Shown here piece after piece: positions 1 through 64,000 of a DNA stretch of 64,000 nt; position 1 is the first letter of the stretch; each line of letters begins with the position of its first letter. The stretch spans positions 1,530,212 to 1,594,211 of the forward strand of contig OZ241875.1 in assembly GCA_965203325.1 (NCBI GenBank). Direction: 5' to 3'. Both the position numbers and the translations under genes were made by a program. This DNA is from a bacterium. Its GTDB lineage: Bacteria; UBA8248. The notes beneath the pieces were generated by a model. That model was given only the letters and a program-made list of their open reading frames with translations, was not told the origin of the DNA and made no database searches.

Positions 1-917
1 TACGCCACGACCTGTTTCGCCACGCTCATGGCTACGTTTTCCTGGGCTTCCGCGGTAGATGCCCCCAGATGCGGCGTGCAGACGACGTCGTCGCGCCCGA
101 TGAGCGGATCGTCCGGGTCGGGGGGTTCCTGTTGGTATACGTCCACCGCCGCGCCTCCGACCTTCCCGCTGTCGAGCGCCTCGGCCAGCGCCACCTCGTT
201 TATCAGCCCCCCGCGCGCGCAGTTGATGATGCGAACGCCGTCGCGCATCTGGGCGATTTCCGCAGCGCCGATCAGGTTCCCCGTCTCCGTGTTCTTCGGC
301 ACGTGCAGGGTGATGTAGTCGGATTTGGCCAGAAGCTCCTCGAAATCCACCGGGTTCACCCCGCGCTGGGAGAGCACTTCGGCGGAGATGTATGGATCGA
401 AGGCGAGGACGTTCATGCCCAGGTTGCGGGCGAACGTCGCCGTCTGCGAACCCACGCGCCCCATGCCCACGACGCCCAGTGTTTTAGAAGATAGCTCGCT
501 GCCCACGAAGCGGTTTCGCTCCCATTTCCCTCCCTTGAGGGAGGAGACGGCCGAGGGAATCTTGCGCGCCAGCGAGAACATCATGGCGATGGTGTGCTCC
601 GCCGTGGTGATGACGTTGCCGTCGGGCGCGTTCACCACCAGAATGCCGCGCATGCTGGCGGCTTCGAGGTCCACGTTGTCCACGCCAATCCCTGCGCGCG
701 CGACCATCTTGAGCGTATCCCCGGCACCCATCAGTTCATCATCCACCTGCGTGCCGCTCCGGACGATGAGCGCGTCGGTTGTCTTCACGGCCTCGAGAAT
801 TTCTTCCCGCGAGGAGGCGGTGCGGTCGAGGACTTCAAAGCCCTGCTGGTCCTCGAGTATCTCGTGCGCCCTCGGCGAGATCGGCTCGGCAATCAGAACT
901 CGAAACGTCTGGTTCAT
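1..917 (-). CDS. serA: D-3-phosphoglycerate dehydrogenase, N-terminal part (gene runs off the window start)
   Basis: Reverse complement of 871-917 translates MNQTFRVLIAEPISP..., a typical SerA / 2-hydroxyacid dehydrogenase N-terminus. The ATG at 917-915 overlaps the downstream stop (ATGA). The plus-strand ORFs in this stretch are antisense artefacts. Confidence 0.75.
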   Translation of the reverse strand, partial: MNQTFRVLIAEPISPRAHEILEDQQGFEVLDRTASSREEILEAVKTTDALIVRSGTQVDDELMGAGDTLKMVARAGIGVDNVDLEAASMRGILVVNAPDGNVITTAEHTIAMMFSLARKIPSAVSSLKGGKWERNRFVGSELSSKTLGVVGMGRVGSQTATFARNLGMNVLAFDPYISAEVLSQRGVNPVDFEELLAKSDYITLHVPKNTETGNLIGAAEIAQMRDGVRIINCARGGLINEVALAEALDSGKVGGAAVDVYQQEPPDPDDPLIGRDDVVCTPHLGASTAEAQENVAMSVAKQVVA

Positions 918-2053
918 TCGTTGAACACCTCTTGCGCTGCGGCGAGGCCGCGCCCTCTATCCAGTGAAAAGCCCAGATCGGCCAGGGTCGATTCCAGCGC
1001 GCCGACCGCCGCCAGCACGTCGGAGGAATCGACATACCCCAGATGCCCGATCCGGAAAATCTTGCCGCTCAGGCCGCCCTGCCCCCCGGCGATGGTCACC
1101 CCGTGCGCATCCTGCATCCTGCCGGGGACGGCTTTTCCGTCGACTCCCTCGGGTACGCAGACGGCGGTGACGGCCTCACTCCTCAAGTCGCGGGGGAATA
1201 TGGCGAGGCCCATCGCTTCAACAGCCGCTCCCGTCGCCCGCGCCAGAAGCGCATGGCGCGCGAAGACGTTCTCCAGCCCCTCCTCGCGCATCATGTCGAG
1301 CGCGACCGACAGGCCCGCCAGAAGGGAGATCGCAGGCGTCCAAGCGGTGGTGTTCTTCATCTGGCTCTTGCGCTCGATCTCGAGGTCGAAATAATACCGG
1401 GGCGAAGTCGATTCCGCGGCGGCGCGCCGGGCCCGCTCGCTCAGCCAGACGAAGGCCAGCCCCGGCGGGAGCATGAGCGCCTTCTGGCTCCCCGTGATCA
1501 CGGCGTCCAGGTCCCATTCATCGGTCTTGAGGTCGTACACGCCCAAGGCGGTGATGGCGTCCACCACCACGAGCGTATCGGGCGACCGCTCTCGCACAAG
1601 CTTCGCAACGGCCTGCACGTCGTGCTTGGACCCAGTGGAGGTTTCGCTCGCCTGCATCAGCAGCGCCTTGTGCCCTCCGCGCTCCAGGCGCGCCTCCAGG
1701 GCACCTAGGTCGACCGAACGGCCCCATTCCACCTCCAGGACGTCCGCCTTTACGCGAAAGGCCTCGCAAAGCTCCGTCCATCGCTCCCCGAATTTGCCGC
1801 CCTCGATGACGAGCGCCGAATCGCCCGGAGAGAGCAGGTTCGCCACCGCCGCCTCCATGCCGCCCGTACCCGAAGCGGCGAGGGTGATGACGTCGCCGCT
1901 CGTCTGGAAGAGCCATTCGAGGCCGCGCCGCGCTCCTTCGAAGTGCGCCTCGAACTCTCTGGTGCGATGGTGGATCAGGGGCCGCGCCATGGCTTCGAGC
2001 ACCCGGTGGGGGACCGGCGTGGGGCCGGGGGCCATGAGGTGGTGCTTGTTCAT
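914..2053 (-). CDS. class V aminotransferase (serine-pyruvate / phosphoserine aminotransferase type)
   Basis: ORF 914..2122 trimmed to the internal Met (MNKHHLMAPGPTPVP...). Shows the class-V AGT-like fold signature (SGTGGMEA, GSQKAL). Stop TGA at 914-916. Sits next to serA. Confidence 0.85.
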   Translation of the reverse strand: MNKHHLMAPGPTPVPHRVLEAMARPLIHHRTREFEAHFEGARRGLEWLFQTSGDVITLAASGTGGMEAAVANLLSPGDSALVIEGGKFGERWTELCEAFRVKADVLEVEWGRSVDLGALEARLERGGHKALLMQASETSTGSKHDVQAVAKLVRERSPDTLVVVDAITALGVYDLKTDEWDLDAVITGSQKALMLPPGLAFVWLSERARRAAAESTSPRYYFDLEIERKSQMKNTTAWTPAISLLAGLSVALDMMREEGLENVFARHALLARATGAAVEAMGLAIFPRDLRSEAVTAVCVPEGVDGKAVPGRMQDAHGVTIAGGQGGLSGKIFRIGHLGYVDSSDVLAAVGALESTLADLGFSLDRGRGLAAAQEVFNE

Positions 2054-2178
2054 TTCTGCTCTTTCCCTGATGTCTGTCGTAGCGGGCGAACACGTGACCA
2101 TACGCCTCAAAGGATATACCACTCCCCGCCAAACCCCTCAAGCGATGTTCATGCCGCCCGTTTTCGTGGGGGTTTGTA

Positions 2179-3688
2179 GGGGCCGCATATATGCGGCCCT
2201 TGCGGGTCGGATCGTCAAGCCGTCGTAAAACCCATCCAGGAATTGCGCCGTTAGACGGGACGGAACTATCAATGGCGAAAACCACTCTGCGCGGGACGAT
2301 GGGATGGACGCCTCCTTCCGGCAGTTTAGAATGTGGCGAGGTAACGTCACACACCGCCCGGAAGGAGACGACCATGGAAGGAGTCTACATCATCGGCATC
2401 GATCTGGCGAAGAACAGTTTTCAACTCCACGGGGCGCGGGCGGACGGTTCGGTCGCGTACCGCAGGAAGCTGACGCGCGCGAAGGTGCTGGGCTTTCTGG
2501 CCTCGCAGCCGCGTTGCGTGGTGGCGATGGAGGCGTGCGCGGGGGCGCACCATTGGGGCCGGGCGCTCGGTCGTCTCGGCCACGAGGTGAAGCTGCTGCC
2601 GCCGGCCTACGTGAAGCCCTACGTGAAGCGCCACAAGAACGACGCGGCGGACGCGGAGGCGATTAGCGAGGCGGCCACTCGCCCGACGATACGTCCGGTG
2701 GCGGTAAAGAGCGAGGAACAGCAGACGCACGGGATGCTGTACCGGGCGCGCGATTTGCTGGTGGGTCACCGGACCCGGACGATCAACGCCTTGCGGAGTC
2801 ATCTGGCGGAGTTCGGGGTCGTCGCGCGTCAGGGGCCCGTTGGCCTCACGAGATTGGTGGTTGCGGTTCGGGGAGCGGAATCGGGTCTGCCCGAGGCGGT
2901 CCGGGAGCTGGGCGAGGTTCTGCTGGAGGAGATCGCCGGCCTGAAGGCGAAGATAGAGGAGTTGGAGAGGCGGCTGTGCGCGAGCGTCCGCGATGACGAG
3001 GAGGCGCAGCGGCTGATGAGCATTCCGGGGGTCGGGCCGATAACGGCGTCGGCGATCCGGGCGTTCGCGCCGCCGATGGAGAACTTCCGTCGGGGCCGGG
3101 ACTTCTCGGCCTGGCTGGGTCTGGTCCCCCGGCAGCACACCACGGGGGGCAAGCCCCGCCTGGGGCGGATATCGAAGATGGGCCAGCGCGACGTGAGGCG
3201 GCTGTTGATCATGTGCGCGATGTCGGTGATTCGCCAGGCCGTTCGGCGCGGCGCGCCGCGGGGTTCGTGGCTGGCCCGGATGCTGGCGCGCAAGCCTCGT
3301 ATGCTCGTCGCGGTGGCGCTGGCCAACAAGATGGCGCGCATCGCGTGGGCGCTGCTGCGGAACAAGGAGTTCTACAGGGAACCGGCGCCCCTCGCCTGAG
3401 CGGCGCGCGGATAGAGTCGGGAGGAATGTGAGCCGGTCGGAGGAAGGGTAAGGGCAAACGGTCATCGAGACGGGATCGGGGCAACCAGGTACATGCGACG
3501 AGCGAACCACCGAGCTCGCCGGGACGATTCGGACCCGATCCGCGCATCTCCATACGGGCCCGCGGCCAGCATGAAGCGCCGCAACGAAGAGGCCGAATGT
3601 ACGACTGAGCCGAACCGCTTTGCGCCGAACCCTCCAAAAAACCGCTTGCATTCCAAGGGGGCGTCCATGTACGCATATATGCGTCCCC
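2179..3688 (+). mobile_element. IS110-family insertion sequence, about 1.5 kb, no terminal inverted repeats
   Basis: A single DEDD-type transposase ORF with long non-coding ends. It is flanked by two related palindromes, GGGGCCGCATATATGCGGCCC (2179-2199) and GTCCATGTACGCATATATGCGTCCCC (3663-3688). The boundaries are approximate. Confidence 0.55.
2374..3399 (+). CDS. IS110 family transposase
   Basis: MEGVYIIGIDLAKNSFQLHG... N-terminal DEDD RuvC-like motif and a C-terminal Transposase_20 region (MSIPGVGPITASAI...GRISKMGQRDVRRLL). RBS GAAGGAGA at 2361-2368. Confidence 0.9.
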   Translation: MEGVYIIGIDLAKNSFQLHGARADGSVAYRRKLTRAKVLGFLASQPRCVVAMEACAGAHHWGRALGRLGHEVKLLPPAYVKPYVKRHKNDAADAEAISEAATRPTIRPVAVKSEEQQTHGMLYRARDLLVGHRTRTINALRSHLAEFGVVARQGPVGLTRLVVAVRGAESGLPEAVRELGEVLLEEIAGLKAKIEELERRLCASVRDDEEAQRLMSIPGVGPITASAIRAFAPPMENFRRGRDFSAWLGLVPRQHTTGGKPRLGRISKMGQRDVRRLLIMCAMSVIRQAVRRGAPRGSWLARMLARKPRMLVAVALANKMARIAWALLRNKEFYREPAPLA

Positions 3689-3763
3689 TACACAATTCGT
3701 ATATACCGAACCAAATAAGCCATAAATGTTAGTTAAAAAGGCACGGCAAAGTGTTCTCCACAC

Positions 3764-3798
3764 ACAAAAAAACCGGGGGGCCGAAGCCCCCCGGTTGT
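3764..3798 (-). terminator. rho-independent terminator downstream of the porin gene
   Basis: Hairpin CCGGGGGGCcgaaGCCCCCCGG followed by a T-run on the minus strand (A-run at 3766-3772 on plus). Confidence 0.6.
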
Positions 3799-3836
3799 CG
3801 TCGCGTCAGGTGAGGACGCGAGCGTCCTTCATGCTG

Positions 3837-5084
3837 CTAGAAGATGTGGCGCAGCGTCCAGCCGACCGCCCAGCCGTCGTCGATCTCCGGGCCATCAACC
3901 GCTCTGCCGTAATCGCCGCGCAGGATAACGGCGCCCACACCGCGAAGCTCGAGGTTCGAGTGGATCTTCCACTTGAAGGCGGCGTTGAGCTCTGTGCCGA
4001 ATTCCTTCGCGTCCATCGTGTTCGGTGCGAGGGAAGGCTCTGCGGAATTGTAGAGGGATACACCGCCGCCCAGCGTCAGGGTCTTGCTGACCTTGAAGTC
4101 GGCCAGCCCCTCGATCACGGTCGCGCCGTTCAAGGCGCCCAGGTGCACGCTTCTGATGCCGTTGCCCAGAGTCGTCCAGCGGCGCGAAGTCATAATGTGG
4201 CCGCCGAAGAACCAGCCGGAACCGCCTTCCTGAGGCGTCCTGAACCGGCCGTCCTCACCGGCCCTGGCACCGTCATTGCCGGAGAGCATCGTGAGGTTGC
4301 CGCTCAGCTTCAGTTTGCCCAGACTCGTGGAAGTCCTCACCAGAACGGCCCAACCCGAGAGCTCATCGCCGGGTTCGCGGGGATCATCGCTCGAGAGGTC
4401 ACCTTCCTGGATGACCATAGAACCGTTCACGTTGAGGATGCCTACCTTGGTCTTGACGTGGATGCCGAGGAAGCTGTAGTCGTAGCCGCCGAGCACCGCG
4501 TCCCTGGAGTTGGCCGCCCACGGTGTAACCGTTAGCGTCGGGTTCACCTTGATGCCCACGCCGACGTAGTAATCCGTCTTGTCGTCGTTTTCGGCGCTGG
4601 TATCTTCCTTCGACTTGGTCATGAACGCGCTGAGCGACATGTTCTTGCTGAGCTTACCGTAGATCGCAATGCCCGGTTCACGGGAACGACCGCTGCTGTC
4701 GTAGATTTCCTTGTCCGGCGAGAAATAGTCCGTCCGGCCCATACGCATGCGGAGCGCGCTGCCCGGAACGGCGAAGTCGATCACCCAGCGGTTGACGCCG
4801 ACAGTCTGCCGGCCGGGACCGATTGAGAAGCCGCCGTTCGCGCTTACGAATTCGGGCTCCCACACGGCCGTGACGGCGCCGCTTTTCGCCGTGAAGCGCG
4901 GGCGGATGAGCGCGTCCAGGTAATTACTCTTGTCATTTACGTCATCGTTTCCGTCTTTGTTGACGTTTTCGCTGGATCCGCGCACTCGGAAGAAGCCGCT
5001 GAACTTGAGGTCGGCCGCGTACGAGGGCGCTACAAACGTCGCCAAGAGCGCCAGCGCAAATAGAGTTAACAGAATTTTCCTCAT
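3837..5084 (-). CDS. outer-membrane beta-barrel porin
   Basis: Signal peptide MRKILLTLFALALLATFVAPSYA. Alternating amphipathic beta-strand pattern. C-terminal ...WTLRHIF ending in Phe. RBS AGGAGAAA 8 nt upstream. Confidence 0.65.
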   Translation of the reverse strand: MRKILLTLFALALLATFVAPSYAADLKFSGFFRVRGSSENVNKDGNDDVNDKSNYLDALIRPRFTAKSGAVTAVWEPEFVSANGGFSIGPGRQTVGVNRWVIDFAVPGSALRMRMGRTDYFSPDKEIYDSSGRSREPGIAIYGKLSKNMSLSAFMTKSKEDTSAENDDKTDYYVGVGIKVNPTLTVTPWAANSRDAVLGGYDYSFLGIHVKTKVGILNVNGSMVIQEGDLSSDDPREPGDELSGWAVLVRTSTSLGKLKLSGNLTMLSGNDGARAGEDGRFRTPQEGGSGWFFGGHIMTSRRWTTLGNGIRSVHLGALNGATVIEGLADFKVSKTLTLGGGVSLYNSAEPSLAPNTMDAKEFGTELNAAFKWKIHSNLELRGVGAVILRGDYGRAVDGPEIDDGWAVGWTLRHIF

Positions 5085-5340
5085 GTGTATTTCTCCTCAT
5101 CGAGGTTTCATAAAAAAATGTTGCCGTCTTCCTTCGTGTTCAACATCTTGATTTTGTCAATGTGTCTGCATTCGTGCTTCGTCGTCTGCAACAGGGCTTC
5201 CCGTTCCCGCATCACCCCCTCTCTTCTCTTCCATGTCGCCCCGTACGTCGACAAGGTTCTAACGAGCGAACCGGTTTTTTGCCGCTTATGTAGACGATTC
5301 CCTGTCTGAGAAAACAATCATTCCATTCCCCGTTTCTCAA

Positions 5341-5370
5341 AGAATAGAGGAAGAAGATTCTTCTTGTCAA
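5341..5370 (-). promoter_or_regulatory. candidate sigma70 promoter for the porin gene
   Basis: On the minus strand TTGACA-N18-TATTCT. The spacer is the near-palindrome AAGAAGA-T-TCTTCTT, a possible operator. Would give a ~250-nt 5'UTR. Confidence 0.25.
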
Positions 5371-5639
5371 CAAACAATCCGAATGGAAACCCGAAAATTA
5401 GCCCCTACTCGATCCGAATCCCGCGCTTGGCCGTGAGACGGAAGAAAGTATTTAATGATTGTAAAATCAGTCCTTTACGAAAATTCTCGTGTCATGAATA
5501 AGCGGCGCGAGATTCCCCGGCCCGTCCGGCTTCCCCAGGTTCAAGAATTTTTTTTCTTTCGCAGGCCATAAATGTCGCGGAAATACGCCTTTCGCCTCTG
5601 GTAATCCGACCAAGCCCCACACCATTGAAGTAGAGGATT

Positions 5640-7568
5640 CTATTCCCTGATCCTGTAGAAAAAGAGTCGGCTCTTCGCTCCGGCGAACAGACCCGAACTC
5701 GCCGCCGCGACAACGAGATCGTCGTAGCCGTCGTTGTCCGCGTCGCCGAAAGCGAAATCCACGACTCCGCTGCTCAGCTTCCTCGTGCGCCAGGTTTCGC
5801 TCAAGCCGCTTCCGTCCCATATAAGACTTGCAAGCTGGCCACCCGAAATCCCCAGGCCGGGAGCAATGGCGGCGCCGTATTCGTTTTTGATCACCAGAAC
5901 CTCGTCCACACCGTCCCCGTCGACGTCATTAAACAGCACGCGCGAGCGGATGGGGAGATCCGGCACATGATCCCCGTCCCCGGTGCTTTCAGTATTGGCC
6001 TGGGAGAAGAATTTATGGACGGGCACGCCATAGGTTTCAGAACTGGAGAATATCTCCGAGCCGCTTCTGGAAAAAACCCTCAGCCTGTCGTCTTTCCCGA
6101 CCTCGATGACTTCCTGCGCGCCGTCCTTGTTGAGGTCCCACAAGCCGAAGCCCAGTATCGTTATATCGGGCGGAAGCGCATAAGGGGCAGCGGGCGTGAG
6201 CTTTCCACCCGACCAGCGGTAGCTGCGGATGGGGCCGTCGAAAGCGCTCTCGATCCCTTCGCTCTGTCCCAGAAGCAGATAGGCTTCCGAATCGGGAATC
6301 TTCTCACCCCTCTTGGGCCGCCGCATCCGTATCAGGCGATAAAAAGTTCTGTCGTTCCGTACTAGGGGCGTGAACTTCCCGCCCTTGAACTGCAAGATTA
6401 TAGAGAACAACTCGTTCGAGCGGTAAGAGGCGAGGTAGAACTCCGGCGCGCCGTCTCCGTTCATGTCGGCGACGTCGAGCCAGCGGAAGTCGTTCGCCGC
6501 CCCCTCGTCGAAGCGTGCGACCTCGCGCATCCGGTTTCCCTCGAAGCGGTTGACGATGACCTGCGTCTGCGTGATGAGCACGACTTCGCTTTTTCCGTCC
6601 CCGTCCACGTCCGCCAGGGACAGCCCCCGGATGGCGACCTTGTCGAACGAGTAGCTTTTTTGGCCGCCTCCTCTATTTGGTACGCCCTCACGTGCGAGCA
6701 CGAAGCTCTCGTTCGCGGGTCCCGCGCGCACACCGTCCCCGCCGCGCCTTAATTCCTGCACCTTGGGCGGGCCCTGCTCGAAGGGCAACTCATCCGCAAT
6801 GGCCACGGCCTTGAAGAGTTCTTCCTTCGTGGTGAGAGATAAAAGACGGGTGGAGAGGATTTTCTTCCCCCGGATTTCGCGGAGTTCGTTCTCGATCGCC
6901 ATGTCGCTCCGCACCTGGTTCCGCAGGCGGATGGGGTTCTGATTTTTAAGAATTTCATCGGTGGCGACACCCGTCTCCAGGAGCCATACCTGGAGCCTGT
7001 CCACGTCGTAGACATCGAAGCGTCCGCTCCTCAGGAGTTGGCGGCTCAGCTCCCTCGTGAGGGTCTCCATGCTGATGGGTTCTTTCGTCTGGTTCACGAA
7101 AGGCAGTATCGCCAGGCGAACCTTCGCGGCGGACATGCGCACCGTGTCCTTGACGCGCGGGGAGAGCCGCCCGCCAGGCGCCAGGCGGACCAGACGCGCG
7201 ATGGAGAATTTCTCCCGCACCTCGACGACCTCGACTTCGCCGATTTCCTCTTCCAGCTTGCCGAGAACGACGCCCGTCGTCGGGTGGCGAAACGGCGCGC
7301 CCTCGCGGTAGACGTTCAGCTTGACGCCCTTCACCACCTCATCCTTCTCTCCGAGGCTCAAGTAAAGATCCGCCCCCCTGACGGCGACCACCGCGCCGCG
7401 CAGGTTCGGGAATCGCTGGTGCAGCTTTTCGCTGATGAGGCCCAGGGCCTTGCGGTAATCATTCTCCTGGGCATGAACCGAACTGCCGGATGCGCAGAGG
7501 AGAATCATGAGCGCCGGCAGGACGAGCGACGCCTTCTTGAGGAGGTGAGAGAACATGAAAAACCCCAT
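5640..7568 (-). CDS. secreted FG-GAP/VCBS-repeat protein
   Basis: Signal peptide. Repeated DVDGDG / DADNDGYDDLVV / DLNKDGAQEV motifs (FG-GAP-like Ca-binding repeats). The N-terminal domain contains LAILPFVNQT (CsgG/LpoB-like). Confidence 0.65.
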   Translation of the reverse strand: MGFFMFSHLLKKASLVLPALMILLCASGSSVHAQENDYRKALGLISEKLHQRFPNLRGAVVAVRGADLYLSLGEKDEVVKGVKLNVYREGAPFRHPTTGVVLGKLEEEIGEVEVVEVREKFSIARLVRLAPGGRLSPRVKDTVRMSAAKVRLAILPFVNQTKEPISMETLTRELSRQLLRSGRFDVYDVDRLQVWLLETGVATDEILKNQNPIRLRNQVRSDMAIENELREIRGKKILSTRLLSLTTKEELFKAVAIADELPFEQGPPKVQELRRGGDGVRAGPANESFVLAREGVPNRGGGQKSYSFDKVAIRGLSLADVDGDGKSEVVLITQTQVIVNRFEGNRMREVARFDEGAANDFRWLDVADMNGDGAPEFYLASYRSNELFSIILQFKGGKFTPLVRNDRTFYRLIRMRRPKRGEKIPDSEAYLLLGQSEGIESAFDGPIRSYRWSGGKLTPAAPYALPPDITILGFGLWDLNKDGAQEVIEVGKDDRLRVFSRSGSEIFSSSETYGVPVHKFFSQANTESTGDGDHVPDLPIRSRVLFNDVDGDGVDEVLVIKNEYGAAIAPGLGISGGQLASLIWDGSGLSETWRTRKLSSGVVDFAFGDADNDGYDDLVVAAASSGLFAGAKSRLFFYRIRE

Positions 7569-7778
7569 ATTGGAAATGCGTTCTTAAGAGACTCCGGCGG
7601 CGCCGTTTCCGCTCCGTGACGGAGGATGGCTCTGGATAATCAATCAGCCGTTATATTATCATGATTTCGAAGACAGAATGCCCCCAACACCCACAAATAT
7701 ACCGCGTAAGAAGCAGAAAGCAAGTTGAATCCGTCCATGCGGAAAGCCGCTCCGACCCAACGCAGGCCGTGTTTCGCC

Positions 7779-9692
7779 TCAAGGCGCGGCGAGGCCCAAC
7801 TCTCTCATCATTTTCGGGTGAAGCGGCGAGCCGAACCTGCCGGCCTCTCTCGCGTGTTTTCGCGCGCCCGTGCGATCGCCTTCCACATAGAGGGCCAGCG
7901 CCAGATTGTGATGGACGCCTCCGTGGCCCGGCTCCAGCCTGAGGGCCGCCCTGAACTGCGCTATCGCCAGCCGCCTCGAACCCGCCTTGAGGTACAGGGT
8001 GCCCAGGTTGAATCGCGCCTCCACCAGCGAGGGTTTGAGGCTTATCGCGCGCTCGAAACGGGGTCTGGCCAGATCGCCGCGACCGGCGCCCATATACAGC
8101 ACTCCCAGGGCCAGGTGCGCCTCGGCGTTCTCATCGTTCAGACGCAGGGCGCGCTGCAAGGAAGTTTCGGCGGCGGCCGGGTCGCCGCTTTGCATCTGCG
8201 CTATCCCCAAATCCACCCAGGCGTAATCGTAGACGGGATAGATCTCGACGGATTTCTCGAGCGGCGCAATGGCTTCGCGGAACCTGTTCCGGTCGATCAG
8301 GGCCTGCCCGTACACCCGGAGCGCGCGCGCGCTTTTGGGCGATACCTCCGCCATTCGCCGCCAGAAACGAAGCGCATCGCCCCACTCGTGGTTTCGCTTT
8401 ATCGTCAGCGCCCCGAAGGTCAGGCATGCGACTACGAGCAGCGCCGCGCCGACCCGCCAGTCCCTTTGGTTGAGCCAGACGCCCGCTGTGGGAACGAGGG
8501 CGATCAGGAAGCCGGCCGAGGGGATATACAGCACCCGCTCCGCCATGATGGTGCCCATGGGGATTAGCAGGTTGCTCACGGGCAGATACGCGCCGATGAA
8601 AACGACGAGCCCGAAGGCGATCCACGGCATGTCTTTCCTCAGGCGCCAGGAGGCGTACCCCCACGCCAGAGAGCCCAGTGTCCCAGCCAGCATCCAAAGC
8701 GCGGCCTCAGTCCCCTCCACAGGAATCTGCGCGAAGGAATAATCCATGCTCAAAGGCCACGGCCAGACCAGTAACTTGAAATAGCGGCCCAGTACGCCGA
8801 CCGCGCCCAGGATACGTTCGCCGGCCGGCATCAGCGCCAGGACGTTGTCGAGTTTCGACGGGGGATAGGGGCGCGCCAGCATGCCCAGTGCGGCGTATCG
8901 CATCCACACGTAGACGATGAGCACGAGGACGAGCGCGCAGACGGCGGTGAGCGTGTGCTTGAGAGGCGGGCGCTCGGTCTTTCCCAATACACAGCGGCTC
9001 CAGAGCCACCATAAAAGGGCGCTGAACAGCAGGGCGACGCCGATTTCCTTGGACAAAAGCGCAAAAAGGCAAAGCGCGCATGTGAGGCCGACGGGCGTGA
9101 GCACTCCTCGATAAGAGAGGCCTCCTTCGCCTCCCCTCTCGTGGATCCCCTCCGCAACGCCTGGTTTCGTCCCCGGAAGCGCGACGCCCACCAGGAGGCC
9201 CAATCCCCCGAACACGCCGGCGGCGGCCATCAGGTCGGCGCGCGCGACGACGGCGTTCACCGCCTCGGTATGCACCGGATGAAGGGCGAACAGCAGGGCG
9301 CCAGCTCCCGCCGCGCCGCGCGAAAGCCCGAAACGCATGCACAGCCAGAACAGCGCGAGCGAGGCGAGGGCATGAAACAAGGCGTTGGCGATTCTGTAAC
9401 CCAAAGGGTTCAGGCCGCCCGCGGCGTGGTTCAGCGCAAAAGAGACGATGGTGAGGGGCCGGTAGAGGCGGTCTCTTCTCTCGTTCGTCTCTATCACGGC
9501 CCAGTAGTCGCGCTGAAAGGCTTCCAGAATGCGGCCGCTCTCGCGAACCAGGGGATTCTCGCCGATGATGGCGATGTCGTCGTGCAGAAACGGGTTCGTA
9601 AACGCGCCCGCGAAGATGAAAAACGCGGCGCCGGCGATGGCGCAGGCCCAACCCCATTTCACGAGCGACCCCATTCGTCCTGTCTCATCCAT
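7779..9692 (-). CDS. multipass membrane protein with C-terminal TPR repeats (TMTC/PMT-like glycosyltransferase family)
   Basis: N-terminus HDDIAIIGENPLV and more than 10 TM helices. Four to five C-terminal TPR units (AEAHLALGVLYMGAG...). Start chosen at ATG 9692; the ORF track's 9719 is TTG. Confidence 0.65.
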   Translation of the reverse strand: MDETGRMGSLVKWGWACAIAGAAFFIFAGAFTNPFLHDDIAIIGENPLVRESGRILEAFQRDYWAVIETNERRDRLYRPLTIVSFALNHAAGGLNPLGYRIANALFHALASLALFWLCMRFGLSRGAAGAGALLFALHPVHTEAVNAVVARADLMAAAGVFGGLGLLVGVALPGTKPGVAEGIHERGGEGGLSYRGVLTPVGLTCALCLFALLSKEIGVALLFSALLWWLWSRCVLGKTERPPLKHTLTAVCALVLVLIVYVWMRYAALGMLARPYPPSKLDNVLALMPAGERILGAVGVLGRYFKLLVWPWPLSMDYSFAQIPVEGTEAALWMLAGTLGSLAWGYASWRLRKDMPWIAFGLVVFIGAYLPVSNLLIPMGTIMAERVLYIPSAGFLIALVPTAGVWLNQRDWRVGAALLVVACLTFGALTIKRNHEWGDALRFWRRMAEVSPKSARALRVYGQALIDRNRFREAIAPLEKSVEIYPVYDYAWVDLGIAQMQSGDPAAAETSLQRALRLNDENAEAHLALGVLYMGAGRGDLARPRFERAISLKPSLVEARFNLGTLYLKAGSRRLAIAQFRAALRLEPGHGGVHHNLALALYVEGDRTGARKHAREAGRFGSPLHPKMMRELGLAAP

Positions 9693-9895
9693 CGCCCGAA
9701 CTGCCGAGCGTTTCTCCAATGCGCCGTCAACCGCCTGAAAAAGAACGGTATCCGCATGAAAAGACTCCCGATGTCACGGCCCGGCCCCAGTAATTTCAAA
9801 AACATCCGAATCATTGAGCCGCCATCATGACAACAAAACTTCCGCCCCGCCACCGGAAACCTCGATAAAATCGCCCTCCTCGTCCGCTTTTCCTT

Positions 9896-9924
9896 TTGAC
9901 TCCCGGCGTAACGACTGATAGTCT
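9896..9924 (+). promoter_or_regulatory. candidate promoter of the thiC leader
   Basis: TTGACT-N17-TAGTCT immediately upstream of the riboswitch. The same hexamer pair recurs at 32992-33020. Confidence 0.3.
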
Positions 9925-11915
<1,991 letters not shown>

Positions 11916-11942
11916 GCCGTCCGCAGCCGACTCGCCTCATCA

Positions 11943-11979
11943 AACCCCGCTCGGGCCGACGCCCGGGCGGGGTTTTTCT
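11943..11979 (+). terminator. rho-independent terminator after thiC
   Basis: CCCCGCTCGGGCCGACGCCCGGGCGGGG hairpin followed by TTTTTCTT. Confidence 0.6.
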
Positions 11980-12061
11980 TATGGCTCGATAACCACCACA
12001 AGACTTTGACACGGGATTGATGATAGATTCCTCTTATCGTACCAAGTCGATGGGAGCCGCC

Positions 12062-13120
12062 ATGACGCTGAGAATGGGTGTGTGGGCGCCCGTGTGGGGC
12101 ACGTTTCTGGGGCGGGTCGAAAAACCCGAGACAGTGAAAGAGGCCTCATTCGCGCACAATGCGCGCTATATCCAGCGCGCCGAGGAGTTGGGATTCGAGA
12201 GCACCCTGTTGCTCGACAGGAGCCTCAACAGCATCAAGGGCGTGGGCGCGCCGGTTCTCGAAGCCTGGATAACGGCGGCGGCGCTGGCACCCATTACGAA
12301 GAAAATCGAACTCATCATCGCCGCCAAGAGCGCCTACCGCCACCCTTCGCTCGTCGCCCAGATGGGGGCGAACATCGACTGCATCAGCGGGGGGCGCTTC
12401 GCCATCAACATCGTCTCGGGCTGGTGGGCGCTGGAAAACGAGATGGCGGGCATCCCCTTCCCGCCGCACGATGAGCGCTACGATCTATCCGAAGAGGTCA
12501 TGCACATCCTCAAATCCTACTGGACGAAGGAGCGCTTCAGCTTCAAGGGCAGGTATTTCCAGATAACAGACGGCGTCACCGCGCCCAAACCCGTCCGAAA
12601 GCCCTGGCCCACGTTTTATTTCGGGGGCGAATCCACCGCCGCCGTGAAGCTGGCGGGCAAGGCGGCGGACGTTTTCCTGTTCAACGGCCGTTCGCTCGCG
12701 GACGCGAAGGAGTTGATGGCCGCCGTGAACCAGGAAGCGGAAGCAAACGACAGATCCATCCGCCACGGGATGAGCTCGTTCATCGTCTGCCGCGACACAG
12801 ACGAGGAGGCCCGGGCGGAACTCGATCGCCTTTTCTCGCTCATCACCGAACCGCCCAAGCTGAAGAGAGTCGACAGGGCCGCCCAGCACAGGAAAACGAG
12901 CGGGAAGGCCGGCGGCGTCGGCTCGAACGGCGGCACGGCGACGGGCCTCGTCGGCTCGCCTGAGACCATCGCCGAGCGCATCATGGCGTTTCACGAGGCG
13001 GGCGTGGAGTTGTTCCTGCTCCAGTTCCATCCCATGTTCGAGGAGATGGAGCGCTTCGCCTCGGAGGTCATGCCGCTTCTGCCCCTGGGCGAGAAAGCGC
13101 CCGAGGCGGCGAGAGCCTAG
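12062..13120 (+). CDS. LLM-class (luciferase-like) flavin/F420-dependent oxidoreductase
   Basis: MTLRMGVWAP... TIM-barrel LLM signature. RBS GGGAG 6 nt upstream. ORF track start 12017 trimmed. Confidence 0.8.
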   Translation: MTLRMGVWAPVWGTFLGRVEKPETVKEASFAHNARYIQRAEELGFESTLLLDRSLNSIKGVGAPVLEAWITAAALAPITKKIELIIAAKSAYRHPSLVAQMGANIDCISGGRFAINIVSGWWALENEMAGIPFPPHDERYDLSEEVMHILKSYWTKERFSFKGRYFQITDGVTAPKPVRKPWPTFYFGGESTAAVKLAGKAADVFLFNGRSLADAKELMAAVNQEAEANDRSIRHGMSSFIVCRDTDEEARAELDRLFSLITEPPKLKRVDRAAQHRKTSGKAGGVGSNGGTATGLVGSPETIAERIMAFHEAGVELFLLQFHPMFEEMERFASEVMPLLPLGEKAPEAARA

Positions 13121-13127
13121 GCCGCGC

Positions 13128-13595
13128 TCACTCCAGCGATACGCGCGCGCCCAGCCCGAAGCCGTTTCTCAGGAACCAGCCCTGGTTCACCTCCAGCACC
13201 CGGCGGACCTTGTGGCGGGAGGTGTAGGAGGGAATCCGCGTCCCCGGCTTGTGGGGCTGTAAGTGTATGATTTCCAACACTTCTCCGCTCTTGTCGATGA
13301 AGGCGAGCGAGAGCGGAATCCGCGTGTTCTTCATCCAGAAAAACCGCCGCGCATCATCATCGTAGACGAAGAGCATCCCGGCGTTCTCCGCCAGCCGCTC
13401 CCGGCCCATGAGGCCCTGCGCGCGGGCTTTGGGGGTATTTGCGATCTCGACCGAAAGCGTCGCCTCGCGCCCGTTCTGGGTGATGCGCACCACGCCGCGC
13501 TCGAAGGTCTGGGCGGCGGCGGATGAGGGCGCGAGCAGGCCCCAGGCGAGGAGCAAGGCGCAGGCGGCGAGACCCCCGAAAACCCTCCGTTTCAC
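13128..13595 (-). CDS. DUF192 domain protein (secreted)
   Basis: Signal peptide VKRRVFGGLAACALLLAWGLLAPSSAAA. The conserved DUF192 core LFVYDDD...FWMKNTRIPLSLAFID. Start is probably GTG 13595; the track start is TTG 13616. Confidence 0.55.
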   Translation of the reverse strand: MKRRVFGGLAACALLLAWGLLAPSSAAAQTFERGVVRITQNGREATLSVEIANTPKARAQGLMGRERLAENAGMLFVYDDDARRFFWMKNTRIPLSLAFIDKSGEVLEIIHLQPHKPGTRIPSYTSRHKVRRVLEVNQGWFLRNGFGLGARVSLE

Positions 13596-14063
13596 GTATA
13601 ACCTCAAATAAATCAAATGGATAAATTTTCACTTATTTTCACGAAAACATCGTGAATTTATCGAATTTTTCACTATTTTTCAGCAATTCGTTTTTCGGGG
13701 AAACGTTTTTCGCGCACCGCCACCATACCCGACCCGAACCCCCGCCGCCACGGGCAAATGCGGGAAATTGCGTGATCAACCCCGACCGATGAGGGGTCGA
13801 ACCCGATTGATGAATGAGGGTTCGCCGCGACCGATGAAGGATCGATTGCTCCCGGATGACCACCGCGCCCGTTCGCATCAAAACCCGTTCGGTGAGAAAA
13901 TACGGTTCAAGTCTCATGGCGCTTGCACCGAGTCCGGTAGAAGCGCCTGAATTTCCGGGCGGGTATCCTGACTCGATCGCACATCGAGGGAGCATCTAAC
14001 GGCAAACGGCGGGCGCGCCCGGACGCCGCGCCTTTCATCCGAGTTGAGCCTGGAGGGATTACA

Positions 14064-14531
14064 ATGGCCGAAGATCATCATCACTTCATGGGATTGACGC
14101 TCGAGGAGTCGCGTCTTGCGCTTGAGGCGGGGAACTCCCCCGTCGGCTCCATCATCGTCAGGGACGGCGAAATCATCGGCAGGGGGCAGAACCGCGTCAT
14201 CTCCCACAACGACCCCACCTGCCACGGCGAGACCGACGCCATCCGGAACGCGTGCAGCGCGCTGGGCACGCCCGACCTCTCCGGCGCCACGCTCTACACG
14301 GCGATGGAGCCCTGCCCGATGTGCTGCTGGTCCATCGTCCTGGCGAAGGTCGAAACGCTCGTCCTGGGCGCGCGCCACGCCGAGATGGGACGAACCGACT
14401 ACGGGGACTATTCCGTCGAGAAACTCCTGGAGATGGGGAACCAGACGATTCGTATCGTCACCGGGGTCCGGGTCGCCGAATGCGAGGCCTTGAGGCGCAG
14501 CTGGTCGGGCTGGGTGGAGCCCGGAGCGTAG
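14064..14531 (+). CDS. CMP/dCMP-type nucleoside deaminase family protein
   Basis: Zn-binding motifs CHGETDAI and EPCPMCCW. RBS GGAGGG. Confidence 0.75.
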   Translation: MAEDHHHFMGLTLEESRLALEAGNSPVGSIIVRDGEIIGRGQNRVISHNDPTCHGETDAIRNACSALGTPDLSGATLYTAMEPCPMCCWSIVLAKVETLVLGARHAEMGRTDYGDYSVEKLLEMGNQTIRIVTGVRVAECEALRRSWSGWVEPGA

Positions 14532-14568
14532 CCCTCGGTCGTCGAGCCAAATAGAGGAGAAAGAATTC

Positions 14569-15393
14569 ATGAGCCGCTGGATACAGGAACTCACCTGGCC
14601 GGACGTGGAGGAATACCTGAAGCGCGGGGATACGGCGCTCGTCCCCGTCGGCGCCACGGAGCAGCACGGGCCGCACTGCCCCATCGGAACGGACGCGGCC
14701 GAGGCCATCGCGACCGCAGAGGAAGTGGCGGAGCGTGCGGACGCGCTGGTCGCCGCTCCCCTGTGGTTCGGCTGGTCGCCCCATCACCTCGCGTTCCCGG
14801 GGACGATATCGCTCGCCGCGGAGACGCTGACGCGCGTCGTCGAGGACGTATGCAACAGCCTCGTGGTCCACGGCTTCCGGCACATCGTGATCCTGAACGG
14901 GCACCGGGTCGCGAACCTCCCGCCGCTCGAGATTGCGATCGTAAGGGTCAGGAACGTAACGGGCGCGGCCATAGCCATCGTGGACCTGGCCCTCATCGCC
15001 GGCAAGGAGATTCGCGACGTATGCGAGAGCCCCCCGGGCGGCGTCGGCCACGGGTGCGAATCCGAGACCTCCTTCATGCTGTATAAATACGGCGAGCAGG
15101 TGAAGATGGAGCGCGCGGTGGACGCCGTCCCCGAGGTGGGCGAATTCGAGCACCGCTTCGTGTCCGTGGACCACGCCGTCAACCGGGTCGAGAACCCGAA
15201 GCTCTCCTTTCCGCCGACGACCGAGGAATACGGGCGGAACCGCGAAGCGATGGGAGTGGGCGGCGCGGCGACCTTCGCATCGGCGGAGAAGGGGGAGAAA
15301 ATCTTCGAGGCCATCGCCGCGAACACGACGAGATTCGTAAAGACCTTCCAGAACGTACCCGTCACCATCAAGGCGACCGCCCCGCCCTTATAA
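14569..15393 (+). CDS. creatininase family amidohydrolase
   Basis: GATEQHGPHCPIGTD signature. RBS GAGGAGA. Confidence 0.85.
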   Translation: MSRWIQELTWPDVEEYLKRGDTALVPVGATEQHGPHCPIGTDAAEAIATAEEVAERADALVAAPLWFGWSPHHLAFPGTISLAAETLTRVVEDVCNSLVVHGFRHIVILNGHRVANLPPLEIAIVRVRNVTGAAIAIVDLALIAGKEIRDVCESPPGGVGHGCESETSFMLYKYGEQVKMERAVDAVPEVGEFEHRFVSVDHAVNRVENPKLSFPPTTEEYGRNREAMGVGGAATFASAEKGEKIFEAIAANTTRFVKTFQNVPVTIKATAPPL

Positions 15394-15480
15394 GAGAAGA
15401 GGCGGGTGGCAGGGCCGGGTCGCGGCCTCGGACAGGCGCGGGGGGCCTGTCCGCTACGAAACCACTGCGTTTGGGTGCGC

Positions 15481-15735
15481 TCTCCCCTTGAGGGTATTTG
15501 CCTACCTAGAGCGAGGAAATCAACTCCCCCCTTGAGGGGGAGTCGAGGAAGCCGAGCGTTTTTTGCGAAGGCTGACTCGGTGGGGGGACATGCCACAGAT
15601 AAAACTCCCCCCACCGAATCGCTTGCGGGCATTCGCCCTTAGCTCTTCGACTCCCCCTCAAGGGGGGAGTTGATCTTGCTCGTTCATCGGGGTTTTTTAC
15701 CCCCCTGACAAGGGGGGGTAGGGGGGGTTGGTTTT
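15481..15735. repeat. composite GC-homopolymer palindromic element, copy A
   Basis: Hairpins ACTCCCCCCTTGAGGGGGAGT and CGGTGGGGGG...CCCCCCACCG, then the family arm TACCCCCCTGACAAGGGGGGGTAGGGGGGGTT. Duplicated at 17221-17490. Confidence 0.7.
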
Positions 15736-15933
15736 CCGGCCAATCGGACAACCACGGGGGAGGGTTGTCCCTACGCCCCGCGGCGTATCGAGACGACCCG
15801 TAGGGGCGCTTCGTGAAGCGCCCGTTTCTCCGGCAAGGACCGTTCACGAATGTGGGCGGTTCGCGAACCGCCCCTACGGTGGGTGCGGCGTTTGTCCGTC
15901 ATTCCGACCAGGGATGATTTTTTCAACAATCCC

Positions 15934-16347
15934 CTACTCCCCCGCCCGGTCTCCCCTCGCCTTCTTCGCCCTCATCAGAAACGCGCCCAGGGCGGGCAGG
16001 AGCGCGATGGCGCCCACCATGTTGACGAGGAACATGAACGAGAGCACCGTGCCCATGTCGGCCTGGAGCTTGAGCGGCGCGAATATCCAAGTCGCCACCC
16101 CCACCGCCAGAGTGAGGCCGGTGAGCACCACGCCCGCCCCCATGGTGGCGAGGGTGCGTTCGTAGGCGGCGGCGAAATCGAGTCCCTCCCTCATATAGGC
16201 GAGAAGCCGCCCGCAGATGTATATCCCGTAATCCACGCCGATGCCGACCCCCAGGGCCACCACGGGAAGCGTCGAGACCTTGAGGCCGATCTCCAGAAAC
16301 GCCATCAGGGCGCAGGCCAGGGTGGTGAATTTCTTTCCGGCTTGCAT
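15934..16347 (-). pseudogene. orphan 3'-terminal fragment (137 codons) of the RND/MMPL transporter gene
   Basis: About 95% identical to the last ~130 codons of the full gene at 17685..20033. Part of an ~0.8-kb segmental duplication. Confidence 0.7.
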
Positions 16348-16427
16348 TTGTTCTCTTTGAATTGTTCTTGATTTTTGGACCCCAATCAGACATATTGTTA
16401 TTATTTATTTTAATATAAGGACATCAA

Positions 16428-17033
16428 ATGAACCCGCAACTGATTGCACAACCCGAAGATATCTTCCGCAAAAACGGCGGCCAGCTTCGAATGAGCGAGG
16501 CTCTCGCCGGCGGGATGACGCGCTACACCCTGTATGCGCTCAGGGACAGGGGCGTCGTCGAGCAGATCACCAGGGGCGTTTATCGGCTTCGGGAACTGCC
16601 CCCGCTCGGCAATCCGGACCTGGTGACGGTGAGCCTTCGCTTTCCCAGGGCCGTCGTTTGCCTTGTCTCTGCACTTGCCTGGCACGAGATCACGACCCAG
16701 ATACCACGTGAAGTCTCCGTGGCGGTGCCGAAAGACTCTCGGACGCCGGTGCTCGACTATCCCCCCCTCAAGGCGCACAAATTCTCCCACGAAGCATACG
16801 AACCCGGCATCGAAGTACACCTGCTCGATGGAGCACCCGTCAAGATATACAACCCGGAAAAAACCCTGGCCGACAGCTTCAAGTTCCGCAACAAGATCGG
16901 CATGGACGTGGTGCTTGAGGCGCTGAAACTCCACAAGGAGCGAAACGGGATCAACCTCGGCGAACTTATCAAGTACGCAAAGATTTGCCGGGTCGAAAAC
17001 GTGATGCGGCCTTACCTGGAGATGCTCGTATGA
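16428..17033 (+). CDS. AbiEi-family antitoxin (type IV TA system transcriptional regulator)
   Basis: N-terminal wHTH ...LRDRGVVEQITRGVYRL typical of AbiEi_4. Followed by the start of an AbiEii-like ORF. Confidence 0.6.
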   Translation: MNPQLIAQPEDIFRKNGGQLRMSEALAGGMTRYTLYALRDRGVVEQITRGVYRLRELPPLGNPDLVTVSLRFPRAVVCLVSALAWHEITTQIPREVSVAVPKDSRTPVLDYPPLKAHKFSHEAYEPGIEVHLLDGAPVKIYNPEKTLADSFKFRNKIGMDVVLEALKLHKERNGINLGELIKYAKICRVENVMRPYLEMLV

Positions 17034-17112
17034 CGCCTCCGAGAAACGTATCCGCCTCCGTGCAGCAACGCCTCCTGAACCAGGCCAGGAGCGAAGGACG
17101 CCTCTTCGGATG
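17029..17112 (+). pseudogene. truncated AbiEii (DUF1814 nucleotidyltransferase toxin) remnant, ~28 codons
   Basis: MTPPRNVSASVQQRLLNQARSEGRLFG* matches the conserved AbiEii N-terminus. Start overlaps the AbiEi stop (ATGA). The rest of the gene is absent. Confidence 0.5.
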
Positions 17113-17220
17113 AGCCGATCCCTGCAAACTGGGCCGCGTCCGGCCCATGGAACTGATCTGGATTTTCTTCACATTTTTCTCATATTGAGGCTGTCCTTGA
17201 GATCGCAGCCGTAGGGACAA

Positions 17221-17490
17221 CCCCTTGTCAGGGGGGTAGGTGGGGTACTCCCTCCACCGAGGAGAATCCTAAATTCACTCCCCCCTTTTTTGAGGGGGAG
17301 TCGATGAGGCCGAGCCTTGGCGAAGGCCGATTCGGTGGGGGGACATGCCACAGAAAAACTCCCCCCACCGGTTCGGTTTCGGGCAAAAACCCCCTCACCT
17401 CACCGACTCCCCCTCAAGGGGGGAGTTGATCTTGCTCGTCCATCGGAGTTTTCATACCCCCCTGACAAGGGGGGGTAGGGGGGGTTGGTT
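17221..17490. repeat. composite GC-homopolymer palindromic element, copy B
   Basis: Left arm CCCCTTGTCAGGGGGG, internal hairpins, right arm CCCCCCTGACAAGGGGGGGTAGGGGGGGTT. Paralogous to 15481-15735. Confidence 0.7.
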
Positions 17491-17684
17491 TTCCGGCCAA
17501 TCGGACAACCACGGGCGCCTGTCCCTACGCCCCGCGTATCGAGACGACCCGTAGGGGCGCTTCGTGAAGCGCCCGTTTCTCCGGCAAGGGCCGTTCACGA
17601 ATGGGGGCGGTTCGCGAACCGCCCCTACGGTGGGTGCGGCGTTTGTCCGTCATTCCGAGCAGGGATGATTTTTTCAACAATCCC

Positions 17685-20033
17685 CTACTCCCCCGCCCGC
17701 TCTCCCCTCGCCTTCTTCGCCCTCATCAGAAACGCGCCCAGGGCGGGCAGGAGCGCGATGGCGCCGACCATGTTGACGAGGAACATGAACGAGAGCACCG
17801 TGCCCATGTCGGCCTGGAGTTTGAGGGGCGCGAATATCCAGGTCGCCACCCCCACCGCCAGAGTGAGGCCGGTGAGCACCACGCCCGCCCCCGTGGTGGC
17901 GAGCGTCCGCTCATAAGCCGCCGCGAAATCGAGACCCTCTCTCATATAGGCGAGTAGCCGCCCGCAGATGTATATCCCGTAATCCACGCCGATGCCGACG
18001 CCTAAGGCCACGACGGGAAGCGTCGAGACCTTGAGGCCGATCTCCAGAAACGCCATGAGGGCGTAGGCGAGGAGCGAGACGAGCGCGAGGGGCGCGATGA
18101 TGCAGACGGTCGCCGCCAACGAGCGGAAAGACAGCAGGCAGAGCAGGATGACCGCGGCGTAGACGTAGCCCAAGATCGGGAACTGCGACGCCTCTATCTC
18201 CTCGTTCGTCGCCGCCATCACCCCGACGTTCCCCGAGGCGAGGCGAAAGGTGGTGCGTTCATCGCGCTCCGCCAGGCTGAAGGCCTTGACGGCCGAGACG
18301 ACCCGGCGGATGGTCTCCGCCTTGTGGTCGGCGGTGTAGATGCGCACCGGCATCGCCGAGCAGTCGCCGTTCAGGAGCCCCGTGCTCGTCGGCACGAGGG
18401 AGACCGACTCGGCGAGCGCGTGGCGGTTGCGCGGCAGCGCGCGCCACTTGAGGCTGCCCTCGTTCCAGCCCGCGTTCAGCTTGCGGACGATGCCGGGGAG
18501 CGCGACCACCGAGCGCACGCCCTCCACGTTCCGCATGCGCCACTCGAACTCGTCGATGAGGCGCATCACGCGGTAATCGACGCACCCCTGGGGTATGGTC
18601 TCGACGATCACGGTCAACACGTCCACGCCGATGTTGAAGCGCTCGACGATGGCGGCGGTATCGCGGTTGTAGGTGGAAGTCGCGCGCAACTCCGGCACGC
18701 CCTGGTGCTGGTCGCCCACGCGGACCTCGGGCGCATAGCGCGCGCCGAGAGCGAGCAGGACGGCGGCGACGGCTATCGTCGCGATGGCGGGGCGCGGCCT
18801 GGCCGCCCGCGCGGCGCGCTTCCAGAGACCCGCCAAGAGTCCCGGTGAGGCCGCGCGCCCCCCGCCCTCCCCCGGCTTGAGGAAGGAAAGCGCCACCGGC
18901 AGTAATCCTAAGTTCGTCAGGATGATCGCGGCCACGCCCAGGCTGGCGGTGACGGCGATCTCTTGGATGACGCGCACGGGGATGAGCGCGATGGCCACGA
19001 AGCCGATGGCGTCCGAGGCCAGCGCCACCGAACCCGGCAGCAGCAGGCGGCGGAAACTCGCCCGCGCGGCGCGGACGCCGCCGCCCCCTTCGGCCCCCAC
19101 CGCGTTCACCATCTGCACCCCGTGGCTCACCCCGATGGCGAAGACCAGAAACGGCACCAGGATCGACATCGGGTCGACGCCGAAACCCAGGCCCGTGAGC
19201 GCGCCGAGCTGCCAGACGACCGCGACGAGCGAGCACGCCAGGGGCATCGCCGTGAGGCGGACCGAGCGGGTGTAGGCGTACACGAAAAGGGCGGTGATCA
19301 CGACGGCGAGGCCGAAGAACAGGAGCACCTGCGCCGCGCCGTCCGCTATCTCTCCCACGACCTTGGCGAACCCGATGATGTGGACGTTCGCGACGCCGCC
19401 GGCTTCTGCGTCGCGGCGGATGACCTCGAGCGCGCGCGCGACTTCGAGATAATCGAGCCGCTCCCCGGTGTCCGGGTGGAACTCCTGGAGCCTCGCGCTC
19501 ACGAGCGCGCCCGAGAAGTCGTTCGCCACCAGCCGTCCCACGATGCCCGCCTTGATGATGTTCTCGCGCACTCGCGCGAGGCCGGCCCTGGTGGGCTTGA
19601 AGTCCGCGGGCAGCACGTTGCCCGCGACGATGCCGTCCTCGACCACCTCGTTGTAGCGCACGTTCGGCGTGACCACCGAATAGACCTGGGTGCGGTCGAC
19701 GCCCGGCAGGAAGAATACGGCGTCGTTCACCTTCTGGAGCAGGGCGAAGAACTCCGGGCTGAAGATGTCGCCCTTCCGCGCGACGAGCGCCACCGCCACG
19801 CGGTCCGCGCCCCCGAAAGCGGCGCGGTGCTTGAGGAAGGTGCGCATGTACTCGTGTTCGAGCGGAATCAGCTTGGTGAAGCCCGCGTCGACGCGCAGCC
19901 CCGACGCCAGCCAGGCCATCGCCAGCGTGACCAGGAGGAACGCCGCGAGCACCCGCTTGCGGCGCGAGAACAGCGCGCGCTCGAGCCAAGCCGTCACCGA
20001 GGATGTCTTGGGAGAAGCGGAGGCGTCCGGCAT
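17685..20033 (-). CDS. RND superfamily / MMPL-type exporter (HpnN-like)
   Basis: 12-TM RND topology with two large periplasmic loops. Start taken at MPDASASPK (ATG 20033); the ORF-track start 20102 is GTG and would overlap the upstream gene. Confidence 0.8.
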   Translation of the reverse strand: MPDASASPKTSSVTAWLERALFSRRKRVLAAFLLVTLAMAWLASGLRVDAGFTKLIPLEHEYMRTFLKHRAAFGGADRVAVALVARKGDIFSPEFFALLQKVNDAVFFLPGVDRTQVYSVVTPNVRYNEVVEDGIVAGNVLPADFKPTRAGLARVRENIIKAGIVGRLVANDFSGALVSARLQEFHPDTGERLDYLEVARALEVIRRDAEAGGVANVHIIGFAKVVGEIADGAAQVLLFFGLAVVITALFVYAYTRSVRLTAMPLACSLVAVVWQLGALTGLGFGVDPMSILVPFLVFAIGVSHGVQMVNAVGAEGGGGVRAARASFRRLLLPGSVALASDAIGFVAIALIPVRVIQEIAVTASLGVAAIILTNLGLLPVALSFLKPGEGGGRAASPGLLAGLWKRAARAARPRPAIATIAVAAVLLALGARYAPEVRVGDQHQGVPELRATSTYNRDTAAIVERFNIGVDVLTVIVETIPQGCVDYRVMRLIDEFEWRMRNVEGVRSVVALPGIVRKLNAGWNEGSLKWRALPRNRHALAESVSLVPTSTGLLNGDCSAMPVRIYTADHKAETIRRVVSAVKAFSLAERDERTTFRLASGNVGVMAATNEEIEASQFPILGYVYAAVILLCLLSFRSLAATVCIIAPLALVSLLAYALMAFLEIGLKVSTLPVVALGVGIGVDYGIYICGRLLAYMREGLDFAAAYERTLATTGAGVVLTGLTLAVGVATWIFAPLKLQADMGTVLSFMFLVNMVGAIALLPALGAFLMRAKKARGERAGE

Positions 20034-20043
20034 GGGAATGCGC

Positions 20044-21018
20044 CTATCGGGCCCCGGGCAGGCGTTTGACCCCGAACTCGCCGAGCAGCAGCACCCGCCC
20101 ACCGGAAAGCGCGAGCGCTTTCGAGATTCCCAGGCGGGAGGTCAGGGGTTTGAACTTCGGATCGGTCGATACGCTGCGCCCGCCGTCGCGGCTGACGAGC
20201 AGTGCGCCCTCGAGGCCGGTGACGAGCAACAGACCCGGCTTCACGAGGAGCGCTCCGGTGAGGGTCGCTTTCGTCCGCGTGCGAACGCGCGTCCAGCTCT
20301 CGCCCCCGTCGTCCGAGCGATACATGCTGCCCCGCAAGCCGAACAGCAGCAGCCTGTCCGCATCGAGCGCGAGCGCACCGAACCACGAACCCGCATAGGG
20401 CGAGGGGAGCTTGCGCCAGGTGGAGCCGCCGTCGTCGCTTCGGTAGATAGCCCCCGCTTCCCCAGCGATGAACAGCCGACCGGCGCCTGCGGGAACGATG
20501 GCGTTCAGGTGGAAATCGTCCCTGTCGATGGTGCGCGGCTTCCAGGTGCGGCCGCCGTCCGAGGTGGCGAGGAAATAGCCGTACGCCCCCACGGCGAAGC
20601 CGTTTCGCTCATCGCGGAACCAGACGTCGAGCAGGGGGCGTTCTTCTTTAGGGGCGTAATGGGCCACGCTCCATGTCGCGCCGCCGTCTTCGGTGCGCAG
20701 GATGAGCGCGTCGTGCCCGACCGCCCAGCCGAGGCGCGCATCGCGCATGTGCACGGCGGTCAGCAAGGCGCGGACGGGAACCCGAGCCTGCTTCCACTTC
20801 AAGCCGCCGTCGTCTGAGACCAGCACGTGGCCGCGCTCGCCCACCACCACCAGGCGCGGGCCTGCGGACGCTCCGCCAATCAGCAGGGATTCGGGCGCGA
20901 GACGGGCCTGAACGGCCGGTTCGGCGTTCGCCGCGCCAATGGGCAGCAGACAGACGATGAGGGCGGGCAGGAGGCGTCGCCGCCGTTTTCTCAAAACCCC
21001 GAAGGTCGCCGCTATCAT
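20044..21018 (-). CDS. Ycf48-like BNR/Asp-box beta-propeller protein (secreted)
   Basis: Signal peptide MIAATFGVLRKRRRRLLPALIVCLLPIGAANA. Repeated S/TxDGGxTW motifs. Start ATG overlaps the DUF1329 stop (ATGA). The N-terminal 400 codons of the long ORF are antisense read-through. Confidence 0.75.
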   Translation of the reverse strand: MIAATFGVLRKRRRRLLPALIVCLLPIGAANAEPAVQARLAPESLLIGGASAGPRLVVVGERGHVLVSDDGGLKWKQARVPVRALLTAVHMRDARLGWAVGHDALILRTEDGGATWSVAHYAPKEERPLLDVWFRDERNGFAVGAYGYFLATSDGGRTWKPRTIDRDDFHLNAIVPAGAGRLFIAGEAGAIYRSDDGGSTWRKLPSPYAGSWFGALALDADRLLLFGLRGSMYRSDDGGESWTRVRTRTKATLTGALLVKPGLLLVTGLEGALLVSRDGGRSVSTDPKFKPLTSRLGISKALALSGGRVLLLGEFGVKRLPGAR

Positions 21019-22373
21019 CTCCTGCCCATGCGGCGCAGCGCCGAAGGCGTGAAACCTCTGGACGAGTAGTTCGAGCCGAAGACGTTCATGGGATACTCGT
21101 TGTTGAGCCCCAGCGCGAGGTAGCGCCCCGCCTGAATATCGGTGTGCACCTCGAGGGTAAAGCCCAGCAAGGGTTTTTCGTAATAGTTGACGGAGTGCCC
21201 CTCGGATACGCGCCAGAGCTGATCCCGGTTGTCGTAAATGTCGGAGAGCAGGATCATCCACGAGTCCTCGTCCACGTAGAACACCCGTTTCTTGTAGATG
21301 TGGCGCGCCCCTTCCTTGAGCGTCGCCTCGACCACCCAGACCCGGTGCAGCTCGTAGCGCAGATATTTCGGATTGACGTGCAGCGGCTTCAGAACGTCGG
21401 CGAAGGTGATCTTGTCGCTGTGCAGCTTGTAGCTGTTGTAGGGCACGTACATCTCGCGCTTGCCGAGTAGCTTCCAGTCGTAGCGGTCGAGCGCCCCGTT
21501 GAACATGTCGAACTGATCGCTCGTCCTGAGCCCGTCCGCGGCGGTGCCCGGATTGTCGTAGGCGATGTTCGGCGCGCGGCGCACCCGCCGCTGGCCGGGG
21601 TTGTACACCCAGGCGTGGCGCGGCTCGGCGACCTGGTTGAGCGTCTCGTAGGCCAGCAGGATCCTTCCCGCCAGACGCGCCGGCGCCGCCACCTTCTGCC
21701 GGAAGAGGATCATCCGGTTGTCGAGTTTCGCCTCCGTCATGCCCGGCAGGGAATAGCGCGCGAGGTATGCGTCCTCGAGCCGGACGAGGGTGTAATCGCC
21801 CCCCCTGGTGACGGCGGCCTGGCCGATGACGCGCGAGGCGGCCTCGCCCCGGTAGCGCAGCAGGTGATTCCAGATCACCTCTGCTCCGTTTTTGGGAACC
21901 GGAAACGGAATCCCGATCACAGCACCCGTCACGCCGCTGCCGCCCTCGGCGAGTTTCGCGGTGGCGGCGACGCGCCTGGTGGCGTCGTAGATGCGCTTCG
22001 GAAACGCGGCGCTGCGCCGGGTCGGGTAGACCGGCAGCCGGAGCGTCGGGTAAAGCTCCACCATCTTCTGGAGCCCGGCCGAGAGCTTCCCCCGATATTT
22101 GTCGAGGTTCGCGCGGGTGATGGTGAAGAGCGGCTTGTCGCCCGGATAAGGGTCGGGATGGTGGTCGCCCACCTTGTAGCCGGCCGGCGGGGTCGTGATG
22201 CCGCCCTTCCACTCCGGGATGGAGCCTTCGGCGTTGCCCCCCCGCTCCGCGCCGAGGGGGGTCAGGTCCTTCCCGAGCCGGGCGATCTCGTCGGCGGAAA
22301 CCGCGGCGGAGGCATTGGTCGCGATGAAGGTGAAAAGCATCGCGACGCTGATTCTCAAGATGATGGTTTTCAT
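21015..22373 (-). CDS. DUF1329 family lipoprotein (AupB-like)
   Basis: Signal peptide MKTIILRISVAMLFTFIATNASA and a DUF1329-like core. Confidence 0.75.
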   Translation of the reverse strand: MKTIILRISVAMLFTFIATNASAAVSADEIARLGKDLTPLGAERGGNAEGSIPEWKGGITTPPAGYKVGDHHPDPYPGDKPLFTITRANLDKYRGKLSAGLQKMVELYPTLRLPVYPTRRSAAFPKRIYDATRRVAATAKLAEGGSGVTGAVIGIPFPVPKNGAEVIWNHLLRYRGEAASRVIGQAAVTRGGDYTLVRLEDAYLARYSLPGMTEAKLDNRMILFRQKVAAPARLAGRILLAYETLNQVAEPRHAWVYNPGQRRVRRAPNIAYDNPGTAADGLRTSDQFDMFNGALDRYDWKLLGKREMYVPYNSYKLHSDKITFADVLKPLHVNPKYLRYELHRVWVVEATLKEGARHIYKKRVFYVDEDSWMILLSDIYDNRDQLWRVSEGHSVNYYEKPLLGFTLEVHTDIQAGRYLALGLNNEYPMNVFGSNYSSRGFTPSALRRMGRR

Positions 22374-22402
22374 GGCGGTTACCCCATTTTCATCGCTGTT
22401 GG

Positions 22403-24598
22403 TCAGAACAGGTATTTGACGGTGGCGGAGACGAAGTCGCGGTCGTTCGCCTGGTTGTGCCTGCCGGCGCCGCCGAACATGGTGAAGCTCACGTCGAAAT
22501 GCCAGCGGTTGAGATAGCTCGCGCCCAGCCCGAGGGTCACGGCGGTCCGGTCTTCTATGAACGGCCCGCCCGGACCGGGGCTGGTGCCCTTCACGTCGTG
22601 CTGGAACGACACGCGCGGCGCGACGTTCACCGCGCCGATGGCGTTGAGATACGACAGCCGCGCCGCCAGCCGATAGCCGTAGGAGGTGGCGCTCGCGAAC
22701 CGATCCAGCGGATCCGCCGGGAGGCCGGCGTGCGCGCCCGTCGGCGTGGAATGAAAGGGCTCCCCGCTGGTCTGCGTGCCCGGCCCCTCGAGGCGAAGCT
22801 CGCTCTTGTCCGGCATGTCGTGCACGTACATGAGCGCCGCCTCCGCGACGAACGCCAGGCTGTCCGCCCCCAGGGTGGGGCCGAACACCTTGGTGGCCGT
22901 GGCCTGGATCTGGCTCACGTCGCGCTCGATGTAGCCCTGGACATAGCTTTCGGGGGCAAAGACGCCGACCTGGTTCCGGCAGTAGGGGAAATCATTCGAG
23001 CAAGGCCTGTTGGTTGTGGGGTCGATGGTGAGCGGCGTCAGGGCCGCGAAGAACACTTCGGCGTCGTCTATCTGCAGGGGCGCGTCCATGCGGTAGGAGA
23101 GTTCTCCCTGCAGCGCCCATCCCGAGGTTCCGAGCACGGTGTTGAAGCTCAGGCCGAAGAGCTGGATGTCTTCGGGATATTCGGCGAAGTAGCTTGCCGT
23201 CTTCGTGTAGCGGTCAATGGCGAGGAGGCCGGCCATCCTGCTCACGTTGCTGGTGACCTGCTTGGCGACCTCGCCGGGGACTATGGCGGCGACTTGCCTT
23301 CGAACCTCCGCCTGAATGATCGCCGGCGGCGTGCCGGGCGGAACTTGCGCCGTAACCGCAGCGGTGACCTGCCGGGTGACCGCCTGTGTTACCAGCGGGG
23401 TGACCGCCTGCGTCACCGCCCGTGCGGTCGTGGAAGTGGGCGAACCGACCGCCGCCGCCGCGAAGAGGCCGTCCTGTATCCCCTGCACGGTGCCGGTGCG
23501 CCCGCTCAGGACGGGCAGGCGGCTGTGGTAGTTGACGAAGTAGACGCCGAACTCGGTGTTGTTGAGACCCTCGGCGAGGTAGCGCAGCGCGACCCCCCAC
23601 TGGCCGGAGTCTTCGGGTTCGTTGTCCGCATTGCGGAACACGTTCAGGAAATGGGGGTCGAAGGCCGCCTGCGCTCTCTGGGGCAGGGGCGTCAGGACGC
23701 CCGGCGCCGCGGGGCTGGGGATGCGGAAACCACGGAGGTCGGCGTTGATCGCCTGGGTCAGGCCGGGCCCCAACGCCTCGTAACTGAATCCCGTGTCGGG
23801 GATGGCCCCCCAGCCGAGCACGACCCTCCTCCCGCCCGCGCCGACGAAGTCGCTCGTCGAGAAGAAGCTGCCGGGCGGGTCGATCTCGGTCTTCTCCCAC
23901 TTCACCTGGTAGAAACCCTCCACGGAGAGGCTCTCGTGCAGTGAAGCCGAGACGGAGACCATCGGGACCGGCACGAGCCCGTCGCGCAACTCCGCGCCCG
24001 GCGTTCTCAGTTTGGTCACGTCGAAGGGGTTGATGACGTTGATGCTGTTCTGGATGAAGGTGCTCTCGCCCCAGCTGAGCACGTGATTGCCGAGCCGAAG
24101 GTCGATCGGCGCGCCGCCCAGATCGAACGAGCCGGTGAGGTAGAGATCGAGCACTTCGAAATCGTTTCCGACCAGATCCTTCGCTTCCGGCGATAGTTCG
24201 TCCCGCGCCCTGTCGCCGTTTTCGTTCTCGAAGTCGAAAAAGCCGTGCACGCGGGCGAAGGCGCCGAAGTTCCGGTAGTTGAGGTCGAGCTCGCCGATGA
24301 ACTTCGAAGCGTTGCTCACGACGCCTCTGTCGAAGTTGAGGTTGCCGTCGTCGCTGTTGACGGAGGTCGCCGTGCCTCCGTTGGCGATGCCGAGCAGGTT
24401 CTCGTCGCGCTCCCCGACGCGAAGGGTGACGCCGTGCGAGAGCGTGATGTCGAGGCTGCCTTCGAGTTCGCCGTGGGTGAAATCCTCCGCGCCCGCGGGC
24501 GCAGATGAGAAGGCGAAGACAAGGGCCAACGCGCAGGCCGCAAAACGAAGCGAGCGGGAGATGGATTCGAAATCGCCCCCTCGGGAGAGGCTGTTCAT
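22403..24598 (-). CDS. DUF1302 family outer-membrane beta-barrel protein (AupA-like)
   Basis: Signal peptide. C-terminal ...ATVKYLF ending in Phe. DUF1302-like length. Contains an internal (QAVT)n low-complexity insert. Confidence 0.75.
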   Translation of the reverse strand: MNSLSRGGDFESISRSLRFAACALALVFAFSSAPAGAEDFTHGELEGSLDITLSHGVTLRVGERDENLLGIANGGTATSVNSDDGNLNFDRGVVSNASKFIGELDLNYRNFGAFARVHGFFDFENENGDRARDELSPEAKDLVGNDFEVLDLYLTGSFDLGGAPIDLRLGNHVLSWGESTFIQNSINVINPFDVTKLRTPGAELRDGLVPVPMVSVSASLHESLSVEGFYQVKWEKTEIDPPGSFFSTSDFVGAGGRRVVLGWGAIPDTGFSYEALGPGLTQAINADLRGFRIPSPAAPGVLTPLPQRAQAAFDPHFLNVFRNADNEPEDSGQWGVALRYLAEGLNNTEFGVYFVNYHSRLPVLSGRTGTVQGIQDGLFAAAAVGSPTSTTARAVTQAVTPLVTQAVTRQVTAAVTAQVPPGTPPAIIQAEVRRQVAAIVPGEVAKQVTSNVSRMAGLLAIDRYTKTASYFAEYPEDIQLFGLSFNTVLGTSGWALQGELSYRMDAPLQIDDAEVFFAALTPLTIDPTTNRPCSNDFPYCRNQVGVFAPESYVQGYIERDVSQIQATATKVFGPTLGADSLAFVAEAALMYVHDMPDKSELRLEGPGTQTSGEPFHSTPTGAHAGLPADPLDRFASATSYGYRLAARLSYLNAIGAVNVAPRVSFQHDVKGTSPGPGGPFIEDRTAVTLGLGASYLNRWHFDVSFTMFGGAGRHNQANDRDFVSATVKYLF

Positions 24599-24915
24599 TG
24601 GTCGCCCGGCGCGGGTGCGGCGGGTGAAGTGGCTGGAGCGGGCTGGTTGCATGCCAGTGGGTCCCCCCTCGTTGCAGACAAGGTAATTTATTTCCTGGAA
24701 GTTCTCTTATCTTGTTTTGATGTGCGCTTCTGCAAGATATAGTTATCGCCTTGAGCTAGTCAAGAGAAATTCGAGCGCAACAAACCAGAAAATGGCGTTT
24801 TACGGATTGATTCCAGGATAGCGGTACGAACGAAGTGCTTCGGCGCTCCTGCACCATGGATCACGCCGATCGCGAGTGACCCGATACTTTTCGTGCCGGC
24901 TCTTTTGAGGAAGTG

Positions 24916-25989
24916 CTAACGTACGCGCGTTCCGTCGGGTTCGAAGAGGTAGACGCGCTCGGAGTCGAAGGTGACGTTCAACCGCTCGCCTTCCTTGAAG
25001 CGATCGCTCGCCTCGATGATCGCGATGGTCGGACGCTCGGCGCCGTGCTCGAAGTAGAGCAGCGTGTCCTTGCCGAGGGGCTCGACGAGCTGAATGTCGC
25101 ACGAGAAGGCGGCATCCTGGCTTCCCACCACGATGTGCTCGGGCCGCACGCCCAGGGTGTAGTCCCCCGGAGATACGCCCGCGTAGGCGTCGGGGAGTCT
25201 GAATTCAATTCCGGCGCCCGTGAAGGCGGTGGCGCCGTTCGATCCCTCCACCTTCCCCGCGATGAGGTTCATGGAGGGGCTGCCGAAGAAATCGGCCACG
25301 AAGTAGCTGACCGGGTCGTTGTAGATTTCCAGCGGAGTGCCCACCTGCTCGATGACGCCGTCGCGCATCACCACGATGCGGTCGGCCAGCGTCATGGCCT
25401 CCTCCTGATCGTGCGTGACGTAGACGAAGGTTTTCTTGAGTTCCTCGTGCAGCCTGTCGATCTCGGCGCGCATCTCACGCCTGAGCTTGGCGTCGAGGCT
25501 CGAGAGCGGCTCGTCCAGCAGAAAAGCGGCCGGGTCGGTGATGAGGGTGCGGGCCAGTGCGGCGCGCTGCGCCTCGCCGCCCGAGCATTCGACGGGCAGC
25601 TTGTGGAGAAGGTGTGTGATGCGCACCATGTCGGCCACCTCCCGCACCTGCTGTTTGCGCGTTTCCTCCGGCACCTTCTTCATCCGTGGGCCGAACTCGA
25701 TGTTCTCGGCCACCGTCTTGTGCGGGAACAGGGCGTGCGTCTGGAAGACCATGCCGACGCCGCGGTCTCCGGGGTCGACGTCGTTCACGAGCCGCCCGTC
25801 GATCTCGATCTCACCCGCAGTGGGCTCCTCGAAACCCGCGATCATGCGCAGCGTGGTCGTCTTCCCGCATCCCGAAGGGCCGACGATGACGACGAACTCG
25901 CCTTCCTCGATGGTGAAGTCGAGGTTCTTCACGGCCTCGATGTTCCTGCCGAATACCTTGCGTAAGCCCTTGAGTTCGATTCTCGCCAT
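24916..25989 (-). CDS. ABC transporter ATP-binding protein (MalK/UgpC type)
   Basis: Walker A GPSGCGKTT, signature SGGEAQR, Walker B FLLDEP. C-terminal TOBE/MalK regulatory domain. Confidence 0.9.
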   Translation of the reverse strand: MARIELKGLRKVFGRNIEAVKNLDFTIEEGEFVVIVGPSGCGKTTTLRMIAGFEEPTAGEIEIDGRLVNDVDPGDRGVGMVFQTHALFPHKTVAENIEFGPRMKKVPEETRKQQVREVADMVRITHLLHKLPVECSGGEAQRAALARTLITDPAAFLLDEPLSSLDAKLRREMRAEIDRLHEELKKTFVYVTHDQEEAMTLADRIVVMRDGVIEQVGTPLEIYNDPVSYFVADFFGSPSMNLIAGKVEGSNGATAFTGAGIEFRLPDAYAGVSPGDYTLGVRPEHIVVGSQDAAFSCDIQLVEPLGKDTLLYFEHGAERPTIAIIEASDRFKEGERLNVTFDSERVYLFEPDGTRVR

Positions 25990-25996
25990 TGTCCTT

Positions 25997-26899
25997 TTAC
26001 CTCTTCACCATTCCGAAAGTGAAACCTCGCACCAGGTGTTTTCGAATAAAAATGCCGATGACCATGAGCGGCAGCGTGATTCCCACCGCCAGAGCGGCCT
26101 GGTGGCCGTAGACGCGGCCCTCGTCGGAGCCTTCGTATTTCGCCAACTGGACGGGCAGCGTCACCACGTCCACCTTCGACAGCATGAGAGAGAGCAGATA
26201 TTCGCTCCACGTCAGGATGAGGATAAACAGGAACGTCGCCACGATGCCGGAGCGTATGAGCGGGAATATCACCTCGCGGATCGCCTGCCACTTGGTCGCG
26301 CCCAGAATCTCGGCGGCCTGTTCGATCTCGACGGGAACCTCGTCCACGAAGCTCTTCGTCATCCAGACGGAATACGGCAGTGTGGTGATGAAATAGACGA
26401 TAATCAGCCCCAGCGCCGTGTCCATCAGATGGATCGCCGAATAGTAGAGCGTCAGCGGCGCCGCCACCACGATGGGCGGAATCATCCTGAGCACAAGGAG
26501 CTGGAACATCCGTATCTCCGATAATATCCGGTACCGCGAGACCCCATAGGCCAGAATGGCTCCGAATGCGACCGAAAGCGCCGTGGCGGTGATGGCGATG
26601 TAGAGGCTGTTCCAGAGCGCCTGCCAGGGCTTGTTCGCCGAAGCCGACTCGTAGCGGGCCGTCTGTGTTTTCTCTTCGGTGGCGGTGCGGGGACTTTCGG
26701 GCCTGCCCCACACGGCCTGGTAATTGACCCAGGAGGCCTCCTTCGACCAGTAGACCGGCGGCCAGGCGTGCCATTCCCAGTCGGGCTTGAACGAGGTGGA
26801 AACTATCCAGAAAATCGGGAACGCCACGATCACCGACCATATGAAAAGCATGGCGTAGCGGAAGATGGTGAACAGGCGCGCCTTCTGTACTCGGTTCAT
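25997..26899 (-). CDS. carbohydrate ABC transporter permease (MalG/UgpE type)
   Basis: EAA-loop motif. Six TM helices. Confidence 0.85.
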   Translation of the reverse strand: MNRVQKARLFTIFRYAMLFIWSVIVAFPIFWIVSTSFKPDWEWHAWPPVYWSKEASWVNYQAVWGRPESPRTATEEKTQTARYESASANKPWQALWNSLYIAITATALSVAFGAILAYGVSRYRILSEIRMFQLLVLRMIPPIVVAAPLTLYYSAIHLMDTALGLIIVYFITTLPYSVWMTKSFVDEVPVEIEQAAEILGATKWQAIREVIFPLIRSGIVATFLFILILTWSEYLLSLMLSKVDVVTLPVQLAKYEGSDEGRVYGHQAALAVGITLPLMVIGIFIRKHLVRGFTFGMVKR

Positions 26900-26901
26900 G
26901 T

Positions 26902-27864
26902 CTAGGCCTCCGTGCGCGACGTTTCATGCAGGGCGTCGAGCGCCCGCTTCTCGCGGCGCAGCACGTAGATCGCCGTGAGAACGATGAATATCATGAGCAC
27001 CATGACTACGTAGGACATCGCCGCGCCCTTCGATATGTCGAACGACACCCAGGTCGTGAAATAGAGATAGATGGGTATCGTCTCTGTAGCGGTGCCGGGC
27101 CCTCCCTGGATTAGGCCCCACGTTTTGGGAAATTCCGCCATGGCCTCCAGGAAGCGCAGGATGAGCGCCAGGAATATGACGGGCCTTAAAAGCGGAAGCT
27201 GGATCTCGCGGAATATCTGCAGGCGGTTCGCCCCCAGAATACGCGCAGCCTCCACCGGTTCGGTCGGCAGCGAGGAGAGGCCGGCCAGCATGATGATGAA
27301 GACGAAAGGCGTCCAGTTCCATATTTCGAGCAATATAATCGTGAAGATGGCGAAATTGGGATTCGACAGCCAGGTGAACTTCGAGAGGTCCCCCGGCAGG
27401 AAATAACTCAAAAACCCGTTGATGGGCCCTTTCTCGTACAAGAGCATGTCGGCGGTGTAGGCTATCACCACGGGCACCGTCAGCATCGGGAGGATGAAGA
27501 GAATGTAGAAAAACGCCTGTCCCCGGAAGGGCTTGTACATCAACAGCGCCAGAATGAAGCCGCATATGAAACAACCCAGCGTCGAGAGACCCGCGAACAT
27601 GAGCGAGCGCCCCATGGCTCTCCAGAAACGACCTTCGGTCAACACCTCCTGGAACAACTCCAGCCCCACGAACTCCGCGTCGAACCACGTGGAGAGATAA
27701 ACCGTCCAGGAATGGAACGAAAAATATATCTGCAAGAGAAAGACGGGTATCAGGAACGCGAACAGGAGAATCAGCGGAGAGAGCACGCTCCATTTGAATA
27801 TGCGCACGCCCCGGGCGCGCGTAGAGCGTCTACCCTTGGGTTGCGCAATTGTGGCCGTCGCCAT
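26902..27864 (-). CDS. carbohydrate ABC transporter permease (MalF/UgpA type)
   Basis: EAARILGANRLQIFREIQLP EAA motif. Confidence 0.85.
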   Translation of the reverse strand: MATATIAQPKGRRSTRARGVRIFKWSVLSPLILLFAFLIPVFLLQIYFSFHSWTVYLSTWFDAEFVGLELFQEVLTEGRFWRAMGRSLMFAGLSTLGCFICGFILALLMYKPFRGQAFFYILFILPMLTVPVVIAYTADMLLYEKGPINGFLSYFLPGDLSKFTWLSNPNFAIFTIILLEIWNWTPFVFIIMLAGLSSLPTEPVEAARILGANRLQIFREIQLPLLRPVIFLALILRFLEAMAEFPKTWGLIQGGPGTATETIPIYLYFTTWVSFDISKGAAMSYVVMVLMIFIVLTAIYVLRREKRALDALHETSRTEA

Positions 27865-28028
27865 TCAACAAGACTCCTGCGGTATCGAATGAATCGGAGC
27901 GTACGCCGGAAACCATTCGGAAGCGATAATCGCGTCGGCAGCCGGGGCGGGCGATTCCCCGCCCGCCCCAACCGGCGAAACATGAAACCTCCGCCCCGGA
28001 GCCGCGCCCCGGGGAGAGAAGGTTCGTC

Positions 28029-29480
28029 TTACATGGGTTTGTCAACCTTCGGCATCATGGCCTTGTAGAAGGGAATCTCCTTCTTGAGCTTGCGCTTGCC
28101 GACCTTGCGGATGATCTTGGCCCATTCGCTCTGGATGTCGCCCATCACCTTCTTGGCGCCCTTCTTGCGGCCCGCGTAGGCCTCGGAGAGGTTCCGGTCG
28201 ACGACTTCCTTGAACTCCTGGTAGCCGGTCACATACGGCGGCGGGCAGGTGACGAGGAGGTTGTCCTCCACGGACTTGATGCCCGGCTTGGTGTAGACCT
28301 TCGTCACCTGCGGGTCGGTCATGTGCTTGGGATGCCAGGGATCGTGGAACGTGAACTTCGGATGGCCCACGACCTCGGCGCTGTTCTTGTAGGTGCTCAT
28401 GTACATGGCCCATGCGACGGCCTGTTTCTTGCGCGGGCTGTGACGGTTCACCACCATGGCCATCACCGGAGCGGAGAAGGCGCGGTGGATGAGCTTGCCG
28501 GAGAATTTCGAACCCGGAACCAGGCCGTAATGCCACATGCCCCTGGTTTTGGTGCCCGCCGTCGGGCTTTCGATAGCGGCGATAATTCCGTCCCAGTACT
28601 GGCAGGAGAAAATCTTGCCGTTGCGGATCCGGGGGATCATCTGCGGCGAACCCCAGGCGCCCGCCTCGGGGTGGGAAACCTGCTTGCGAGCAAGCCAGGT
28701 GTCGAAGGCGTATTCGGCCGCCGGCGTGTTCAGCGTGGGGTTGGCGTCGTCGTCGAACGGGAAGCCGCCCGCGCTGTAGAGATACATCCAGTACCAGAAG
28801 CTGCTGTTCGCCTTGTCGCGCAGGCCGCCGAAGCCGTAGAGTTCCTTGTCGGGCCTGTGGAAGTGTTTCATCATTTCGAGTTCGTCTTCCCAGGTAACAG
28901 GCCACTTGAGAGGCTTGCCGTGCTTGTCGGCGAAGGCCTTGCGCTCATCGGGATTGTCGAACAGGTCCTTGCGGATGAACTGCGGGCAGACGTTGCCGTC
29001 CGTGGGCATGGCGTAGGTCTTGCCCTGATACGTCATGAAGGTCTCAAAGTTGCCCACCATCTTGAGGTCGAAGCCGGCGGCCTTCATGTAGTCGTCGAGG
29101 GGCTCGAGCATTCCCGCCGCCACGAGGGAGGGAATCATCATGGACTCGACGTGGAAGATGTCGAACTTGCCCGAGCGCGTGATGGCCTCGGCCATGGCCC
29201 GCTGGGGAATCTGCAGGTTGGGAACGTCACTGACCTTGTCCATGGAGATGCCGGTGGCTTTATTGAACTCGCGGTTGAGGTCAGGGTAGTTCCGCCAGTA
29301 GAGGCCCCACATCATACCGTTCAGCTTGGCGCCGCCCAGCTTCTTGCCCGCTTTGATGACGACGTCCTCCTCGGGCCCGGCATGGGATTTGCCCGCGCCG
29401 CCGAGAACGGCGGGACCCGCCACCGCAGTGGCCAGACCGGCCTTGAGGAGGCTTCTTCTTTTAATCTGCTTCTCGCTCAT
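28029..29480 (-). CDS. ABC transporter substrate-binding protein (family 1), Tat-exported
   Basis: Twin-arginine signal KRRSLLKAGLATAVAGPAVLGGAGKSHA. RBS GAAGGAGGAA. Confidence 0.85.
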   Translation of the reverse strand: MSEKQIKRRSLLKAGLATAVAGPAVLGGAGKSHAGPEEDVVIKAGKKLGGAKLNGMMWGLYWRNYPDLNREFNKATGISMDKVSDVPNLQIPQRAMAEAITRSGKFDIFHVESMMIPSLVAAGMLEPLDDYMKAAGFDLKMVGNFETFMTYQGKTYAMPTDGNVCPQFIRKDLFDNPDERKAFADKHGKPLKWPVTWEDELEMMKHFHRPDKELYGFGGLRDKANSSFWYWMYLYSAGGFPFDDDANPTLNTPAAEYAFDTWLARKQVSHPEAGAWGSPQMIPRIRNGKIFSCQYWDGIIAAIESPTAGTKTRGMWHYGLVPGSKFSGKLIHRAFSAPVMAMVVNRHSPRKKQAVAWAMYMSTYKNSAEVVGHPKFTFHDPWHPKHMTDPQVTKVYTKPGIKSVEDNLLVTCPPPYVTGYQEFKEVVDRNLSEAYAGRKKGAKKVMGDIQSEWAKIIRKVGKRKLKKEIPFYKAMMPKVDKPM

Positions 29481-29738
29481 CGGGGTGTTCCTCCTTCATT
29501 CTTGGGGTGACCGAGTGGGCGAATGGAATCCGCGTTAAGCGTCCATCGCACGATGAAACGCCGGCCGGCGGATAAACCCGCCTCTCGGCCCGTATATGCA
29601 ACTCATAATGCCTTGGTAACAGCGCATTGTATGAAAGCGTCGTTTTTTGTCAACAAGCGCAGCAAGTCCGTCTCAAGTAATTCGCGAGCCGCAAACCGAA
29701 CGACACGCAAAAGGAGACGGCGGCGGGAAACAGGCGCA

Positions 29739-29790
29739 AAAAACCGCCCTCCCCGGCGAGGTTCCAGAGCCGGAGAGGGCGATGCGGTGC
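29739..29790 (-). terminator. candidate intrinsic terminator after the usp gene
   Basis: Imperfect hairpin CCCTCTCCGGC...GCCGGGGAGGG followed by TTTTTT on the minus strand. Confidence 0.4.
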
Positions 29791-29799
29791 GGCTTGAAT

Positions 29800-30312
29800 C
29801 TAGCCTTCGACCGATTCCGCTTCCATTTCCTCCAGCTTTTTCAGGGCCACCTTGTCCCTCAGCAGGAACACCGGACAGGGCGCGCGCCGGAGAACCTGCT
29901 CGGAGACGCTGCCAATCAGGAAGCGGCTCACCATGTTGTGGCCGTGCGTTCCCATGACGAGGAGGTCGAAATCCCCCGTGTCGGCGAATTGCACGATCTC
30001 CTTCACCGGTTCGCCGAAAACGACGAGAGTTTCGATGGGCACGGCCGACTCGATCTGTTTCGTCATCACGTCGAGATTGCTCTGCAACTCGATGCGCGTA
30101 TCCTCGAGCAGCCGGCTCGGAGAGATGGTGCCCACGAGTTCCGCACCGTAGCCGCCGTATTTGGCCGCGTAGTCGGGGTTTCTGGCCACGTGGATGGCCA
30201 TGACTTCCGCGTTGCGGTTCTCCCCGATCTCCGCCGCGACCTTCAGGACGCCCCGGCTGAGTTCCGAGAAATCGACGGCTGCCAGTACTTTCTTGGGGTC
30301 ATATATTCGCAT
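29800..30312 (-). CDS. universal stress protein (UspA family)
   Basis: GTHGHNMVSRFLIGSVSEQVLRRAPCPVFLL C-terminal USP signature. RBS GGAGGG. Confidence 0.8.
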   Translation of the reverse strand: MRIYDPKKVLAAVDFSELSRGVLKVAAEIGENRNAEVMAIHVARNPDYAAKYGGYGAELVGTISPSRLLEDTRIELQSNLDVMTKQIESAVPIETLVVFGEPVKEIVQFADTGDFDLLVMGTHGHNMVSRFLIGSVSEQVLRRAPCPVFLLRDKVALKKLEEMEAESVEG

Positions 30313-30365
30313 GGCGTTTCCCTCCGATATGAATGAAATAAGATGTTTCCGTCCTTGCACCAAGC

Positions 30366-30400
30366 AAAAAGCGGAGCCTTTGGAGGCCCCGCTTTCCTTC
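30366..30400 (-). terminator. candidate bidirectional intrinsic terminator after the quinone oxidoreductase gene
   Basis: AGCGGAGCCTTTGGAGGCCCCGCT hairpin flanked by A5 and T-rich runs. Confidence 0.4.
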
Positions 30401-30591
30401 TTGTTTTTTCGCCTGCGGAGGCCTGCCGAATTCCTTGCGCCGGCTGTCTTTTGACATCCCCCGAGAGGCCGGCGCGCTGCTTCAGGGGACTAGACTCCAT
30501 CACTCCATCAACCCCCTATGGTCTGTTTCAAATATAGGCCCTCATGCGCCATCTTTCAAGAAGATTCCGCGCGCAAGCCGCCCCGCCCGCC

Positions 30592-31575
30592 TTAATCGAT
30601 CTCCACCACCACGTTACCGACGTTCGCGAAATTCTCCATGATCTCGTGCGCGGCGGCGGTATCCTCCAGGGAAAAGCGCGCAGCGATGTGGTGGGTGAGC
30701 GCCCCCGCCTTGCACGCTGTGTTGATGTCGCTGCACGCCTGATCAATCGCCGCGTCCGGCATGGTGTAGACGAACACCATGCGGATGGCCGTGTTCCCGG
30801 GCATCATCTGGTACCAGGGCAGCACGGGTTCGGGAACGCGCGTGGAGCCGTAAGCGGCGACGGTCCCGTTTCCCTTGAGCACCTTGCGGGTGACGTCCAG
30901 GTTCTCGCCGAAATCCACCTCGCAAATCCTGTCCACGCCCGCGCCGCCGGTGATCTCCAGGATGCGCTCCGCTGCGTCCTCATCGCGGTAGTTCACCACG
31001 TGGTCCGCACCCGCCTCGCGCGCGATCCGCGCCTTCTCCTCGTTGCTGACGGTGGCGATGACATCGGCGCCCCCCCACTTGGCGAGCTGCACGCCGTAGC
31101 GCCCCACGGCGCCCGCCCCGCCGGTGACGAGCGCAGTCTGCCCCATGATTGGCCCGTCGATAAAAAGCGCCCTGTGGGCGGTCATCGCCGGAATCGCCAG
31201 ACACGCGCCCTGGGCGAAATCCACCGAATCCGCCAGCGGCACCGCCTGCCGCTCGGGCAGAACGATGAACTCGGCGGCCGTGCCGTAAGGCCTTTGCCAC
31301 TGGCCGTTGAATATCCAGACGCGCTCGCCCACGCGGGCCGCGTCCACACCCTCGCCCACGCTCTCGATGACGCCCGCGCCGTCCGAGTGGGGGATGATTC
31401 TCGGCCAGCGCATCTCGCCGCGCGAACCCAGGCGGCCTTTGTAGTCCGAAGGGTTCGCGCCCGAGGCGTGGAGGCGCACGCGCACTTCGCCCGCGCCGGG
31501 CTCGGGGGTATCGAGTTCACCGAATTTCAGCACTTCATTCGCCGGGCCATACGCTTCATACCAGACGGCTCGCAT
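30592..31575 (-). CDS. NADPH:quinone oxidoreductase / zinc-type MDR family
   Basis: GVNPSDY-like and GGAGAVG Rossmann motifs. RBS GAAGGAGAG. Confidence 0.85.
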   Translation of the reverse strand: MRAVWYEAYGPANEVLKFGELDTPEPGAGEVRVRLHASGANPSDYKGRLGSRGEMRWPRIIPHSDGAGVIESVGEGVDAARVGERVWIFNGQWQRPYGTAAEFIVLPERQAVPLADSVDFAQGACLAIPAMTAHRALFIDGPIMGQTALVTGGAGAVGRYGVQLAKWGGADVIATVSNEEKARIAREAGADHVVNYRDEDAAERILEITGGAGVDRICEVDFGENLDVTRKVLKGNGTVAAYGSTRVPEPVLPWYQMMPGNTAIRMVFVYTMPDAAIDQACSDINTACKAGALTHHIAARFSLEDTAAAHEIMENFANVGNVVVEID

Positions 31576-31669
31576 GATCTCTCCTTCATATAATCATTAT
31601 GAATTGCCTGACAGGATAAAGAACGGAAAACGCCTCCCGCCCGTTAAAGCGCAAAACCTTGCGCCGGTC

Positions 31670-32788
31670 TTACGCCGCGGTACGCTCTCGCTCGATCATC
31701 TCCTTGATTCGGGGAATCAGGTCGCGCGCGGCGCGGTGGCATTCCTCCACGTGGGGGTAGCCCGAGAGGATGAACTCATCGATGCCCAATCGCCAGTAGC
31801 CGAGAAGCTCCTCCGCAATTTGCTGGGGCGTTCCCACGAGCGCGGAGCCGCAGTTCACCCGCACCTGGGAGATGCCGTTCCAAAGATGCGGCCCGACCCG
31901 GAAATCCTCGAACGCGCGCGCCTGTGCGGCGGCGCCGACCATGCTCGTGCCGGCCACCAGCGCGCCGCGCTGCGCCTTCACGGTATCCTCCGCGCGGCTG
32001 AGCAACTCGCGCGTCTCATCCCAGGCATCTTCTTCAGTGTCGCGCATTACCAAGTGGGAGCGCACGCCGAAGACGGGCGTCCGCCCCGCCTCGGCGAAAG
32101 AGGCCCGTGCGCGCTCAAGGTGCTTTCGGGTCTCCTCCACCGGCCCTATCCAACCGAGGTAAACGTCCGACTGCGTTCCCGCGAGCTTGAGTGCGGCGGG
32201 CGATGCGCCGCCGAGATAGAACTGGGGCGTCTCTCCCGCCGGGCCGGGCGAGCAGTGCACATCGCTCAGCTTCACGAACTTCCCGTCGAAGCTGACGGGC
32301 TCGGGTTTTTCCCATAGCTTGCGGATGGCGGCTATGAACTCCTCCGCGCGTTCGTAGCGCGTATCGTGGTCGATCCGCTCGCCCATCTTCTCGAACTCGC
32401 CCTTGATGCCGCCGGGCACGACGTTCAGGTCCACGCGCCCGCCCGTAATCTGGCTGAGCGTGGCCGCCATCTGCGCGAACAGGCCGGGGTTCACGAAGCC
32501 GGGGCGCACGGCGATGAGAAAACGTATCTTCTCGCTCCGCGCGGCCAGCGCCGTCACCATCGTCCAGGTCTCCGCCAGGGGGGCGCCCTGGTCGAAAAGC
32601 CCGTTGGCAAAGCGCGTGGGGATGAGCATGGAGTAGAAGCCGTTCTCCTCCGCCGCCTTCACCACCTCGCTCAGGTATTCAAACGTGGGCGGACGCTCGG
32701 CCCGCAGCGTGCCGATGTGCGCGCCGTCACCGTCGATCGGAATGAACCAGTCGAAGCGCGGCGCCGGACGTTCGTGATTGTTGGCCAT
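31670..32788 (-). CDS. LLM-class flavin/F420-dependent oxidoreductase (SsuD-like)
   Basis: MANNHERPAPRFDWFIPIDGDG... N-terminal region of the luciferase-like monooxygenase family. Confidence 0.8.
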   Translation of the reverse strand: MANNHERPAPRFDWFIPIDGDGAHIGTLRAERPPTFEYLSEVVKAAEENGFYSMLIPTRFANGLFDQGAPLAETWTMVTALAARSEKIRFLIAVRPGFVNPGLFAQMAATLSQITGGRVDLNVVPGGIKGEFEKMGERIDHDTRYERAEEFIAAIRKLWEKPEPVSFDGKFVKLSDVHCSPGPAGETPQFYLGGASPAALKLAGTQSDVYLGWIGPVEETRKHLERARASFAEAGRTPVFGVRSHLVMRDTEEDAWDETRELLSRAEDTVKAQRGALVAGTSMVGAAAQARAFEDFRVGPHLWNGISQVRVNCGSALVGTPQQIAEELLGYWRLGIDEFILSGYPHVEECHRAARDLIPRIKEMIERERTAA

Positions 32789-32991
32789 GCGGAATACTCC
32801 CCTGCGTTTTCAGTATGAAATTCCGGCGATTCTATTACAGAAGCAGGGGGCTTGAAAGGCGGTGGCGCTCCGCAATTCCAGTCACTTCCGAACCTGCCAT
32901 TTCTTCATACAGCAGGGCGGTTCGCGAACCACCCCTGCCAAAGGGGGATATCCGTAAAGAATGGAGAACGAGAAACAGGCTGCTTATGATG

Positions 32992-33020
32992 CCCTTTTGA
33001 CTTTTCGGTCCAAAATCGCT
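32992..33020 (+). promoter_or_regulatory. candidate promoter for 33076 gene
   Basis: TTGACT-N17-TAGTCT, same hexamers and spacing as the thiC leader promoter. Confidence 0.3.
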
Positions 33021-33075
33021 AGTCTCCGTGTAGAGGACCCGTACTCTTTCTTACTCACCGGAGGCGGGGGGAACC

Positions 33076-33525
33076 ATGCAAAAACTCTTCGATCATTTCA
33101 AAACCAACGCCGGCGTATGGACGTTCGGGCTATTCATGGCCGCGATAGCGGGCGGCATCTATCAATTCACGGTATTCATGGTCAGCGCCCAGGTCACGCC
33201 CGTCAGCGAGCGCGTCGATGCGGAAGTCAAGAGGCTCGACGCGGCGGATGGGAACACGAACATCAGAATCGCCGATTTCAAGGAGCACATGGACGAGCGT
33301 TTCGACGAATTGAAGAGAGGCGTGGGTGACCTCAAAGAAGATGTAAAGCGCAACAGGGAGCGAATCGATCTTCTCGACAAAAAAATCGAGAGGAAAATAG
33401 AATTCCTGGATCGGAAAATAAGCCGTTTGGATGCGAAAATCGACAAGAAATTCGACCTGCTGGATGCGAAAATGGACGAGAAGTTCAACCTCATCCTGCT
33501 GAGGCTCCCGCCGCTCAAGAAATAG
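33076..33525 (+). CDS. hypothetical membrane-anchored coiled-coil protein with 11-residue repeats
   Basis: N-terminal TM helix. The C-terminus carries four 11-mers (IDLLDKKIERK, IEFLDRKISRL, DAKIDKKFDLL, DAKMDEKFNLI). RBS GGAGG. The antisense ORF 33162..33554 is rejected. Confidence 0.55.
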   Translation: MQKLFDHFKTNAGVWTFGLFMAAIAGGIYQFTVFMVSAQVTPVSERVDAEVKRLDAADGNTNIRIADFKEHMDERFDELKRGVGDLKEDVKRNRERIDLLDKKIERKIEFLDRKISRLDAKIDKKFDLLDAKMDEKFNLILLRLPPLKK

Positions 33526-33578
33526 TTTTCAGATATCGGTCTATGAGCGCTCACGCTCGAATACCCGCCGCATAACCC

Positions 33579-34211
33579 TCAAGCCAGCGTTTCGCCGAGC
33601 GCCGCCAGTTCATCGAGCGCATCCCTGGCGAAGGAACTCTGGAAGACGGCCTCCGCTGCAGCCCCCGGATAGACGGCCCACAGCGCGTCCTTATCGCAGA
33701 ACAAGATGGTGGTGAGAGGCCGCAAAACGATCGCGCCTACAGTTTCGTGCACGTCGGGCCGGTTGATCCACCTGCGGAACGAGGCTTCGCAGTCCGCCGC
33801 AAGTGTGAGTTCTGAATCCCAGAGCGGATCGCCCGAATAGAAGTTCTGAAGATTCGGGCCGGCGAATTCATTCTCAAGATATGCGCGCTCAAGCGGCTGG
33901 AGGCTTTCCGCTTTCTTGTGGATTCTGAACGAATGAGACGCCGCGCAGGCGACGCCTATCCGCATCGTGGCGGGGCTTTGGCGAGATTGCGCGCGATACT
34001 CGAACCACACGCTCTTGCCCGAATAGCGGCCCCGCAAATGGCCGCCTTCGAGATGCGACGTTCCCGCATCCAGAATTTCTGCCAGCGGCTTCATCCGGCG
34101 GGCGAGCCACACGTCGCGGAAGAAGACGTAATAGACGACTGCGCCGAGAACCACCGCCAGGGCGAGGAGGCTCGGTCCGTCCAAATGCACTCCAAAAAGC
34201 GACAAACCCAT
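33579..34211 (-). CDS. hypothetical protein with one N-terminal TM helix
   Basis: ORF with hydrophobic N-terminus LLALAVVLGAVVYYVFF. No recognisable family. Lies downstream, same strand, of the NTPase gene. Confidence 0.45.
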   Translation of the reverse strand: MGLSLFGVHLDGPSLLALAVVLGAVVYYVFFRDVWLARRMKPLAEILDAGTSHLEGGHLRGRYSGKSVWFEYRAQSRQSPATMRIGVACAASHSFRIHKKAESLQPLERAYLENEFAGPNLQNFYSGDPLWDSELTLAADCEASFRRWINRPDVHETVGAIVLRPLTTILFCDKDALWAVYPGAAAEAVFQSSFARDALDELAALGETLA

Positions 34212-34336
34212 AGGCTCAAAACCTTTTGGTGAACCATCTCACAAGTCTACAAACCATCTTTGAGAATCCTACGCTCCGCGAGTCTGGATTCCGGCTTTCG
34301 CCGGAATGACGATGAGAAAAACATTCCCGCAAGAGT

Positions 34337-36685
34337 CTATTCAGCATCACTAAACCTTACTTTTCCTCCGCTAGATTCAACAGCTTCGATTATGATCTTC
34401 CGTATCTCGGACAGAAACTTTCTTGACAGCGGGGGCATCACAGCTTCGGGAAGCGGTGCCGTCTCGTCATAGATATTGCGGATATCACGGGTTCGCAGGC
34501 GTGTGGAACCCCTGCCGCGACGATCATAGGCAGTCCGCCAATCTTCAAGATGTTCTTTGATCAAACGTCGATGAGCCAAACCATCTATAGCCCCGGATAC
34601 TCTTTCCCGCACACTTTCGATCGCCGCTTGCCTCTCTCTTTCATCCCCCTCATTCTTGAGTTCACGAGTCCAACTGGTCGGCTGGTCCAGAAACCGCGAA
34701 ATGGATTCAGTCAATCGATCACTCAGATCCGCAACGGGACGAAGTTCAACATATTCGACGTTGAGTTCGTCCGCGATGCGTCGATTGAGAGCTTTGATAC
34801 TAGCCCAGTGTGCCTTATTTGTTCCTTCGTAACTGCCGAACCCAAGTATAGCCAGCCAACGATTCTGAAATTTCTCAACCGCTTCTCTCACAGCAAGAGC
34901 AATGCCGTCTGTGTCGTAGACAGGACAGGCTTCGGACAATGGCGTTGGTGAGATAGCTTGCTCACAGAATTGGGTCAGTCTCTTCATTTCTTCTTGCACG
35001 AAATTGTTTGCCGCTGGAGGTAACTTGGAAAGTTTCTTATCGACGCCGCCGAGTATGAAACATCGGCCGTCAATTTCCTGTTCCATGCTTCTGGCGACTG
35101 GTTCACTTAGAATGTCCATGTCCCTCAAGCTGGATAGAGCATTCCGGACTGAATCCATAACATGGTTCCGCTTGTCGCTGAATGTTCGAAGATTTTGCCC
35201 CTTTATCTGATCAAAGTGAGTAAAAGCGATTGCGGTTTTGCTGTTGTGGCCACGAGTGGCAACAGCGCGGAGCACTGAAAGAGGAGCAGCCTGCATCGGC
35301 TGCTGAGCATTGTCTACGAGGAGAATGACGTCTGCTTGGTTAAACCGCTCGGTGATATGAGTGGGGACACTAGAGGAAGAATCCGCCGTATGCCCCAAGC
35401 CTTGTCCGTCTATGAGTACTAGTTTTGGTGTATCGTTGGAAAAGTCTGGAAACAAAGGCCCTTTAACGCGAATCCCCTCTACGAGGGGTGTCAACAATCG
35501 ACCAAAATCCCGCCAAAAATTGCTGGAGAACCAGCGGATATTGCGAATGAATTCATCCCGGTCTTCTGTGTTGAACAACCAAAATATGGGCCACCCCTCC
35601 GAGGAATGCCGACATATCTCTCCCGCTTTCAAAAGGTCGAACCGCGCCCGGAGCGCATCCAACACATTATGGACAAGCGCATAATAATGATCGTCATTGC
35701 TGATGTAGGTGTCGAGTTCTTCTTCGATTAACTGCTTCGCTGCATCACGGTCGGGGTTAGCAGGATTATCGAAATCAACGCCGAGGTCGGCTGATAATCG
35801 TTCGCGGGCTCTCTTTGTCAACTGCAAGATCTGATCGATGAACCCTTCAAGAACGTCCCGGTTTTCGGCTCTTTCACCATCCGTGAGACCCGTTTCTTCA
35901 TTAGTGTTTGGGCTCACGCTCACATCTTCCTCATAATCGAAAGAAAACTCATCTTCTTCACTGTGCTGTTCAGTGGCCTCTCGCCATCCCCCGAGAACAT
36001 AGCTGAGACGGAATTTTTGGTCGCGATGATTCAGGAAGCGTTCGGCTATTTTGTCTCTGAGAGCACCTTCGTACGCAGCAAGACAGGCATCAATGATGCA
36101 TTCTTCTACGTTCGCTTGAACCTGAAACTCGGTAAAGAATGTAACGACAGCCTCAAAACTGCCCTCTGCCTGCACGACTTCGATGTCGGCAATCGTAGTC
36201 TTGTTAGGGGCTGTTGACGGGAACCGGTCATTATCGGGGTCCGATCCGATAAGTTGCCTTAGCAGCGAAGTCTTTCCGGCCCCGGTCGTCCCAACGAATA
36301 AAACGCGTGAATAGCCATCTTCCTTTCTAGGAAGTGGGATGTGGACTTCTCGCAGGTCTCCCGGCTTGGATCGCCCGGCTTGGATCGCATCATAGAATGC
36401 GTTGACAATGACCTTTGAGAAGCGTTGCTCCGCTTCGGGACGTTTGGTGCTGTTCCACCAGGATCGGTCAGAAAGAATCGTATTCATTTCAGCAACTAGA
36501 CTATCCGCCTCGATTTCGTTTTCCGTCCCCAGACCACGACGCATTTTGAGACCCGTCTTCCCTTTGGCGTCCTTTCGGAGGGGATGACGAAAGCTGATTG
36601 ACCATCCTGGACGATTCGTGCGTGATTTCGAGGCGGTATAGGTTCGGTCAGGCGCGTCATTGTTTTTTGCCACTTTTCTCACCAT
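34337..36685 (-). CDS. large P-loop NTPase of unknown family (782 aa); candidate defence-island protein
   Basis: Walker A VLFVGTTGAGKTSLLRQLIG, DxxG-like KLVLIDGQGLGH and TxxD-like AFTHFDQIKG motifs. AGGAGG RBS. Visibly lower GC than the flanks. Confidence 0.7.
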   Translation of the reverse strand: MVRKVAKNNDAPDRTYTASKSRTNRPGWSISFRHPLRKDAKGKTGLKMRRGLGTENEIEADSLVAEMNTILSDRSWWNSTKRPEAEQRFSKVIVNAFYDAIQAGRSKPGDLREVHIPLPRKEDGYSRVLFVGTTGAGKTSLLRQLIGSDPDNDRFPSTAPNKTTIADIEVVQAEGSFEAVVTFFTEFQVQANVEECIIDACLAAYEGALRDKIAERFLNHRDQKFRLSYVLGGWREATEQHSEEDEFSFDYEEDVSVSPNTNEETGLTDGERAENRDVLEGFIDQILQLTKRARERLSADLGVDFDNPANPDRDAAKQLIEEELDTYISNDDHYYALVHNVLDALRARFDLLKAGEICRHSSEGWPIFWLFNTEDRDEFIRNIRWFSSNFWRDFGRLLTPLVEGIRVKGPLFPDFSNDTPKLVLIDGQGLGHTADSSSSVPTHITERFNQADVILLVDNAQQPMQAAPLSVLRAVATRGHNSKTAIAFTHFDQIKGQNLRTFSDKRNHVMDSVRNALSSLRDMDILSEPVARSMEQEIDGRCFILGGVDKKLSKLPPAANNFVQEEMKRLTQFCEQAISPTPLSEACPVYDTDGIALAVREAVEKFQNRWLAILGFGSYEGTNKAHWASIKALNRRIADELNVEYVELRPVADLSDRLTESISRFLDQPTSWTRELKNEGDERERQAAIESVRERVSGAIDGLAHRRLIKEHLEDWRTAYDRRGRGSTRLRTRDIRNIYDETAPLPEAVMPPLSRKFLSEIRKIIIEAVESSGGKVRFSDAE

Positions 36686-36741
36686 TCAATCCTCCTAATG
36701 AATGTATCCCGAAACAACAATGCGTTGTTCCTTGTTGTGGC

Positions 36742-36770
36742 AATATATGACGAACGCAGGATTTTGTCAA
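36742..36770 (-). promoter_or_regulatory. near-consensus sigma70 promoter of the NTPase gene
   Basis: Minus strand TTGACA-N17-TATATT. The 5'UTR contains the inverted repeat AACAACgcattGTTGTT. Confidence 0.45.
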
Positions 36771-36866
36771 GAATTTTAGTACAACTCGGAACAACATTTT
36801 TAGAATAAATTAAAGAGTAAGTTCATCTCACCAAAAAACAACCCCACCAACCATCCGTGTATGACT

Positions 36867-37370
36867 CTATGAAAGACCCTCCTGCGCATCCCGCCAGGCG
36901 GGGCGGCTGCCGGGGAACATGTCCGAATCGTGGAACACCTCGATGCGGTTGCCGTCGGGGTCCAGGAAATATATGCCTTCGTGTCCGCCCCAGAGGCCGT
37001 TGCTCGCATCGAGGCGCAAGGGGCCCCAGACGACCTCGATGTCGGGGCGCGAGCGGATGTAGGCCACCGCGTCGTCGAACGCTTGCTGGTCGGCCACCTC
37101 GAACGCGAGGTGGTGCAGGCCTACGTCGCGGCGCGGCACGGTGTCCTCGCCTTCTTCTTCCACCCAGTCTTCGGGCACGCTGAATATCGCCAGTTGGTGG
37201 TGGTAGTCATCCAGATACATGAACGCCGAGCCGAACGGCGCCGCCGGGTGGCTGCCCGCCTCGTGGCGCGAGCGCAGCTTGAAGCCCAGGACTTCGGAAT
37301 AGAACTTGATGGCGCGATCCAGATCGCGCACCTTGATGCCCATGTGCTGCAGGCGGATGGAGCGAATCAT
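36867..37370 (-). CDS. VOC family protein (glyoxalase / extradiol dioxygenase fold)
   Basis: Paired beta-alpha-beta-beta-beta modules, HHLAFEV motif. RBS GGGAGG. Confidence 0.8.
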   Translation of the reverse strand: MIRSIRLQHMGIKVRDLDRAIKFYSEVLGFKLRSRHEAGSHPAAPFGSAFMYLDDYHHQLAIFSVPEDWVEEEGEDTVPRRDVGLHHLAFEVADQQAFDDAVAYIRSRPDIEVVWGPLRLDASNGLWGGHEGIYFLDPDGNRIEVFHDSDMFPGSRPAWRDAQEGLS

Positions 37371-37580
37371 CGAAGGCCTCCCGAGAGTATGACCCGATAA
37401 GCGAAAGCAGCTCAGCGTTTGGTTCGAGGATACGCGATCCGCCCGCCGGCGTCATCGCCCGGACAGTCCCCTCATGGCCGATCCCCCGCCGCCCTTGCCG
37501 AGATGGCCCAAGTGGAGTATTCCATGAGGGCACGGGAACCCATATCGGTCGATTCCGCAATTTCAGATGTTTTTCCTCGC

Positions 37581-38381
37581 ATGGAGGTCTTCGCCTTGCC
37601 CATCATCACGAACGAGACGAAAAGAAAATCCTACGCCGGAGAGGTCACCCTGGGCGCGGGCGTGCGCATGGCGCGAACGGTGGAGGTCGGCCTCGCCATG
37701 AAGGCCGCCGGCTTCGACTGGCTCTTCATCGATCTCGAACACGGACCCTTCGATCTGGAAACCGCACAGCAGATATCCATCGCCGCCCTGACACAAGGGA
37801 TCACGCCGCTCGTGCGCGTGGCGTCGCTCGACCCGCACCTGAGCACGCGGATTCTGGACTCAGGCGCGCAGGGCATCGTCCTGCCGCACGTGAACAACGC
37901 GCAAGAGGCCGAGGAATTCGTCAAAATCTGCAAATTCCCGCCCGAGGGCGGACGCAGCGCGGGCGGGGGGCTGGCCCACGGCCGCTTCGAGGCCATGGAC
38001 CCGATGGCGCTTCTGAGCGGCATCAACGACGAGACGCTGCTCGTCGCCATGATCGAGACGCCCGAAGCAGGCGATGAGGCGGACGCCATCGCCGCCGTGG
38101 AGGGAATCGACGTGCTGCTCATCGGCACGAACGACCTGAGCCTGGGGATGGGCATCGTCGGCCAGCACGACCACCCCAAAGTCAACAAGGTGTATGACCA
38201 GGTGAACGCCGCCTGTCAGAAACACGGCAAGATAGCCGGCATGGGCGGGTCCTATGATCCCAGGATGATCGAGCGCAGAATCAAGGAGGGGATGCGCTTC
38301 ATCCTCTCGGGCAGCGACCTGAACTTCATGAGCGCCGGCGCCAAGGCCCAGGCGGACATGATTCGAGAACTCGCGGGTTGA
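37581..38381 (+). CDS. HpcH/HpaI family aldolase
   Basis: GFDWLFIDLEHGP and LLVAMIET motifs. Start trimmed to MEVFAL. Confidence 0.8.
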   Translation: MEVFALPIITNETKRKSYAGEVTLGAGVRMARTVEVGLAMKAAGFDWLFIDLEHGPFDLETAQQISIAALTQGITPLVRVASLDPHLSTRILDSGAQGIVLPHVNNAQEAEEFVKICKFPPEGGRSAGGGLAHGRFEAMDPMALLSGINDETLLVAMIETPEAGDEADAIAAVEGIDVLLIGTNDLSLGMGIVGQHDHPKVNKVYDQVNAACQKHGKIAGMGGSYDPRMIERRIKEGMRFILSGSDLNFMSAGAKAQADMIRELAG

Positions 38382-38438
38382 GTTTCCCGCTCAAACTCCA
38401 ATTGCCATTCGCAATTTTCATGATAACGGGGAGAAAAA

Positions 38439-39281
38439 ATGAAACTTTTGACTTATGAATCGGATACGGGCCCGCGCGTCGCTGTATTAACGGAAAACGG
38501 CGTGGAGGACGTCGTCCCCCAGACGGGCGACGCTGCGGAAGTCATCGCCCGGGGCGGGACGCCCGAGACCAGCGGCGAGCCGGTGGCGTTCGAATCCATC
38601 AAAATGCTCCCGCCGGTGGCGAAACTCGCGCGGCCCGTCATCGCCGTGGGGCTCAACTACAAGAAACACGCCGATGAGGGTGCGCGCAAATACGGACGCC
38701 CGGTGGGCGTCTACCCCGAGATTCCGGTGTTCTTCTGCAAGTGGCCGGGTTCGCACAACAGGCCGGACGGGGAAATCATCATGCACGGGAACGTGAACGA
38801 ACTCGACTATGAGTGCGAACTCGTCATCGTGATCGGCAAGGAGGGAATCAACATCTCCGTCGAAGAAGCCATGAATCACGTATACGGCTACACCATCATG
38901 AACGAGGTATCGGCGCGGGACGTGCAGCGCGCCCACAACCAGTGGTTCAAGGGCAAGGCGCTCGACAGCTTCGGCCCCTTGGGCCCCTGGATCGTCACCA
39001 AGGACGAGGCGGGCGACGGGAACAATCTGGCCGTGATGACGCGCGTGAACGGCCGGACGCGGCAGAGCTCGAACACGAACGACATGATCTTCGATATCGC
39101 CACCGTCGTCTCTGTGCTTTCGGAGAGCTTCACGCTCGTGCCCGGCGACATGATCGCCACCGGCACGCCCGAGGGCGTGGGCTTCGCCATGGACCCGCCG
39201 GGGCTTCTGAACGTGGGCGACGTGGTGGAGTGCGAGGTCGAGAACATCGGCGTGCTCAGGAGCACCGTCGTCGCGCCGTAA
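38439..39281 (+). CDS. fumarylacetoacetate hydrolase (FAH) family protein
   Basis: IIAVGLNYKKHA...ELDYECELVIVIGK FAH signature. RBS GGGGAGAAAA. Confidence 0.85.
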   Translation: MKLLTYESDTGPRVAVLTENGVEDVVPQTGDAAEVIARGGTPETSGEPVAFESIKMLPPVAKLARPVIAVGLNYKKHADEGARKYGRPVGVYPEIPVFFCKWPGSHNRPDGEIIMHGNVNELDYECELVIVIGKEGINISVEEAMNHVYGYTIMNEVSARDVQRAHNQWFKGKALDSFGPLGPWIVTKDEAGDGNNLAVMTRVNGRTRQSSNTNDMIFDIATVVSVLSESFTLVPGDMIATGTPEGVGFAMDPPGLLNVGDVVECEVENIGVLRSTVVAP

Positions 39282-39372
39282 ACCCTTGATGAAGGTGGGC
39301 TGATTCCGGCGATTTTGGAGATACGAGCGCACCGAGGACATTCCGTGGAACTTCGCCCCGGCGAATGGGACT

Positions 39373-39873
39373 TTACGTCAGCGTTTGCTTGAGGTAGGGC
39401 ACGAGGCCGCCCGCCTTCACCATGTCCATGATGTGGTCGGGCAGGGGCTCGGCTTGTAAGGTCTGGCCCTTCGTGAGGTTCTCGACCCTGCCCGCGATGG
39501 GGTCGACGCGGACGCGGTCGCCCTGCGCTATCGATTCCGCATCGGCGCAGATGAGCACGGGCAGCCCGATGCAAAGAGAATTCCTGAAAAAATTCCGCGC
39601 GAACGTCCGCGCGATGACGGCGCCCACGCCCGCGCCCTTGATGCCGCGCGGGGCCGTCTCGCGGCTCGAGCCGCAGCCGAAGTTCCGCCCGCCGATGATG
39701 ACGTCGCCCGCCTGCACGTTTTTGGGGAAATCGGGGTCGACCCCCTCCATGGCGTGCGCGCCCAGTTCCTCATCGGGCAGGCTCGCGTATTTGGAAGGCA
39801 TGATGTAACCCGTATCCACGTTGTCGCCGAACACCCAGGCGCCGCCCTCGATGGTTTGCGTCTCGCCCCTCAT
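39373..39873 (-). CDS. leuD: 3-isopropylmalate dehydratase small subunit family (LeuD-like)
   Basis: Aconitase swivel domain GDNVDTGYIMP...GGRNFGCGSSRE. ATG overlaps the leuC stop (ATGA). The 314-aa track ORF is in the wrong frame upstream. Confidence 0.85.
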   Translation of the reverse strand: MRGETQTIEGGAWVFGDNVDTGYIMPSKYASLPDEELGAHAMEGVDPDFPKNVQAGDVIIGGRNFGCGSSRETAPRGIKGAGVGAVIARTFARNFFRNSLCIGLPVLICADAESIAQGDRVRVDPIAGRVENLTKGQTLQAEPLPDHIMDMVKAGGLVPYLKQTLT

Positions 39874-41135
39874 GAGATGAACTCCCTCGGGTCGGCCACG
39901 CGGCCCTTGACGGCGCTCGCCGCCACCGTGGCGGCCGAGGCCAGGTATATCGACGCCTCGGCGCTTCCCATGCGTCCCTTGTAGTTGCGGTTGGCCGAGG
40001 AGATGCACACCTCCCCGTCCCCGAGTTGTCCCGGCCCCCGGCCCGCGCATACCCCGCACGTGGTGGGCAGGAGCACGCCGCCCGCGTCGATGAGCGCGCC
40101 GAGCGTTCCGTCCGCCATGGCCTTGCTCATGATGTCCTTGCTCGCGGGCGCGATGAGAAGCTGAAGCCCGTGGGCGACCCGCCTGCCCTTCAAGACGGCC
40201 GCCGCCGCCTGCAGATCGAGGAGCTTCGCGCCCGTACACGAGCCGATGTGCGCGCGATGGAGAGGCGGCGAGTCCACCTCCTCGACCGGGTAGACGTTGT
40301 CCATCCTGTGGGGACACGCCACCTGGGGCGACAGATCCGACACGTCGTAATCGTAGGAGGAAAAGTAAGTCGCATCCGCGTCTGAGCGCACGGCCTCCCA
40401 GCCGTCCTCCACACCTGCGTCTTTGAGATATTCCGCCGTCGCCTCGTCCACGTCGATGATGGCGCTTTTGGCGCTGAACTCGGCCGCCATGTTGGAGAGC
40501 GTCATGCGGTCCTCCACGGGCAGCGCCATGAGCGCCTCGCCCTCGAACTGGAGCACTTTATACTCCGCCCCGTCGACCTTGAGGTCCTTGAGCGCGAGCA
40601 GCGCCATGTCCTTCCCGTAAATCCCGGCGGGAACCCGGCCCTTGAAGTGGACCCGTATCGTCTCGGGCACGCGCAGCCAGACCTCGCCCTTGGCGAGCAC
40701 GCCGATGCTCTCCGTCGGGCCGATGGCCACACCCAGTGCCCCCAGCGCGCCGGTGTTGGTCGTATGGCTGTCCGTGCCGGTGACGAGAACGCCCGGGCGC
40801 ACGAAGCCCTTCTCCGCCATCAAGATGTGGCAGATGCCCTCCGCGTCGTAGAAATGGGAGAGTTCCTGCTCGGCCGCCCAGGCTCTGGTGACGTTCAGCA
40901 CCTTCGACTGCGAGTCGCCGGTGGGCGGGTTGTGGTGGTCGGCCGTGAGCATGAAGCGATCCTTGTTCCAGATGGGGAGGCCGAGTTCGGCGAAATCCTT
41001 CCCCATGCGGAACGGCCCCTGGTTGTCGTGCATGACGTGGGCGTCGACCTTGGCCCATACGATGTCGCCCACGTCCACGCGCTCGCGCCCGCTGGCGCGG
41101 GCCAGGATTTTCTGTGTGGCGGTATCCCCGGACAA
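39870..41135 (-). CDS. leuC: 3-isopropylmalate dehydratase large subunit family (LeuC-like)
   Basis: Aconitase family motifs (GICHQ-like GICHIL, GTDSHT, SCTNG-like). TTG start with AAGGAG RBS. Confidence 0.85.
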   Translation of the reverse strand: MSGDTATQKILARASGRERVDVGDIVWAKVDAHVMHDNQGPFRMGKDFAELGLPIWNKDRFMLTADHHNPPTGDSQSKVLNVTRAWAAEQELSHFYDAEGICHILMAEKGFVRPGVLVTGTDSHTTNTGALGALGVAIGPTESIGVLAKGEVWLRVPETIRVHFKGRVPAGIYGKDMALLALKDLKVDGAEYKVLQFEGEALMALPVEDRMTLSNMAAEFSAKSAIIDVDEATAEYLKDAGVEDGWEAVRSDADATYFSSYDYDVSDLSPQVACPHRMDNVYPVEEVDSPPLHRAHIGSCTGAKLLDLQAAAAVLKGRRVAHGLQLLIAPASKDIMSKAMADGTLGALIDAGGVLLPTTCGVCAGRGPGQLGDGEVCISSANRNYKGRMGSAEASIYLASAATVAASAVKGRVADPREFIS

Positions 41136-41240
41136 AGACGTTCTCCTTCAAATGAGGGGATGCGAAAACGCGACAGTCTTGTATACTCGCCTTGTCGCAT
41201 ACTATCGGACGCGAAGCAAGACTTGAGAGGTCTTGAGCAA

Positions 41241-41846
41241 ATGGCCGAAGACAAGCAAATCGACCGCAAGGCGTTCTTCACCGAAGGCCCCCTCTCCTTC
41301 ATGCGCGCTTTCATGCAGGGGGTGCACCAGGGGGAAACGAGAATCCAGCCCTCGAACCTCGAAGGACCTGTTCTGCGCCCGCCGGGCGCGGCGGCGGAAG
41401 CCGATTTCCTGGACCTCTGCACGGGCAGTGCGCAATGCGCGCTCGCGTGCCCGGCAGACGCCATCCTCATGCTCCCCCGCGAGGACGGCTCGGGCCTCGA
41501 GGCGCCCCGCATCATTCCCGTGGACGGGGCCTGCGTAGTCTGCGACGACCTCTCCTGCATGAAGGTCTGCCCCACGGGCGCGCTCACCCTCGTCCCCCGC
41601 GAGGAGATTCGGGTCGGTCTGGCCGAAGTGAACCTCGAGACGTGCTACGCCTGGAACGGGACGGATGAGGAATGCAACTTCTGCGCGACGCGCTGCCCCA
41701 TCGGCGAGAGCGCGATACGCATCGAGGAGCGAGAGGACGGGAAAGGCCCCGTCATCGGCGATACGTGCGTGGGCTGCGGCACCTGCGAGCAGCACTGCCC
41801 CGAATACCCGGGCGCCGTGCGCGTGTTCCCCATCGAATCTTCCTGA
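41241..41846 (+). CDS. 4Fe-4S ferredoxin-type protein (NapG/MauM-like)
   Basis: Four Cys clusters (CxxxxCxxxCP, CxxCxxLxCxxxCP, CxxCxxxCP, CxxCGTCxxxCP). Confidence 0.7.
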   Translation: MAEDKQIDRKAFFTEGPLSFMRAFMQGVHQGETRIQPSNLEGPVLRPPGAAAEADFLDLCTGSAQCALACPADAILMLPREDGSGLEAPRIIPVDGACVVCDDLSCMKVCPTGALTLVPREEIRVGLAEVNLETCYAWNGTDEECNFCATRCPIGESAIRIEEREDGKGPVIGDTCVGCGTCEQHCPEYPGAVRVFPIESS

Positions 41847-41908
41847 AACGGGGCTGCTGAAAAAGCCCCCGTCGGTCGGTTTGATTTCCCCCTCACCGGT
41901 ATGAAAAG

Positions 41909-42023
41909 CACCCCCCCCCTACCCCCCCTTGTCAGGGGGGCAAGAAAAAGCAAAACCCCCTCGGCCCGGCGGGGGCGCATCGCCTTTTTATACCCCCCTG
42001 ACAAGGGGGGTAGGGGGGGGTGG
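41909..42023. repeat. dual-arm GC-homopolymer palindromic element (inverted orientation)
   Basis: CACCCCCCCCCTACCCCCCCTTGTCAGGGGGG ... TACCCCCCTGACAAGGGGGGTAGGGGGGGG with a central CCCCC/GGGGG hairpin. Confidence 0.75.
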
Positions 42024-42139
42024 TTTCAAAGAGGGAGGTCGAGGGTTCGCGCGAAAGCGGCCTTCCCGCTAAAGGCAATGTCCCCCCGACGAGGGGTTTT
42101 TCAACAACCCCGATTGCGCCGCAGGTGTGCGGCTTATGA

Positions 42140-42640
42140 TCAGGAAAATTCCTCTTTCAGGATTTCGTGGATGAACCGCTGGACGGCGAGGGGGTAGAAC
42201 CGGATGTCCGGCGTTCGGACGACGGCGGTGTCCGTGGTCTCCAGGCGCGCGAGTTCGTTCAGCACCTTTTCCACCAGAACCTCCGGGCTCCACTCGTGGT
42301 GGGTGATCTTCAGGTGCTCGTTCTCGATGTTGAAGTTGCCCGCCGCAACGGCGGGGAACGCGAACACGCGGCCGATGAGGTCGGAATCCATCATCTCGGA
42401 ATCCTCGAAAATCTCGCCGAACGTCTTCTGCGCCTCGGCGGGCGTCCACACCAGCTTGGGAGACACCAGCAGCTTGCCGGATATCTGGACCGAACCCGCC
42501 TGCTCTTCCACCTCCGGCCCCAGCACCCGGTAGCCGAGTTCGTGATAGCCCGAGACGATGCCCACGTAAGGCCGCTGGAGGATGCGTATCTCCTCGCTCA
42601 CCTGCCTGTGGAAATCGCGCTGCATGTCGTCGTCGAACAT
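42140..42640 (-). CDS. hypothetical protein
   Basis: ORF with RBS GGAGA. No family recognised by eye. Confidence 0.45.
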   Translation of the reverse strand: MFDDDMQRDFHRQVSEEIRILQRPYVGIVSGYHELGYRVLGPEVEEQAGSVQISGKLLVSPKLVWTPAEAQKTFGEIFEDSEMMDSDLIGRVFAFPAVAAGNFNIENEHLKITHHEWSPEVLVEKVLNELARLETTDTAVVRTPDIRFYPLAVQRFIHEILKEEFS

Positions 42641-42765
42641 CGAAACGTCTCCGTCAGGACCGAAAACCAAAAAAACGCAAGCAGGTGTTGATACCAAATG
42701 CCGCCGCGCCGGGTCAAACAAAACGAGACCACGGACGCGCCCCGTCTCTATTCTCTTCTTTTTCC

Positions 42766-44201
42766 TCAGGAATTGATAGCCCGCAAATCGCCTAAAATCT
42801 TCTCCGCCGCATCACCCGCAGATTTCACGCAATCGGGAATCCCGACGCCCCGGTAGGCGTTGCCGGCGAGAGCGAGACCCGGCGTTGCGCTCAGTCCATC
42901 CTCTATTCTGCCCACTTTCTCCAGGTGGCCCACCAGATAATGCGGCAGGGATTCCTCGTAGCGATAAAAGACTTTTCCTTCGGGTTCTCCCGAAATCCCC
43001 AGAATCGGGCGAAGCTCCTCGATCAGCTTGCGAGTCAACTCCTCATCCGTGAGCCCGGCCCGGGAGGCGGCCTCGCCTCCGGCGAAGGCGCGGATGAGCA
43101 CCTTGCCCTCGGGCGCTCTGCCCGCGAACTTGGTGCTCGAAAACGAACACGCGAGGAGCGTCTTGTTCTCTATCGCCGGTACGACGAAACCCATGGCGTG
43201 GAGCGGATTCGCCACCTGCTCGGCCCGGTAGACGAGGTTGAGCGTCGCCAGAGAGCCGCTCGGGATGCTCATCAACTCTGCCGAAATACCGGGCGCGGCT
43301 TTCTCCAGCATCCGCGCCGCAGCACTTGGCGGCAGGGTGACGCAGACTGCATCGGCATCTATCTCCTCTCCGTCCTCAAGACGAACGCGCCAGCTTTTTC
43401 GTTTCTTTCGAGTGATTCCGCCCGGCATCCCGTCCGAACCATAGCGCCTGAAATCTTCTCCGCCAGCGCGTCCGCCAGGGCGTCCATTCCACGCTCGAAA
43501 CTCACGAACAGGCCGTACCTCGGCCCGCTCGCCGAGACGCCCTCGCCAGTTCCTCGCTTTTGCATCCGCTTCCTGAGTCCCAGGATGAGGCTCCTGTGCT
43601 CTCGCTCTATCTCGTGAAACTGCGGCATGGTGGCTTTCAGGCTCAAATGTTCGGGGTCTGCCGAATAGATGCCCGCCACCATGGGCTGCGCCATTCTTTC
43701 CAACGCCTCGCGCCCGAAGCGCCTGCGCACGAAATCGGCCAGGGATTCATCCGCATCCCCACGCCTTCCGGGCAGGAGTACGTCCATCGCCATCCGGAGC
43801 TTGCCGAGCGGGCTGAAGACGGGACTCATCAAGAACGGACCGATTTGGTATGGCGCGAGAAGGTAATATCCCTGGGGCACGGGGAGCAGTTCGTCGCCCC
43901 GCAGGACGAAGCTGCGGCGATGGCGCTCGTTCGTGCCGATGAGTTGACTTCCGAGCCCCAGTTCCTCGCAGAGTTCGACGCCTTCGGGCTTAGATGCGAG
44001 AAAGCAGTCCGGGCCTTTTTCCATCAGGACACCGTCTGAGAACTCGGTCTCGATGACGCCGCCGAGCCGGGAAGACGCCTCGATGAGATGAATATCCAGA
44101 GAGAGATTCTGCGCCTTCGAGGCCTCAAGGAGCCGGTAACAGGCCACAAGCCCCGTAACGCCTCCGCCAAGCACGACCACCCGCCGGGTTTTTGCGGTCA
44201 A
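42766..44201 (-). pseudogene. hemY: protoporphyrinogen/coproporphyrinogen oxidase (HemY/CgoX family), interrupted by a 1-nt frameshift
   Basis: N-terminal FAD half (VVVLGGGVTGL...) in ORF 43359..44201. C-terminal half in ORF 42766..43428, one frame over. The junction lies in a T5 run at 43396-43400 (plus). Adding one A on the coding strand gives ...SLERNEKSWRVRLEDGEEIDADAV.... TTG start overlaps the hemH stop. Confidence 0.7.
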
Positions 44202-45160
44202 CTTCCGCTCTCCGCCATCTTCGCGCGCACCAACTCGGAGAGCATCCCGATAAAGGCGGGGTGCGTGCCCACCGTGGGCGCACGGTAGAAGCGAAGCCCC
44301 GCCGCTTCGGCCGCTTCGCGCGCCTCGATGTCCAAGTCGAAGAGCACCTCCACGTGATCGCATATGAAACCGACCGGGACCACCAGGACGGCCTTTGCGC
44401 CACCGGCGGCGACGCTTCCGATCACCTCCGTCACGTCCGGGCCGAGCCAGGTGCCGGGAGGAACGTCCGGGCTGCTCTGAAAGCCGACCTCGTAGCTCTC
44501 AAGACCCAGTTTTTGCGCCGCGAGAGCCGCCGTTTCCCGGAATTCCTCCTCATAAGAAGAGGCCTTGGCCATGGAAACGGGTATGGAGTGGGCCGTAAAG
44601 ATGACTCTCGCCACATCCGGGCCGTCCTCTTCGGGGAGGGCCTGCCTCATCCGATCGACGACGGCGTCGATGAAGCCCGGATGCTCGTGCCAGGGTTTTT
44701 CGAGAAATTCGACTTCGGGCGCATCTTCGCCCAACTCCTCGCGCGCTGTGGCGACGGCGCCCCGATAAGCCTCCCAGCTTATTTTCGTGCGATGAGGGGC
44801 CAATATGACGCCCAGCGCGCGCCTGAGTCCGCGCCCCCCCATCTCGGCCAGCGTCTCTTCCACGTAAGGCGTCCAGAAGCGATGGCCGGTATAGACGGGA
44901 ACGCCCGCACCCGCTTGTTCGAGCGCCATCTCGAGCGCGCCCGCCTGTTTCTGGGAGAAAAACGTGAAGGGCGATACGCCGCCGAAGTATTCATAGTGCG
45001 CGGCCACCTCCCGGATGCGCTCGGGGCCGCCCGACCTCTGGCCCACGATGCCCTCCACGTAGCAATACGCCTCGCCCGGACATTCCTCGTAGCGGCGGCA
45101 GCAGCCCCGCGTGGGGCCGCCGAAGCCGATCATGATGATGGAATCGAACTTGTCCTTCAT
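44198..45160 (-). CDS. hemH: ferrochelatase
   Basis: MKDKFDSIIMIGFGGP... ferrochelatase signature. ATG overlaps the hemE stop (ATGA). RBS GGAGG. Confidence 0.9.
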   Translation of the reverse strand: MKDKFDSIIMIGFGGPTRGCCRRYEECPGEAYCYVEGIVGQRSGGPERIREVAAHYEYFGGVSPFTFFSQKQAGALEMALEQAGAGVPVYTGHRFWTPYVEETLAEMGGRGLRRALGVILAPHRTKISWEAYRGAVATAREELGEDAPEVEFLEKPWHEHPGFIDAVVDRMRQALPEEDGPDVARVIFTAHSIPVSMAKASSYEEEFRETAALAAQKLGLESYEVGFQSSPDVPPGTWLGPDVTEVIGSVAAGGAKAVLVVPVGFICDHVEVLFDLDIEAREAAEAAGLRFYRAPTVGTHPAFIGMLSELVRAKMAESGS

Positions 45161-46221
45161 TCGGCCTCCGCTTCCCATTCCTGAACGAACCCGATGAGTC
45201 TCTTGACGTTCTCGACCGGCGTGCCCGGCAATATCCCGTGTCCCAGGTTGAATATGTGGCCCGGACGCGCAGCCCCCTGCCGCAGGACATCCTCCGTTCG
45301 CTCATAGATACGCTCAGGCGCCGCGAACAGGACGCACGGGTCGAGGTTCCCTTGAACGCCCATATCGCCCAGCCGCTCCCTGGCGTCGGCCAGTTCCACG
45401 CGGAAATCCACCCCCGCCACGTCGCCGCCCGCCCCTGCGAACGCTTCCAGATAGGGCGCGGTTCCCGTGCCGAAGTGGATGACGGGCGCGCCCTTTTCGA
45501 TTCCCGCGATCAGCGCGCGGCTGTGCGGCAGGACGAACTCCCGGAAATCAGCGGGCGAGAGGCAACCCACCCAGCTGTCGAAAATCTGCACCGCCTGCGC
45601 GCCCGCGCGTATCTGTTCGTTCAGGTAGATGGTCAACCCGCGCACGAGCTTTTCCATCAGCGCGTGCCACGCGCCCGAATCGGCGTACATGAACCTCTTG
45701 GTGTTCTCGAAATTGCGCGAGCCGCCGCCTTCGATCATATAAGACGCGAGCGTGAAGGGCGCGCCGCAGAAGCCGATGAGCGGAAGGGCGGGGTTCATCT
45801 GCTCCCTGGTTTTCCGGACCGCATCGAAGACAAAGCCAAGGCTCTCGCGCGGCTCCGCCTCCCGCAGGCGCTCCACGTCCGAAGCCTCCCGGACCGGGTT
45901 GTGGAGAACGGGGCCTCCCTCCGGGTATTCCAGGTCCATGCCCATGGGTTGCAAGATGAGCAGAATGTCCGAGAACAGGATGGCTGCGTCCGCCCCGATG
46001 GCGTCGAGCGCCGTTACGGCGACCTCGGCGGCCAGATCGGGCGTGCGGCAAAGCTCGATGAAGGAGACCTTCTCGCGAACGGCGCGGTACTCGCGCATGT
46101 ACCTGCCCGCCTGACGCATGAGCCAGACGGGCGTCCTCGCGTTGGGAAGCCCCCGGCAGGCGCGCATGAAGGCGGAATCCGCATACGCGGGCGCGTTTTC
46201 CACTGCTGGATGCGCCGACAT
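45157..46221 (-). CDS. hemE: uroporphyrinogen decarboxylase
   Basis: PVWLMRQAGRYMREY signature. Start at MSAHP with RBS AAGGAGGGG. Confidence 0.9.
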   Translation of the reverse strand: MSAHPAVENAPAYADSAFMRACRGLPNARTPVWLMRQAGRYMREYRAVREKVSFIELCRTPDLAAEVAVTALDAIGADAAILFSDILLILQPMGMDLEYPEGGPVLHNPVREASDVERLREAEPRESLGFVFDAVRKTREQMNPALPLIGFCGAPFTLASYMIEGGGSRNFENTKRFMYADSGAWHALMEKLVRGLTIYLNEQIRAGAQAVQIFDSWVGCLSPADFREFVLPHSRALIAGIEKGAPVIHFGTGTAPYLEAFAGAGGDVAGVDFRVELADARERLGDMGVQGNLDPCVLFAAPERIYERTEDVLRQGAARPGHIFNLGHGILPGTPVENVKRLIGFVQEWEAEAE

Positions 46222-46416
46222 GAACCCCTCCTTCAAAACATGTGAGAACCCGTCCTTCCGGGCGGGCCGGATGAAGCCAGTCTAATCCAAAAACCGCGCC
46301 CTCGCCTATCGGGCGAGCCGAATTGACACAAGAGAATGAATGCCGCTCGCTGGACAACGCCGGTTCAGGTAGGATAATAAAGATTCTTGATTTCGGGCAT
46401 CACGCCCCGACACCCC

Positions 46417-46491
46417 GGCGCCATAGCCAAGTGGTAAGGCAGAGGACTGCAAATCCTTTATTCCCCGGTTCGAATCCGGGTGGCGCCTCCA
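46417..46491 (+). tRNA. tRNA-Cys (GCA)
   Basis: Acceptor stem GGCGCCA/TGGCGCC, anticodon loop CTGCAAA, T-arm GGTTCGAATCC, CCA encoded. Confidence 0.9.
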
Positions 46492-46516
46492 ATATCCCCC
46501 GGAGGGAGACGATTCG

Positions 46517-47149
46517 ATGGAGCAGACGACAGCGTCCAGGATAGAAACGAAAGAAGAGCTTCGCGAGTTCTACGGCCCGGCCAACGAGCGCAGCGTCAAG
46601 AAGCAGATGGCGAAGCTCGACGAGCACGCCAGGAATTTCATCGCGCTCTCTCCTTTCATGGTCATCTCCTCCGCCACGCCGGACGGCGCGGACGCATCTC
46701 CTAAAGGGGATCCGCCCGGATTCGTCAAGGTGATCGACGAGAGCACGCTGATCATCCCCGACAGGCCGGGCAACAACCGCGTCGACACCATGAGCAACAT
46801 CGTGGAGAACAACCACGTCGGCCTCCTCTTCCTCGTACCCGGCATGTGCGAGACGCTGCGCGTGAACGGGCGGGCGCGCATCACGACGGACCCCGAAGTC
46901 CTCGAACCGCACTCGGTGAAGGGCCGGCCCCCCCGGTCGGCGATGATCGTCGACGTGGACGACGTGTATCTCCACTGCGGAAAGGCGCTCATCCGCGCGG
47001 ACCTCTGGAACGCGGAAAAACACATCGAGAGAAAGTCTTTTCCCTCGATGGGCCAGATGCTCTCCGATCAGATAGCCGAAGACGGCTACGGCGACGGAGA
47101 GGAAATGGACAAGGGCATCCAGGAGAGGTACAAGACGGGCCTCTATTAG
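46517..47149 (+). CDS. pyridoxamine 5'-phosphate oxidase family FMN/F420-binding protein
   Basis: PNPOx-like split-barrel motifs. RBS GGAGGGAG. Confidence 0.7.
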   Translation: MEQTTASRIETKEELREFYGPANERSVKKQMAKLDEHARNFIALSPFMVISSATPDGADASPKGDPPGFVKVIDESTLIIPDRPGNNRVDTMSNIVENNHVGLLFLVPGMCETLRVNGRARITTDPEVLEPHSVKGRPPRSAMIVDVDDVYLHCGKALIRADLWNAEKHIERKSFPSMGQMLSDQIAEDGYGDGEEMDKGIQERYKTGLY

Positions 47150-47423
47150 CCACAAGCAGGGCGGACGCACGGATCCGCCTCTGATAAAACATTGCGTTTT
47201 CGTTTCTCCGTAGGGGCGCTTCGCGAAGCGCCCAACCCCTCCGACAAGGGGCTGTTGAAATAGTCCTCTTCAGTTGGTATTCACCACCGTCGTCATTCCG
47301 GCAATCAATGCCGACTGAGGAGGGAGGGATTGCCCGGAATCCATTTTCAAGCAGAATGACAATACGCCGGCTTTTCATCTCCCCGTCATTGGCGGGAACC
47401 AATCAGAAAATAAAATACAAAAC

Positions 47424-47538
47424 CAACCCCCCCCTACCCCCCCTTGTCAGGGGGGTATGAAAAGGCGACGGCCGCCACCGGTAGAGGGGCATTTGTTTTT
47501 TCTTGCCCCCCTGACAAGGGGGGGTAGGGGGGGTTGCC
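47424..47538. repeat. dual-arm GC-homopolymer palindromic element
   Basis: ACCCCCCCCCTACCCCCCCTTGTCAGGGGGG ... CCCCCCTGACAAGGGGGGGTAGGGGGGGTTGCC. Downstream module with TTTTTCAACAA to ~47590. Confidence 0.75.
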
Positions 47539-47591
47539 TTTATCCCCTGAGGAGGGGGACTTTTTCAACAACTCCCCTCAGTCGGGACTGA

Positions 47592-49508
47592 CTAATGCGT
47601 TTCTCTTAGATAAACGACCGCAAGCGGCGGCAGTGTGATCTCTATCGAATAGGGCTGGTCATTCAGGGGCGCCGCCGCCGCGTGGCAGCCATCCGGATTT
47701 CCCATACCGCTGCCCCCGTAGGTTTCCGCATCGCTGTTCAGCACCTCGATCCAATCGCCGTCGGCGGGAACGCCCATCCGGTAGTGCATCCGGGGCACGG
47801 GCGTCAGGTTCGCCGCCACGAGCAGCATGGGCTCATCCTCCGTGGCGATCCGCACGAACCCCAGCACACTGTCATCGGCCGCATCCGCCGCCACCCACTT
47901 GAAGCCGCTCGGGTCGTAATCCCTCCGGAACAGGGCGCGCTCCTGATGGTACAAGGCGTTCAGGTCGCGCACCCACTTCATCAGCCCCGCCCTCAGCGGC
48001 TCCTGGGTCAAATCCCAGTCGAGCGCGCCGTCGTGGTTCCATTCGCGCCACTGGCCGAATTCACCGCCCATGAAGAGGAGCTTCTTGCCGGGCTGGGCGA
48101 ACATCAGCCCGTAGAGCGCGCGAAGGTTCGCGAATTTCCGTCCGTTATCTCCCGGCATCTTCCCGAGCAGGGAACTCTTGCCGTGCACCACCTCGTCGTG
48201 GGAGAGCGGCAGCACGAAATTCTCGTTATAGGCATAGAGCATCCGGAACGTGAGCAGTTTGTGATGAAATTTCCGGTGGACGGGGTCTTTTTTCATGTAC
48301 GCGAGCGAGTCGTGCATCCAGCCCATGTCCCACTTCATGCCGAAACCCAGGCCCCCCGTATCCACGGGTCTCGATACCATCGGCCAGGCGGTCGATTCTT
48401 CCGCGATGGTCTGCACGTCGGGAAACCGGCGATAGACCTCGGTGTTCAGCCGCCTGAGGAAAGAAATGGCATCGAGATTCTCCCGGCCCCCCTCTTCGTT
48501 GGGAAGCCACTCGCCCTCTTTCCTCGAATAATCGAGATAGAGCATCGAGGCCACGCCGTCGACGCGCAGCCCGTCGGCGTGGAAAATTTCGAGCCAGTAC
48601 AGGGCGCTGTTTATCAGGAAGGCGGCGACTTCGTTACGCCCGTAATTGAAGATGTGGCTTTGCCAGTCGGGATGAAACCCCCGCCGGGGGTCGGCGTGCT
48701 CGAAGAGATGGGTCCCGTCGAAAAAGCCCAGCCCGTGCCCGTCCGTGGGAAAGTGCGAGGGCACCCAGTCGAGTATCACGCCCAGGCCGCGCTGGTGGAG
48801 ATAATCGATGAGATACATCAAGTCCTGAGGCGTCCCGAAGCGGCTCGTGGGCGAGAAGTAACCCGTGATCTGATATCCCCATGAGCCGTTGAAGGGGTGT
48901 TCCATCACCGGGAGAAACTCGACGTGGGTGAACCCCATGTGGAGCATGTGCTCGGCGAGTTGGGGGGCGAGTTCCCGGTAGGTGAGCGGGCGATCTTCTT
49001 CATGCGGCGCCCGTCTCCAGGAGCCGATATGAAGCTCATAGATGGAGATGGGGGCTTCGCGGCCGTTGCACGCTCCCCGGCACTCCATCCAGTTTCCATC
49101 CCCCCATTCGTAGTCGAGGTCCCAGACGACCGAGCCGCTCTTGGGAGGAACCTCGCTGTAGAACCCGAAAGGATCCGCCTTTTCCACGCGGTAATCGCCG
49201 AACTGCGAATGAATCCGGTATTTGTAGACCTCACCCGTCCCCACGCCCGGGATGAACCCCGCCCATATTCCCGAGCTTTCCACCGGAGCCAGCGCGTGGC
49301 TCTCCTCGTCCCAGCCGTTGAAATCCCCGATGACGCTCACCGAATCCGCATTCGGCGCCCATACGGCGAAGTGAACGCCCTCCTCCCCGTCCACCGTCAT
49401 CGGATGCGCGCCCATTTTTTCGTACAAGGTGAAGTGCGAGCCCTGGTTGAACAGGTAAATGTCGTAATCCGTGATGTAGGAAAGCGCGGGGTAGCGGACG
49501 ACGCTCAT
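47592..49508 (-). CDS. glgB: 1,4-alpha-glucan branching enzyme
   Basis: GH13_9 signatures throughout. ATG overlaps the glgX stop. Confidence 0.95.
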   Translation of the reverse strand: MSVVRYPALSYITDYDIYLFNQGSHFTLYEKMGAHPMTVDGEEGVHFAVWAPNADSVSVIGDFNGWDEESHALAPVESSGIWAGFIPGVGTGEVYKYRIHSQFGDYRVEKADPFGFYSEVPPKSGSVVWDLDYEWGDGNWMECRGACNGREAPISIYELHIGSWRRAPHEEDRPLTYRELAPQLAEHMLHMGFTHVEFLPVMEHPFNGSWGYQITGYFSPTSRFGTPQDLMYLIDYLHQRGLGVILDWVPSHFPTDGHGLGFFDGTHLFEHADPRRGFHPDWQSHIFNYGRNEVAAFLINSALYWLEIFHADGLRVDGVASMLYLDYSRKEGEWLPNEEGGRENLDAISFLRRLNTEVYRRFPDVQTIAEESTAWPMVSRPVDTGGLGFGMKWDMGWMHDSLAYMKKDPVHRKFHHKLLTFRMLYAYNENFVLPLSHDEVVHGKSSLLGKMPGDNGRKFANLRALYGLMFAQPGKKLLFMGGEFGQWREWNHDGALDWDLTQEPLRAGLMKWVRDLNALYHQERALFRRDYDPSGFKWVAADAADDSVLGFVRIATEDEPMLLVAANLTPVPRMHYRMGVPADGDWIEVLNSDAETYGGSGMGNPDGCHAAAAPLNDQPYSIEITLPPLAVVYLRETH

Positions 49509-51643
49509 AGGATCGTTTCCCCCTGCGCCACGGGCGATTCGTTGCGAACTCTCAGCAAGGCCAGGGTCTCTCCGGCGAGGAGGTAGGAATCGCCCGAGTG
49601 AATCCGCCAGTTCCAGCCTTTTTCATCGACCTGAGACGTATCCATCACGACGGTCCATCTCTTCATTCTGTCTTCTTCGAGGAAAACGAAGGGTATCGCT
49701 TCATGATGGGCGTTCATGAGCACGAGGAAGGTATCACGATTCACATGCTCGTGCCGAGAAAAAAGATTTCCTTCCCGCGCTCCCCACAACCTGAAACCCA
49801 GACACTTCATGTAATTTACATCCCACTCATTCGCTCCCAACTCATGACCCAAGTGGTGAAGCCAGACGAGCTCGGGTTTTTCCGCCTCGGCCTGGCTTTG
49901 TTGCGGGAAAAACGCCGTGCGCCGAAACGCCTGCCGGGCCCCTCTCCAACGGATGAGGTTTTTCACGAAAAAAAGCAGATTTCCGTTTTTTTCAACCAAA
50001 GCCCAGTCCACCCAGGAGGTCTCGTTGTCCTGGCAATAGGCGTTGTTGTTCCCCGACTGCGTGCGCCCGAACTCGTCTCCCGCCTGGAGCATCGGCACGC
50101 CCTGGGCGAGAAACAGGCTCGCGAGCAGATTCTTCTTGCGCCGCGCGCGCATGGTCGATACGAAGGGGTCGTCCGTCGGGCCCTCCACCCCGCCGTTCCA
50201 GCTATGGTCCTCATCCGCGCCGTCGTTGTTGCCCTCCCTGTTCGCATCATTGTGCTTGTGCTGAAAGCTCACCAGATCCTCGAGCGTGAACCCGTCGTGA
50301 CAGGCGATGAAATTGAGGCTGGCTTGCGGGGCCCGCCCGCCGGTCTCGAAAACGTCGCTGCTCCCCGTCACGCGCGTGGCGAACTCCGCCGCCTGGTCGA
50401 AATCCGCGCGCCAGAACCGGCGCGCCGCATCCCGGAACTTCCCGTTCCACTCCGTCCAGCCTTTCGGGAAATTCCCCAGTTGATAGCCCTTCTCGCCCAA
50501 ATCCCAGGGTTCGGCGATGAGCTTGCGCTTCGAGAGAACAGAGTCGTCCGCGACCGCCCTGAAAAACGCGGATTCGGGGTCGAAGCCCCTCTCCGTCCGC
50601 GCGAGAGTGGGAGCGAGGTCGAACCGGAAACCGTCGACGTGAAACTCCTCCGCCCAGCAGCGCAGGCTGTCCACGATGAGGCGCAGGACCGCCGGATGCG
50701 AGGCGTTCAGCGAATTGCCGCAGCCGGTGGTGTCGACGTAGCGGCTCCCATCCCTCGGATCCAAGCGGTAATAGGCCCTGTTGTCGAGCCCGCGAAAAGA
50801 GAGGTGCGACCCCCGGAACCCCCCCTCCCCGGTGTGGTTGTAGGCCACGTCGAGAATCACCTCGATTCCCGCGCGGTGATACGTCTTCACCAATTCCTTG
50901 AACTCATCGACCTGCCCGCCCCGATCGCCGCGGCTGGAGAAGCGCGCATCGGGCGCGAAAAAGCCGAGCGTCGCGTACCCCCAATAATTGGAAAGCCCCA
51001 GCATCTGGAGACGCTGCTCCGAGACCCGGTGATGTACGGGCAAAAGCTCGATAGCCGTCACGCCCAGATCTTTCAGGTATTCGACCACGGACGGGTGGGC
51101 CAGGCCCGAATACGTGCCCCGGAGCTCTTCTGGCACGTCGGGATGCCGCATGGTGAAGCCCTTGACGTGCAGCTCGTATACGACGGTCTCGGACCAGGAC
51201 GTCCCGGGCGGGGAGACGTCCTCCCAATCGAAGGAAGAATCCACGAGCACGCTCTTGGGCGCCGCGTGGGCGTTGTCCCTTGCATCGAAATGGTGGATGT
51301 CGCCATCCCGGTAGGCGTACATCTCCTCGCACCAGTGAACCTCGCCCGCAATCGCCCGCGCATACGGGTCCAGCAGCACCTTGTAACCGTTGAAGCGATG
51401 CCCATGCGCGGGGTCATAAGGGCCGTGGACGCGGAATCCATAGGGCAGGCCCGCCCCCAAGCCTTCCACCTCCGCGCGCCAGACGTCGCCATGCCTTTCG
51501 AGAGGGACACGCGCCGTCTCCCTGCCGGGGTCATCCGGGTCGAACAGGCAAAGCTCGACCCCCTCCGCGTGCTCCGAGAAAAGGGAAAACCGCACGCCCC
51601 CATCCATCCACTCGGCGCCCAGGCGCCCTTCCGGCTGACTCAT
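49505..51643 (-). CDS. glgX: glycogen debranching enzyme GlgX
   Basis: CBM48 plus GH13 catalytic motifs (GIEVILDVAYNHT, GFRFDLAP). RBS GGGGGAAAG. Confidence 0.9.
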   Translation of the reverse strand: MSQPEGRLGAEWMDGGVRFSLFSEHAEGVELCLFDPDDPGRETARVPLERHGDVWRAEVEGLGAGLPYGFRVHGPYDPAHGHRFNGYKVLLDPYARAIAGEVHWCEEMYAYRDGDIHHFDARDNAHAAPKSVLVDSSFDWEDVSPPGTSWSETVVYELHVKGFTMRHPDVPEELRGTYSGLAHPSVVEYLKDLGVTAIELLPVHHRVSEQRLQMLGLSNYWGYATLGFFAPDARFSSRGDRGGQVDEFKELVKTYHRAGIEVILDVAYNHTGEGGFRGSHLSFRGLDNRAYYRLDPRDGSRYVDTTGCGNSLNASHPAVLRLIVDSLRCWAEEFHVDGFRFDLAPTLARTERGFDPESAFFRAVADDSVLSKRKLIAEPWDLGEKGYQLGNFPKGWTEWNGKFRDAARRFWRADFDQAAEFATRVTGSSDVFETGGRAPQASLNFIACHDGFTLEDLVSFQHKHNDANREGNNDGADEDHSWNGGVEGPTDDPFVSTMRARRKKNLLASLFLAQGVPMLQAGDEFGRTQSGNNNAYCQDNETSWVDWALVEKNGNLLFFVKNLIRWRGARQAFRRTAFFPQQSQAEAEKPELVWLHHLGHELGANEWDVNYMKCLGFRLWGAREGNLFSRHEHVNRDTFLVLMNAHHEAIPFVFLEEDRMKRWTVVMDTSQVDEKGWNWRIHSGDSYLLAGETLALLRVRNESPVAQGETIL

Positions 51644-51907
51644 CTTTCCCCCGCCTGAAAAATTTCATCCCTCACGATGCGCAAAATCGCGAGCCGTCAA
51701 ACGCATTCACCATGCGAAGGATCATCATACCCGATTTTTGTTGTGGTTTTATTACACGGACCGTCAAAAACCGGGTTGAATCGCCCTTCGCCTGTTTCAA
51801 GGCTTTTGCGGCGCCCGGCTCCGCTTCACCTTTTCCCCGGATAAGCTGTAGAATCGCCGCGTCCACCGGGAGGTCGAAACGTCGAATCCACGCCGAAGGA
51901 GAGCGCC

Positions 51908-53077
51908 TTGAAGATCATCGATATCCGCGAGACGGTGGTTCCCATTCAATCGGACCTGAGAAACGCGTTCATCGATTTTTCCCTGATGACGGTGAGCGTC
52001 GCCGCCCTCGTCACGGACGTGGTGCGCGACGGGAGGCGCGTCGTCGGCTTCGGCTTCAACTCGAACGGACGCTACGCCCAGCAGGGGCTTTTGCGCGAGC
52101 GCTTCATCCCCAGGCTCAGAGAAGCGGCGCCCGAGTCGCTGCTGAACGAGGCGGAATCGAACTTCGAGCCCGCCAGAATCTGGGACTGCATGATGAAGAA
52201 CGAAAAGCCCGGCGGGCACGGCGACCGCTCCGTCGCCGTGGGCATCATCGACATGGCGGTCTGGGACATGGTGGCCAAAATCGAGGAAAAACCGCTCTAC
52301 CGCCATCTGGCGGATACCTATCGCGACGGAGAGTGCGATGAGAAGGTATCCGTCTACGCCGCAGGCGGCTATTACTATCCGGGCAAGGACCTGAAAGCCC
52401 TCCAGAACGAGATGCGAAGCTATCTCGATCGCGGCTACACCACGGTGAAAATGAAGATAGGCGGCGAATCGCTCGACGACGATATCCGGAGAATCGAGGC
52501 GGTGCTCGAGGTCGTGGGCGAGGGCCGGAACCTGGCGGTGGACGCCAACGGGAAATTCGATCTCGAAACCGCCGTCGCCTACGCGGAGGCGCTGGCGCCC
52601 TACAATCTGCATTGGTACGAGGAGGCGGGCGACCCGCTCGATTACGCGCTTCAGGCCGAACTCGCCAAACACTACGACAACCCCATGGCGACGGGCGAGA
52701 ACCTCTTCTCCACCCAGGATGCGAGAAACCTGATCCGCTACGGGGGGATGCGGCCGGGCGTGGACATCCTGCAGTTCGACTGCGCTTTGAGCTACGGCCT
52801 GGTGGAATACCTTAGAACGCTCGATATGGCGGAGGAACACGGCTGGTCGTCCCGCTCGTTCATCCCCCACGGCGGACACCAGCTCTCGCTCAACATCGCG
52901 GGCGGGCTGGGCCTGGGAGGCAGCGAGTCCTACCCCGACGTGTTCAAGCCCTTCAACGGCTTCGCCGACTCCGTGGCGGTGGAAGACGGCTACGTCGGCT
53001 TTCCCGACCTGCCGGGCCTCGGCATCGAGGACAAGGCGGCTCTCAAGGACGTGCTGAGGGAGTTGTCTGAAACTTGA
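51908..53077 (+). CDS. enolase superfamily protein (mandelate racemase/muconate lactonizing enzyme family)
   Basis: KMKIGG, LAVDANGKFD, ATGENLF metal-ligand motifs. TTG start with RBS GAAGGAGAG. Confidence 0.8.
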   Translation: MKIIDIRETVVPIQSDLRNAFIDFSLMTVSVAALVTDVVRDGRRVVGFGFNSNGRYAQQGLLRERFIPRLREAAPESLLNEAESNFEPARIWDCMMKNEKPGGHGDRSVAVGIIDMAVWDMVAKIEEKPLYRHLADTYRDGECDEKVSVYAAGGYYYPGKDLKALQNEMRSYLDRGYTTVKMKIGGESLDDDIRRIEAVLEVVGEGRNLAVDANGKFDLETAVAYAEALAPYNLHWYEEAGDPLDYALQAELAKHYDNPMATGENLFSTQDARNLIRYGGMRPGVDILQFDCALSYGLVEYLRTLDMAEEHGWSSRSFIPHGGHQLSLNIAGGLGLGGSESYPDVFKPFNGFADSVAVEDGYVGFPDLPGLGIEDKAALKDVLRELSET

Positions 53078-53094
53078 ACCCGGGCATCACCTCT

Positions 53095-54399
53095 TCACGA
53101 CACACGAAGCGCGACGCGGTGCATCGTGTTGTTGAGGTATCCCCTCGGGTTCCAGTCGATGGCGTGGGGCTGCATCACCCCCGCGCTGTCCGTCGCCCGC
53201 GCCCAGATCTCGTAGTACCCGGCTTCGGGCAGCCTTACGTCGGCGCGGAAGTTCTGCCAGGCGCCGTCGTTCACGGGGGCGTCCAGCGCAGCCGGCCTCC
53301 AGGTCGCGCCGAAGTCATGGGAGAGGTCGACCGCCGCGACCGTCCGGTCTCCCGACCAGGCATGGCCGCGCACCTCTACGGCGCGCCCCGCCGCCGCTCC
53401 GTTCGCGGGGTGGGTGATCAGCGATTTGACGGGCATCCGCTCGATGATGACGAAATCTTTCTCCTCGACCTTCTCGCCCGGCTCGATCCTGTATCGCGGC
53501 ACGCGGTAGGAGGCGCCGGTCATCTTGGGGCCGTCGTGCACGACGTCGCGGAGGTAGATGCGCCGCAGCCATTTCTGCGAGCACGACCCCGGCCAGCCGG
53601 GGACGACGAGCCGCAGCGGCGCCCCGTTCATCGAATGAATGGGGCCGCCGTTCTGGCCGAAGGCGATGAGCACGCCCTCCGTCATCGCCTTGGCGACCGG
53701 CACGCCGCGCGAGATGGGCAGCCTGCCCGGCTCACCGGAGAGGTCCCCGTCTGCGCCGACGTGGGCGGTGTAGACGACGCCGGGCCGCACGCCGGCCGCC
53801 AAGAGCACGTCCTTGAGCCGTACCCCCGTCCACTGCGAACAGGCGACCGCCCCGTGGGTCCACTGGGTTCCTTTCACCGGCGGTTTGAAGAAGGCCCGCC
53901 CGTTGCCCCCGCATTCGATGACGAGGGCCTTCGTGACGACTTCGAACTTCGAGCGGAGCTCGGCGATCGACAAGGTCATGGGGCGCTCCACGAGGCCATC
54001 GACGGTGAGGGTCCAGGCGTCCGCCGACGCTTCAGCGGGCGGAACGCCGTTGTTCCGAATGAAGTGGCGCGAAGTCGGGGTGATCGGGTCGTCGAGCAGA
54101 TGCGGCGGAGTCTCGGCGTTCATCGGCCGCTCGTTCAGCAGCGTCAGGCCGTCCTTCCCGACCAGCACGCTCTCGTCAGCGAAAGCCGCCGGAATGAACC
54201 CCGCCGGCATGTTGCGGTGAAAGGGGATCGCCGCGCCCACCATCGCCGCCATGGCGGCAAGCCCTGCGCCGCGCAGAAAACCGCGCCGGTCGAGATACGA
54301 CTTTCGCCCGAAGAAGGCATAATCCGCCGCCACCGGGTCCTCGGCGAAGAATTCGTGCATATCCGGGTTTTCAGAGGATGCGTATTCCTCTTTCGGCAT
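53095..54399 (-). CDS. sulfite-oxidase-family molybdopterin oxidoreductase, Tat-exported
   Basis: Tat motif DRRGFLRGAGLAAMAAM. Moco-binding core and dimerisation domain. RBS AGGAGG. Confidence 0.8.
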   Translation of the reverse strand: MPKEEYASSENPDMHEFFAEDPVAADYAFFGRKSYLDRRGFLRGAGLAAMAAMVGAAIPFHRNMPAGFIPAAFADESVLVGKDGLTLLNERPMNAETPPHLLDDPITPTSRHFIRNNGVPPAEASADAWTLTVDGLVERPMTLSIAELRSKFEVVTKALVIECGGNGRAFFKPPVKGTQWTHGAVACSQWTGVRLKDVLLAAGVRPGVVYTAHVGADGDLSGEPGRLPISRGVPVAKAMTEGVLIAFGQNGGPIHSMNGAPLRLVVPGWPGSCSQKWLRRIYLRDVVHDGPKMTGASYRVPRYRIEPGEKVEEKDFVIIERMPVKSLITHPANGAAAGRAVEVRGHAWSGDRTVAAVDLSHDFGATWRPAALDAPVNDGAWQNFRADVRLPEAGYYEIWARATDSAGVMQPHAIDWNPRGYLNNTMHRVALRVS

Positions 54400-54447
54400 G
54401 GCGTCCTCCTCTCGCGGACAACCGCTCAGAGAAAATCGCACTGAATT

Positions 54448-55452
54448 CTAGACGAACGCGGGCATCACCTCTTCGGCGAAGCGCTCGAGCGTCCTCAGGA
54501 CGAGTTCCTGCGGCATCCCCGGCCACTGGACGCGGAACGCCATGTGGTCGACGCCCAGTTCGTCGCGGTGGCGTGCGATGTCCTCGGCCACGTCCTCCGC
54601 CGAGCCGATGAGGAACCTGTCGGAGCGAAGCTCGTCGAGCGGCATCCGTAGCGTGTCGCTGCTCGGCAGCGCCTCGCTCTGGCCCCACTTCACGTAGACG
54701 TCGTATTTCACCGCCAGATAATCCGCGCATTCGCGAAAGGCGCTCTCCCTGTCCTCGCCGATGAACATCTCCTTGATCACTGGCATCGCATCGGGCGCGC
54801 CTTTTCCTGCAGCTTCGCGCTCTTCGTGGAACATCTCCATCTGGCGCTTCAAGGTGTCGAAGCGCGCATGGGGGTTCAGGAACCAGGCCTCTCCCATCCT
54901 GGCCGCGCGCTTCACCGCGCCGTCGCCGTTCGCCGCTATCCAGATGGGCGGTCTGGGCCGTTGGATGGGCCGCATGGTGAGATTTACGTCTTCGAGTTGG
55001 ACGACCTCGCCTTCATAATCGAGCGTCCCCTCTTCGAGCAGGCGGGTGACGGCTTCGAGTTTCTCTTCGAACGCCTTCACGCGCCAGGGTTTCGTGAGGC
55101 CGAACGCGCGGTATTCGGGCTCGCGGTAGCCCAGCCCCACGCCGAGGACGAAGCGGCCCTTCGTCATGGCGTCGAGCGTGGCGACCTGTTCGGCCACGTC
55201 CACCGGGTTGTGGAGCGCGAGCAGGAGGATGCCCGTGCCGACGGTCATATCGCCCGCGTGGGCCGCCACCTGGGCGACGCTCGGCCAGGTCTGCATCATC
55301 CACACGCCCTCGGTGAGGTAGTGCTGGCCGCACCACACGCTGTGAAATCCCAGGTCTCTAATGAGGCGTACCTGCGCGAGATGCTCCTCCCAGCGCTCTG
55401 CAGGGTCGTCCCCCAGGGCGTGCTGGTTCATGACGAACATGCCGAATTTCAT
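54448..55452 (-). CDS. LLM-class flavin/F420-dependent oxidoreductase
   Basis: MKFGMFVM... luciferase-like TIM barrel. Confidence 0.8.
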   Translation of the reverse strand: MKFGMFVMNQHALGDDPAERWEEHLAQVRLIRDLGFHSVWCGQHYLTEGVWMMQTWPSVAQVAAHAGDMTVGTGILLLALHNPVDVAEQVATLDAMTKGRFVLGVGLGYREPEYRAFGLTKPWRVKAFEEKLEAVTRLLEEGTLDYEGEVVQLEDVNLTMRPIQRPRPPIWIAANGDGAVKRAARMGEAWFLNPHARFDTLKRQMEMFHEEREAAGKGAPDAMPVIKEMFIGEDRESAFRECADYLAVKYDVYVKWGQSEALPSSDTLRMPLDELRSDRFLIGSAEDVAEDIARHRDELGVDHMAFRVQWPGMPQELVLRTLERFAEEVMPAFV

Positions 55453-55476
55453 ATCATCCTCGCTCGTGTTTACGAA

Positions 55477-56382
55477 TCAATCCTTGGTTCCGAAAGCATC
55501 GGCCAGGGCGATGACTTTCTCCGCCGCCTCGACCACCGGATAGTCGATCATGCGCCCGCCGACGGAGACGCTCGCCTCCCCGCGCGCCGTCGCCTCCTCG
55601 AATGCCACCACCACCTCGCGCGCCTTTTCGACCTCCTCCTGCGTCGGCGTGAACGCGTGGTTCACGATTTCCACCTGCCTGGGGTGGATGCAGAACTTGC
55701 CGAACATGCCGAGCGCGCGGCATCTGTCCGCGCTGGCGGCGAGTCCCTCCTGATCGTCCAGGGCAATCCACACCGTGTCGAGCGGCTTTTCAAGGCCCGC
55801 GGAGCGCGAGGCCACCGCGATGCGTGAGCGTGGGTAGTCGAAGGTGAACTCATCGCGCGGCCACTCGACGTCCAGATCGTTGGTGTAATCCCCCGCCCCG
55901 AAGGCGAGCTGGAATCGCCGCTCCCCCGTATCGGCGGAGGCGATGGCGAAGGCGTCCTCCACGCCCCGGGCGTTCTCGAGGATGGCGAGCAGGTGCACGC
56001 TCCCCGCTTCACAGCCCGCCTCTCTCTCCGCGTCGCGAAGCAGCCTGTCCGCCGCGAGTATCTGCCCGGCGTTCTCCGCCTTGGGCAGCACGATTCCCCG
56101 GAGCGCCGGCCCCACGACGGCCGCGATGTCCTCTGGCCCGCAGGCGATCGAAAAACCCGTCACGTCGTCCAGAGGATTCACGCGCACGAAAACGTCCGCC
56201 CCGTCTTCTTCGGCTATCGTCTTGACCGCCGCACCGAGCGCATTCCGCGTCGATTTCTTCTCATCGGCGGGCACGGCGTCTTCCAGGTCCAGAACGACGG
56301 CGTCGGCCCCGGCCTTGCCCACCTTCGCGAGCATTCTCTCCCTGTTACCGGGAGCGAACAGAATCGTCCGGTAGAGTTTCAT
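55477..56382 (-). CDS. HpcH/HpaI aldolase / citrate lyase beta (CitE)-like lyase
   Basis: ILFAPGNR...VVLDLEDAV CitE signature. RBS AAGGAG. The upstream 260 codons of the track ORF are antisense to the amidase gene. Confidence 0.75.
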   Translation of the reverse strand: MKLYRTILFAPGNRERMLAKVGKAGADAVVLDLEDAVPADEKKSTRNALGAAVKTIAEEDGADVFVRVNPLDDVTGFSIACGPEDIAAVVGPALRGIVLPKAENAGQILAADRLLRDAEREAGCEAGSVHLLAILENARGVEDAFAIASADTGERRFQLAFGAGDYTNDLDVEWPRDEFTFDYPRSRIAVASRSAGLEKPLDTVWIALDDQEGLAASADRCRALGMFGKFCIHPRQVEIVNHAFTPTQEEVEKAREVVVAFEEATARGEASVSVGGRMIDYPVVEAAEKVIALADAFGTKD

Positions 56383-56578
56383 GAAAATCTCCTTCTCGTT
56401 CATCGTCTCAGGTGATGTGCTTTTACCCTTGATGGCGGCTCTTGCCAAGCGATAGAGACCGCCCCGGCACACTATGGGCGTCCGCCGCGCTTCGGGACGA
56501 ACGCCCGCTTTCGTTTCGGCTCCCCTGCTACCTGGAATATAATCGCGCCAAAAATAACCCCATTTACGGAGCCTCCCC

Positions 56579-58255
56579 ATGAATCCCGACGAACTGCTGC
56601 ACCGCCCCATCACGGAACTGGCCGCCCAGATCAAAAGCGGCGAAGCGAAGCCGAGCGAGGTGCTCGAGGCCCACGTCGCCAGAATCGAGGCCGCTGACCC
56701 GACCATCAACGCTTTCATCAGGACCACCTTCGAACTCGCCGGGGAACAGGCGGAGCGGCTGGATTCCGAACTCGCCGATGGAAACTTCCGGGGGCCGCTC
56801 CACGGGATTCCCATCGCGCTCAAGGACCTGTTCGACCTGGAGGGCCACCCGACCACGGCGGGCAGCCGGATTCTAGGCAAAAGCGCGGCGAACGAAACGG
56901 CGGACTGCGTGCGCAGACTTATAAATGCGGGGGCGGTCATCATCGGGAAGACGAACTTGCAGGAATTCGCGCGCGGCGGGACCGGGGCGAACAGCGCTTT
57001 CGGCCCGGCGCGAAACCCCTGGAGCCTCGAACACACGCCCGGGGGGAGCAGCAGCGGCTCGGCCGCCTGCGTGGCGGCGGGGATGGCGGCGGCCGCGCTC
57101 GGTTCCGACACGGGCGGCTCGGTGCGCCTGCCCGCATCGTTCTGTAATCTGGTGGGCATCCGCTCCACCTATGGCCGGGTGAGCCGGGCGGGGGCTGTGC
57201 CGCTGGGACTCAGCTTCGACAACGTGGGTCCCCTCGCGCGCACAGTGGAGGACGCCGCCCTCATCCTGGGAGCCATCGCAGGCCCCGACCCCAAAGACCC
57301 GACGACGGGCACGAAACCTGCGCCCGATTTCCTGGAAAGCGTGAACGAGGGCGTGGGCGGCATGACGCTGGGTGTTCCGACCAACCATTTCTGGCCGGGC
57401 GAGGACACAGAAGCGGAAGCGGTCGTCCGCGAGGCCATCGCGCGATACGAGAAGATGGGCGCGAGTCTTGTTGAGGTGGAAATCCCCTGGGCGAGGCTCG
57501 GCCAGGTCGCCTACGCCGCGACGGTGGGGCCCGAGGGTGCGGAATATCACCGCAAATTCCTCGAAAACCACCGGGACGGCTACGTCTCGCCCGGAGCGGA
57601 TTTCTTCGAGTACAGCCTGTTCATTCCGGGCTGGCGATACGTGCAGGCGCAAAAGGCCCGCACATTCTTCATCCGCCAGGCGGCGGAGGTTTTTAGACGT
57701 GTGGACGCCGTGCTCACGCCCACCGTCGCCATTGCGCCGCCCACCATCGCGGATTGCCTCGACGGCATGAAAATGTGGCCGATAGTGAGCGACAACACGG
57801 CCGCCTTCAGCACCATCGGCAACCCCGTCCTCCAGGTCCCATGCGGGTTCACGAAAGGGTGCCTGCCCGTCGGACTACAGATTGCGGGGAGATGGGGGAA
57901 TGAGGCGCGCCTGTTCCGAATCGGCAAGGCGCTGGAAGACGACAATCCGCTGTGGCAGATGAAGCCGCCCGAGGTCGACGAGCAGCCGCCTCCCGAACCA
58001 TTCCCGGGCGAAGGCTCCGCTTCCTCATCCCAAGGAGGATCGGAGTCAGAAGCCGCCGCACAGGTTCTCGCCATGGCGGAAACTATGGGCTATGCGATCG
58101 ACAGGAATAAAATATCACCGGAGGCGCTCGCACAAGGCGTTGCGAACATATTCGCGGGACTGGAAAAACTGGACGATCTCGACCTTGATGACTGCGAGCG
58201 CGCCGAAACGCTGAACCTGCTGGAGATGGACTTCGACTCGATTCCGAGGCCCTAA
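56579..58255 (+). CDS. amidase (amidase-signature family) with ~100-aa acidic C-terminal extension
   Basis: GGSSSGSAAAVA-type AS motif and the Ser-cisSer-Lys triad region. Confidence 0.85.
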   Translation: MNPDELLHRPITELAAQIKSGEAKPSEVLEAHVARIEAADPTINAFIRTTFELAGEQAERLDSELADGNFRGPLHGIPIALKDLFDLEGHPTTAGSRILGKSAANETADCVRRLINAGAVIIGKTNLQEFARGGTGANSAFGPARNPWSLEHTPGGSSSGSAACVAAGMAAAALGSDTGGSVRLPASFCNLVGIRSTYGRVSRAGAVPLGLSFDNVGPLARTVEDAALILGAIAGPDPKDPTTGTKPAPDFLESVNEGVGGMTLGVPTNHFWPGEDTEAEAVVREAIARYEKMGASLVEVEIPWARLGQVAYAATVGPEGAEYHRKFLENHRDGYVSPGADFFEYSLFIPGWRYVQAQKARTFFIRQAAEVFRRVDAVLTPTVAIAPPTIADCLDGMKMWPIVSDNTAAFSTIGNPVLQVPCGFTKGCLPVGLQIAGRWGNEARLFRIGKALEDDNPLWQMKPPEVDEQPPPEPFPGEGSASSSQGGSESEAAAQVLAMAETMGYAIDRNKISPEALAQGVANIFAGLEKLDDLDLDDCERAETLNLLEMDFDSIPRP

Positions 58256-58276
58256 GAAAACCATTGTTAAAGGAGC

Positions 58277-58392
58277 AACCCCCCCTACCCCCCCTTGTCA
58301 GGGGGGTATAAAAAGGCGATGCACCTCCACCGGGCTGAGGGAGGTTTGCTTTTTCTTGCCCCCCTGACAAGGGGGGGTAGGGGGGGTTGCCT
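58277..58392. repeat. dual-arm GC-homopolymer palindromic element
   Basis: AACCCCCCCTACCCCCCCTTGTCAGGGGGG ... CCCCCCTGACAAGGGGGGGTAGGGGGGGTTGCC. Central CCTCC/GGAGG hairpin. Downstream module to ~58435. Confidence 0.75.
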
Positions 58393-58440
58393 TAATCCCC
58401 TCAGGAGAAGGACTTTTTCAACAACCCCCTCAAGAAAGAC

Positions 58441-59565
58441 CTAATCCGGCTTGAGCAGGACTTTCAGACATTCTCCCGTTCCGGTGACCTCGATGCCCGC
58501 CTGCACCTGGGAGAGGGGCAGACGGTGGGTGAAGATGTCGTCAATCGGCAGGTCCGTTCTCAGGAGCATGTCCATCGCCGGTTCGAACTGCACCTGAGGA
58601 TACGCCCATGAGCCGCAGATGTCCACGTCCTTGTTGCACACTTGGTGGGGCCTGATCTCCACCCCGCCCGGGTCGCCGTAATGACCGACTTCGACGAGTT
58701 TCCCGCCCCGGCGGACGATGTCCAGCCCCTCGGCGAAGGCCGCGGGAACGCCCGCCGCCTCGACCACCACGTCCGGCCCCACCCCGTCCGTCCAGGAGAG
58801 GATCTGCTCTTTTCTCTCCTCTTGTGTAAGCGCCGCCAGGCTCACCGTCTTCGTGGCGCCGAACTTTTTGGAGAACGCGAGTCTTTCCTCGGTCATGTCC
58901 ACCGCGATGATCTCGCCCGCCCCCATCGTCTTGAGAGCGGCCACCACGAGCAGTCCGATAGGGCCCACACCCATGACGGCGCAGCGCGCCCCCACGCCGA
59001 ACCCTTCCCCCGCGTAGGGGATGCCTGGCGAAAGCGAGCGGCCCGCCGCCCTCTGGGCCACCGCCAGGGGTTCGCAGAGCGTGGCCCGCTCGAGCGAGAG
59101 ACCCTCGGGCAACTTCAACACGAAGGAGTTTCCGGGAATGTACATGTATTCGGAAAACGCCCCGAAAAGGTGCGGCGCCTCGGCGGAGGTGCGGAAGCCG
59201 AACACCGTGCGGTTCGGGCACAACTGGGGCCGGTGCGGCACGTGAATGCAGAACCAGCATTTTCCGCACGCCTGGCTGCCCGGCGTCACGGTGATGGCGT
59301 CGCCCTCCTTGATGGGGCCGCCCACGACTTTCATGTTCGAATTCGCCTGTGGCCCCAACTTCTCAACGATGCCGCTGAACTCATGGCCCGGAATGACGGG
59401 CCACGCCAGATCCAAGTTGCCCCCGTACATGTGCTTGTCCGAACCACAGACGCCGACGGCGGCCACCCGCATCAAAAGGGCGTCGTCCTCAATCTCGGGC
59501 ATGGGATATTCGCGCAGGGCGATTTCGCCCGGCTGTAGAATCGTGGCGGCCTGAACGGTGGACAT
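58441..59565 (-). CDS. zinc-dependent alcohol/polyol dehydrogenase (MDR family)
   Basis: GHEFSG, C-x2-C-x2-C-x7-C structural zinc site, GVGPIG Rossmann motif. RBS GAGGAG. Confidence 0.85.
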   Translation of the reverse strand: MSTVQAATILQPGEIALREYPMPEIEDDALLMRVAAVGVCGSDKHMYGGNLDLAWPVIPGHEFSGIVEKLGPQANSNMKVVGGPIKEGDAITVTPGSQACGKCWFCIHVPHRPQLCPNRTVFGFRTSAEAPHLFGAFSEYMYIPGNSFVLKLPEGLSLERATLCEPLAVAQRAAGRSLSPGIPYAGEGFGVGARCAVMGVGPIGLLVVAALKTMGAGEIIAVDMTEERLAFSKKFGATKTVSLAALTQEERKEQILSWTDGVGPDVVVEAAGVPAAFAEGLDIVRRGGKLVEVGHYGDPGGVEIRPHQVCNKDVDICGSWAYPQVQFEPAMDMLLRTDLPIDDIFTHRLPLSQVQAGIEVTGTGECLKVLLKPD

Positions 59566-59715
59566 CGAATCCGTCTCCTCGAAATAATGGCTGTACGCTT
59601 AAGAAAAATCGGCGTGAGCCTCTCTGGATGTTGTGATGAACGCCACTTTAGCGTATCTCTGATTCGCGCCACAACGAACGCAGTGGAAGCGAACCCCGAA
59701 TCTTTTGAGGAGCCC

Positions 59716-60579
59716 ATGCCGCTCGAGAAGACGCTCGCCATCTTCGGCTATCCCCTGGGGCACACGCTCTCGCCCGTCATGCACAACGCGGCGGCGCAGG
59801 CGCTGGGTCTGCCCTACCGCTTCCAGGCGTACGAGGTTCACCCGGACAAGTACGAAGAAGCGGTGCGCGGCGCGGGCGCGATGGGTTTCGCGGGCTTTTG
59901 CGTCACCATCCCCCACAAGGTGGCCACCTTCCGGCTGGTGGACGAGTTGAGCGAGGACGCGAGACTCATGGGCGCGGTGAACATGGTGACCTTCGAGGAG
60001 GGCGGCACGCTCAAGGGCCACAACACCGACGGCGCGGGCTGGCTGCGCTCCCTGGAAGAGGAAACGGGCGTTTCGCCTGAGGGGAAAAGGTGCCTCCTTC
60101 TCGGCGCGGGCGGGGCCGCGCGGGCCATCGCCATCAAGCTCGCGCAAACAGGGGCGGCGCACGTCGAGATCAGGAACCGCACGGCGGAAAAAGCGGTGGC
60201 GCTGGCGAGCGAGGTGAAATCGCATTTCCCGGAAGTCGAAATACACGGAGACGGCCTGGAGGAGCTTGAATCCGCCGCCAGTGGGCGGGATATTATCGTC
60301 AACACGACGAGCCTGGGGATGACCGGCGACAAGGCGCGGGAGGCGGCCTGCTGCCTGCCCGAGGAGTTCATACCGCCTGCGAGCATTTGCGCCGACGCGG
60401 TCTACAACCCGCTCGACACCCCGTTCCTGAAAGCCGCCCGCCGGAGAGGCGCGCGCGCCGTCTCGGGGGTCGGCTGGCTTTTGCACCAGGGCGCCCTGGG
60501 CTGGGAGCTTTGGACCGGCACGCAGATGCCGGTCGAGCACGTGCGCGAGAAGATGCTCGAAGCGCTTCGGAACCGATAG
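59716..60579 (+). CDS. aroE: shikimate dehydrogenase
   Basis: GYPLGHTLSP...VTIPHK...LLGAGGAARA motifs. RBS GAGGAG. Confidence 0.85.
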   Translation: MPLEKTLAIFGYPLGHTLSPVMHNAAAQALGLPYRFQAYEVHPDKYEEAVRGAGAMGFAGFCVTIPHKVATFRLVDELSEDARLMGAVNMVTFEEGGTLKGHNTDGAGWLRSLEEETGVSPEGKRCLLLGAGGAARAIAIKLAQTGAAHVEIRNRTAEKAVALASEVKSHFPEVEIHGDGLEELESAASGRDIIVNTTSLGMTGDKAREAACCLPEEFIPPASICADAVYNPLDTPFLKAARRRGARAVSGVGWLLHQGALGWELWTGTQMPVEHVREKMLEALRNR

Positions 60580-60612
60580 TATCTACATAAGAAAAGGAGC
60601 CAGAGAGATTCC

Positions 60613-61803
60613 ATGAGTATGCCGCTTGAGGGGATTCGCGTCCTCGATCTTTCCAGAATACTGGCGGGGCCGTTCTGCACGATGATGCTCGGCGACATGG
60701 GGGCCGAAGTCATCAAGGTCGAAAACCCCGTCGGTGGAGACGACACACGCGGCTGGCCGCCTTTTTACGAGGGGGGCGAAAGCAGCTATTTCCAGTCCGT
60801 GAACCGCAACAAGAAAAGCCTCACGCTGAACCTGAAAGCCGATGAAGGAAAAGAGGTTTTAAGAGCGCTCGTCGAGAAATCGGACGTCCTCATCCAGAAT
60901 TTCCGGCCCGGCGCCATCGAGCGGCTCGGCTTCGACTGGGATACCTGCCACGCCCTCAACCCCCGGCTCATCTACGCCAGCGTCTCGGGCTACGGCCAGA
61001 GCGGCCCCTCCAAGGAGAGACCCGCCTACGACATTCTCTTACAAGGCGAAGGCGGACTCATGAGCATCACGGGCGCCGAGGCAGGCGGCGGCTTCAAGAC
61101 GGGCATCGCCATCGCCGACCTCACCACCGCCATGTTCGCGACCCAGGGGATCCTGCTGGCCATCATCGCCCGCGAGAGGACGGGGGAGGGCCAATACGTC
61201 GACACAGCGATCCAGGACGGGCAGGCCGCGCTGATGAGCCACGCAGCGGGGAACTTCTTCGCCACGGGCACCCCGCCCGGACGCCTCGGGAACCGCCATC
61301 CGAGCATCGCGCCGTACCGCGATTTTCCCTGCTCGGACGGGGAACTCATCGTCGCGGCGGCCAACGACTCCTTGTGGCAGCGCTTCGCCCGCGCCATCGG
61401 CAGGGCAGATCTGGCGGACGACCCCAAATGGGATACGAACGCGGCGCGCGTCTCGGGGCGCGATGAACTCGAAGCCGAGATCGAGGAGACCATGCGGGCC
61501 AGAACCCGCGCTGAGTGGGCTGAAATCGTATCGGATGCGGGCGTGCCCTGTGGGCCGGTGCGGACGATCGAGGAGTTGTGCGCGGACCCGCAGATCCATC
61601 ACCGCGAGATGGTGGTCGAGATGGAGCACGCGAGGACCGGCGCCCTGAAGGTGATGGGAAACCCCATGAAGCTCTCGGACACGCCCGGCGAACTCCGCCT
61701 TCCCCCTCCCCTGCTGGGCGAGCACACCGAAGAAGTTCTCTCGGGCCTGCTCGGCAAGTCGGGCGAGGAGATCGCCGCGCTGAAAGAAAAGGGCGTCGCC
61801 TAG
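60613..61803 (+). CDS. CoA-transferase family III (CaiB/BaiF) protein
   Basis: LEGIRVLDLSRILAGPFCTMMLGDMGAEVIKVE N-terminal signature. Confidence 0.85.
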   Translation: MSMPLEGIRVLDLSRILAGPFCTMMLGDMGAEVIKVENPVGGDDTRGWPPFYEGGESSYFQSVNRNKKSLTLNLKADEGKEVLRALVEKSDVLIQNFRPGAIERLGFDWDTCHALNPRLIYASVSGYGQSGPSKERPAYDILLQGEGGLMSITGAEAGGGFKTGIAIADLTTAMFATQGILLAIIARERTGEGQYVDTAIQDGQAALMSHAAGNFFATGTPPGRLGNRHPSIAPYRDFPCSDGELIVAAANDSLWQRFARAIGRADLADDPKWDTNAARVSGRDELEAEIEETMRARTRAEWAEIVSDAGVPCGPVRTIEELCADPQIHHREMVVEMEHARTGALKVMGNPMKLSDTPGELRLPPPLLGEHTEEVLSGLLGKSGEEIAALKEKGVA

Positions 61804-61896
61804 CGTTCATGAGGAGCCAAGCCTTGTCAGACGCGGCCCTCGCCGATAGGATGCGGGAGAAATCGCGGACTTGACTCGAAAATACGGAGAAACGTC

Positions 61897-62898
61897 CTGA
61901 GAACGGTCACGTATTCATTCAACTTCACCCTGCCCATCACGAACTGGTGCGTGAACCACTGCGGCTATTGCAGCTTCCGCAGCAGCGTTCCCCTCCTGCT
62001 CTCCATGGAGGAGTGCGAGCGGCTCGCGAGGGGGGCATTCGAGCAGGGCGTCGTCGAGGCGCTCGTCATGACGGGCGAGGGAATCGACCGGCACAAGGGC
62101 CTCAAGAATCAGCTCAAAGAATGGGGGTATGACTCCTACGCCGCCTATACGGCCGAGGTATGCAGAATGTGCCTCGACGTGGGTCTGCTGCCCCACGCCA
62201 ACATCGGCACGCTGGAGGAGTGGGAATACGAGATTCTAAAACCCTACAACGTCTCGATGGGCATGATGATGGAGACCGTCAGCGCAGAAGCCACACGTAT
62301 CGCCCACCGGGCGGCGCCGACGAAAACGCCCGAAGTCCGGCTCGCCTCGCTCGAGGCGGCGGGCAAGCTCGGAATCGCGTTCACGACGGGAATCCTCGTC
62401 GGCATCGGGGAATCGCCCCAAGAGCGCGTCGAGACGCTGGAAGCCATCGCCGGGGTGCACAGCCGTTACGGGCACATTCAGGAGATTATTTTGCAGCCCT
62501 TGAACCCCCAGCCCATGACCCCCATGGCCAGATGGACCCGTCCGCCGGATGAGGATATCGCGGCGCTTATCCCGGAAGTGCAAAGGCTCATGCCGGGCGT
62601 GCACATCCAGGTGCCGCCGAACCTGGTGGACGATCTGCTCGGCCTCATCATGGCGGGGGCGGACGACATCGGCGGCATTGCGCCGGAACCGGATCACATC
62701 AACCCGAACCGCGGCTGGCCCAAACTGGGGAATCTCGACCAGTCCCTCCACCAGGAGGACATCGCGCTGCGCCTGCGGATGCCGGTGTACGATGAATTCA
62801 TCGAGGCGGGCTGGTGCCCGCCCGAGACTATGCCCGCGCTCCGCCGGATGCTGGAGCGGCGCGAAGCGCAGGAAGCCCTGCCCGTGGAGATCGCATGA
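61897..62898 (+). CDS. cofG: 7,8-didemethyl-8-hydroxy-5-deazariboflavin (FO) synthase subunit CofG; start uncertain
   Basis: Radical-SAM CxxxCxYC (NWCVNHCGYC) preceded by VTYSFNFTLPITN. The track start GTG 61951 would remove the first Cys, so the true start is upstream (CTG 61897 or a frameshifted ATG 61809). Confidence 0.7.
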   Translation: MRTVTYSFNFTLPITNWCVNHCGYCSFRSSVPLLLSMEECERLARGAFEQGVVEALVMTGEGIDRHKGLKNQLKEWGYDSYAAYTAEVCRMCLDVGLLPHANIGTLEEWEYEILKPYNVSMGMMMETVSAEATRIAHRAAPTKTPEVRLASLEAAGKLGIAFTTGILVGIGESPQERVETLEAIAGVHSRYGHIQEIILQPLNPQPMTPMARWTRPPDEDIAALIPEVQRLMPGVHIQVPPNLVDDLLGLIMAGADDIGGIAPEPDHINPNRGWPKLGNLDQSLHQEDIALRLRMPVYDEFIEAGWCPPETMPALRRMLERREAQEALPVEIA

Positions 62899-64000
62899 AC
62901 GCCCTTTTCGCCCATGAAATTCTGGACGCCTTCGAGACGGGGGAGGAAATCTCGCGCGAGGGCGCGACCGCCCTGCTCGCCGAGCAGGATGCGGAGTTCA
63001 CCGAGCGTCTTTACGCGACGGCGGACGCGGAGAGGAAGAAAACCGTCGGCGATGAGGTGAGCTACGTCATCAACGCGAACGTGAACTTCACGAACGTATG
63101 CTACACGGACTGCAAATACTGCGGTTTCTGGCGGCGGCCGAACGCGCCTGACGCCTATACGCACGACGACGACGTGCTGCGCGAAAAATTCGAGCGCGCC
63201 AGGGACTTCGGCGTGCGCGAAATCTGCATGCAGGGGGGGCTGAACCCCCAGATATCGATCGACCGCTACGAGGAAGTGCTCCGGCTCGCGCGCGAAATCA
63301 TTCCCGGCGTCCACATGCACGCCTATTCGCCCGCGGAGGTCGACCACATCCAGCGGAAAACCAGGCTGCCCCTCGAAGTGGTGCTCACGCGGCTCAAGGA
63401 AGCGGGTCTCGGCTCCGTCCCCGGAACGGCGGCGGAGATACTCGTGGAGAGGGTGAAGAAGCTCATCAGTCCGGGGAGAATCCCCGTCGAGAGGTGGTGC
63501 GAGATCATCCGGACCGCCCACGCCGTGGGCATCCCGACGACGTCCACCGTCATGTACGGCCACATCGAGAGCAGCTCCGATCTGGCCGAGCACATGGATA
63601 TCCTCCGAAAAATGCAGAAAGACTCGCTCCAGACGGACGGAGAGGGCCGGTTCACGGAGTTCGTTCCCCTCCCCTTCATCCCGTACGACAACAAGATGGG
63701 CGAGGAGTTCGGCATCGAGAAGATGGCGGACCTGGAAACCATCTTCAGGCTCCACGCCGTGGCGCGGCTGTTCTTCCGGGGGACCATCGCCAACATCCAG
63801 GTGGCGTGGCCCAAGATCGGAATCGACGCGGCCCAGAAGGCGCTCTCCCTCGGGGTGAACGACCTGGGCGGGACGCTGATCGAGGAGAACATCTCGCGCG
63901 AGTCGGGTTCCGAATACGGGCAAAGCCTGAGCCCCAAACAGTTCAACGACGCCATCCTGGGAGCGGGGCGCACTCCCGTTCAGCGCACGACCACCTACGA
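62895..64000 (+). CDS. cofH: FO synthase subunit CofH (3' end beyond window)
   Basis: FTNVCYTDCKYCGF radical-SAM motif. ATG overlaps the cofG stop (ATGA). The open frame continues to the window edge. Confidence 0.85.
   Translation, partial: MNALFAHEILDAFETGEEISREGATALLAEQDAEFTERLYATADAERKKTVGDEVSYVINANVNFTNVCYTDCKYCGFWRRPNAPDAYTHDDDVLREKFERARDFGVREICMQGGLNPQISIDRYEEVLRLAREIIPGVHMHAYSPAEVDHIQRKTRLPLEVVLTRLKEAGLGSVPGTAAEILVERVKKLISPGRIPVERWCEIIRTAHAVGIPTTSTVMYGHIESSSDLAEHMDILRKMQKDSLQTDGEGRFTEFVPLPFIPYDNKMGEEFGIEKMADLETIFRLHAVARLFFRGTIANIQVAWPKIGIDAAQKALSLGVNDLGGTLIEENISRESGSEYGQSLSPKQFNDAILGAGRTPVQRTTTY

What the first reader, a model, noticed from the sequence alone, without database searches (positions are those of the whole stretch)
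2179..3688. IS110-family element flanked by GCATATATGC palindromes, with long non-coding ends that could encode a bridge RNA
The transposase gene (2374..3399) is preceded by ~195 nt and followed by ~290 nt of non-coding sequence. The segment is bounded by two related palindromes, GGGGCCGCATATATGCGGCCC on the left and ACGCATATATGCGT within GTCCATGTACGCATATATGCGTCCCC on the right. IS110/IS1111 elements lack terminal inverted repeats and insert into specific, often palindromic (REP-like), targets. Recent work shows they use a structured bridge RNA encoded in a non-coding end to select target and donor. The long ends here are candidates for such an RNA. The flanking palindromes may be the split target or the donor core, with ATAT/AT as the central dinucleotide.
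Basis: partly seen in the sequence, partly recalled or inferred. Interest (0 to 1): 0.5.

Follow-up and report, generated by a model that had tools for sequence, protein, structure and literature searches.

The report
IS1111-type insertion sequence in a REP palindrome
This is an ordinary, intact RNA-guided insertion sequence (IS110 family, IS1111 subgroup) that encodes its bridge/seek RNA downstream of the transposase gene. It has inserted into one arm of a repetitive palindrome, so it is a new member of a well-described kind and not a new mechanism.

Summary

- **Boundaries.** Comparison with 80 related loci puts the IS at 2299..3671 (1373 bp). It is flanked on each side by the same core dinucleotide, CG (2297-2298 and 3672-3673).
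- **Subgroup features.** It has subterminal inverted repeats (2304-2317 / 3655-3668), a 75-nt 5' end and a 272-nt 3' non-coding end. This is the IS1111-subgroup layout.
- **Bridge RNA.** The 3' end encodes a conserved structured RNA (~3425-3653; 96% of pair cells paired, 17 pairs with compensatory changes). It has two internal loops. Their variable strands track each relative's own flanks and own right end (permutation tests, 0 of 5,000-10,000 shuffles).
- **Target.** Removing the IS and one CG restores the perfect palindrome GGGACGCATATATGCGTCCC followed by CTACA. This is a REP-like repeat found intact in at least 120 metagenome contigs.
- **The two palindromes.** The left palindrome (2175-2199) is a second, intact, inverted REP copy about 100 bp outside the IS. 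The right palindrome is the split target.
- **Core.** The crossover dinucleotide is CG, not AT.

Verdict: new member of a known kind, low to moderate interest.

The parts
2175..2199 (+). REP-A: an intact REP-like repeat (TGTAG + 20-bp perfect palindrome GGGCCGCATATATGCGGCCC). It is not part of the IS. It is the inverted partner of the disrupted REP-B.
   Evidence: (I1, I23). The same 25-mer family, GGGNCGCATATATGCGNCCCCTACA, is intact in at least 120 metagenome contigs.
2200..2291 (.). Spacer between the two REP copies. This is host DNA, not IS.
   Evidence: No similarity to the corresponding stretch in L001-L004 or any other relative. In 92 of 125 metagenome REP copies an inverted GTAGGG partner lies within 250 nt upstream, so doublets are usual.
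2292..2298 (+). Left target flank plus core, CGGGA+CG (core CG at 2297-2298). GGGACG is the left arm of the disrupted palindrome REP-B.
   Evidence: Identical to the bridge-RNA left target guide at 3520-3526. The core at the left equals the core at the right.
2299..3671 (+). The insertion sequence proper (1373 bp, not counting the duplicated CG core).
   Evidence: Family-wide end definition from 40+ relatives: element lengths 1350-1399 bp, left end ATGG(G/A)(G/A/T)TGGA(C/T)GCC, right end GGC(G/A)TCCA(C/T)NNA. Collapsed-repeat contigs of 1277-1408 bp carry only the element. There is one copy in the window.
2304..2317 (+). Left subterminal inverted repeat (sTIR-L), ATGGACGCCTCCTT, 5 nt inside the left end.
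   Evidence: I6 (14 nt, 93% complementary to 3655-3668). Conserved across relatives.
2305..2332 (+). Sigma-70-like promoter candidate inside the left end (-35 TGGACG, 16-nt spacer, -10 TAGAAT).
   Evidence: 1 site found against 0.3 expected. A consensus match only; function is inferred.
2304..2375 (+). 5'-UTR hairpin. The arm 2304-2321 (sTIR-L) pairs with 2358-2375 (Shine-Dalgarno GGAAGGAG plus the first two bases, AU, of the start codon).
   Evidence: I4 (18 nt, 89% complementary). The same long-range pairing appears in the minimum-free-energy (MFE) fold of 25 of 26 relatives, with GGACGCC/GGCGUCC versus GGAUGCC/GGCAUCC covariation.
2374..3399 (+). Transposase/recombinase gene, 341 aa. DEDD RuvC-like N-terminal domain and C-terminal Tnp domain with the motif GL-P----TG.
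   Evidence: Pfam PF01548 and PF02371. NCBIfam NF033542. Motifs GIDLA (residue 8), AMEA (51), KNDAADA (88) and GLVPRQHTTGG (249). About 42% identity over 98% of the length to IS5075/IS4321 transposases. Distant matches to the ISCro4 and IS621 structures.
3425..3653 (+). Bridge (seek) RNA gene, delimited by the closing helix H1 (3425-3431 with 3646-3653). Inner helices: H2 3460-3464/3612-3616; H3 3473-3480/3534-3541; H5 3500-3503/3514-3517; H6 3557-3560/3591-3594; H7 3562-3566/3578-3582.
   Evidence: Alignment A1 of 31 relatives. RNAalifold consensus. Named-structure count: 96.0% of cells paired against 23-40% when partners are slid by 1-3 columns, and 17 pairs with changes on both sides; 0 of 500 shuffles reached the observed value on any measure. 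Window coordinates.
3488..3497 (+). Right target guide (5' strand of the target-binding loop), GGUACAUGCG. It is antisense to core plus right flank, CGCATATATG (3672-3681): 7 Watson-Crick pairs, 1 G-T wobble and 2 mismatches here.
   Evidence: Family-wide, own-flank match averages 7.39 of 10 against 4.26 for other elements' flanks; 0 of 5000 permutations reach the observed total.
3520..3526 (+). Left target guide (3' strand of the target-binding loop), CGGGA+CG. It has the same sense as 2292-2298. The following AU (3527-3528) equals the first two bases of the left end, which is handshake-guide-like.
   Evidence: Own flank 4.64 of 7 against 2.09 for others' flanks; 0 of 5000 permutations. The core in this guide equals the left core in 27 of 28 relatives. 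The next two bases are AT in 24 of 31.
3548..3553 (+). Putative right donor guide (5' strand of the donor-binding loop), CUCCAU. It is antisense to the first bases of the left end, ATGG(G/A)(G/A).
   Evidence: Conserved CCAT in all 31 relatives; pairing read by eye. Both partners are nearly invariant, so there is no real covariation test. Inferred.
3597..3603 (+). Left donor guide (3' strand of the donor-binding loop), AUGUA+CG. It has the same sense as the right-end terminus plus core, 3667-3673.
   Evidence: Exact 7 of 7 match in 24 of 28 relatives although the heptamer differs between lineages (ATGTACG, ATATACG, ATAGACG, ACAGATG, ACACACG, ATACATG...). Cross-pairs that match 7 of 7: 0. Permutations reaching the observed total: 0 of 10000.
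3655..3668 (+). Right subterminal inverted repeat (sTIR-R), AAGGGGGCGTCCAT, 3 nt inside the right end.
   Evidence: I6.
3672..3692 (+). Core CG (3672-3673) plus the right target flank, CATATATGCGTCCCCTACA.
   Evidence: Joining 2294-2298 to 3674-3692 gives GGGACGCATATATGCGTCCCCTACA, which occurs intact in many metagenome contigs, for example L081, L083, L084.

Best explanation
An intact IS110-family insertion sequence of the IS1111 subgroup occupies 2299..3671.

**Components**
- It encodes a 341-aa DEDD recombinase.
- Downstream of that gene it encodes a ~230-nt bridge RNA (also called seekRNA) with two internal loops.
- The target-binding loop carries GGUACAUGCG, antisense to core plus right flank, and CGGGACG, the same sense as left flank plus core.
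- The donor-binding loop carries AUGUACG, a copy of the right-end terminus plus core, and a conserved CUCCAU opposite the left end.

**Inferred mechanism** (by analogy with IS621, ISEc11 and ISPa11)
1. The element excises as a circle that joins ...GGCGTCCATGTA-CG-ATGGGATGGACGCC...
2. The recombinase-RNA complex pairs one loop with this junction and the other with a target of the form CGGGA-CG-CAT(G/A)TA.
3. Strands are exchanged at the CG core.

**What happened here**
The target was the left arm of a REP-like palindrome, GGGACGCATATATGCGTCCC-CTACA. This repeat is the second, inverted member of a REP doublet; its intact partner is the palindrome at 2175-2199.

**Shown:** family membership, boundaries, the core, the sTIRs, the conserved RNA structure, and guide-flank and guide-end covariation.
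**Inferred:** transcription of the RNA, its binding to the recombinase, circle formation and current activity.
For: **Protein**
- Pfam PF01548 and PF02371.
- NCBIfam NF033542, 326.9 bits against a cut-off of 140.
- About 42% full-length identity to IS5075/IS4321.
- GL-P----TG motif and DEDD-region motifs present.

**Boundaries**
- Conservation with L001-L004 and more distant relatives starts at ATGGGATGGACGCC and stops at ...GTCCATGTA.
- Regex-defined ends give elements of 1350-1399 bp; the flanking dinucleotides are identical in 25 of 28.
- Several 1.28-1.41-kb contigs consist of the element alone.

**RNA**
- 31-sequence alignment and RNAalifold helices.
- 35 named pairs are 96% paired, with 17 compensatory pairs. 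No shuffle and no slid control comes close.

**Guides**
- The left donor guide equals the right-end terminus plus core in 24 of 28 relatives despite lineage-specific sequences.
- The right and left target guides match each element's own flanks far better than other elements' flanks; 0 of 5000 permutations.
- The order of guides (strand complementary to the top strand lies 5' of the strand complementary to the bottom strand, with matches overlapping at the core) is the one reported for IS1111-type seekRNAs (PMC11187229, section 9).

**Cross-check on a characterised element**
The same layout in IS5075 (L201) yields a 5' loop strand antisense to ...TTCCGTTTT and a 3' strand TATTTTC. Both match the sequences that flank this IS5075 copy in L201, and its GGATAGATTC is a copy of its right end, CCATAGATTC. 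From my own knowledge, that flanking site is the Tn21-family terminal inverted repeat known to be targeted by IS5075/IS4321.

**Target**
The reconstructed empty site is a perfect 20-bp palindrome, identical to a repeat found intact in at least 120 metagenome contigs with 71 distinct left flanks.
Against: - No empty orthologous site and no second copy from the source genome could be retrieved, so the boundaries rest on relatives of 85% amino-acid identity or less.
- No Rfam family matched the 3' end.
- The window RNA alone does not fold better than shuffled sequence (z = +0.95), so the structure rests on covariation only.
- The right target guide has 2 mismatches and a wobble against this particular flank. 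This is a slightly off-optimum target.
- The right donor guide assignment has no covariation support.
- The dinucleotide after the core in the donor loop (AC) does not match the right flank (CA) in this element, although the family shows a weak handshake-like signal: 24 of 62 positions match against 17 expected, and 66 of 10000 shuffles reach that.
- There is no expression, circle-junction or activity data.
Confidence: 0.9

Rival explanations
1. The element spans 2179-3688 and is bounded by the two GCATATATGC palindromes. It has a ~195-nt 5' end that might carry the bridge RNA, and AT or ATAT as the crossover core.
For: The two palindromes are real, related and non-random. Together they form a 21-nt inverted repeat around the transposase gene.
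Against: - 2200-2296 has no counterpart in any of the 80 relatives, while everything from 2299 onward is conserved.
- Two copies in one genome (L003 and L004) differ completely upstream of the position equivalent to 2290.
- The dinucleotide shared by both junctions is CG here, and CG, TG, AG or CA in relatives, never AT.
- The bridge-RNA guides match 2292-2298 and 3672-3681, not the left palindrome.
- Element-only contigs are about 1.37 kb, not 1.51 kb.
Confidence: 0.03
2. The boundaries and family are as in the best explanation, but this copy is an immobile fossil. It looks intact yet is no longer expressed or able to excise, and its RNA no longer functions.
For: - Only one copy lies in 64 kb, and no identical protein is on record.
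- The right target guide mismatches its own flank at two positions.
- The start-codon arm of the 5'-UTR hairpin (GGAGACGACCAT) is more diverged from the sTIR sequence than in most relatives.
Against: - The ORF is full length with all motifs.
- Both sTIRs, both core copies, all RNA helices and the left target and left donor guides are intact and match perfectly.
- Nothing in the sequence indicates decay.
Confidence: 0.12
3. The 21-nt inverted repeat (2175-2195 / 3672-3692) marks a larger mobile unit, a REP doublet (REPIN-like, moved by a RAYT transposase) or a MITE, which carries the IS as a passenger.
For: - The two REP copies are inverted, differ at 2 of 25 positions, and have the 5' GTAG + palindrome form typical of REPs.
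- Doublets are the usual arrangement of this repeat elsewhere: 92 of 125.
Against: - This reading describes the target, not the IS. The IS has its own ends, core and guides.
- No RAYT gene was looked for or seen.
- The ~97-nt spacer is not conserved between loci.
- None of the 120 REP-bearing contigs carries a transposase homologue.
Confidence: 0.04

Closest known systems
IS1111-subgroup elements of the IS110 family with a 3' seekRNA/bridge RNA, for example ISPa11 (REP-targeting), ISEc11 and ISKpn4 (Siddiquee et al. 2024, PMC11187229; Durrant et al. 2024, PMC11208160)
   Same: - DEDD recombinase of 330-350 aa with the GL-P----S/TG motif.
- Subterminal inverted repeats a few bases inside each end.
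- Short 5' end and long 3' non-coding end that encodes a structured RNA.
- The 5' guide strand is complementary to the top strand of the target and the 3' guide strand to the bottom strand, overlapping at a short core.
- Insertion into a REP-type palindrome, as for ISPa11.
- No target-site duplication beyond the core.
   Different: - Different guide sequences and a different target (CGGGA-CG-CAT(G/A)TA in a GTAGGGG...CCCCTAC REP).
- The best relative found is 85% identical at the protein level, in an unnamed MAG.
- I could not query ISfinder, so I cannot say whether a named isoform exists.
[quoted passage not shown]
   Same: - About 42% amino-acid identity over 98% of the protein.
- Homologous ends: GATGGTCACTCCC / GGGAGTGACCAT against GATGGGATGGACGCC / GGGGGCGTCCAT.
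- The same position of the right-end copy (left donor guide) about 70 nt before the right end.
- The same target-loop layout.
   Different: - The target is a transposon end, not a REP.
- Different core.
- Enterobacterial plasmid context.
IS621 (IS110 subgroup; the structurally characterised bridge recombinase, PDB 8wt6)
   Same: - The same two-loop logic: left and right target guides, left and right donor guides, a 2-nt core, and a handshake-like dinucleotide after the left target guide.
- It also targets REPs.
- The C-terminal domain is detectably homologous (E 3.5e-12).
   Different: - In IS621 the bridge RNA lies in the long 5' end and the order of guide strands is reversed (PMC11187229 abstract).
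- IS621 has only 2-3-bp sTIRs.
- The N-terminal domain similarity is below phmmer significance here.

Membership tests
IS110 family (DEDD transposases) | [quoted passage not shown] | tested here: met
   PF01548 E 3.8e-15 (residues 7-146) and PF02371 E 1.3e-24 (residues 211-288). NF033542 equivalog, 326.9 bits against a cut-off of 140.
IS110 family (DEDD transposases) | Catalytic DEDD residues and the conserved Ser/Thr-Gly of the C-terminal domain | tested here: inconclusive
   The motifs GIDLA (D10), AMEA (E53), KNDAADA (D90, D93) and GLVPRQHTTGG (T257-G258) are present by string search. Their equivalence to the IS621 catalytic residues was not checked by structural alignment.
IS110 family (DEDD transposases) | No terminal inverted repeats, and no target duplication other than a short shared core | tested here: met
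   The same dinucleotide lies at both junctions (CG here); this holds in 25 of 28 relatives.
IS1111 subgroup | Subterminal inverted repeats of 7-17 bp, a few bases inside the ends | tested here: met
   2304-2317 / 3655-3668: 14 nt, 93% complementary, with a 9-nt perfect core ATGGACGCC/GGCGTCCAT (I6). They lie 5 nt and 3 nt from the ends and are conserved family-wide. Definition from PMC11208160 section 12.
IS1111 subgroup | The longer non-coding region lies downstream of the transposase gene | tested here: met
   5' end 75 nt (2299-2373); 3' end 272 nt (3400-3671). Criterion from PMC11187229 section 6.
IS1111 subgroup | Transposase of 330-350 aa, related over its full length to IS1111-type transposases, with the GL-P----S(t)G motif | tested here: met
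   341 aa. GLVPRQHTTG fits GL-P----TG. About 42% identity over 98% of the length to IS5075/IS4321.
Bridge RNA / seekRNA | A conserved structured RNA in the long non-coding end | tested here: met
   7 helices, 96% paired, 17 pairs with compensatory change, controls far lower.
Bridge RNA / seekRNA | A target-binding loop whose two strands match opposite strands of the target on either side of the core | tested here: met
   right and left target guides covary with each element's own flanks (0 of 5000 permutations). In the window, 3520-3526 equals 2292-2298, and 3488-3497 is antisense to 3672-3681 (7 Watson-Crick pairs and 1 wobble of 10).
Bridge RNA / seekRNA | A donor-binding loop that matches the element's own joined ends | tested here: inconclusive
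   The left donor guide is met strongly: 24 of 28 exact 7-mers, 0 of 10000 permutations. The right donor guide (CUCCAU against ATGGRG) is compatible but nearly invariant, so there is no covariation test.
Bridge RNA / seekRNA | The RNA is transcribed, binds the recombinase and is required for recombination | not testable with these tools
   Needs RNA-seq or co-purification and transposition assays.
Bridge RNA / seekRNA | A match to a curated RNA family model | tested here: not met
   Rfam 15 scan of 1900-4000 at E up to 10 returned only weak terminator-like sRNA hits near 3770-3870. I do not know whether Rfam holds any IS1111 bridge-RNA model.
REP / REP doublet (the target, not the IS) | 5' GTAG followed by an imperfect palindrome; many dispersed copies, often as inverted pairs | tested here: inconclusive
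   The form is met: GTAG + GGGCCGCATATATGCGGCCC. Copies: only this pair in the 64-kb window, but at least 125 copies with 71 distinct flanks in metagenome contigs, 92 of them with an inverted partner within 250 nt. Association with a RAYT gene was not tested.

The most novel reading that the evidence does not exclude
The window element itself shows nothing beyond the known mechanism. The most novel reading left open comes from its relatives. The DNA that encodes the donor guide and the right end seems to act as a recombination substrate in its own right.
- One relative (L022) carries at least 17 perfect tandem copies of the last 131 nt (the donor-loop half of the RNA plus the right end).
- L003 carries a 70-nt duplication, spaced between its donor-guide copy and its right-end terminus.
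- One lineage (L015/L025) has guides programmed against the subterminal repeat of a sister IS and is nested in it twice.

If these are real, IS1111-type elements would generate satellite-like arrays and IS-in-IS targeting through self-directed or sibling-directed bridge recombination. The window copy, whose donor-guide DNA (3597-3604) repeats its own circle junction for 8 nt, would be capable of the same.
Probability: 0.15. Interest if true: 0.5.

Novelty: new member of a known kind. Interest (0 to 1): 0.25.

Why it matters
- **Annotation.** The result gives exact ends, core, sTIRs, guide segments and target for one IS1111-type element, and an end-and-guide map for about 30 relatives. The true ends would have been set 120 bp off using the flanking palindromes, because a second REP copy mimics a terminal repeat. 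Misplaced ends are a known problem for IS110-family entries (PMC11187229, section 13).
- **Engineering.** It adds one more natural bridge-RNA/recombinase pair with readable target and donor codes: target CGGGA-CG-CAT(G/A)TA, donor ATGTA-CG-ATGGG.
- **Biology.** It is another case of an RNA-guided IS using a widely distributed REP palindrome as a safe harbour.

None of this changes current understanding.

Tried and rejected
- **Exact-protein look-ups.** Both the 341-aa and the 402-aa ORF products found nothing, so no second copy from the source organism was available.
- **The longer ORF from 2191 (402 aa).** Rejected, because relatives are conserved only from the ATG at 2374 and the upstream part is unrelated host sequence.
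- **Rfam scan.** No relevant family.
- **Single-sequence folding of the 3' end.** No signal, z = +0.95. Only comparative analysis revealed the structure.
- **RNAalifold on the 5' end.** It missed the long-range hairpin because of indels in the alignment. Per-sequence folding recovered it.
- **Other copies of the palindrome in the window.** Searches for the full palindrome, for GTAGGGG...CCCCTAC and for TGTAGGGG found only the two known sites.
- **Empty site.** BLAST of the window flanks and of the reconstructed empty site against the 120 REP-bearing metagenome loci matched only the palindrome itself, so no orthologous empty site was found.
- **Scripting errors, corrected.** A first regex for the left end was wrong (fixed). 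A first left-target-guide score was misaligned (fixed).
- **Bridge RNA in the 5' end.** Considered and rejected. That end is only 75 nt, has no variable loop, and is fully used by the promoter-like site and the SD-sequestering hairpin.
- **Circle-junction promoter.** Considered and left as speculation: TTGCAT 3646-3651, 18 nt, then TACGAT formed only across the junction. TTGCAT is also the 3' arm of RNA helix H1, and nothing here tests promoter function.
Full report
**1. Observation**

GGGGCCGCATATATGCGGCCC lies at 2179-2199 and GTCCATGTACGCATATATGCGTCCCC at 3663-3688. An ORF at 2374..3399 encodes 341 aa.

The shared 12-mer CGCATATATGCG occurs only at these two places in 64 kb, against 0.11 expected. 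The similarity extends to a 21-nt inverted repeat, 2175-2195 / 3672-3692.

The ORF is an IS110-family transposase. It matches Pfam PF01548 and PF02371 and NCBIfam NF033542, 'IS110 family RNA-guided transposase', at 326.9 bits against a cut-off of 140.

**2. Where the element really ends**

A scan of one genome per species returned 80 loci that encode relatives with 54-85% amino-acid identity. The source genome itself is not among them, and the exact protein is not on record.

*Right end.* Aligning the downstream regions shows about 270 nt of conserved non-coding sequence. It ends abruptly at ...GGGGGCGTCCAT(G/A)TACG, after which the flanks diverge.

*Left end.* Aligning the upstream regions shows conservation beginning only at ...(C/T)G-ATGG(G/A)(G/A)TGGACGCC, about 75 nt before the start codon. 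The stretch equivalent to window 2200-2296 is unrelated in every relative. This includes L003 and L004, two copies from the same chromosome.

*Family-wide check.* I defined ends by the conserved motifs ATGGrnTGGAyGCC (left) and GGCrTCCAy+3 nt (right). This gives elements of 1350-1399 bp. The dinucleotide just outside the left end equals the one just outside the right end in 25 of 28 relatives, and it is CG, TG, AG or CA. Several contigs of 1277-1408 bp consist of the element alone, as expected for a collapsed repeat.

*In the window.* The IS is 2299..3671 (1373 bp), with the CG core at 2297-2298 and 3672-3673. There is a single copy in the window.

**3. Subgroup**

ATGGACGCCTCCTT (2304-2317) and AAGGGGGCGTCCAT (3655-3668) are inverted repeats lying 5 nt and 3 nt inside the ends (I6). 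They are conserved across the family.

Three features define the IS1111 subgroup (PMC11208160 section 12; PMC11187229 section 6), and all are present:
- subterminal inverted repeats;
- a short 5' end with a long 3' end (75 nt against 272 nt here);
- a 330-350-aa transposase carrying GL-P----S/TG. Here the protein is 341 aa and the motif is GLVPRQHTTG at residues 249-258.

The protein is about 42% identical over 98% of its length to the IS5075 and IS4321 transposases. It is only distantly related to the solved IS621 and ISCro4 proteins.

**4. The RNA**

An alignment of 31 non-redundant 3' ends (A1) gives an RNAalifold consensus with several covarying helices. I added one long-range helix found by a column scan and counted the resulting 35-pair structure:
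- 96.0% of cells are paired, against 23-40% when partners are slid by 1-3 columns;
- 17 pairs show changes on both sides;
- no shuffle out of 500 reaches any observed measure.

In window coordinates, a closing helix H1 (3425-3431 / 3646-3653) and helix H2 (3460-3464 / 3612-3616) enclose two arms.
- **Arm 1.** Stem 3473-3480 / 3534-3541 with an apical stem 3500-3503 / 3514-3517. Between them lies a large internal loop: 3487-3499 on the 5' side and 3518-3530 on the 3' side.
- **Arm 2.** Stems 3557-3560 / 3591-3594 and 3562-3566 / 3578-3582, flanked by the single-stranded segments 3542-3556 and 3595-3611.

The window sequence alone does not fold better than shuffles (z = +0.95), and Rfam has no matching family. 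The case for the structure is therefore purely comparative, but it is strong.

**5. Guides**

The loop strands are the variable parts of the RNA, and they track each element's own DNA.

(a) *Left donor guide.* The 3' strand of arm 2 contains a 7-mer identical to the last 5 nt of the right end plus the core. In the window this is AUGUACG at 3597-3603, matching 3667-3673. The match is exact in 24 of 28 relatives although the heptamer differs between lineages. No cross-pair matches 7 of 7, and 0 of 10000 permutations reach the observed total.

(b) *Left target guide.* The 3' strand of arm 1 ends in a copy of the 5-6 nt left flank plus core. In the window this is CGGGACG at 3520-3526, matching 2292-2298. 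Own flanks score 4.64 of 7 against 2.09 for other elements' flanks (0 of 5000 permutations).

(c) *Right target guide.* The 5' strand of arm 1 is the reverse complement of core plus right flank. In the window, GGUACAUGCG at 3488-3497 faces CGCATATATG at 3672-3681, giving 7 Watson-Crick pairs, one G-T wobble and two mismatches. The closest relatives, L001 and L002, sit next to CGCATGTAT and match for 8 contiguous bases. Own flanks score 7.39 of 10 against 4.26 (0 of 5000 permutations).

(d) *Right donor guide.* The 5' strand of arm 2 carries an invariant CCAU within CUCCAU (3548-3553). This can pair with the first bases of the left end, ATGG(G/A)(G/A). Both partners are nearly invariant, so the assignment is inferred only.

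Arm 1 is therefore the target-binding loop and arm 2 the donor-binding loop. The order of strands, with the top-strand-complementary segment 5' of the bottom-strand-complementary one and the two matches overlapping in the target, is the one reported for IS1111-type seekRNAs (PMC11187229 section 9).

Two handshake-like signals appear. The two bases after the core in the left-target-guide strand are AU in 24 of 31 relatives, equal to the first two bases of the left end; this resembles the handshake guides described for IS621. The corresponding dinucleotide in the donor loop matches the right flank somewhat more often than chance (24 of 62 positions against 17 expected; 66 of 10000 shuffles reach this), but not in the window element.

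As an external check, I read IS5075 (L201) with the same map. Its arm-1 5' strand, GUAAAACGGAAA, is antisense to ...TTCCGTTTT, and its 3' strand, UAUUUUC, matches the left flank. Both correspond to the sequences that flank this copy in L201. From my own knowledge, that site is the Tn21-family terminal repeat known to be targeted by IS5075. Its GGAUAGAUUC copies its right end, CCATAGATTC.

**6. The target and the two palindromes**

Joining the left flank through the core to the right flank gives ...CTCTGCGC-GGGACGCATATATGCGTCCC-CTACA. The middle is a perfect 20-bp palindrome. This reconstructed 25-mer occurs intact in many metagenome contigs.

The pattern GGGNCGCATATATGCGNCCCCTACA hit at least 120 stretches before the scan stopped. 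The 125 matches have 71 distinct left flanks, the loci range from 31% to 71% GC, and 92 matches have an inverted GTAGGG partner within 250 nt upstream.

It is an intact REP-like copy that differs from the disrupted one by a compensated C/A-G/T pair. The form of these repeats, a 5' GTAG followed by a palindrome and often arranged in inverted pairs, is that of REP elements; this comparison rests on my own knowledge of REP/REPIN literature. No RAYT gene was sought.

Its first A (3671) is the last base of the IS, CG is the core, and the rest is REP.

The relatives L001-L004 are likewise inserted in the left arm of GTAGGGG...CCCCTAC hairpins, with a second copy 45-150 nt upstream. REP targeting by IS110-family elements is well documented, for example for IS621, ISPpu9 and ISPa11 (PMC11208160 sections 5 and 9; PMC12288879 abstract; PMC11187229 section 13).

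**7. The 5' end**

The 75-nt left end contains one sigma-70-like site: -35 TGGACG at 2305-2310 and -10 TAGAAT at 2327-2332.

It also contains a long-range hairpin in which sTIR-L (2304-2321) pairs with the Shine-Dalgarno sequence and start codon (2358-2375) (I4). The same pairing is the minimum-free-energy fold in 25 of 26 relatives, with GGACGCC/GGCGUCC versus GGAUGCC/GGCAUCC covariation.

My inference is as follows. Transcripts that read in from outside include the 5' arm and are translationally silent. Transcripts from the internal promoter start downstream of that arm and are translated. This is a common device in insertion sequences and has not been tested here.

**8. Mechanism**

*Shown:* family and subgroup membership, the ends, the core, the sTIRs, a conserved structured RNA, and guide covariation with both flanks and with the right end.

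*Inferred, by analogy with IS621, ISEc11 and ISPa11:*
1. The element excises as a circle with the junction ...GTCCATGTA-CG-ATGGGATGG...
2. The donor loop binds this junction.
3. The target loop binds CGGGA-CG-CAT(G/A)TA.
4. A recombinase tetramer exchanges strands at CG.

The copy looks intact, but I cannot tell whether it is active.

**9. Rivals**

- A fossil copy cannot be excluded (0.12).
- A larger REP-doublet unit carrying the IS is unlikely, and it would describe the target and not the IS (0.04).

**10. Novelty and score**

All the defining features tested were met for the IS1111 subgroup, and the mechanism is the published one. The closest protein found is 85% identical, in an unnamed MAG. 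This is a new member of a known kind. Interest is 0.25.

The useful outcomes are a corrected annotation and a demonstration that a neighbouring REP copy can masquerade as a terminal repeat.

Side observations in relatives may deserve a separate look. These are tandem arrays of the right-end/donor-loop module and nested insertions guided into a sister IS.

Noticed in passing
L022:3669-6002 (OZ243958.1, Alphaproteobacteria MAG chromosome): The last 131 nt of a related IS (the donor-loop half of the bridge RNA, sTIR-R and the right-end terminus) is repeated head-to-tail at least 17 times at 100% identity. Two units are 161 nt. The array runs to the end of the stored locus. It could be a real recombinase-driven amplification or a long-read assembly artefact.
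   Followed up: partly
L003:3729-3868 (OZ244799.1): A tandem duplication of about 70 nt of the right end (sTIR-R-like sites at 3787 and 3857). Its boundaries are the two ATATACG sites: the donor-guide-coding copy inside the RNA gene and the right-end terminus. This looks like recombination between the end and its internal look-alike. The sister copy L004 lacks it. L030 has a similar 10-nt duplication, CGTCCACACA x2.
   Followed up: partly
L015:2181-2440 and L025:2181-2440 (same MAG, CBDBLP01): Two independent nested insertions. One IS lineage (right end ...CCACATA-CG) sits inside the right subterminal repeat of a sister IS lineage, at the target ...CACCGGGGG-CG-TCCATAGACG. Its own guides (left target guide ACGGAGGCG; right target guide antisense to GTCCATAGA) match that site, so this is an IS programmed against another IS's end.
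   Followed up: partly
window 2304-2375: sTIR-L pairs with the Shine-Dalgarno sequence and start codon of the transposase gene. The hairpin is conserved, with covariation, in 25 of 26 relatives. A promoter-like site (2305-2332) would start transcripts downstream of the 5' arm. It is probably a guard against read-through expression.
   Followed up: partly
L081-L200 (metagenome contigs); window 2175-2199 and 3674-3692: The 25-mer GGGNCGCATATATGCGNCCCCTACA is found intact in at least 120 metagenome contigs, many labelled human gut. There are 71 different left flanks, and locus GC ranges from 31% to 71%. This is an unusually wide spread for a REP-type repeat. The host organisms and any associated RAYT gene were not examined.
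   Followed up: partly
window 3646-3651 plus the predicted circle junction: The conserved TTGCAT is the 3' arm of RNA helix H1. In a circle it would also lie 18 nt upstream of a TACGAT hexamer that forms only across the right-end/core/left-end junction. This is a possible junction promoter, as described for some IS110-family elements (PMC12288879 abstract). Speculative.
   Followed up: no
window 3771-3796 (minus strand): A strong intrinsic-terminator hairpin, AACCGGGGGGCTTCGGCCCCCCGGTT followed by a T run, lies just downstream of the minus-strand ORF 3837..5084. That ORF has only a weak SlpA beta-barrel hit. The terminator accounts for the weak Rfam sRNA hits there. The IS and the REP doublet lie between this terminator and the divergent class-V aminotransferase gene (914..2053/2122, minus strand).
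   Followed up: no
window 5100-5550: GC content drops to about 46% against about 63% in the surroundings. This is an intergenic region upstream of the porin-like gene. Not examined.
   Followed up: no

What the first reader, a model, noticed from the sequence alone, without database searches (positions are those of the whole stretch)
15527..18075. 0.8-kb segmental duplication copying the 3' end of the RND gene plus its downstream repeat-rich intergenic, bracketing an AbiE cassette
Region 15527-16330 is about 95% identical to 17277-18075. Both copies contain the composite palindromic element and the last ~130 codons of the RND/MMPL gene. Differences are small, e.g. ATMGAG versus ATTGAG and GDRAGE versus GERAGE. 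The upstream copy is a dead-end 137-codon fragment at 15934..16347.

Between the copies lies a ~950-bp unique segment, lower in GC with an AT-rich promoter, carrying an AbiEi antitoxin gene and only the first 28 codons of the AbiEii toxin. This is the footprint of an insertion or deletion mediated by the direct repeats, or of a duplicative capture of a TA module. The 0.8-kb direct repeats remain a substrate for further recombination.
Basis: seen in the sequence. Interest (0 to 1): 0.6.

Follow-up and report, generated by a model that had tools for sequence, protein, structure and literature searches.

The report
Old insertion-duplication around a decaying AbiE cassette
A small toxin-antitoxin (AbiE) defence cassette sits behind a membrane-transporter gene between two 0.8-kb copies of that gene's tail; the arrangement is real, shared by several related species, and the toxin was recently deleted here, so it is well-documented but ordinary genome plasticity.

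Summary
The duplication is real. Copy A (15527-16326) and copy B (17277-18077) are 90% identical overall: 93% in the 393-nt coding part, about 98% in the centre, and 78-88% in the palindromic end. They bracket 950 bp holding an intact abiEi and a broken abiEii.

It is not a local or recent accident. The same cassette, with the same cassette|RND-fragment junction, occurs behind the orthologous RND gene in at least five other assemblies (L003, L009, L081, L085, L093).

Within each genome the fragment matches that genome's own RND gene (98-100% in L003 and L009). Between genomes the copies are about 90% identical. A single origin combined with this pattern indicates concerted evolution by gene conversion or recombination.

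The fragment is a pseudogene. Its start codon is not conserved, and it is deleted in L081 and truncated in L085. Most A/B differences are synonymous polymorphisms also seen in functional alleles elsewhere.

The toxin gene lost 776 bp internally, out of frame, at an 8-nt microhomology. A contig from another sample, 99.6% identical, still carries abiEii intact past the breakpoint (≥202 codons, to the contig end). L009 and L085 lost the toxin independently.

Sister lineages lack the cassette, which fits scarless pop-out between the repeats. How the structure first arose remains inferred.

The parts
17685..20102 (-). Full-length MMPL/RND transporter gene. The longest ORF is 805 aa from a GTG; the likely ATG start at 20033 gives 782 aa. 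It is the last gene of a DUF1302-DUF1329-BNR-MMPL cluster.
   Evidence: Pfam MMPL 4.4e-21. Orthologues at 90-97% aa identity in L001-L014. Gene order in L081 and L085.
17277..18077 (-). Repeat copy B. It comprises the last ~130 codons of the functional RND gene (17685-18077) and 408 bp of downstream REP/MITE-rich spacer (17277-17684).
15527..16326 (-). Repeat copy A. It comprises the RND 3' pseudogene fragment (15934-16326) and its copy of the spacer (15527-15933).
15934..16347 (-). 137-codon ORF formed by about 7-13 linker codons (MQAGKKFTTLAC) fused to the RND C-terminus. It is treated as a pseudogene: the ATGCAA frame hits TGA after 11 codons in L003 and L009.
16327..16427 (.). Non-RND linker (16327-16347) plus the AT-rich divergent promoter/operator region of abiEi. 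It contains the conserved AATAAATAATAACAATATGTCT. A sigma-70-like site lies at 16376-16404 on the + strand and a weaker one at 16427-16400 on the - strand.
16428..17033 (+). abiEi, intact at 201 aa. It is 100% identical to a protein from another sample (P0001).
   Evidence: Pfam AbiEi_4 1.4e-9. PADLOC AbiEi 6.9e-72..
17030..17113 (+). abiEii N-terminal remnant of 27 codons plus a stop. Its ATG overlaps the abiEi stop (ATGA).
   Evidence: tblastn against L003 AbiEii residues 1-42, 83%..
17112..17215 (+). abiEii C-terminal remnant (17112-17156, EPIPANWAASGPWN*, out of frame) followed by about 59 bp of cassette 3' flank. The deletion junction lies at 17102-17110.
   Evidence: blastn against L003 8109-8161 and L081 1845-1958
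15519..15674 (.). Palindromic MITE/REP-like element at the outer end of copy A, with 31-nt inverted arms that each contain the CTCCCCCTCAAGGGGGGAG hairpin. The counterpart in copy B is at about 17277-17430.
14569..15393 (+). Creatininase-family gene. It is the conserved flank on the far side of the variable slot.
   Evidence: Pfam PF02633 8.2e-65. Synteny.

Best explanation
This is an inherited insertion-duplication in a variable accessory slot just downstream of an MMPL/RND transporter gene.

Once, in an ancestor of these lineages, an abiEi-abiEii cassette became fixed between two direct copies of the RND 3' end plus downstream spacer. Alternatively the arrangement arose once and later spread between lineages by flank homology.

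Copy B completes the working gene. Copy A is a promoter-proximal pseudogene fragment.

Since then three processes have acted.
1. Gene conversion or recombination between A and B repeatedly homogenises them. Each genome's fragment therefore tracks its own RND gene and even its lineage-specific spacer. Allelic recombination with other lineages adds synonymous variants. In the window, the left 170 nt of A keeps the native, L001-like allele, while the left part of B carries a foreign allele.
2. While the toxin is intact, the addictive toxin-antitoxin pair plausibly protects the cassette from pop-out between the repeats. This step is inferred.
3. The toxin is repeatedly inactivated by small deletions. 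In the window this is a recent 776-bp microhomology deletion. After that the orphan abiEi and the repeats are free to be lost without a scar, which gives the cassette-free sister genomes.

The founding event is inferred, not shown. The favoured route is homology-anchored insertion: one end homologous in the RND gene, and the other joined illegitimately at the linker|CTGATGGCG junction. An equivalent route is insertion at a tandem-duplication junction.
For: Duplication and anatomy.

Same junction in the window, L003 and L009, with a shared non-RND linker. Remnants of the same linker are present in L081 and L085. L093 reproduces the A|abiEi junction at 99.56% identity.

Concerted evolution:
- A/B identity within genomes is 100% (L009), 98% (L003) and 94% (window), against about 90% between genomes. 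A and B of L003 and of L009 pair up in the NJ tree.
- The repeats include lineage-specific spacer and differ in length: about 430-490 bp in L009, 800 bp in the window, and 1.06-1.13 kb in L003.
- The 61-nt remnant in L085 is 98% identical to its own gene.

Pseudogene status:
- The start frame is interrupted in L003 and L009.
- The fragment is deleted in L081 and truncated in L085.
- Only 2 of 20 A/B differences are unique to A, and one of those is nonsynonymous. 16 are synonymous polymorphisms shared with functional genes.

Allele pattern: A-left is 98.8% identical to L001, while B-left is 91.8% to L001 and 94.7% to L081. Identity between the window and L001 is mosaic, 79-100% per 200 nt.

Toxin loss:
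- abiEii is intact in L003 (PF08843, 1.6e-47) and in L081, and is intact to the end of the contig in L093.
- The breakpoints in the window, L009 and L085 all differ.

Patchy distribution: each cassette-bearing genome is sister to a cassette-free one, namely (WIN,L001), (L081,L002) and (L009,L008).

AbiE systems are addictive, stabilising toxin-antitoxin modules (PMC3985639 abstract).
Against: - The founding mechanism leaves no diagnostic trace here.
- A simple Campbell integration of a popped-out circle predicts native B-left and foreign A-left. The window shows the opposite.
- Vertical descent requires at least five or six independent losses. Spread of the cassette by homologous recombination between lineages would give the same picture and cannot be separated from losses with these data.
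- abiEi divergence (window-L081 94.7%; window-L003/L009/L085 86-87.5%) only roughly tracks host divergence (93%; 89-91%).
- Stabilisation by toxin-antitoxin addiction is inferred, not tested.
- No read-level data for the window itself confirm the copy-B|cassette junction (17216-17300).
Confidence: 0.7

Rival explanations
1. Remnant of a site-specific integrative element of the e14/phage 21-icd type. The element integrated inside the RND 3' end and brought its own replacement 3' end (copy B), displacing the native end (copy A). The integrase and most cargo were later lost.
For: - The architecture fits: an intact gene, then cargo, then a displaced 3' fragment in the same orientation.
- The fragment junction is identical in all carriers.
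- In the window, A-left is the native allele and B-left is foreign.
- L017, an unrelated Gammaproteobacteria MAG, has a 6-kb RM + GmrSD/NsnA + HEPN island bracketed by a 207-nt duplication of the same gene's 3' end.
Against: - No integrase or recombinase domain was found in the Pfam-scanned ORFs of the L003 and L017 inserts, and the 950-bp window insert holds only abiEi and the abiEii remnants.
- The repeats run 400-700 bp beyond the stop codon into lineage-specific spacer and vary from 0.2 to 1.1 kb in length.
- B copies are as divergent between hosts as the hosts themselves, so they are not a conserved element-borne sequence.
- The L017 junction lies at a different codon (aa 47 against aa 7).
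Confidence: 0.12
2. Repeated horizontal acquisition rather than vertical descent with losses. The cassette with its flanking RND homology moves between related lineages by homologous recombination, so cassette-free sisters never had it.
For: - The distribution is patchy, with every carrier sister to a non-carrier.
- Identity between the window and L001 is strongly mosaic, showing frequent recombination.
- B-left and abiEi of the window are closer to L081 than the upstream RND gene is.
- The same abiE cassette (82-86% nt) sits in unrelated contexts in L083, L084, L086 and L087.
Against: - Cassette divergence between carriers is as deep as host divergence (86-90%), so no recent sweep has occurred.
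- A double crossover that brings in the linker should also bring a donor-type A-left, but A-left is native in the window.
- This rival is not exclusive of the best explanation.
Confidence: 0.25
3. The 137-aa fragment is a functional small membrane protein kept by purifying selection.
For: - dN/dS between A and B is about 0.05, from 20 synonymous and 3 nonsynonymous nucleotide changes.
- The ORF has an ATG start.
- A promoter-like site on the - strand faces it.
Against: - The start frame is closed by TGA in L003 and L009.
- The fragment is deleted in L081 and cut to about 61-75 nt in L085.
- The synonymous differences are imported polymorphisms of functional alleles.
- Changes unique to A are about half nonsynonymous or more (M, plus C and D outside the 339-nt segment).
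Confidence: 0.04
4. Assembly artefact: a collapsed or misjoined repeat, or a chimera of two strains.
For: - Short-read contigs break at or within this cassette: L093 at 1428 nt, L082 at 1376 nt, and L081 starts 394 nt upstream of abiEi.
- The two copies carry different alleles.
Against: - The same architecture is present in independent assemblies, including contigs of 248 kb (L085) and 1.48 Mb (L009).
- L093 confirms the A|abiEi junction at 99.56%.
- The copies differ by indels and are each joined to unique sequence.
Confidence: 0.03

Closest known systems
AbiE type IV toxin-antitoxin / abortive-infection system (Dy et al. 2014, PMC3985639)
   Same: - It is a bicistronic abiEi-abiEii operon with overlapping genes (ATGA at 17030-17033).
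- AbiEi carries the N-terminal AbiEi_4 wHTH domain, and an AT-rich promoter lies upstream.
- Relatives carry the DUF1814 nucleotidyltransferase toxin (L003 PF08843, 1.6e-47).
- AbiE is known to stabilise the DNA that carries it.
   Different: In the window the toxin is destroyed (27 + 14 codons left), so only an orphan antitoxin/regulator remains. No function has been tested.
Prophage e14 / phage 21 integration in E. coli icd. The integration site is cited from PMC12803456; the detail that the element supplies a replacement icd 3' end with mostly synonymous differences is from my own knowledge.
   Same: The target gene stays intact. A displaced 3' fragment of the same gene lies at the far end of the inserted DNA, and differences between the two ends are mainly synonymous.
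   Different: - No integrase is present.
- The repeats are 0.4-1.1 kb and run far into non-coding spacer.
- The repeats are homogenised within each genome.
- The cargo is a 1.7-kb toxin-antitoxin cassette, not a prophage.
Homology-facilitated illegitimate recombination and transformation-induced merodiploidy (PMC3240628; Johnston et al. 2013, PMC3784515)
   Same: Foreign DNA is anchored by one homologous arm, and the process can leave an intact plus a partial copy of the target gene flanking the insert. The result is a direct-repeat structure that is unstable by recombination.
   Different: Those are laboratory events in competent bacteria, with duplications of 100-900 kb or small insertions. 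Here the event is ancient, 0.8 kb in size, and known only from sequence.
Concerted evolution of duplicated bacterial genes by gene conversion (for example tufA/tufB and rRNA operons; from my own knowledge)
   Same: Paralogous copies within a genome are more alike than orthologous copies between species.
   Different: One partner here is a non-functional fragment, and the converted tract includes non-coding spacer.

Membership tests
AbiE type IV TA system | AbiEi antitoxin with an N-terminal winged-HTH (AbiEi_4) domain and a C-terminal domain | tested here: met
   PF13338 1.4e-9. Full-length match to PADLOC AbiEi models, 6.9e-72, residues 11-200.
AbiE type IV TA system | Cognate AbiEii (DUF1814) nucleotidyltransferase toxin encoded immediately downstream | tested here: not met
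   The window keeps only 27 N-terminal and 14 C-terminal codons, with 776 bp missing. The toxin is intact in L003 (PF08843, 1.6e-47) and L081, and is intact to the contig end in L093. The window locus is therefore a degraded AbiE system.
AbiE type IV TA system | Bicistronic operon, autoregulated through inverted repeats in the promoter | tested here: inconclusive
   The stop/start overlap ATGA is visible. A sigma-70-like site lies at 16376-16404. A conserved AT-rich block is shared by all carriers. No clear pair of inverted repeats was defined, and binding cannot be tested.
AbiE type IV TA system | Toxicity, neutralisation and phage resistance | not testable with these tools
   These require experiments.
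Site-specific integrative element that replaces a gene's 3' end (e14/phage 21-icd type) | Direct repeats made of the target gene's 3' end flank the insert, and the gene stays intact | tested here: met
Site-specific integrative element that replaces a gene's 3' end (e14/phage 21-icd type) | The element encodes an integrase or recombinase next to an att site | tested here: not met
   The 950-bp insert holds only abiEi and the abiEii remnants. The Pfam-scanned ORFs of the L003 and L017 inserts show no recombinase domain.
Site-specific integrative element that replaces a gene's 3' end (e14/phage 21-icd type) | Repeats are confined to a fixed att segment that is the same in all hosts | tested here: not met
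   The left end is fixed, but the right end and the length vary from 0.43 to 1.13 kb and include lineage-specific spacer.
Campbell-type (single-crossover) insertion-duplication | Direct repeats of host sequence bracket the insert | tested here: met
Campbell-type (single-crossover) insertion-duplication | Reciprocal chimeras: the gene-attached copy is recipient-left/donor-right and the distal copy is donor-left/recipient-right | tested here: not met
   In the window the distal copy A is native on its left (98.8% to L001), while the gene-attached copy B is foreign on its left (91.8%). Later conversion could have erased the original pattern.
Concerted evolution by gene conversion | Single origin of the duplicate, yet paralogues within a genome are more similar than the same copy between genomes | tested here: met
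   Shared junction. Identity matrix and tree. L085 remnant.
MITE/REP-type palindromic element (the 'composite palindromic element') | Terminal inverted repeats, a strong hairpin, and multiple copies in the genome | tested here: inconclusive
   The arms are 31 nt and 97% complementary, and the fold has z = -10.9. The 19-mer core occurs only 3 times in the window, all at this locus. Related copies exist at the same slot in L001, L005, L007 and L009. A different REP (CCCCCCTGACAAGGGGGGGTAGG) has 8 copies across the window.

The most novel reading that the evidence does not exclude
The 3' end of this conserved RND gene may serve as an integrase-independent docking site for defence and toxin-antitoxin cargo across distant bacteria of the same habitat. 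Cargo would arrive with, or create, a duplicate of the gene tail. The duplicate would be kept recombination-competent by gene conversion. Addictive cargo such as AbiE would hold the unstable duplication in place until its toxin decays. The window, L003, L009, L081 and L085 (AbiE) and L017 (RM + GmrSD/NsnA + HEPN, with a different junction) would be instances of one general mechanism.
Probability: 0.15. Interest if true: 0.6.

Novelty: new member of a known kind. Interest (0 to 1): 0.35.

Why it matters
- It is a clean natural example of an insertion-duplication persisting through speciation, with a pseudogene fragment kept in step with its parent gene by conversion.
- It shows the same toxin being lost at least three separate times while its antitoxin/regulator survives.
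- It warns annotators that a low dN/dS between a fragment and its parent gene can come from imported alleles rather than from selection on the fragment.
- It marks a variable accessory slot behind a conserved transporter operon. If the L017 parallel reflects a common mechanism, this would be a recombinase-free way of loading defence genes next to a core gene.

Tried and rejected
- Exact-sequence look-ups of the window's RND protein (805 aa and 782 aa) and of the 137-aa fragment found nothing.
- The single metagenome scan, using the conserved operator pattern ARTAWTAACAATATGTCTKAT, returned 10 contigs. None has any similarity to window 15300-18300, so they are chance AT-rich hits.
- blastn of the complete L003 cassette against plasmids gave only distant abiEii matches (67-74% over 8-15% of the query). 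Against phages it gave nothing.
- Rfam on 13-21 kb gave only a sub-threshold miRNA-model hit on the palindrome, which is meaningless.
- I tested whether the linker codons derive from a diverged RND homologue. All 50+ homologues have PLA.VSLLAYA at that position, so the linker is not RND sequence.
- I considered that the BPD_transp_2 fragment next to abiEi in L084 might be an analogous 3' duplication. It is the 5' part of a degraded permease with no repeat elsewhere in the locus, so it is not analogous.
- I first read the low dN/dS as evidence that the fragment had a xenologous origin or is under selection. Polarising the differences showed they are shared polymorphisms.

Full report
**1. Observation**

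The repeat finder, a pairwise alignment and a global alignment confirm two direct copies: A at 15527-16326 and B at 17277-18077. Identity is 90.4% counting gaps. It is 93.1% in the 393 coding nucleotides, 96-100% in the central ~300 nt, and 78-90% in the outer palindromic part.

Pfam identifies the local genes:
- 17685-20102(-) is an MMPL/RND transporter.
- 15934-16347(-) is a C-terminal MMPL fragment.
- 16428-17033(+) is AbiEi.
- 14569-15393(+) is a creatininase-family gene.

The 950-bp unique segment has lower GC. Each copy ends in a palindromic element with 31-nt inverted arms. The A element folds at -59.9 kcal/mol, z = -10.9.

**2. The toxin remnant**

The L003 relative has a 300-aa AbiEii (PF08843, 1.6e-47). 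Against it, the window keeps residues up to ...RLFG (17030-17113, ending in an in-frame stop). It also keeps the last 14 codons out of frame (17112-17156, EPIPANWAASGPWN*).

The missing 776 bp lie between CTCTTCGG and CTCTTCAG, which marks a microhomology deletion.

Contig L093 comes from another sample. It is 99.56% identical to window 16208-17109 and then runs on into an intact abiEii of at least 202 codons. The deletion is therefore a recent, strain-level event.

L093 also confirms the copy-A|linker|abiEi junction independently.

**3. The arrangement is shared**

A genome scan with the RND protein followed by blastn gave MAGs about 4-13% diverged in nucleotide sequence. Several are labelled Nitrospinota. 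From memory of the isolate names, many are sponge-associated; the tool outputs do not state this.

Structure in the carriers:
- L003: RND - repeat B - intact abiEii - abiEi - RND fragment - repeat spacer - creatininase.
- L009: the same order, with abiEii cut after about 15 codons.
- L081 (abiEi 94% aa): the toxin is intact, but the coding fragment was lost at a GCCG microhomology, leaving 9 nt of linker. It has no spacer B, so no repeats remain.
- L085 (abiEi 85% aa): 61-75 nt of fragment remain, a PIN-FitA toxin-antitoxin pair is inserted next to it, and abiEii is cut after about 22 codons.

The junction between the abiEi promoter, a non-RND linker (ATGCAAxCCGGAAA...TCACCACC) and the RND sequence beginning at CTGATGGCG is the same in the window, L003 and L009. 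The linker is not RND-derived. The fragment and cassette were therefore joined once.

**4. Concerted evolution**

In a 339-nt codon-aligned segment, A and B are 100% identical in L009, 98% in L003 and 94% in the window. Any copy compared between genomes is about 90% identical, and the A/B pairs of L003 and L009 cluster together.

The repeats include each lineage's own spacer and differ in length:
- L009: 429 bp at 99.8%, plus a REP element.
- Window: 800 bp.
- L003: about 1.06-1.13 kb, with a tandem-repeat copy-number difference between the copies.

The L085 remnant is 98% identical to its own gene and 84% to the window's.

A single junction origin combined with within-genome similarity means repeated homogenisation by gene conversion or recombination.

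**5. Why the differences look 'selected'**

A and B differ at 20 synonymous and 3 nonsynonymous nucleotides, giving dN/dS of about 0.05. I polarised the 20 differences in the 339-nt segment against 15 functional orthologues:
- 2 are unique to A, one of them the M/T replacement.
- 2 are unique to B.
- 16 are synonymous variants that also segregate among functional genes.

The C/Y and D/E replacements lie outside that segment. In the five-sequence alignment with L001, L002 and L004 they are seen only in copy A.

The left 170 nt of A are 98.8% identical to L001, the sister genome, and share rare variants with it. The left 170 nt of B are 91.8% identical to L001 and 94.7% to L081. The right halves of A and B are 97.6% identical to each other.

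Identity between the window and L001 is mosaic, 79-100% per 200 nt. Allelic recombination is therefore common in this group.

The low dN/dS reflects two different alleles of a functional gene, not selection on the fragment.

The fragment's ATG frame is closed by TGA in L003 and L009, and the fragment is dispensable in L081 and L085. I therefore call it a pseudogene.

**6. Distribution and loss**

A tree of 4 kb of RND/BNR sequence outside the repeat gives (WIN,L001), (L081,L002), (L038,L003), L085, (L004,(L005,L006)), (L014,L007) and (L011,(L009,L008)).

Carriers are WIN, L081, L003, L085 and L009. L001, L002, L004, L005, L007, L008 and L010-L014 have no cassette and no scar.

Recombination between the direct repeats would delete the cassette exactly. 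This makes several independent losses plausible. Spread of the cassette between lineages by flank homology cannot be excluded.

The toxin has been destroyed at three different breakpoints, in the window, L009 and L085.

AbiE modules are known to stabilise the DNA that carries them (PMC3985639). I infer that an intact toxin protects the duplication from pop-out, and that this protection has now been lost in the window.

**7. Origin**

The founding mechanism is not shown by the data.
- A popped-out circle reintegrating by a single crossover predicts the opposite allele pattern to the one seen.
- The e14/phage 21-icd type of integration fits the architecture and the allele pattern. However, no recombinase is present, the repeats run far into variable spacer, and B copies are not conserved between hosts.
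- I favour a homology-anchored insertion with one illegitimate joint (compare PMC3240628 and PMC3784515), or insertion at a tandem-duplication junction, at moderate confidence.

**8. Wider context**

The slot behind the RND gene is variable:
- L014 carries MNT-type nucleotidyltransferase, DUF1828 and Fic genes.
- L085 carries PIN-FitA.
- L001 carries a 900-aa protein of unknown function.

L017 is a Gammaproteobacteria MAG whose RND protein is 73% identical. It carries a 6-kb island with a type II methyltransferase/restriction fusion, a GmrSD/NsnA-like protein and a RiboL-PSP HEPN protein. The island is bracketed by a 207-nt, 96% duplication of the RND 3' end, at a different junction.

This parallel is the basis of the more novel reading. 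It rests on one example.

**9. Verdict**

The feature is real and now well explained in outline. It is an old insertion-duplication around an AbiE cassette, maintained by conversion and now decaying. It is a new member of known kinds of event, and its interest is moderate to low.

Noticed in passing
L017:12185-18656: A Gammaproteobacteria MAG carries a 6-kb defence island directly after the homologous RND gene. The island holds a type II MTase/REase fusion, a GmrSD/NsnA-like protein and a RiboL-PSP HEPN protein. It is bracketed by a 207-nt, 96% duplication of the RND 3' end (12185-12391 against 18450-18656). No recombinase was found.
   Followed up: partly
L085:4047-4735: In another relative a PIN-FitA (VapBC-like) toxin-antitoxin pair is inserted next to the orphan abiEi. 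It truncates the RND fragment to about 61-75 nt.
   Followed up: partly
L087-L092 (e.g. L087:5001-5606): An abiEi 83% identical to the window's occurs as an orphan, with no abiEii, in a different context. It lies beside an IS4-type DDE transposase in L087/L088 and next to the trp operon, and is on record in 22 contigs. Antitoxin-only AbiE loci appear common in this community.
   Followed up: no
L086:1201-6505: A related abiEi-abiEii pair lies beside a CBASS-like set of genes (a DncV-like NTase and a SAVED-2TM effector), forming a defence island.
   Followed up: no
window 41918-42015, 47433-47528, 58284-58381 (also 15700-15722, 17457-17479): The REP-like motif CCCCCCTGACAAGGGGGGGTAGG occurs 8 times in the window (0 expected). 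At three of the sites it forms inverted pairs about 75 nt apart, indicating a genome-wide palindromic repeat family.
   Followed up: partly
L003:7441-7623 and 10358-10636: 21-nt tandem repeats (GGCCATGGACTCCTCGTGCTT-like) lie inside a small ORF in the duplicated spacer. The copy number differs between the two repeat copies.
   Followed up: no
L029:12688-13102: An Alphaproteobacteria MAG has an older, decayed RND 3' fragment (71-74% nt identity to its own gene) directly after the RND gene. It overlaps the start of a long ORF whose C-terminal part matches cytochrome P450.
   Followed up: no
window 17685-28100 vs L001: Nucleotide identity to the closest genome swings between 79% and 100% per 200 nt. 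This is a strong mosaic, pointing to frequent homologous recombination between these lineages.
   Followed up: partly
L009:13000-13581: A 193-aa ORF with no Pfam or PADLOC match occupies the place of the deleted abiEii in L009.
   Followed up: no
window 20044-24652 and L081/L085: The RND gene is the last gene of a conserved DUF1302 - DUF1329 - BNR/YCF48-like - MMPL cluster. This cluster is shared by all relatives fetched that have enough flank.
   Followed up: no

What the first reader, a model, noticed from the sequence alone, without database searches (positions are those of the whole stretch)
16428..17112. Orphan AbiEi antitoxin with a decapitated AbiEii toxin
The AbiEi-like gene (wHTH, ...ITRGVYRL) is intact. 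Its stop overlaps the ATG of an ORF whose first 27 residues, MTPPRNVSASVQQRLLNQARSEGRLF, match the conserved AbiEii/DUF1814 nucleotidyltransferase N-terminus. That ORF terminates after 28 codons and the remaining ~800 bp of the toxin is missing. This is either a decaying TA locus that keeps the autoregulatory antitoxin or a rearrangement product of the neighbouring duplication. Retained antitoxins can act as anti-addiction or regulatory modules.
Basis: partly seen in the sequence, partly recalled or inferred. Interest (0 to 1): 0.5.

Follow-up and report, generated by a model that had tools for sequence, protein, structure and literature searches.

The report
AbiE defence locus with deleted toxin
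This is an ordinary AbiE toxin-antitoxin (phage-defence) gene pair in a sponge-symbiont genome: a recent 776-base deletion removed the core of the toxin gene and left the antitoxin/regulator gene intact, which turns out to be common in this gene family.

Summary
abiEi (16428-17033, 201 aa) is an intact, full-length AbiEi antitoxin. Its stop overlaps (ATGA) a 27-codon ORF that is the true 5' end of abiEii.

The toxin is not cut off at one end. It carries a 776-bp internal deletion. The last 47-48 nt of abiEii, including its original stop, survive out of frame at 17109-17156. The junction (17102-17109) is one copy of an 8-bp direct repeat, CTCTTCGG. Near-identical sister alleles with an intact 300-aa toxin have that repeat at both deletion ends.

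All four catalytic motifs and the whole Pfam AbiEii domain are lost. An independent metagenome assembly carries the identical junction, so this is a real allele that coexists with the intact one, not an assembly artefact.

The flanking duplication did not cause it. The duplication is a 0.8-kb direct repeat made of REP-like elements plus the 3' end of an MMPL transporter gene. It is older and is shared with relatives whose toxin is intact.

Across the family, about 43% of 56 surveyed loci had a degraded toxin beside an antitoxin gene that was intact in all but one. No intact toxin stood beside a broken antitoxin.

The window shows toxin-first decay of a known system. Interest is low to moderate.

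The parts
14569..15393 (+). Creatininase-family gene. It is the conserved left neighbour of the insertion site.
   Evidence: Pfam Creatininase E=8.2e-65. It is syntenic in L005, L007-L009, L011-L013 and L164.
15517..16321 (.). Left copy of a ~0.8-kb direct repeat. It consists of REP-like palindromic elements (15517-15930) plus a pseudogene fragment of the 3' end of the MMPL gene (15934-16321, minus strand; chance ORF 15934-16347).
   Evidence: 91.6% identical over 812 nt to 17271-18072. Pfam MMPL E=8.5e-14 for the 137-aa fragment. The same junction occurs in L001, L006 and L013; the fragment is shorter in L164/L165 and absent in L002.
16334..16427 (+). abiE promoter and putative operator. -35 TTGATT at 16368-16373, a 17-nt spacer, -10 CATATT at 16391-16396. 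Conserved half-site ATCAGACATATTGTTA at 16385-16400. RBS AAGGA at 16417-16421.
   Evidence: The block is invariant in the five close loci. The -35, -10 and half-site are conserved in 78 loci of the family. The half-site is the only such match in the window. The hexamer assignment is my inference; the consensus scan proposed a different, non-conserved -35.
16428..17033 (+). abiEi: intact AbiEi antitoxin and transcriptional regulator, 201 aa.
   Evidence: Pfam AbiEi_4. PADLOC AbiEi E=6.9e-72 over residues 11-200. PDB 6Y8Q/9HLO_A over residues 11-200. It belongs to the same 90% cluster as P0001.
17030..17113 (+). 5' remnant of abiEii. 80 nt of original sequence (17030-17109) are read as a 27-codon ORF that stops at a TGA created at the junction.
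   Evidence: 27/27 residues are identical to intact AbiEii of L001/L164. PADLOC AbiEii model positions 4-24, E=0.0065.
17102..17109 (+). Deletion junction: the single remaining copy of the 8-bp direct repeat CTCTTCGG.
   Evidence: In the intact allele L164 the repeat sits at nt 73 and 849 of abiEii, 776 nt apart. The identical junction is present in the independent assembly L187.
17109..17156 (+). 3' remnant of abiEii: the last 15 codons plus the original stop (DEPIPANWAASGPWN*), out of frame with the 5' remnant.
   Evidence: Translation. It matches the C-termini of L002 and L164 AbiEii. blastn aligns window 17102-17215 to L002 1845-1958.
17271..18072 (.). Right copy of the direct repeat: REP-like elements plus the 3' end of the intact MMPL gene.
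   Evidence: It is contiguous with L164 5451-8606 at 96%.
17685..20102 (-). Intact MMPL/RND-type transporter gene. It is the conserved right neighbour and the first gene of a syntenic MMPL-BNR-DUF1329-DUF1302 cluster. The ORF is 805 aa; relatives are called at 782 aa, so the true start is probably internal.
   Evidence: Pfam MMPL E=4.4e-21. Synteny with L002 at 91% over 9 kb. 573 relatives found in genomes.

Best explanation
The locus is an AbiE abortive-infection / toxin-antitoxin cassette in a sponge-associated Nitrospinota chromosome. abiEi encodes a winged-helix regulator and antitoxin. abiEii encodes a DUF1814 nucleotidyltransferase toxin.

The cassette lies between a creatininase gene and an MMPL transporter gene. 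It is bracketed by a ~0.8-kb direct repeat.

In this genome a 776-bp deletion between two copies of the 8-bp sequence CTCTTCGG removed codons ~28-285 of abiEii. The likely cause is replication slippage or illegitimate recombination at that microhomology. The loss includes NTase motifs I-IV, the phospho-acceptor Thr and the whole Pfam domain. The 3' end is also shifted out of frame, so the toxin is dead.

What remains is abiEi with its promoter and a translationally coupled 27-aa peptide that is presumably inert. This null allele is recent and coexists in related populations with the intact allele.

It follows the usual asymmetry of toxin-antitoxin decay. Loss of the toxin is tolerated or favoured, whereas loss of the antitoxin is lethal while the toxin is active. 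Toxin-dead, antitoxin-intact loci therefore accumulate.

Shown:
- the identity of both genes;
- the exact deletion and its microhomology;
- its independence from the duplication;
- its presence in a second assembly;
- the asymmetry across the family.

Inferred:
- the slippage mechanism;
- that abiEi is still expressed and autorepressed;
- that the locus no longer gives phage defence or addiction.
For: Gene identity:
- AbiEi.
- Intact sister toxins carry Pfam AbiEii (E=4.1e-49, residues 37-265), PADLOC AbiEii (E=4.3e-103) and match PDB 9HLO_B (E=3.1e-28).
- In the L164 toxin sequence I read motif I/II as LKGA-x15-DID with RPTMDID, and motif IV as KDFYD. These fit the patterns defined in PMC3985639. 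The Thr of RPTMDID aligns in pattern with the phospho-acceptor T65 described in bioRxiv 10.64898/2026.01.19.700257.

The deletion:
- Window 16334-17109 equals L164 3907-4682 (98.8%). Window 17102-20262 equals L164 5451-8606 (96%). The two alignments overlap on CTCTTCGG.
- That repeat is one of about six direct-repeat pairs of 8 bp or more in the intact gene.

Recency:
- L001 is 99.56% identical over 902 nt (4 SNPs) and has a toxin intact for at least 202 aa.
- None of the window's differences is an amino-acid change of its own.

Reality of the allele:
- L187 comes from another sample and assembly and has the identical junction.
- L187 sits on an abiEi haplotype whose sister L186, one SNP away in the abiE stretch tabulated, has a toxin intact to the end of its contig (203 aa or more).

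Independence from the duplication:
- L006, L164 and L165 have the duplication plus an intact toxin.

Asymmetry:
- Of 56 dereplicated loci, 32 had an intact toxin, 11 a partial one, 8 a frame-broken one and 5 none. Before dereplication, abiEi was intact in 56 of 57.
- The toxin-seeded control gave 20 loci: no broken antitoxin (one was cut by the contig end) and 2 degraded toxins.
- L013 lost the toxin a second, independent time in the same genomic site.
Against: - Only 64 kb of a ~4.39-Mb chromosome was visible. A second AbiEii elsewhere could make abiEi not truly orphan. None is present in the window.
- The slippage mechanism is inferred from the microhomology alone.
- The same junction on two haplotypes could mean recurrence at a hotspot or spread by recombination. 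I could not tell these apart.
- The family survey was seeded on AbiEi and kept the best 80 of 449 hits. This favours intact antitoxins. Some 'frame-broken' toxins may be metagenome sequencing errors.
- In this subfamily only the left half of the family's palindromic operator is conserved, so autoregulation is not established.
Confidence: 0.9

Rival explanations
1. The orphan abiEi is kept by selection for a function of its own. It might be an anti-addiction module that neutralises AbiEii brought in by mobile elements, or a co-opted transcription factor. On this view toxin loss is itself selected in these symbionts.
For: - In 24 dereplicated loci with a degraded or absent toxin, all abiEi ORFs but one (L113) are intact. 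These include loci with no toxin remnant at all.
- The promoter/operator block is as conserved in toxin-less loci (L098, L130, L131, L146) as in intact ones.
- Pairwise dN/dS of orphan versus nearest paired abiEi is about 0.12, against 0.097 for paired-paired comparisons.
- The same null allele appears on two haplotypes.
- AbiEi homologues can regulate other loci (S. suis, cited in the discussion read) and affect phenotype on their own (title and abstract of PMC8436566, listed).
Against: - For this window the deletion is too recent for retention to carry any information.
- Many orphan loci are 98-99.5% identical to a paired sister (L098, L111, L137). Most orphans are therefore young, and pairwise dN/dS mostly measures time before the toxin was lost.
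- Orphan lineages show a mild excess of unique amino-acid changes: 176 versus 141, p=0.056.
- The survey was seeded on AbiEi.
- No second operator site exists in the 64-kb window.
Confidence: 0.25
2. The truncated toxin is an assembly or sequencing artefact, and the real genome has a full-length abiEii.
For: Intact alleles up to 99.6% identical exist in related samples. A mixed population could in principle confuse an assembler.
Against: - The missing stretch is 776 bp, not a small indel.
- The junction lies at an 8-bp repeat, which is far too short to collapse an assembly graph.
- The identical junction is present in an independent assembly from another sample (L187).
- Both flanks are collinear with the intact allele.
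Confidence: 0.03
3. The toxin was lost as a by-product of the rearrangement that created the neighbouring 0.8-kb duplication.
For: The cassette sits exactly between the two repeat copies, and this region is prone to deletion. The MMPL' fragment is ~390 nt in the window, L001, L006 and L013, ~90 nt in L164 and L165, and absent in L002.
Against: - The duplication junction (MMPL' | abiEi promoter) is shared with L006, L164 and L165, which carry a full-length toxin, and with L001, whose toxin is intact to the contig end.
- Both deletion endpoints are inside abiEii. About 60 nt of cassette flank (17157-17215) still follows the 3' remnant before the repeat begins.
Confidence: 0.03

Closest known systems
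AbiE (AbiEi/AbiEii) abortive-infection toxin-antitoxin system of Streptococcus agalactiae and Lactococcus lactis. It was described as type IV (Dy et al. 2014, PMC3985639). A 2026 preprint proposes type VII (bioRxiv 10.64898/2026.01.19.700257).
   Same: - Bicistronic layout with antitoxin first and an ATGA overlap.
- AbiEi of about 200 aa with an N-terminal wHTH plus a C-terminal domain, alignable end to end with 6Y8Q and 9HLO_A.
- Sister-allele toxin of 300 aa with motifs I-IV and the R-x-T-x-D-x-D segment, alignable to 9HLO_B.
- A conserved promoter-overlapping repeat in the wider family.
   Different: - The toxin here is a dead remnant.
- Sequence identity to the S. agalactiae proteins is low.
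- The antitoxin loop D85-E86-I87 of S. agalactiae reads T-Q-I here, by my own residue count on the alignment with the residues named.
- The operator is CAGACA-N8-CCACTT ... AAGTGG-N8-TGTCTG in the family, not TGTTGCTTTTA-N27-TAAAAGCAACA. Only its left half is kept in this subfamily.
MenA/MenT (Rv2827c-Rv2826c and paralogues) DUF1814 systems of Mycobacterium tuberculosis
   Same: The same COG5340 antitoxin / DUF1814 NTase pairing. The toxins inactivate tRNA acceptor stems (abstract of PMC7450476, listed). Neutralisation is by antitoxin-induced toxin phosphorylation.
   Different: No activity can be expected from the remnant here. Relatedness was not tested directly against the Mtb proteins.
Orphan antitoxins in bacterial genomes. 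For example, a survey of marine MAGs found orphan antitoxins enriched for type IV: 118 orphan type IV antitoxins against 9 orphan type IV toxins (PMC12654330).
   Same: An intact antitoxin gene without a functional cognate toxin, and the same asymmetry.
   Different: Here the origin of the orphan is resolved to the base pair, and the intact parental allele is still segregating. The orphan is demonstrably a recent decay product, not a diverged or mis-annotated pair.

Membership tests
AbiE toxin-antitoxin / abortive infection system | AbiEi antitoxin: COG5340-type protein with an N-terminal winged HTH and a C-terminal antitoxicity domain | tested here: met
   Pfam AbiEi_4 at residues 11-54, 38.3 bits against a cut-off of 25. 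PADLOC AbiEi over residues 11-200, E=6.9e-72. Alignment to 6Y8Q and 9HLO_A over residues 11-200.
AbiE toxin-antitoxin / abortive infection system | Bicistronic operon with the antitoxin gene immediately upstream of the toxin gene | tested here: met
   ATGA overlap at 17030-17033. The same arrangement with a 300-aa toxin is found in L002, L164, L165 and L188.
AbiE toxin-antitoxin / abortive infection system | AbiEii toxin: DUF1814 nucleotidyltransferase with motifs I-IV (hG[G/S]-x15-DhD, a K/R motif III, and +DxxD) | tested here: not met
   In the window only codons 1-27 and the last 15 codons survive. The Pfam domain (residues 37-265) and all four motifs are deleted. The feature is met in sister alleles. 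The window therefore holds a degraded member, not a functional system.
AbiE toxin-antitoxin / abortive infection system | Negative autoregulation by AbiEi binding to inverted repeats in the abiE promoter | tested here: inconclusive
   The family-wide nested palindrome overlaps the -10 and the 5'UTR in 78 loci. The Nitrospinota subfamily keeps only the left half (16385-16400). Binding was not testable.
AbiE toxin-antitoxin / abortive infection system | Toxicity of AbiEii, neutralisation by AbiEi, and phage resistance | not testable with these tools
   This needs expression and infection assays.
Selectively retained orphan antitoxin (anti-addiction or regulatory module) | No functional cognate toxin anywhere in the genome | tested here: inconclusive
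   tblastn finds no other AbiEii or AbiEi in the 64-kb window. The remaining ~4.3 Mb of the chromosome could not be retrieved.
Selectively retained orphan antitoxin (anti-addiction or regulatory module) | Purifying selection on the antitoxin after toxin loss | tested here: inconclusive
   For the window the deletion is too recent: 4 SNPs from the intact-toxin allele L001. Family-wide, dN/dS is about 0.12 against 0.097, and the relative-rate counts are 176 against 141 (p=0.056).

The most novel reading that the evidence does not exclude
Toxin loss in this AbiE subfamily may be a recurrent, selected event in host-associated and sediment bacteria rather than neutral decay. On this reading the surviving AbiEi, with its conserved operator, is kept as a stand-alone immunity factor against AbiEii-bearing mobile elements, or as a regulator. 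The CTCTTCGG repeat would then act as a deletion hotspot that produced the same null allele twice.
Probability: 0.15. Interest if true: 0.5.

Novelty: already known. Interest (0 to 1): 0.25.

Why it matters
The consequences are modest. The locus is a clean example of how toxin-antitoxin and abortive-infection modules die, resolved to the base pair. The toxin goes first, through a microhomology deletion, while the intact parental allele still circulates in the same symbiont populations.

For annotation, it means this genome should not be credited with a working AbiE defence system.

The family-wide count of about 43% toxin-degraded loci, against none with a broken antitoxin beside an intact toxin, quantifies an asymmetry that TA theory predicts and that marine MAG surveys had already hinted at. 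It suggests AbiE counts in defence-system censuses are inflated if only AbiEi is scored. Whether orphan AbiEi proteins have a second function remains open.

Tried and rejected
- Pfam on the 27-aa stub gave only a chance sub-threshold FitA-like hit, because the Pfam AbiEii model starts at residue 37. NCBIfam had no model for either protein.
- Looking up the window's own contig by exact protein failed twice. The rest of the genome could not be searched for AbiEii paralogues.
- An Rfam scan of 15000-18200 returned only sub-threshold hairpin-like matches to the REP elements.
- A search for further copies of the operator half-site in the window found none.
- My first attempt to align upstream regions by inferred start codon failed, because most relatives start 4 codons later. 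I re-anchored the alignment on the coding sequence.
- I considered whether the duplication arose by Campbell-type integration of a circle carrying abiE plus MMPL homology, or by tandem duplication followed by concerted evolution. The copies are mosaic: 98% identical in the middle and about 94% towards the abiE side. Only 3 of about 130 codons differ at the amino-acid level. In each genome the MMPL' copy resembles that genome's own MMPL gene. I could not decide between the models.
- I rejected a sequencing indel, a rearrangement linked to the duplication, and an assembly artefact, for the reasons given under the rival explanations.

Full report
**What is in the sequence**

ORF 16428-17033 (+) encodes a 201-aa protein. 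It matches Pfam AbiEi_4 above the curated threshold at residues 11-54. It matches a PADLOC AbiEi model over residues 11-200 (E=6.9e-72). It matches the solved S. agalactiae AbiEi structures 6Y8Q and 9HLO_A over residues 11-200 (E about 9e-11).

Its stop codon overlaps (ATGA, 17030-17033) the start of a 27-codon ORF, MTPPRNVSASVQQRLLNQARSEGRLFG*, which ends at 17113. Pfam sees nothing in this stub. The reason is that the Pfam AbiEii domain only begins at residue 37 of intact homologues. The stub does hit positions 4-24 of the PADLOC AbiEii model that best matches the intact toxin (E=0.0065).

**Related loci settle the identity of the stub**

A search with AbiEi returned 4,791 homologues, many at 70-100% identity. 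Contigs encoding the closest ones show abiEi followed by abiEii:

- L001: 99.56% identical to window 16208-17109, with a toxin open for at least 202 aa to the contig end.
- L002, L164, L165 and L188: toxin of 300 aa carrying Pfam AbiEii.

The stub is 27/27 identical to the N-terminus of the L001 and L164 toxins. The L164 toxin matches Pfam AbiEii (E=4.1e-49), PADLOC AbiEii (E=4.3e-103) and PDB 9HLO_B (E=3.1e-28).

Reading its sequence, I find LKGA-x15-DID with RPTMDID, and KDFYD. These fit motifs I/II and IV defined by Dy et al. 2014 (PMC3985639). The R-x-T-x-D-x-D pattern contains the Thr that the 2026 preprint reports as the phospho-acceptor. That last mapping is my reading of the sequence, not a tool result.

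**The lesion**

Window 16334-17109 aligns to L164 3907-4682 (98.8%). Window 17102-20262 aligns to L164 5451-8606 (96%). The two alignments overlap by the 8 bases CTCTTCGG.

In L164 that octamer occurs at nt 73 and nt 849 of abiEii, 776 nt apart. It is one of only about six direct-repeat pairs of 8 bp or more in the gene. The window keeps one copy, at 17102-17109.

The toxin therefore carries a 776-bp internal deletion. Because 776 is not a multiple of 3, a TGA arises at the junction. The last 15 codons and the original stop survive out of frame at 17109-17156 as DEPIPANWAASGPWN*. The entire Pfam domain and every catalytic motif are gone. A deletion between short direct repeats is the classical signature of slippage or illegitimate recombination. 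That mechanism is inferred, not shown.

**The allele is real and recent**

L187 is a 1,058-nt scaffold from a different sample and assembly. It is collinear with window 16116-17174 and carries the identical junction.

L187 sits on a different abiEi haplotype, 96.9% identical to the window. Its sister L186, one SNP away in the abiE stretch tabulated, has a toxin open to the contig end (203 aa or more). The window's own closest allele, L001, differs by 4 SNPs and has the toxin.

None of the window's differences is an amino-acid change of its own. The one non-synonymous site, 16981, is shared with L164. The null allele is therefore young and coexists with the intact allele. It has either arisen twice at the same microhomology or moved between haplotypes by recombination. 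The SNP pattern is mosaic (see L164), so recombination is plausible.

**Genomic setting**

The MMPL neighbour places the window among sponge-associated Nitrospinota MAGs, by the organism titles of L006, L009 and L010. The window's AbiEi sequence is on record from a 4,392,711-bp contig.

In six related species the site is empty: MMPL, intergenic spacer, creatininase. These are L005, L007, L008, L009, L011 and L012; in L009 the gap is only 224 bp.

In the window, L006, L013, L164 and L165 the cassette lies between two direct copies of a segment made of intergenic sequence plus the 3' end of the MMPL gene. The short scaffold L001 shows the left junction only. In the window the copies are 15517-16321 and 17271-18072, 91.6% identical. 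The junction between the MMPL' fragment and the abiEi promoter is shared across these lineages.

The fragment is decaying. It is about 390 nt in the window, L001, L006 and L013, about 90 nt in L164 and L165, and absent in L002. L006, L164 and L165 have the duplication and an intact toxin, and both deletion ends lie inside abiEii. The duplication therefore did not cause the toxin loss.

How the duplication arose remains unresolved. The candidates are Campbell-type integration and tandem duplication followed by gene conversion.

**A second, independent toxin loss in the same site**

L013 is a different species. Its abiEi is intact (201 aa), but abiEii breaks after about codon 13 (MTPPRNVPASVRQ|LLPRWRR...). 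An unrelated 193-aa ORF with no Pfam match follows.

**How usual is this?**

A scan of JGI metagenomes seeded on AbiEi gave 80 loci at 67-74% identity. I pooled these with the seven Nitrospinota loci, including the window. After dereplication, 56 loci had room for a toxin:

| Toxin state | Loci |
|---|---|
| Intact (~300 aa) | 32 |
| Partial deletion | 11 |
| Full length but frame-broken | 8 |
| No remnant | 5 |

Several partial deletions keep both ends of the gene, as the window does (L084, L125, L137). Before dereplication the abiEi ORF was intact in 56 of 57 loci.

The reciprocal control was seeded on the toxin in IMG/VR. It gave 20 loci: no broken antitoxin (one was cut by the contig end), two degraded toxins, and no intact toxin beside a broken antitoxin.

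Caveats:
- The AbiEi-seeded scan kept the best 80 of 449 hits, which favours intact antitoxins.
- Some frame breaks may be assembly errors.

The asymmetry agrees with TA logic. It also agrees with a marine MAG survey that reported 118 orphan type IV antitoxins against 9 orphan type IV toxins (PMC12654330).

**Is the orphan antitoxin maintained by selection?**

For the window nothing can be said, because the deletion is too recent. Across the family the results are as follows:

- Pairwise dN/dS between orphan abiEi genes and their nearest paired relative is about 0.12 (median taken by hand from the values). Paired-paired comparisons give 0.097.
- A Tajima-type count gives 176 unique amino-acid changes on orphan lineages against 141 on paired sisters (p=0.056). 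Using only loci with deleted toxins, the counts are 100 against 81 (p=0.18).
- Many orphans are 98-99.5% identical to a paired sister, so most are young.

This is compatible with continued constraint. It is equally compatible with rapid turnover of young orphans.

**Regulatory region**

Aligning 78 upstream regions revealed a strongly conserved block:

- CTTGATTTT, containing the -35 TTGATT;
- then ATCAGACATATTGTTACCACTTAT-AAA-CAAGTGGAGAC-TTTTTGTCTGGAG, followed by the start codon.

This is a nested palindrome, CAGACA-N8-CCACTT...AAGTGG-N8-TGTCTG. It covers the -10 (CATATT), the transcript start and the 5'UTR. Its position matches that of the inverted repeats AbiEi binds in S. agalactiae (PMC3985639). 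It is equally conserved in toxin-less loci.

In the Nitrospinota subfamily only the left half is kept (window 16385-16400). The start codon lies four codons upstream. No other copy of the half-site occurs in the window. Autoregulation here is therefore plausible but not established.

**Mechanism, as far as it can be stated**

In an intact AbiE system, AbiEi represses the operon and neutralises AbiEii. Published models differ:

- Dy et al. 2014 describe type IV neutralisation without a stable complex.
- The 2026 preprint describes a stable complex followed by induced auto-phosphorylation of the toxin, with tRNA-directed UTP/CTP transfer as the toxic activity.

In this window the toxin cannot fold or catalyse anything. 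The locus can therefore provide neither abortive infection nor addiction. What remains is presumably a self-repressed regulator gene plus a coupled 27-aa peptide.

**Verdict**

'Decapitated' should read 'internally deleted'. The AbiE assignment and the 'decaying TA locus' reading are supported, and the duplication-rearrangement reading is not. The system and the phenomenon are both known, so interest is low to moderate.

The most novel reading still open is that toxin loss is selected and the orphan AbiEi is retained for its own function. I put this at about 0.15.

Noticed in passing
window 15517-15930 and 17216-17680; also 32914-32938, 41914-42019, 47210-47234, 47429-47532, 58280-58385: At least three kinds of G+C-rich REP-like palindromic elements fill intergenic regions: CCCCCCTGACAAGGGGGGGTAGGGGGG, GACTCCCCCTCAAGGGGGGAGT and GGGGCGGTTCGCGAACCGCCCCTAC. 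They often occur as inverted pairs about 80 nt apart (41914/41993, 47429/47506, 58280/58359). Shuffled sequence gives no matches. Copies also occur in related genomes.
   Followed up: partly
window 15517-16321 versus 17271-18072; L006 7171-7681 versus 10088-10600; L013 8255-8337 versus 10622-10704: The abiE cassette is bracketed by direct repeats made of the 3' end of the MMPL gene plus lineage-specific intergenic DNA. In each genome the truncated MMPL' copy resembles that genome's own MMPL gene. The C-termini are RAKKARG[D/E]RAGE in the window, KPKRARD in L006 and KPKRGRGDD in L013. This suggests gene conversion between the copies or repeated integration. Recombination between the repeats would excise the cassette precisely and recreate the empty site seen in six related species.
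   Followed up: partly
L013 8934-9617 (CBDCRP010000002.1): A second, independent loss of abiEii at the same chromosomal site in another species. The toxin is broken after about codon 13 and followed by a 193-aa ORF beginning with a hydrophobic, signal-peptide-like stretch (MKSFLCAVTLILLVGLPVFSGAAQ...) and no Pfam match.
   Followed up: partly
L187 (ENA ERZ23495127 scaffold_221120) and L186 (ERZ23495175 scaffold_114718): The same 776-bp deletion junction occurs on a second abiEi haplotype, about 3% diverged from the window. That haplotype's sister allele still has the toxin open to its contig end. This is either a deletion hotspot or a null allele spreading by recombination.
   Followed up: partly
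78 loci; window 16368-16400: A family-wide conserved promoter plus nested palindrome, CAGACA-N8-CCACTT-N9-AAGTGG-N8-TGTCTG, lies upstream of abiEi. It is a candidate AbiEi operator and differs in sequence from the S. agalactiae IR1/IR2. The Nitrospinota subfamily has lost the right half and gained four N-terminal codons.
   Followed up: partly
L006 7429-7809 and 10346-10801 (minus strand): A small ORF of unknown function is duplicated along with the repeat in L006. It starts MNLHEEHDRP..., has a hydrophobic segment and then a repetitive RRH(D/N)E(A/F)M(T/A) region. The two copies differ in repeat number (126 versus 151 aa). There is no Pfam match.
   Followed up: no
L166-L185 (IMG/VR contigs): Relatives of this AbiE pair (46-71% toxin identity) occur on 20 contigs classed as viral, so the family also travels on phage or prophage-like elements.
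   Followed up: no
window 17685-26734: A conserved gene cluster (MMPL transporter, BNR/PSII_BNR repeat protein, DUF1329, DUF1302, then ABC transporter genes) is syntenic at 91% with L002. MMPL homologues at 59-79% identity occur in many sponge-associated Alpha- and Gammaproteobacteria and Binatia MAGs.
   Followed up: no
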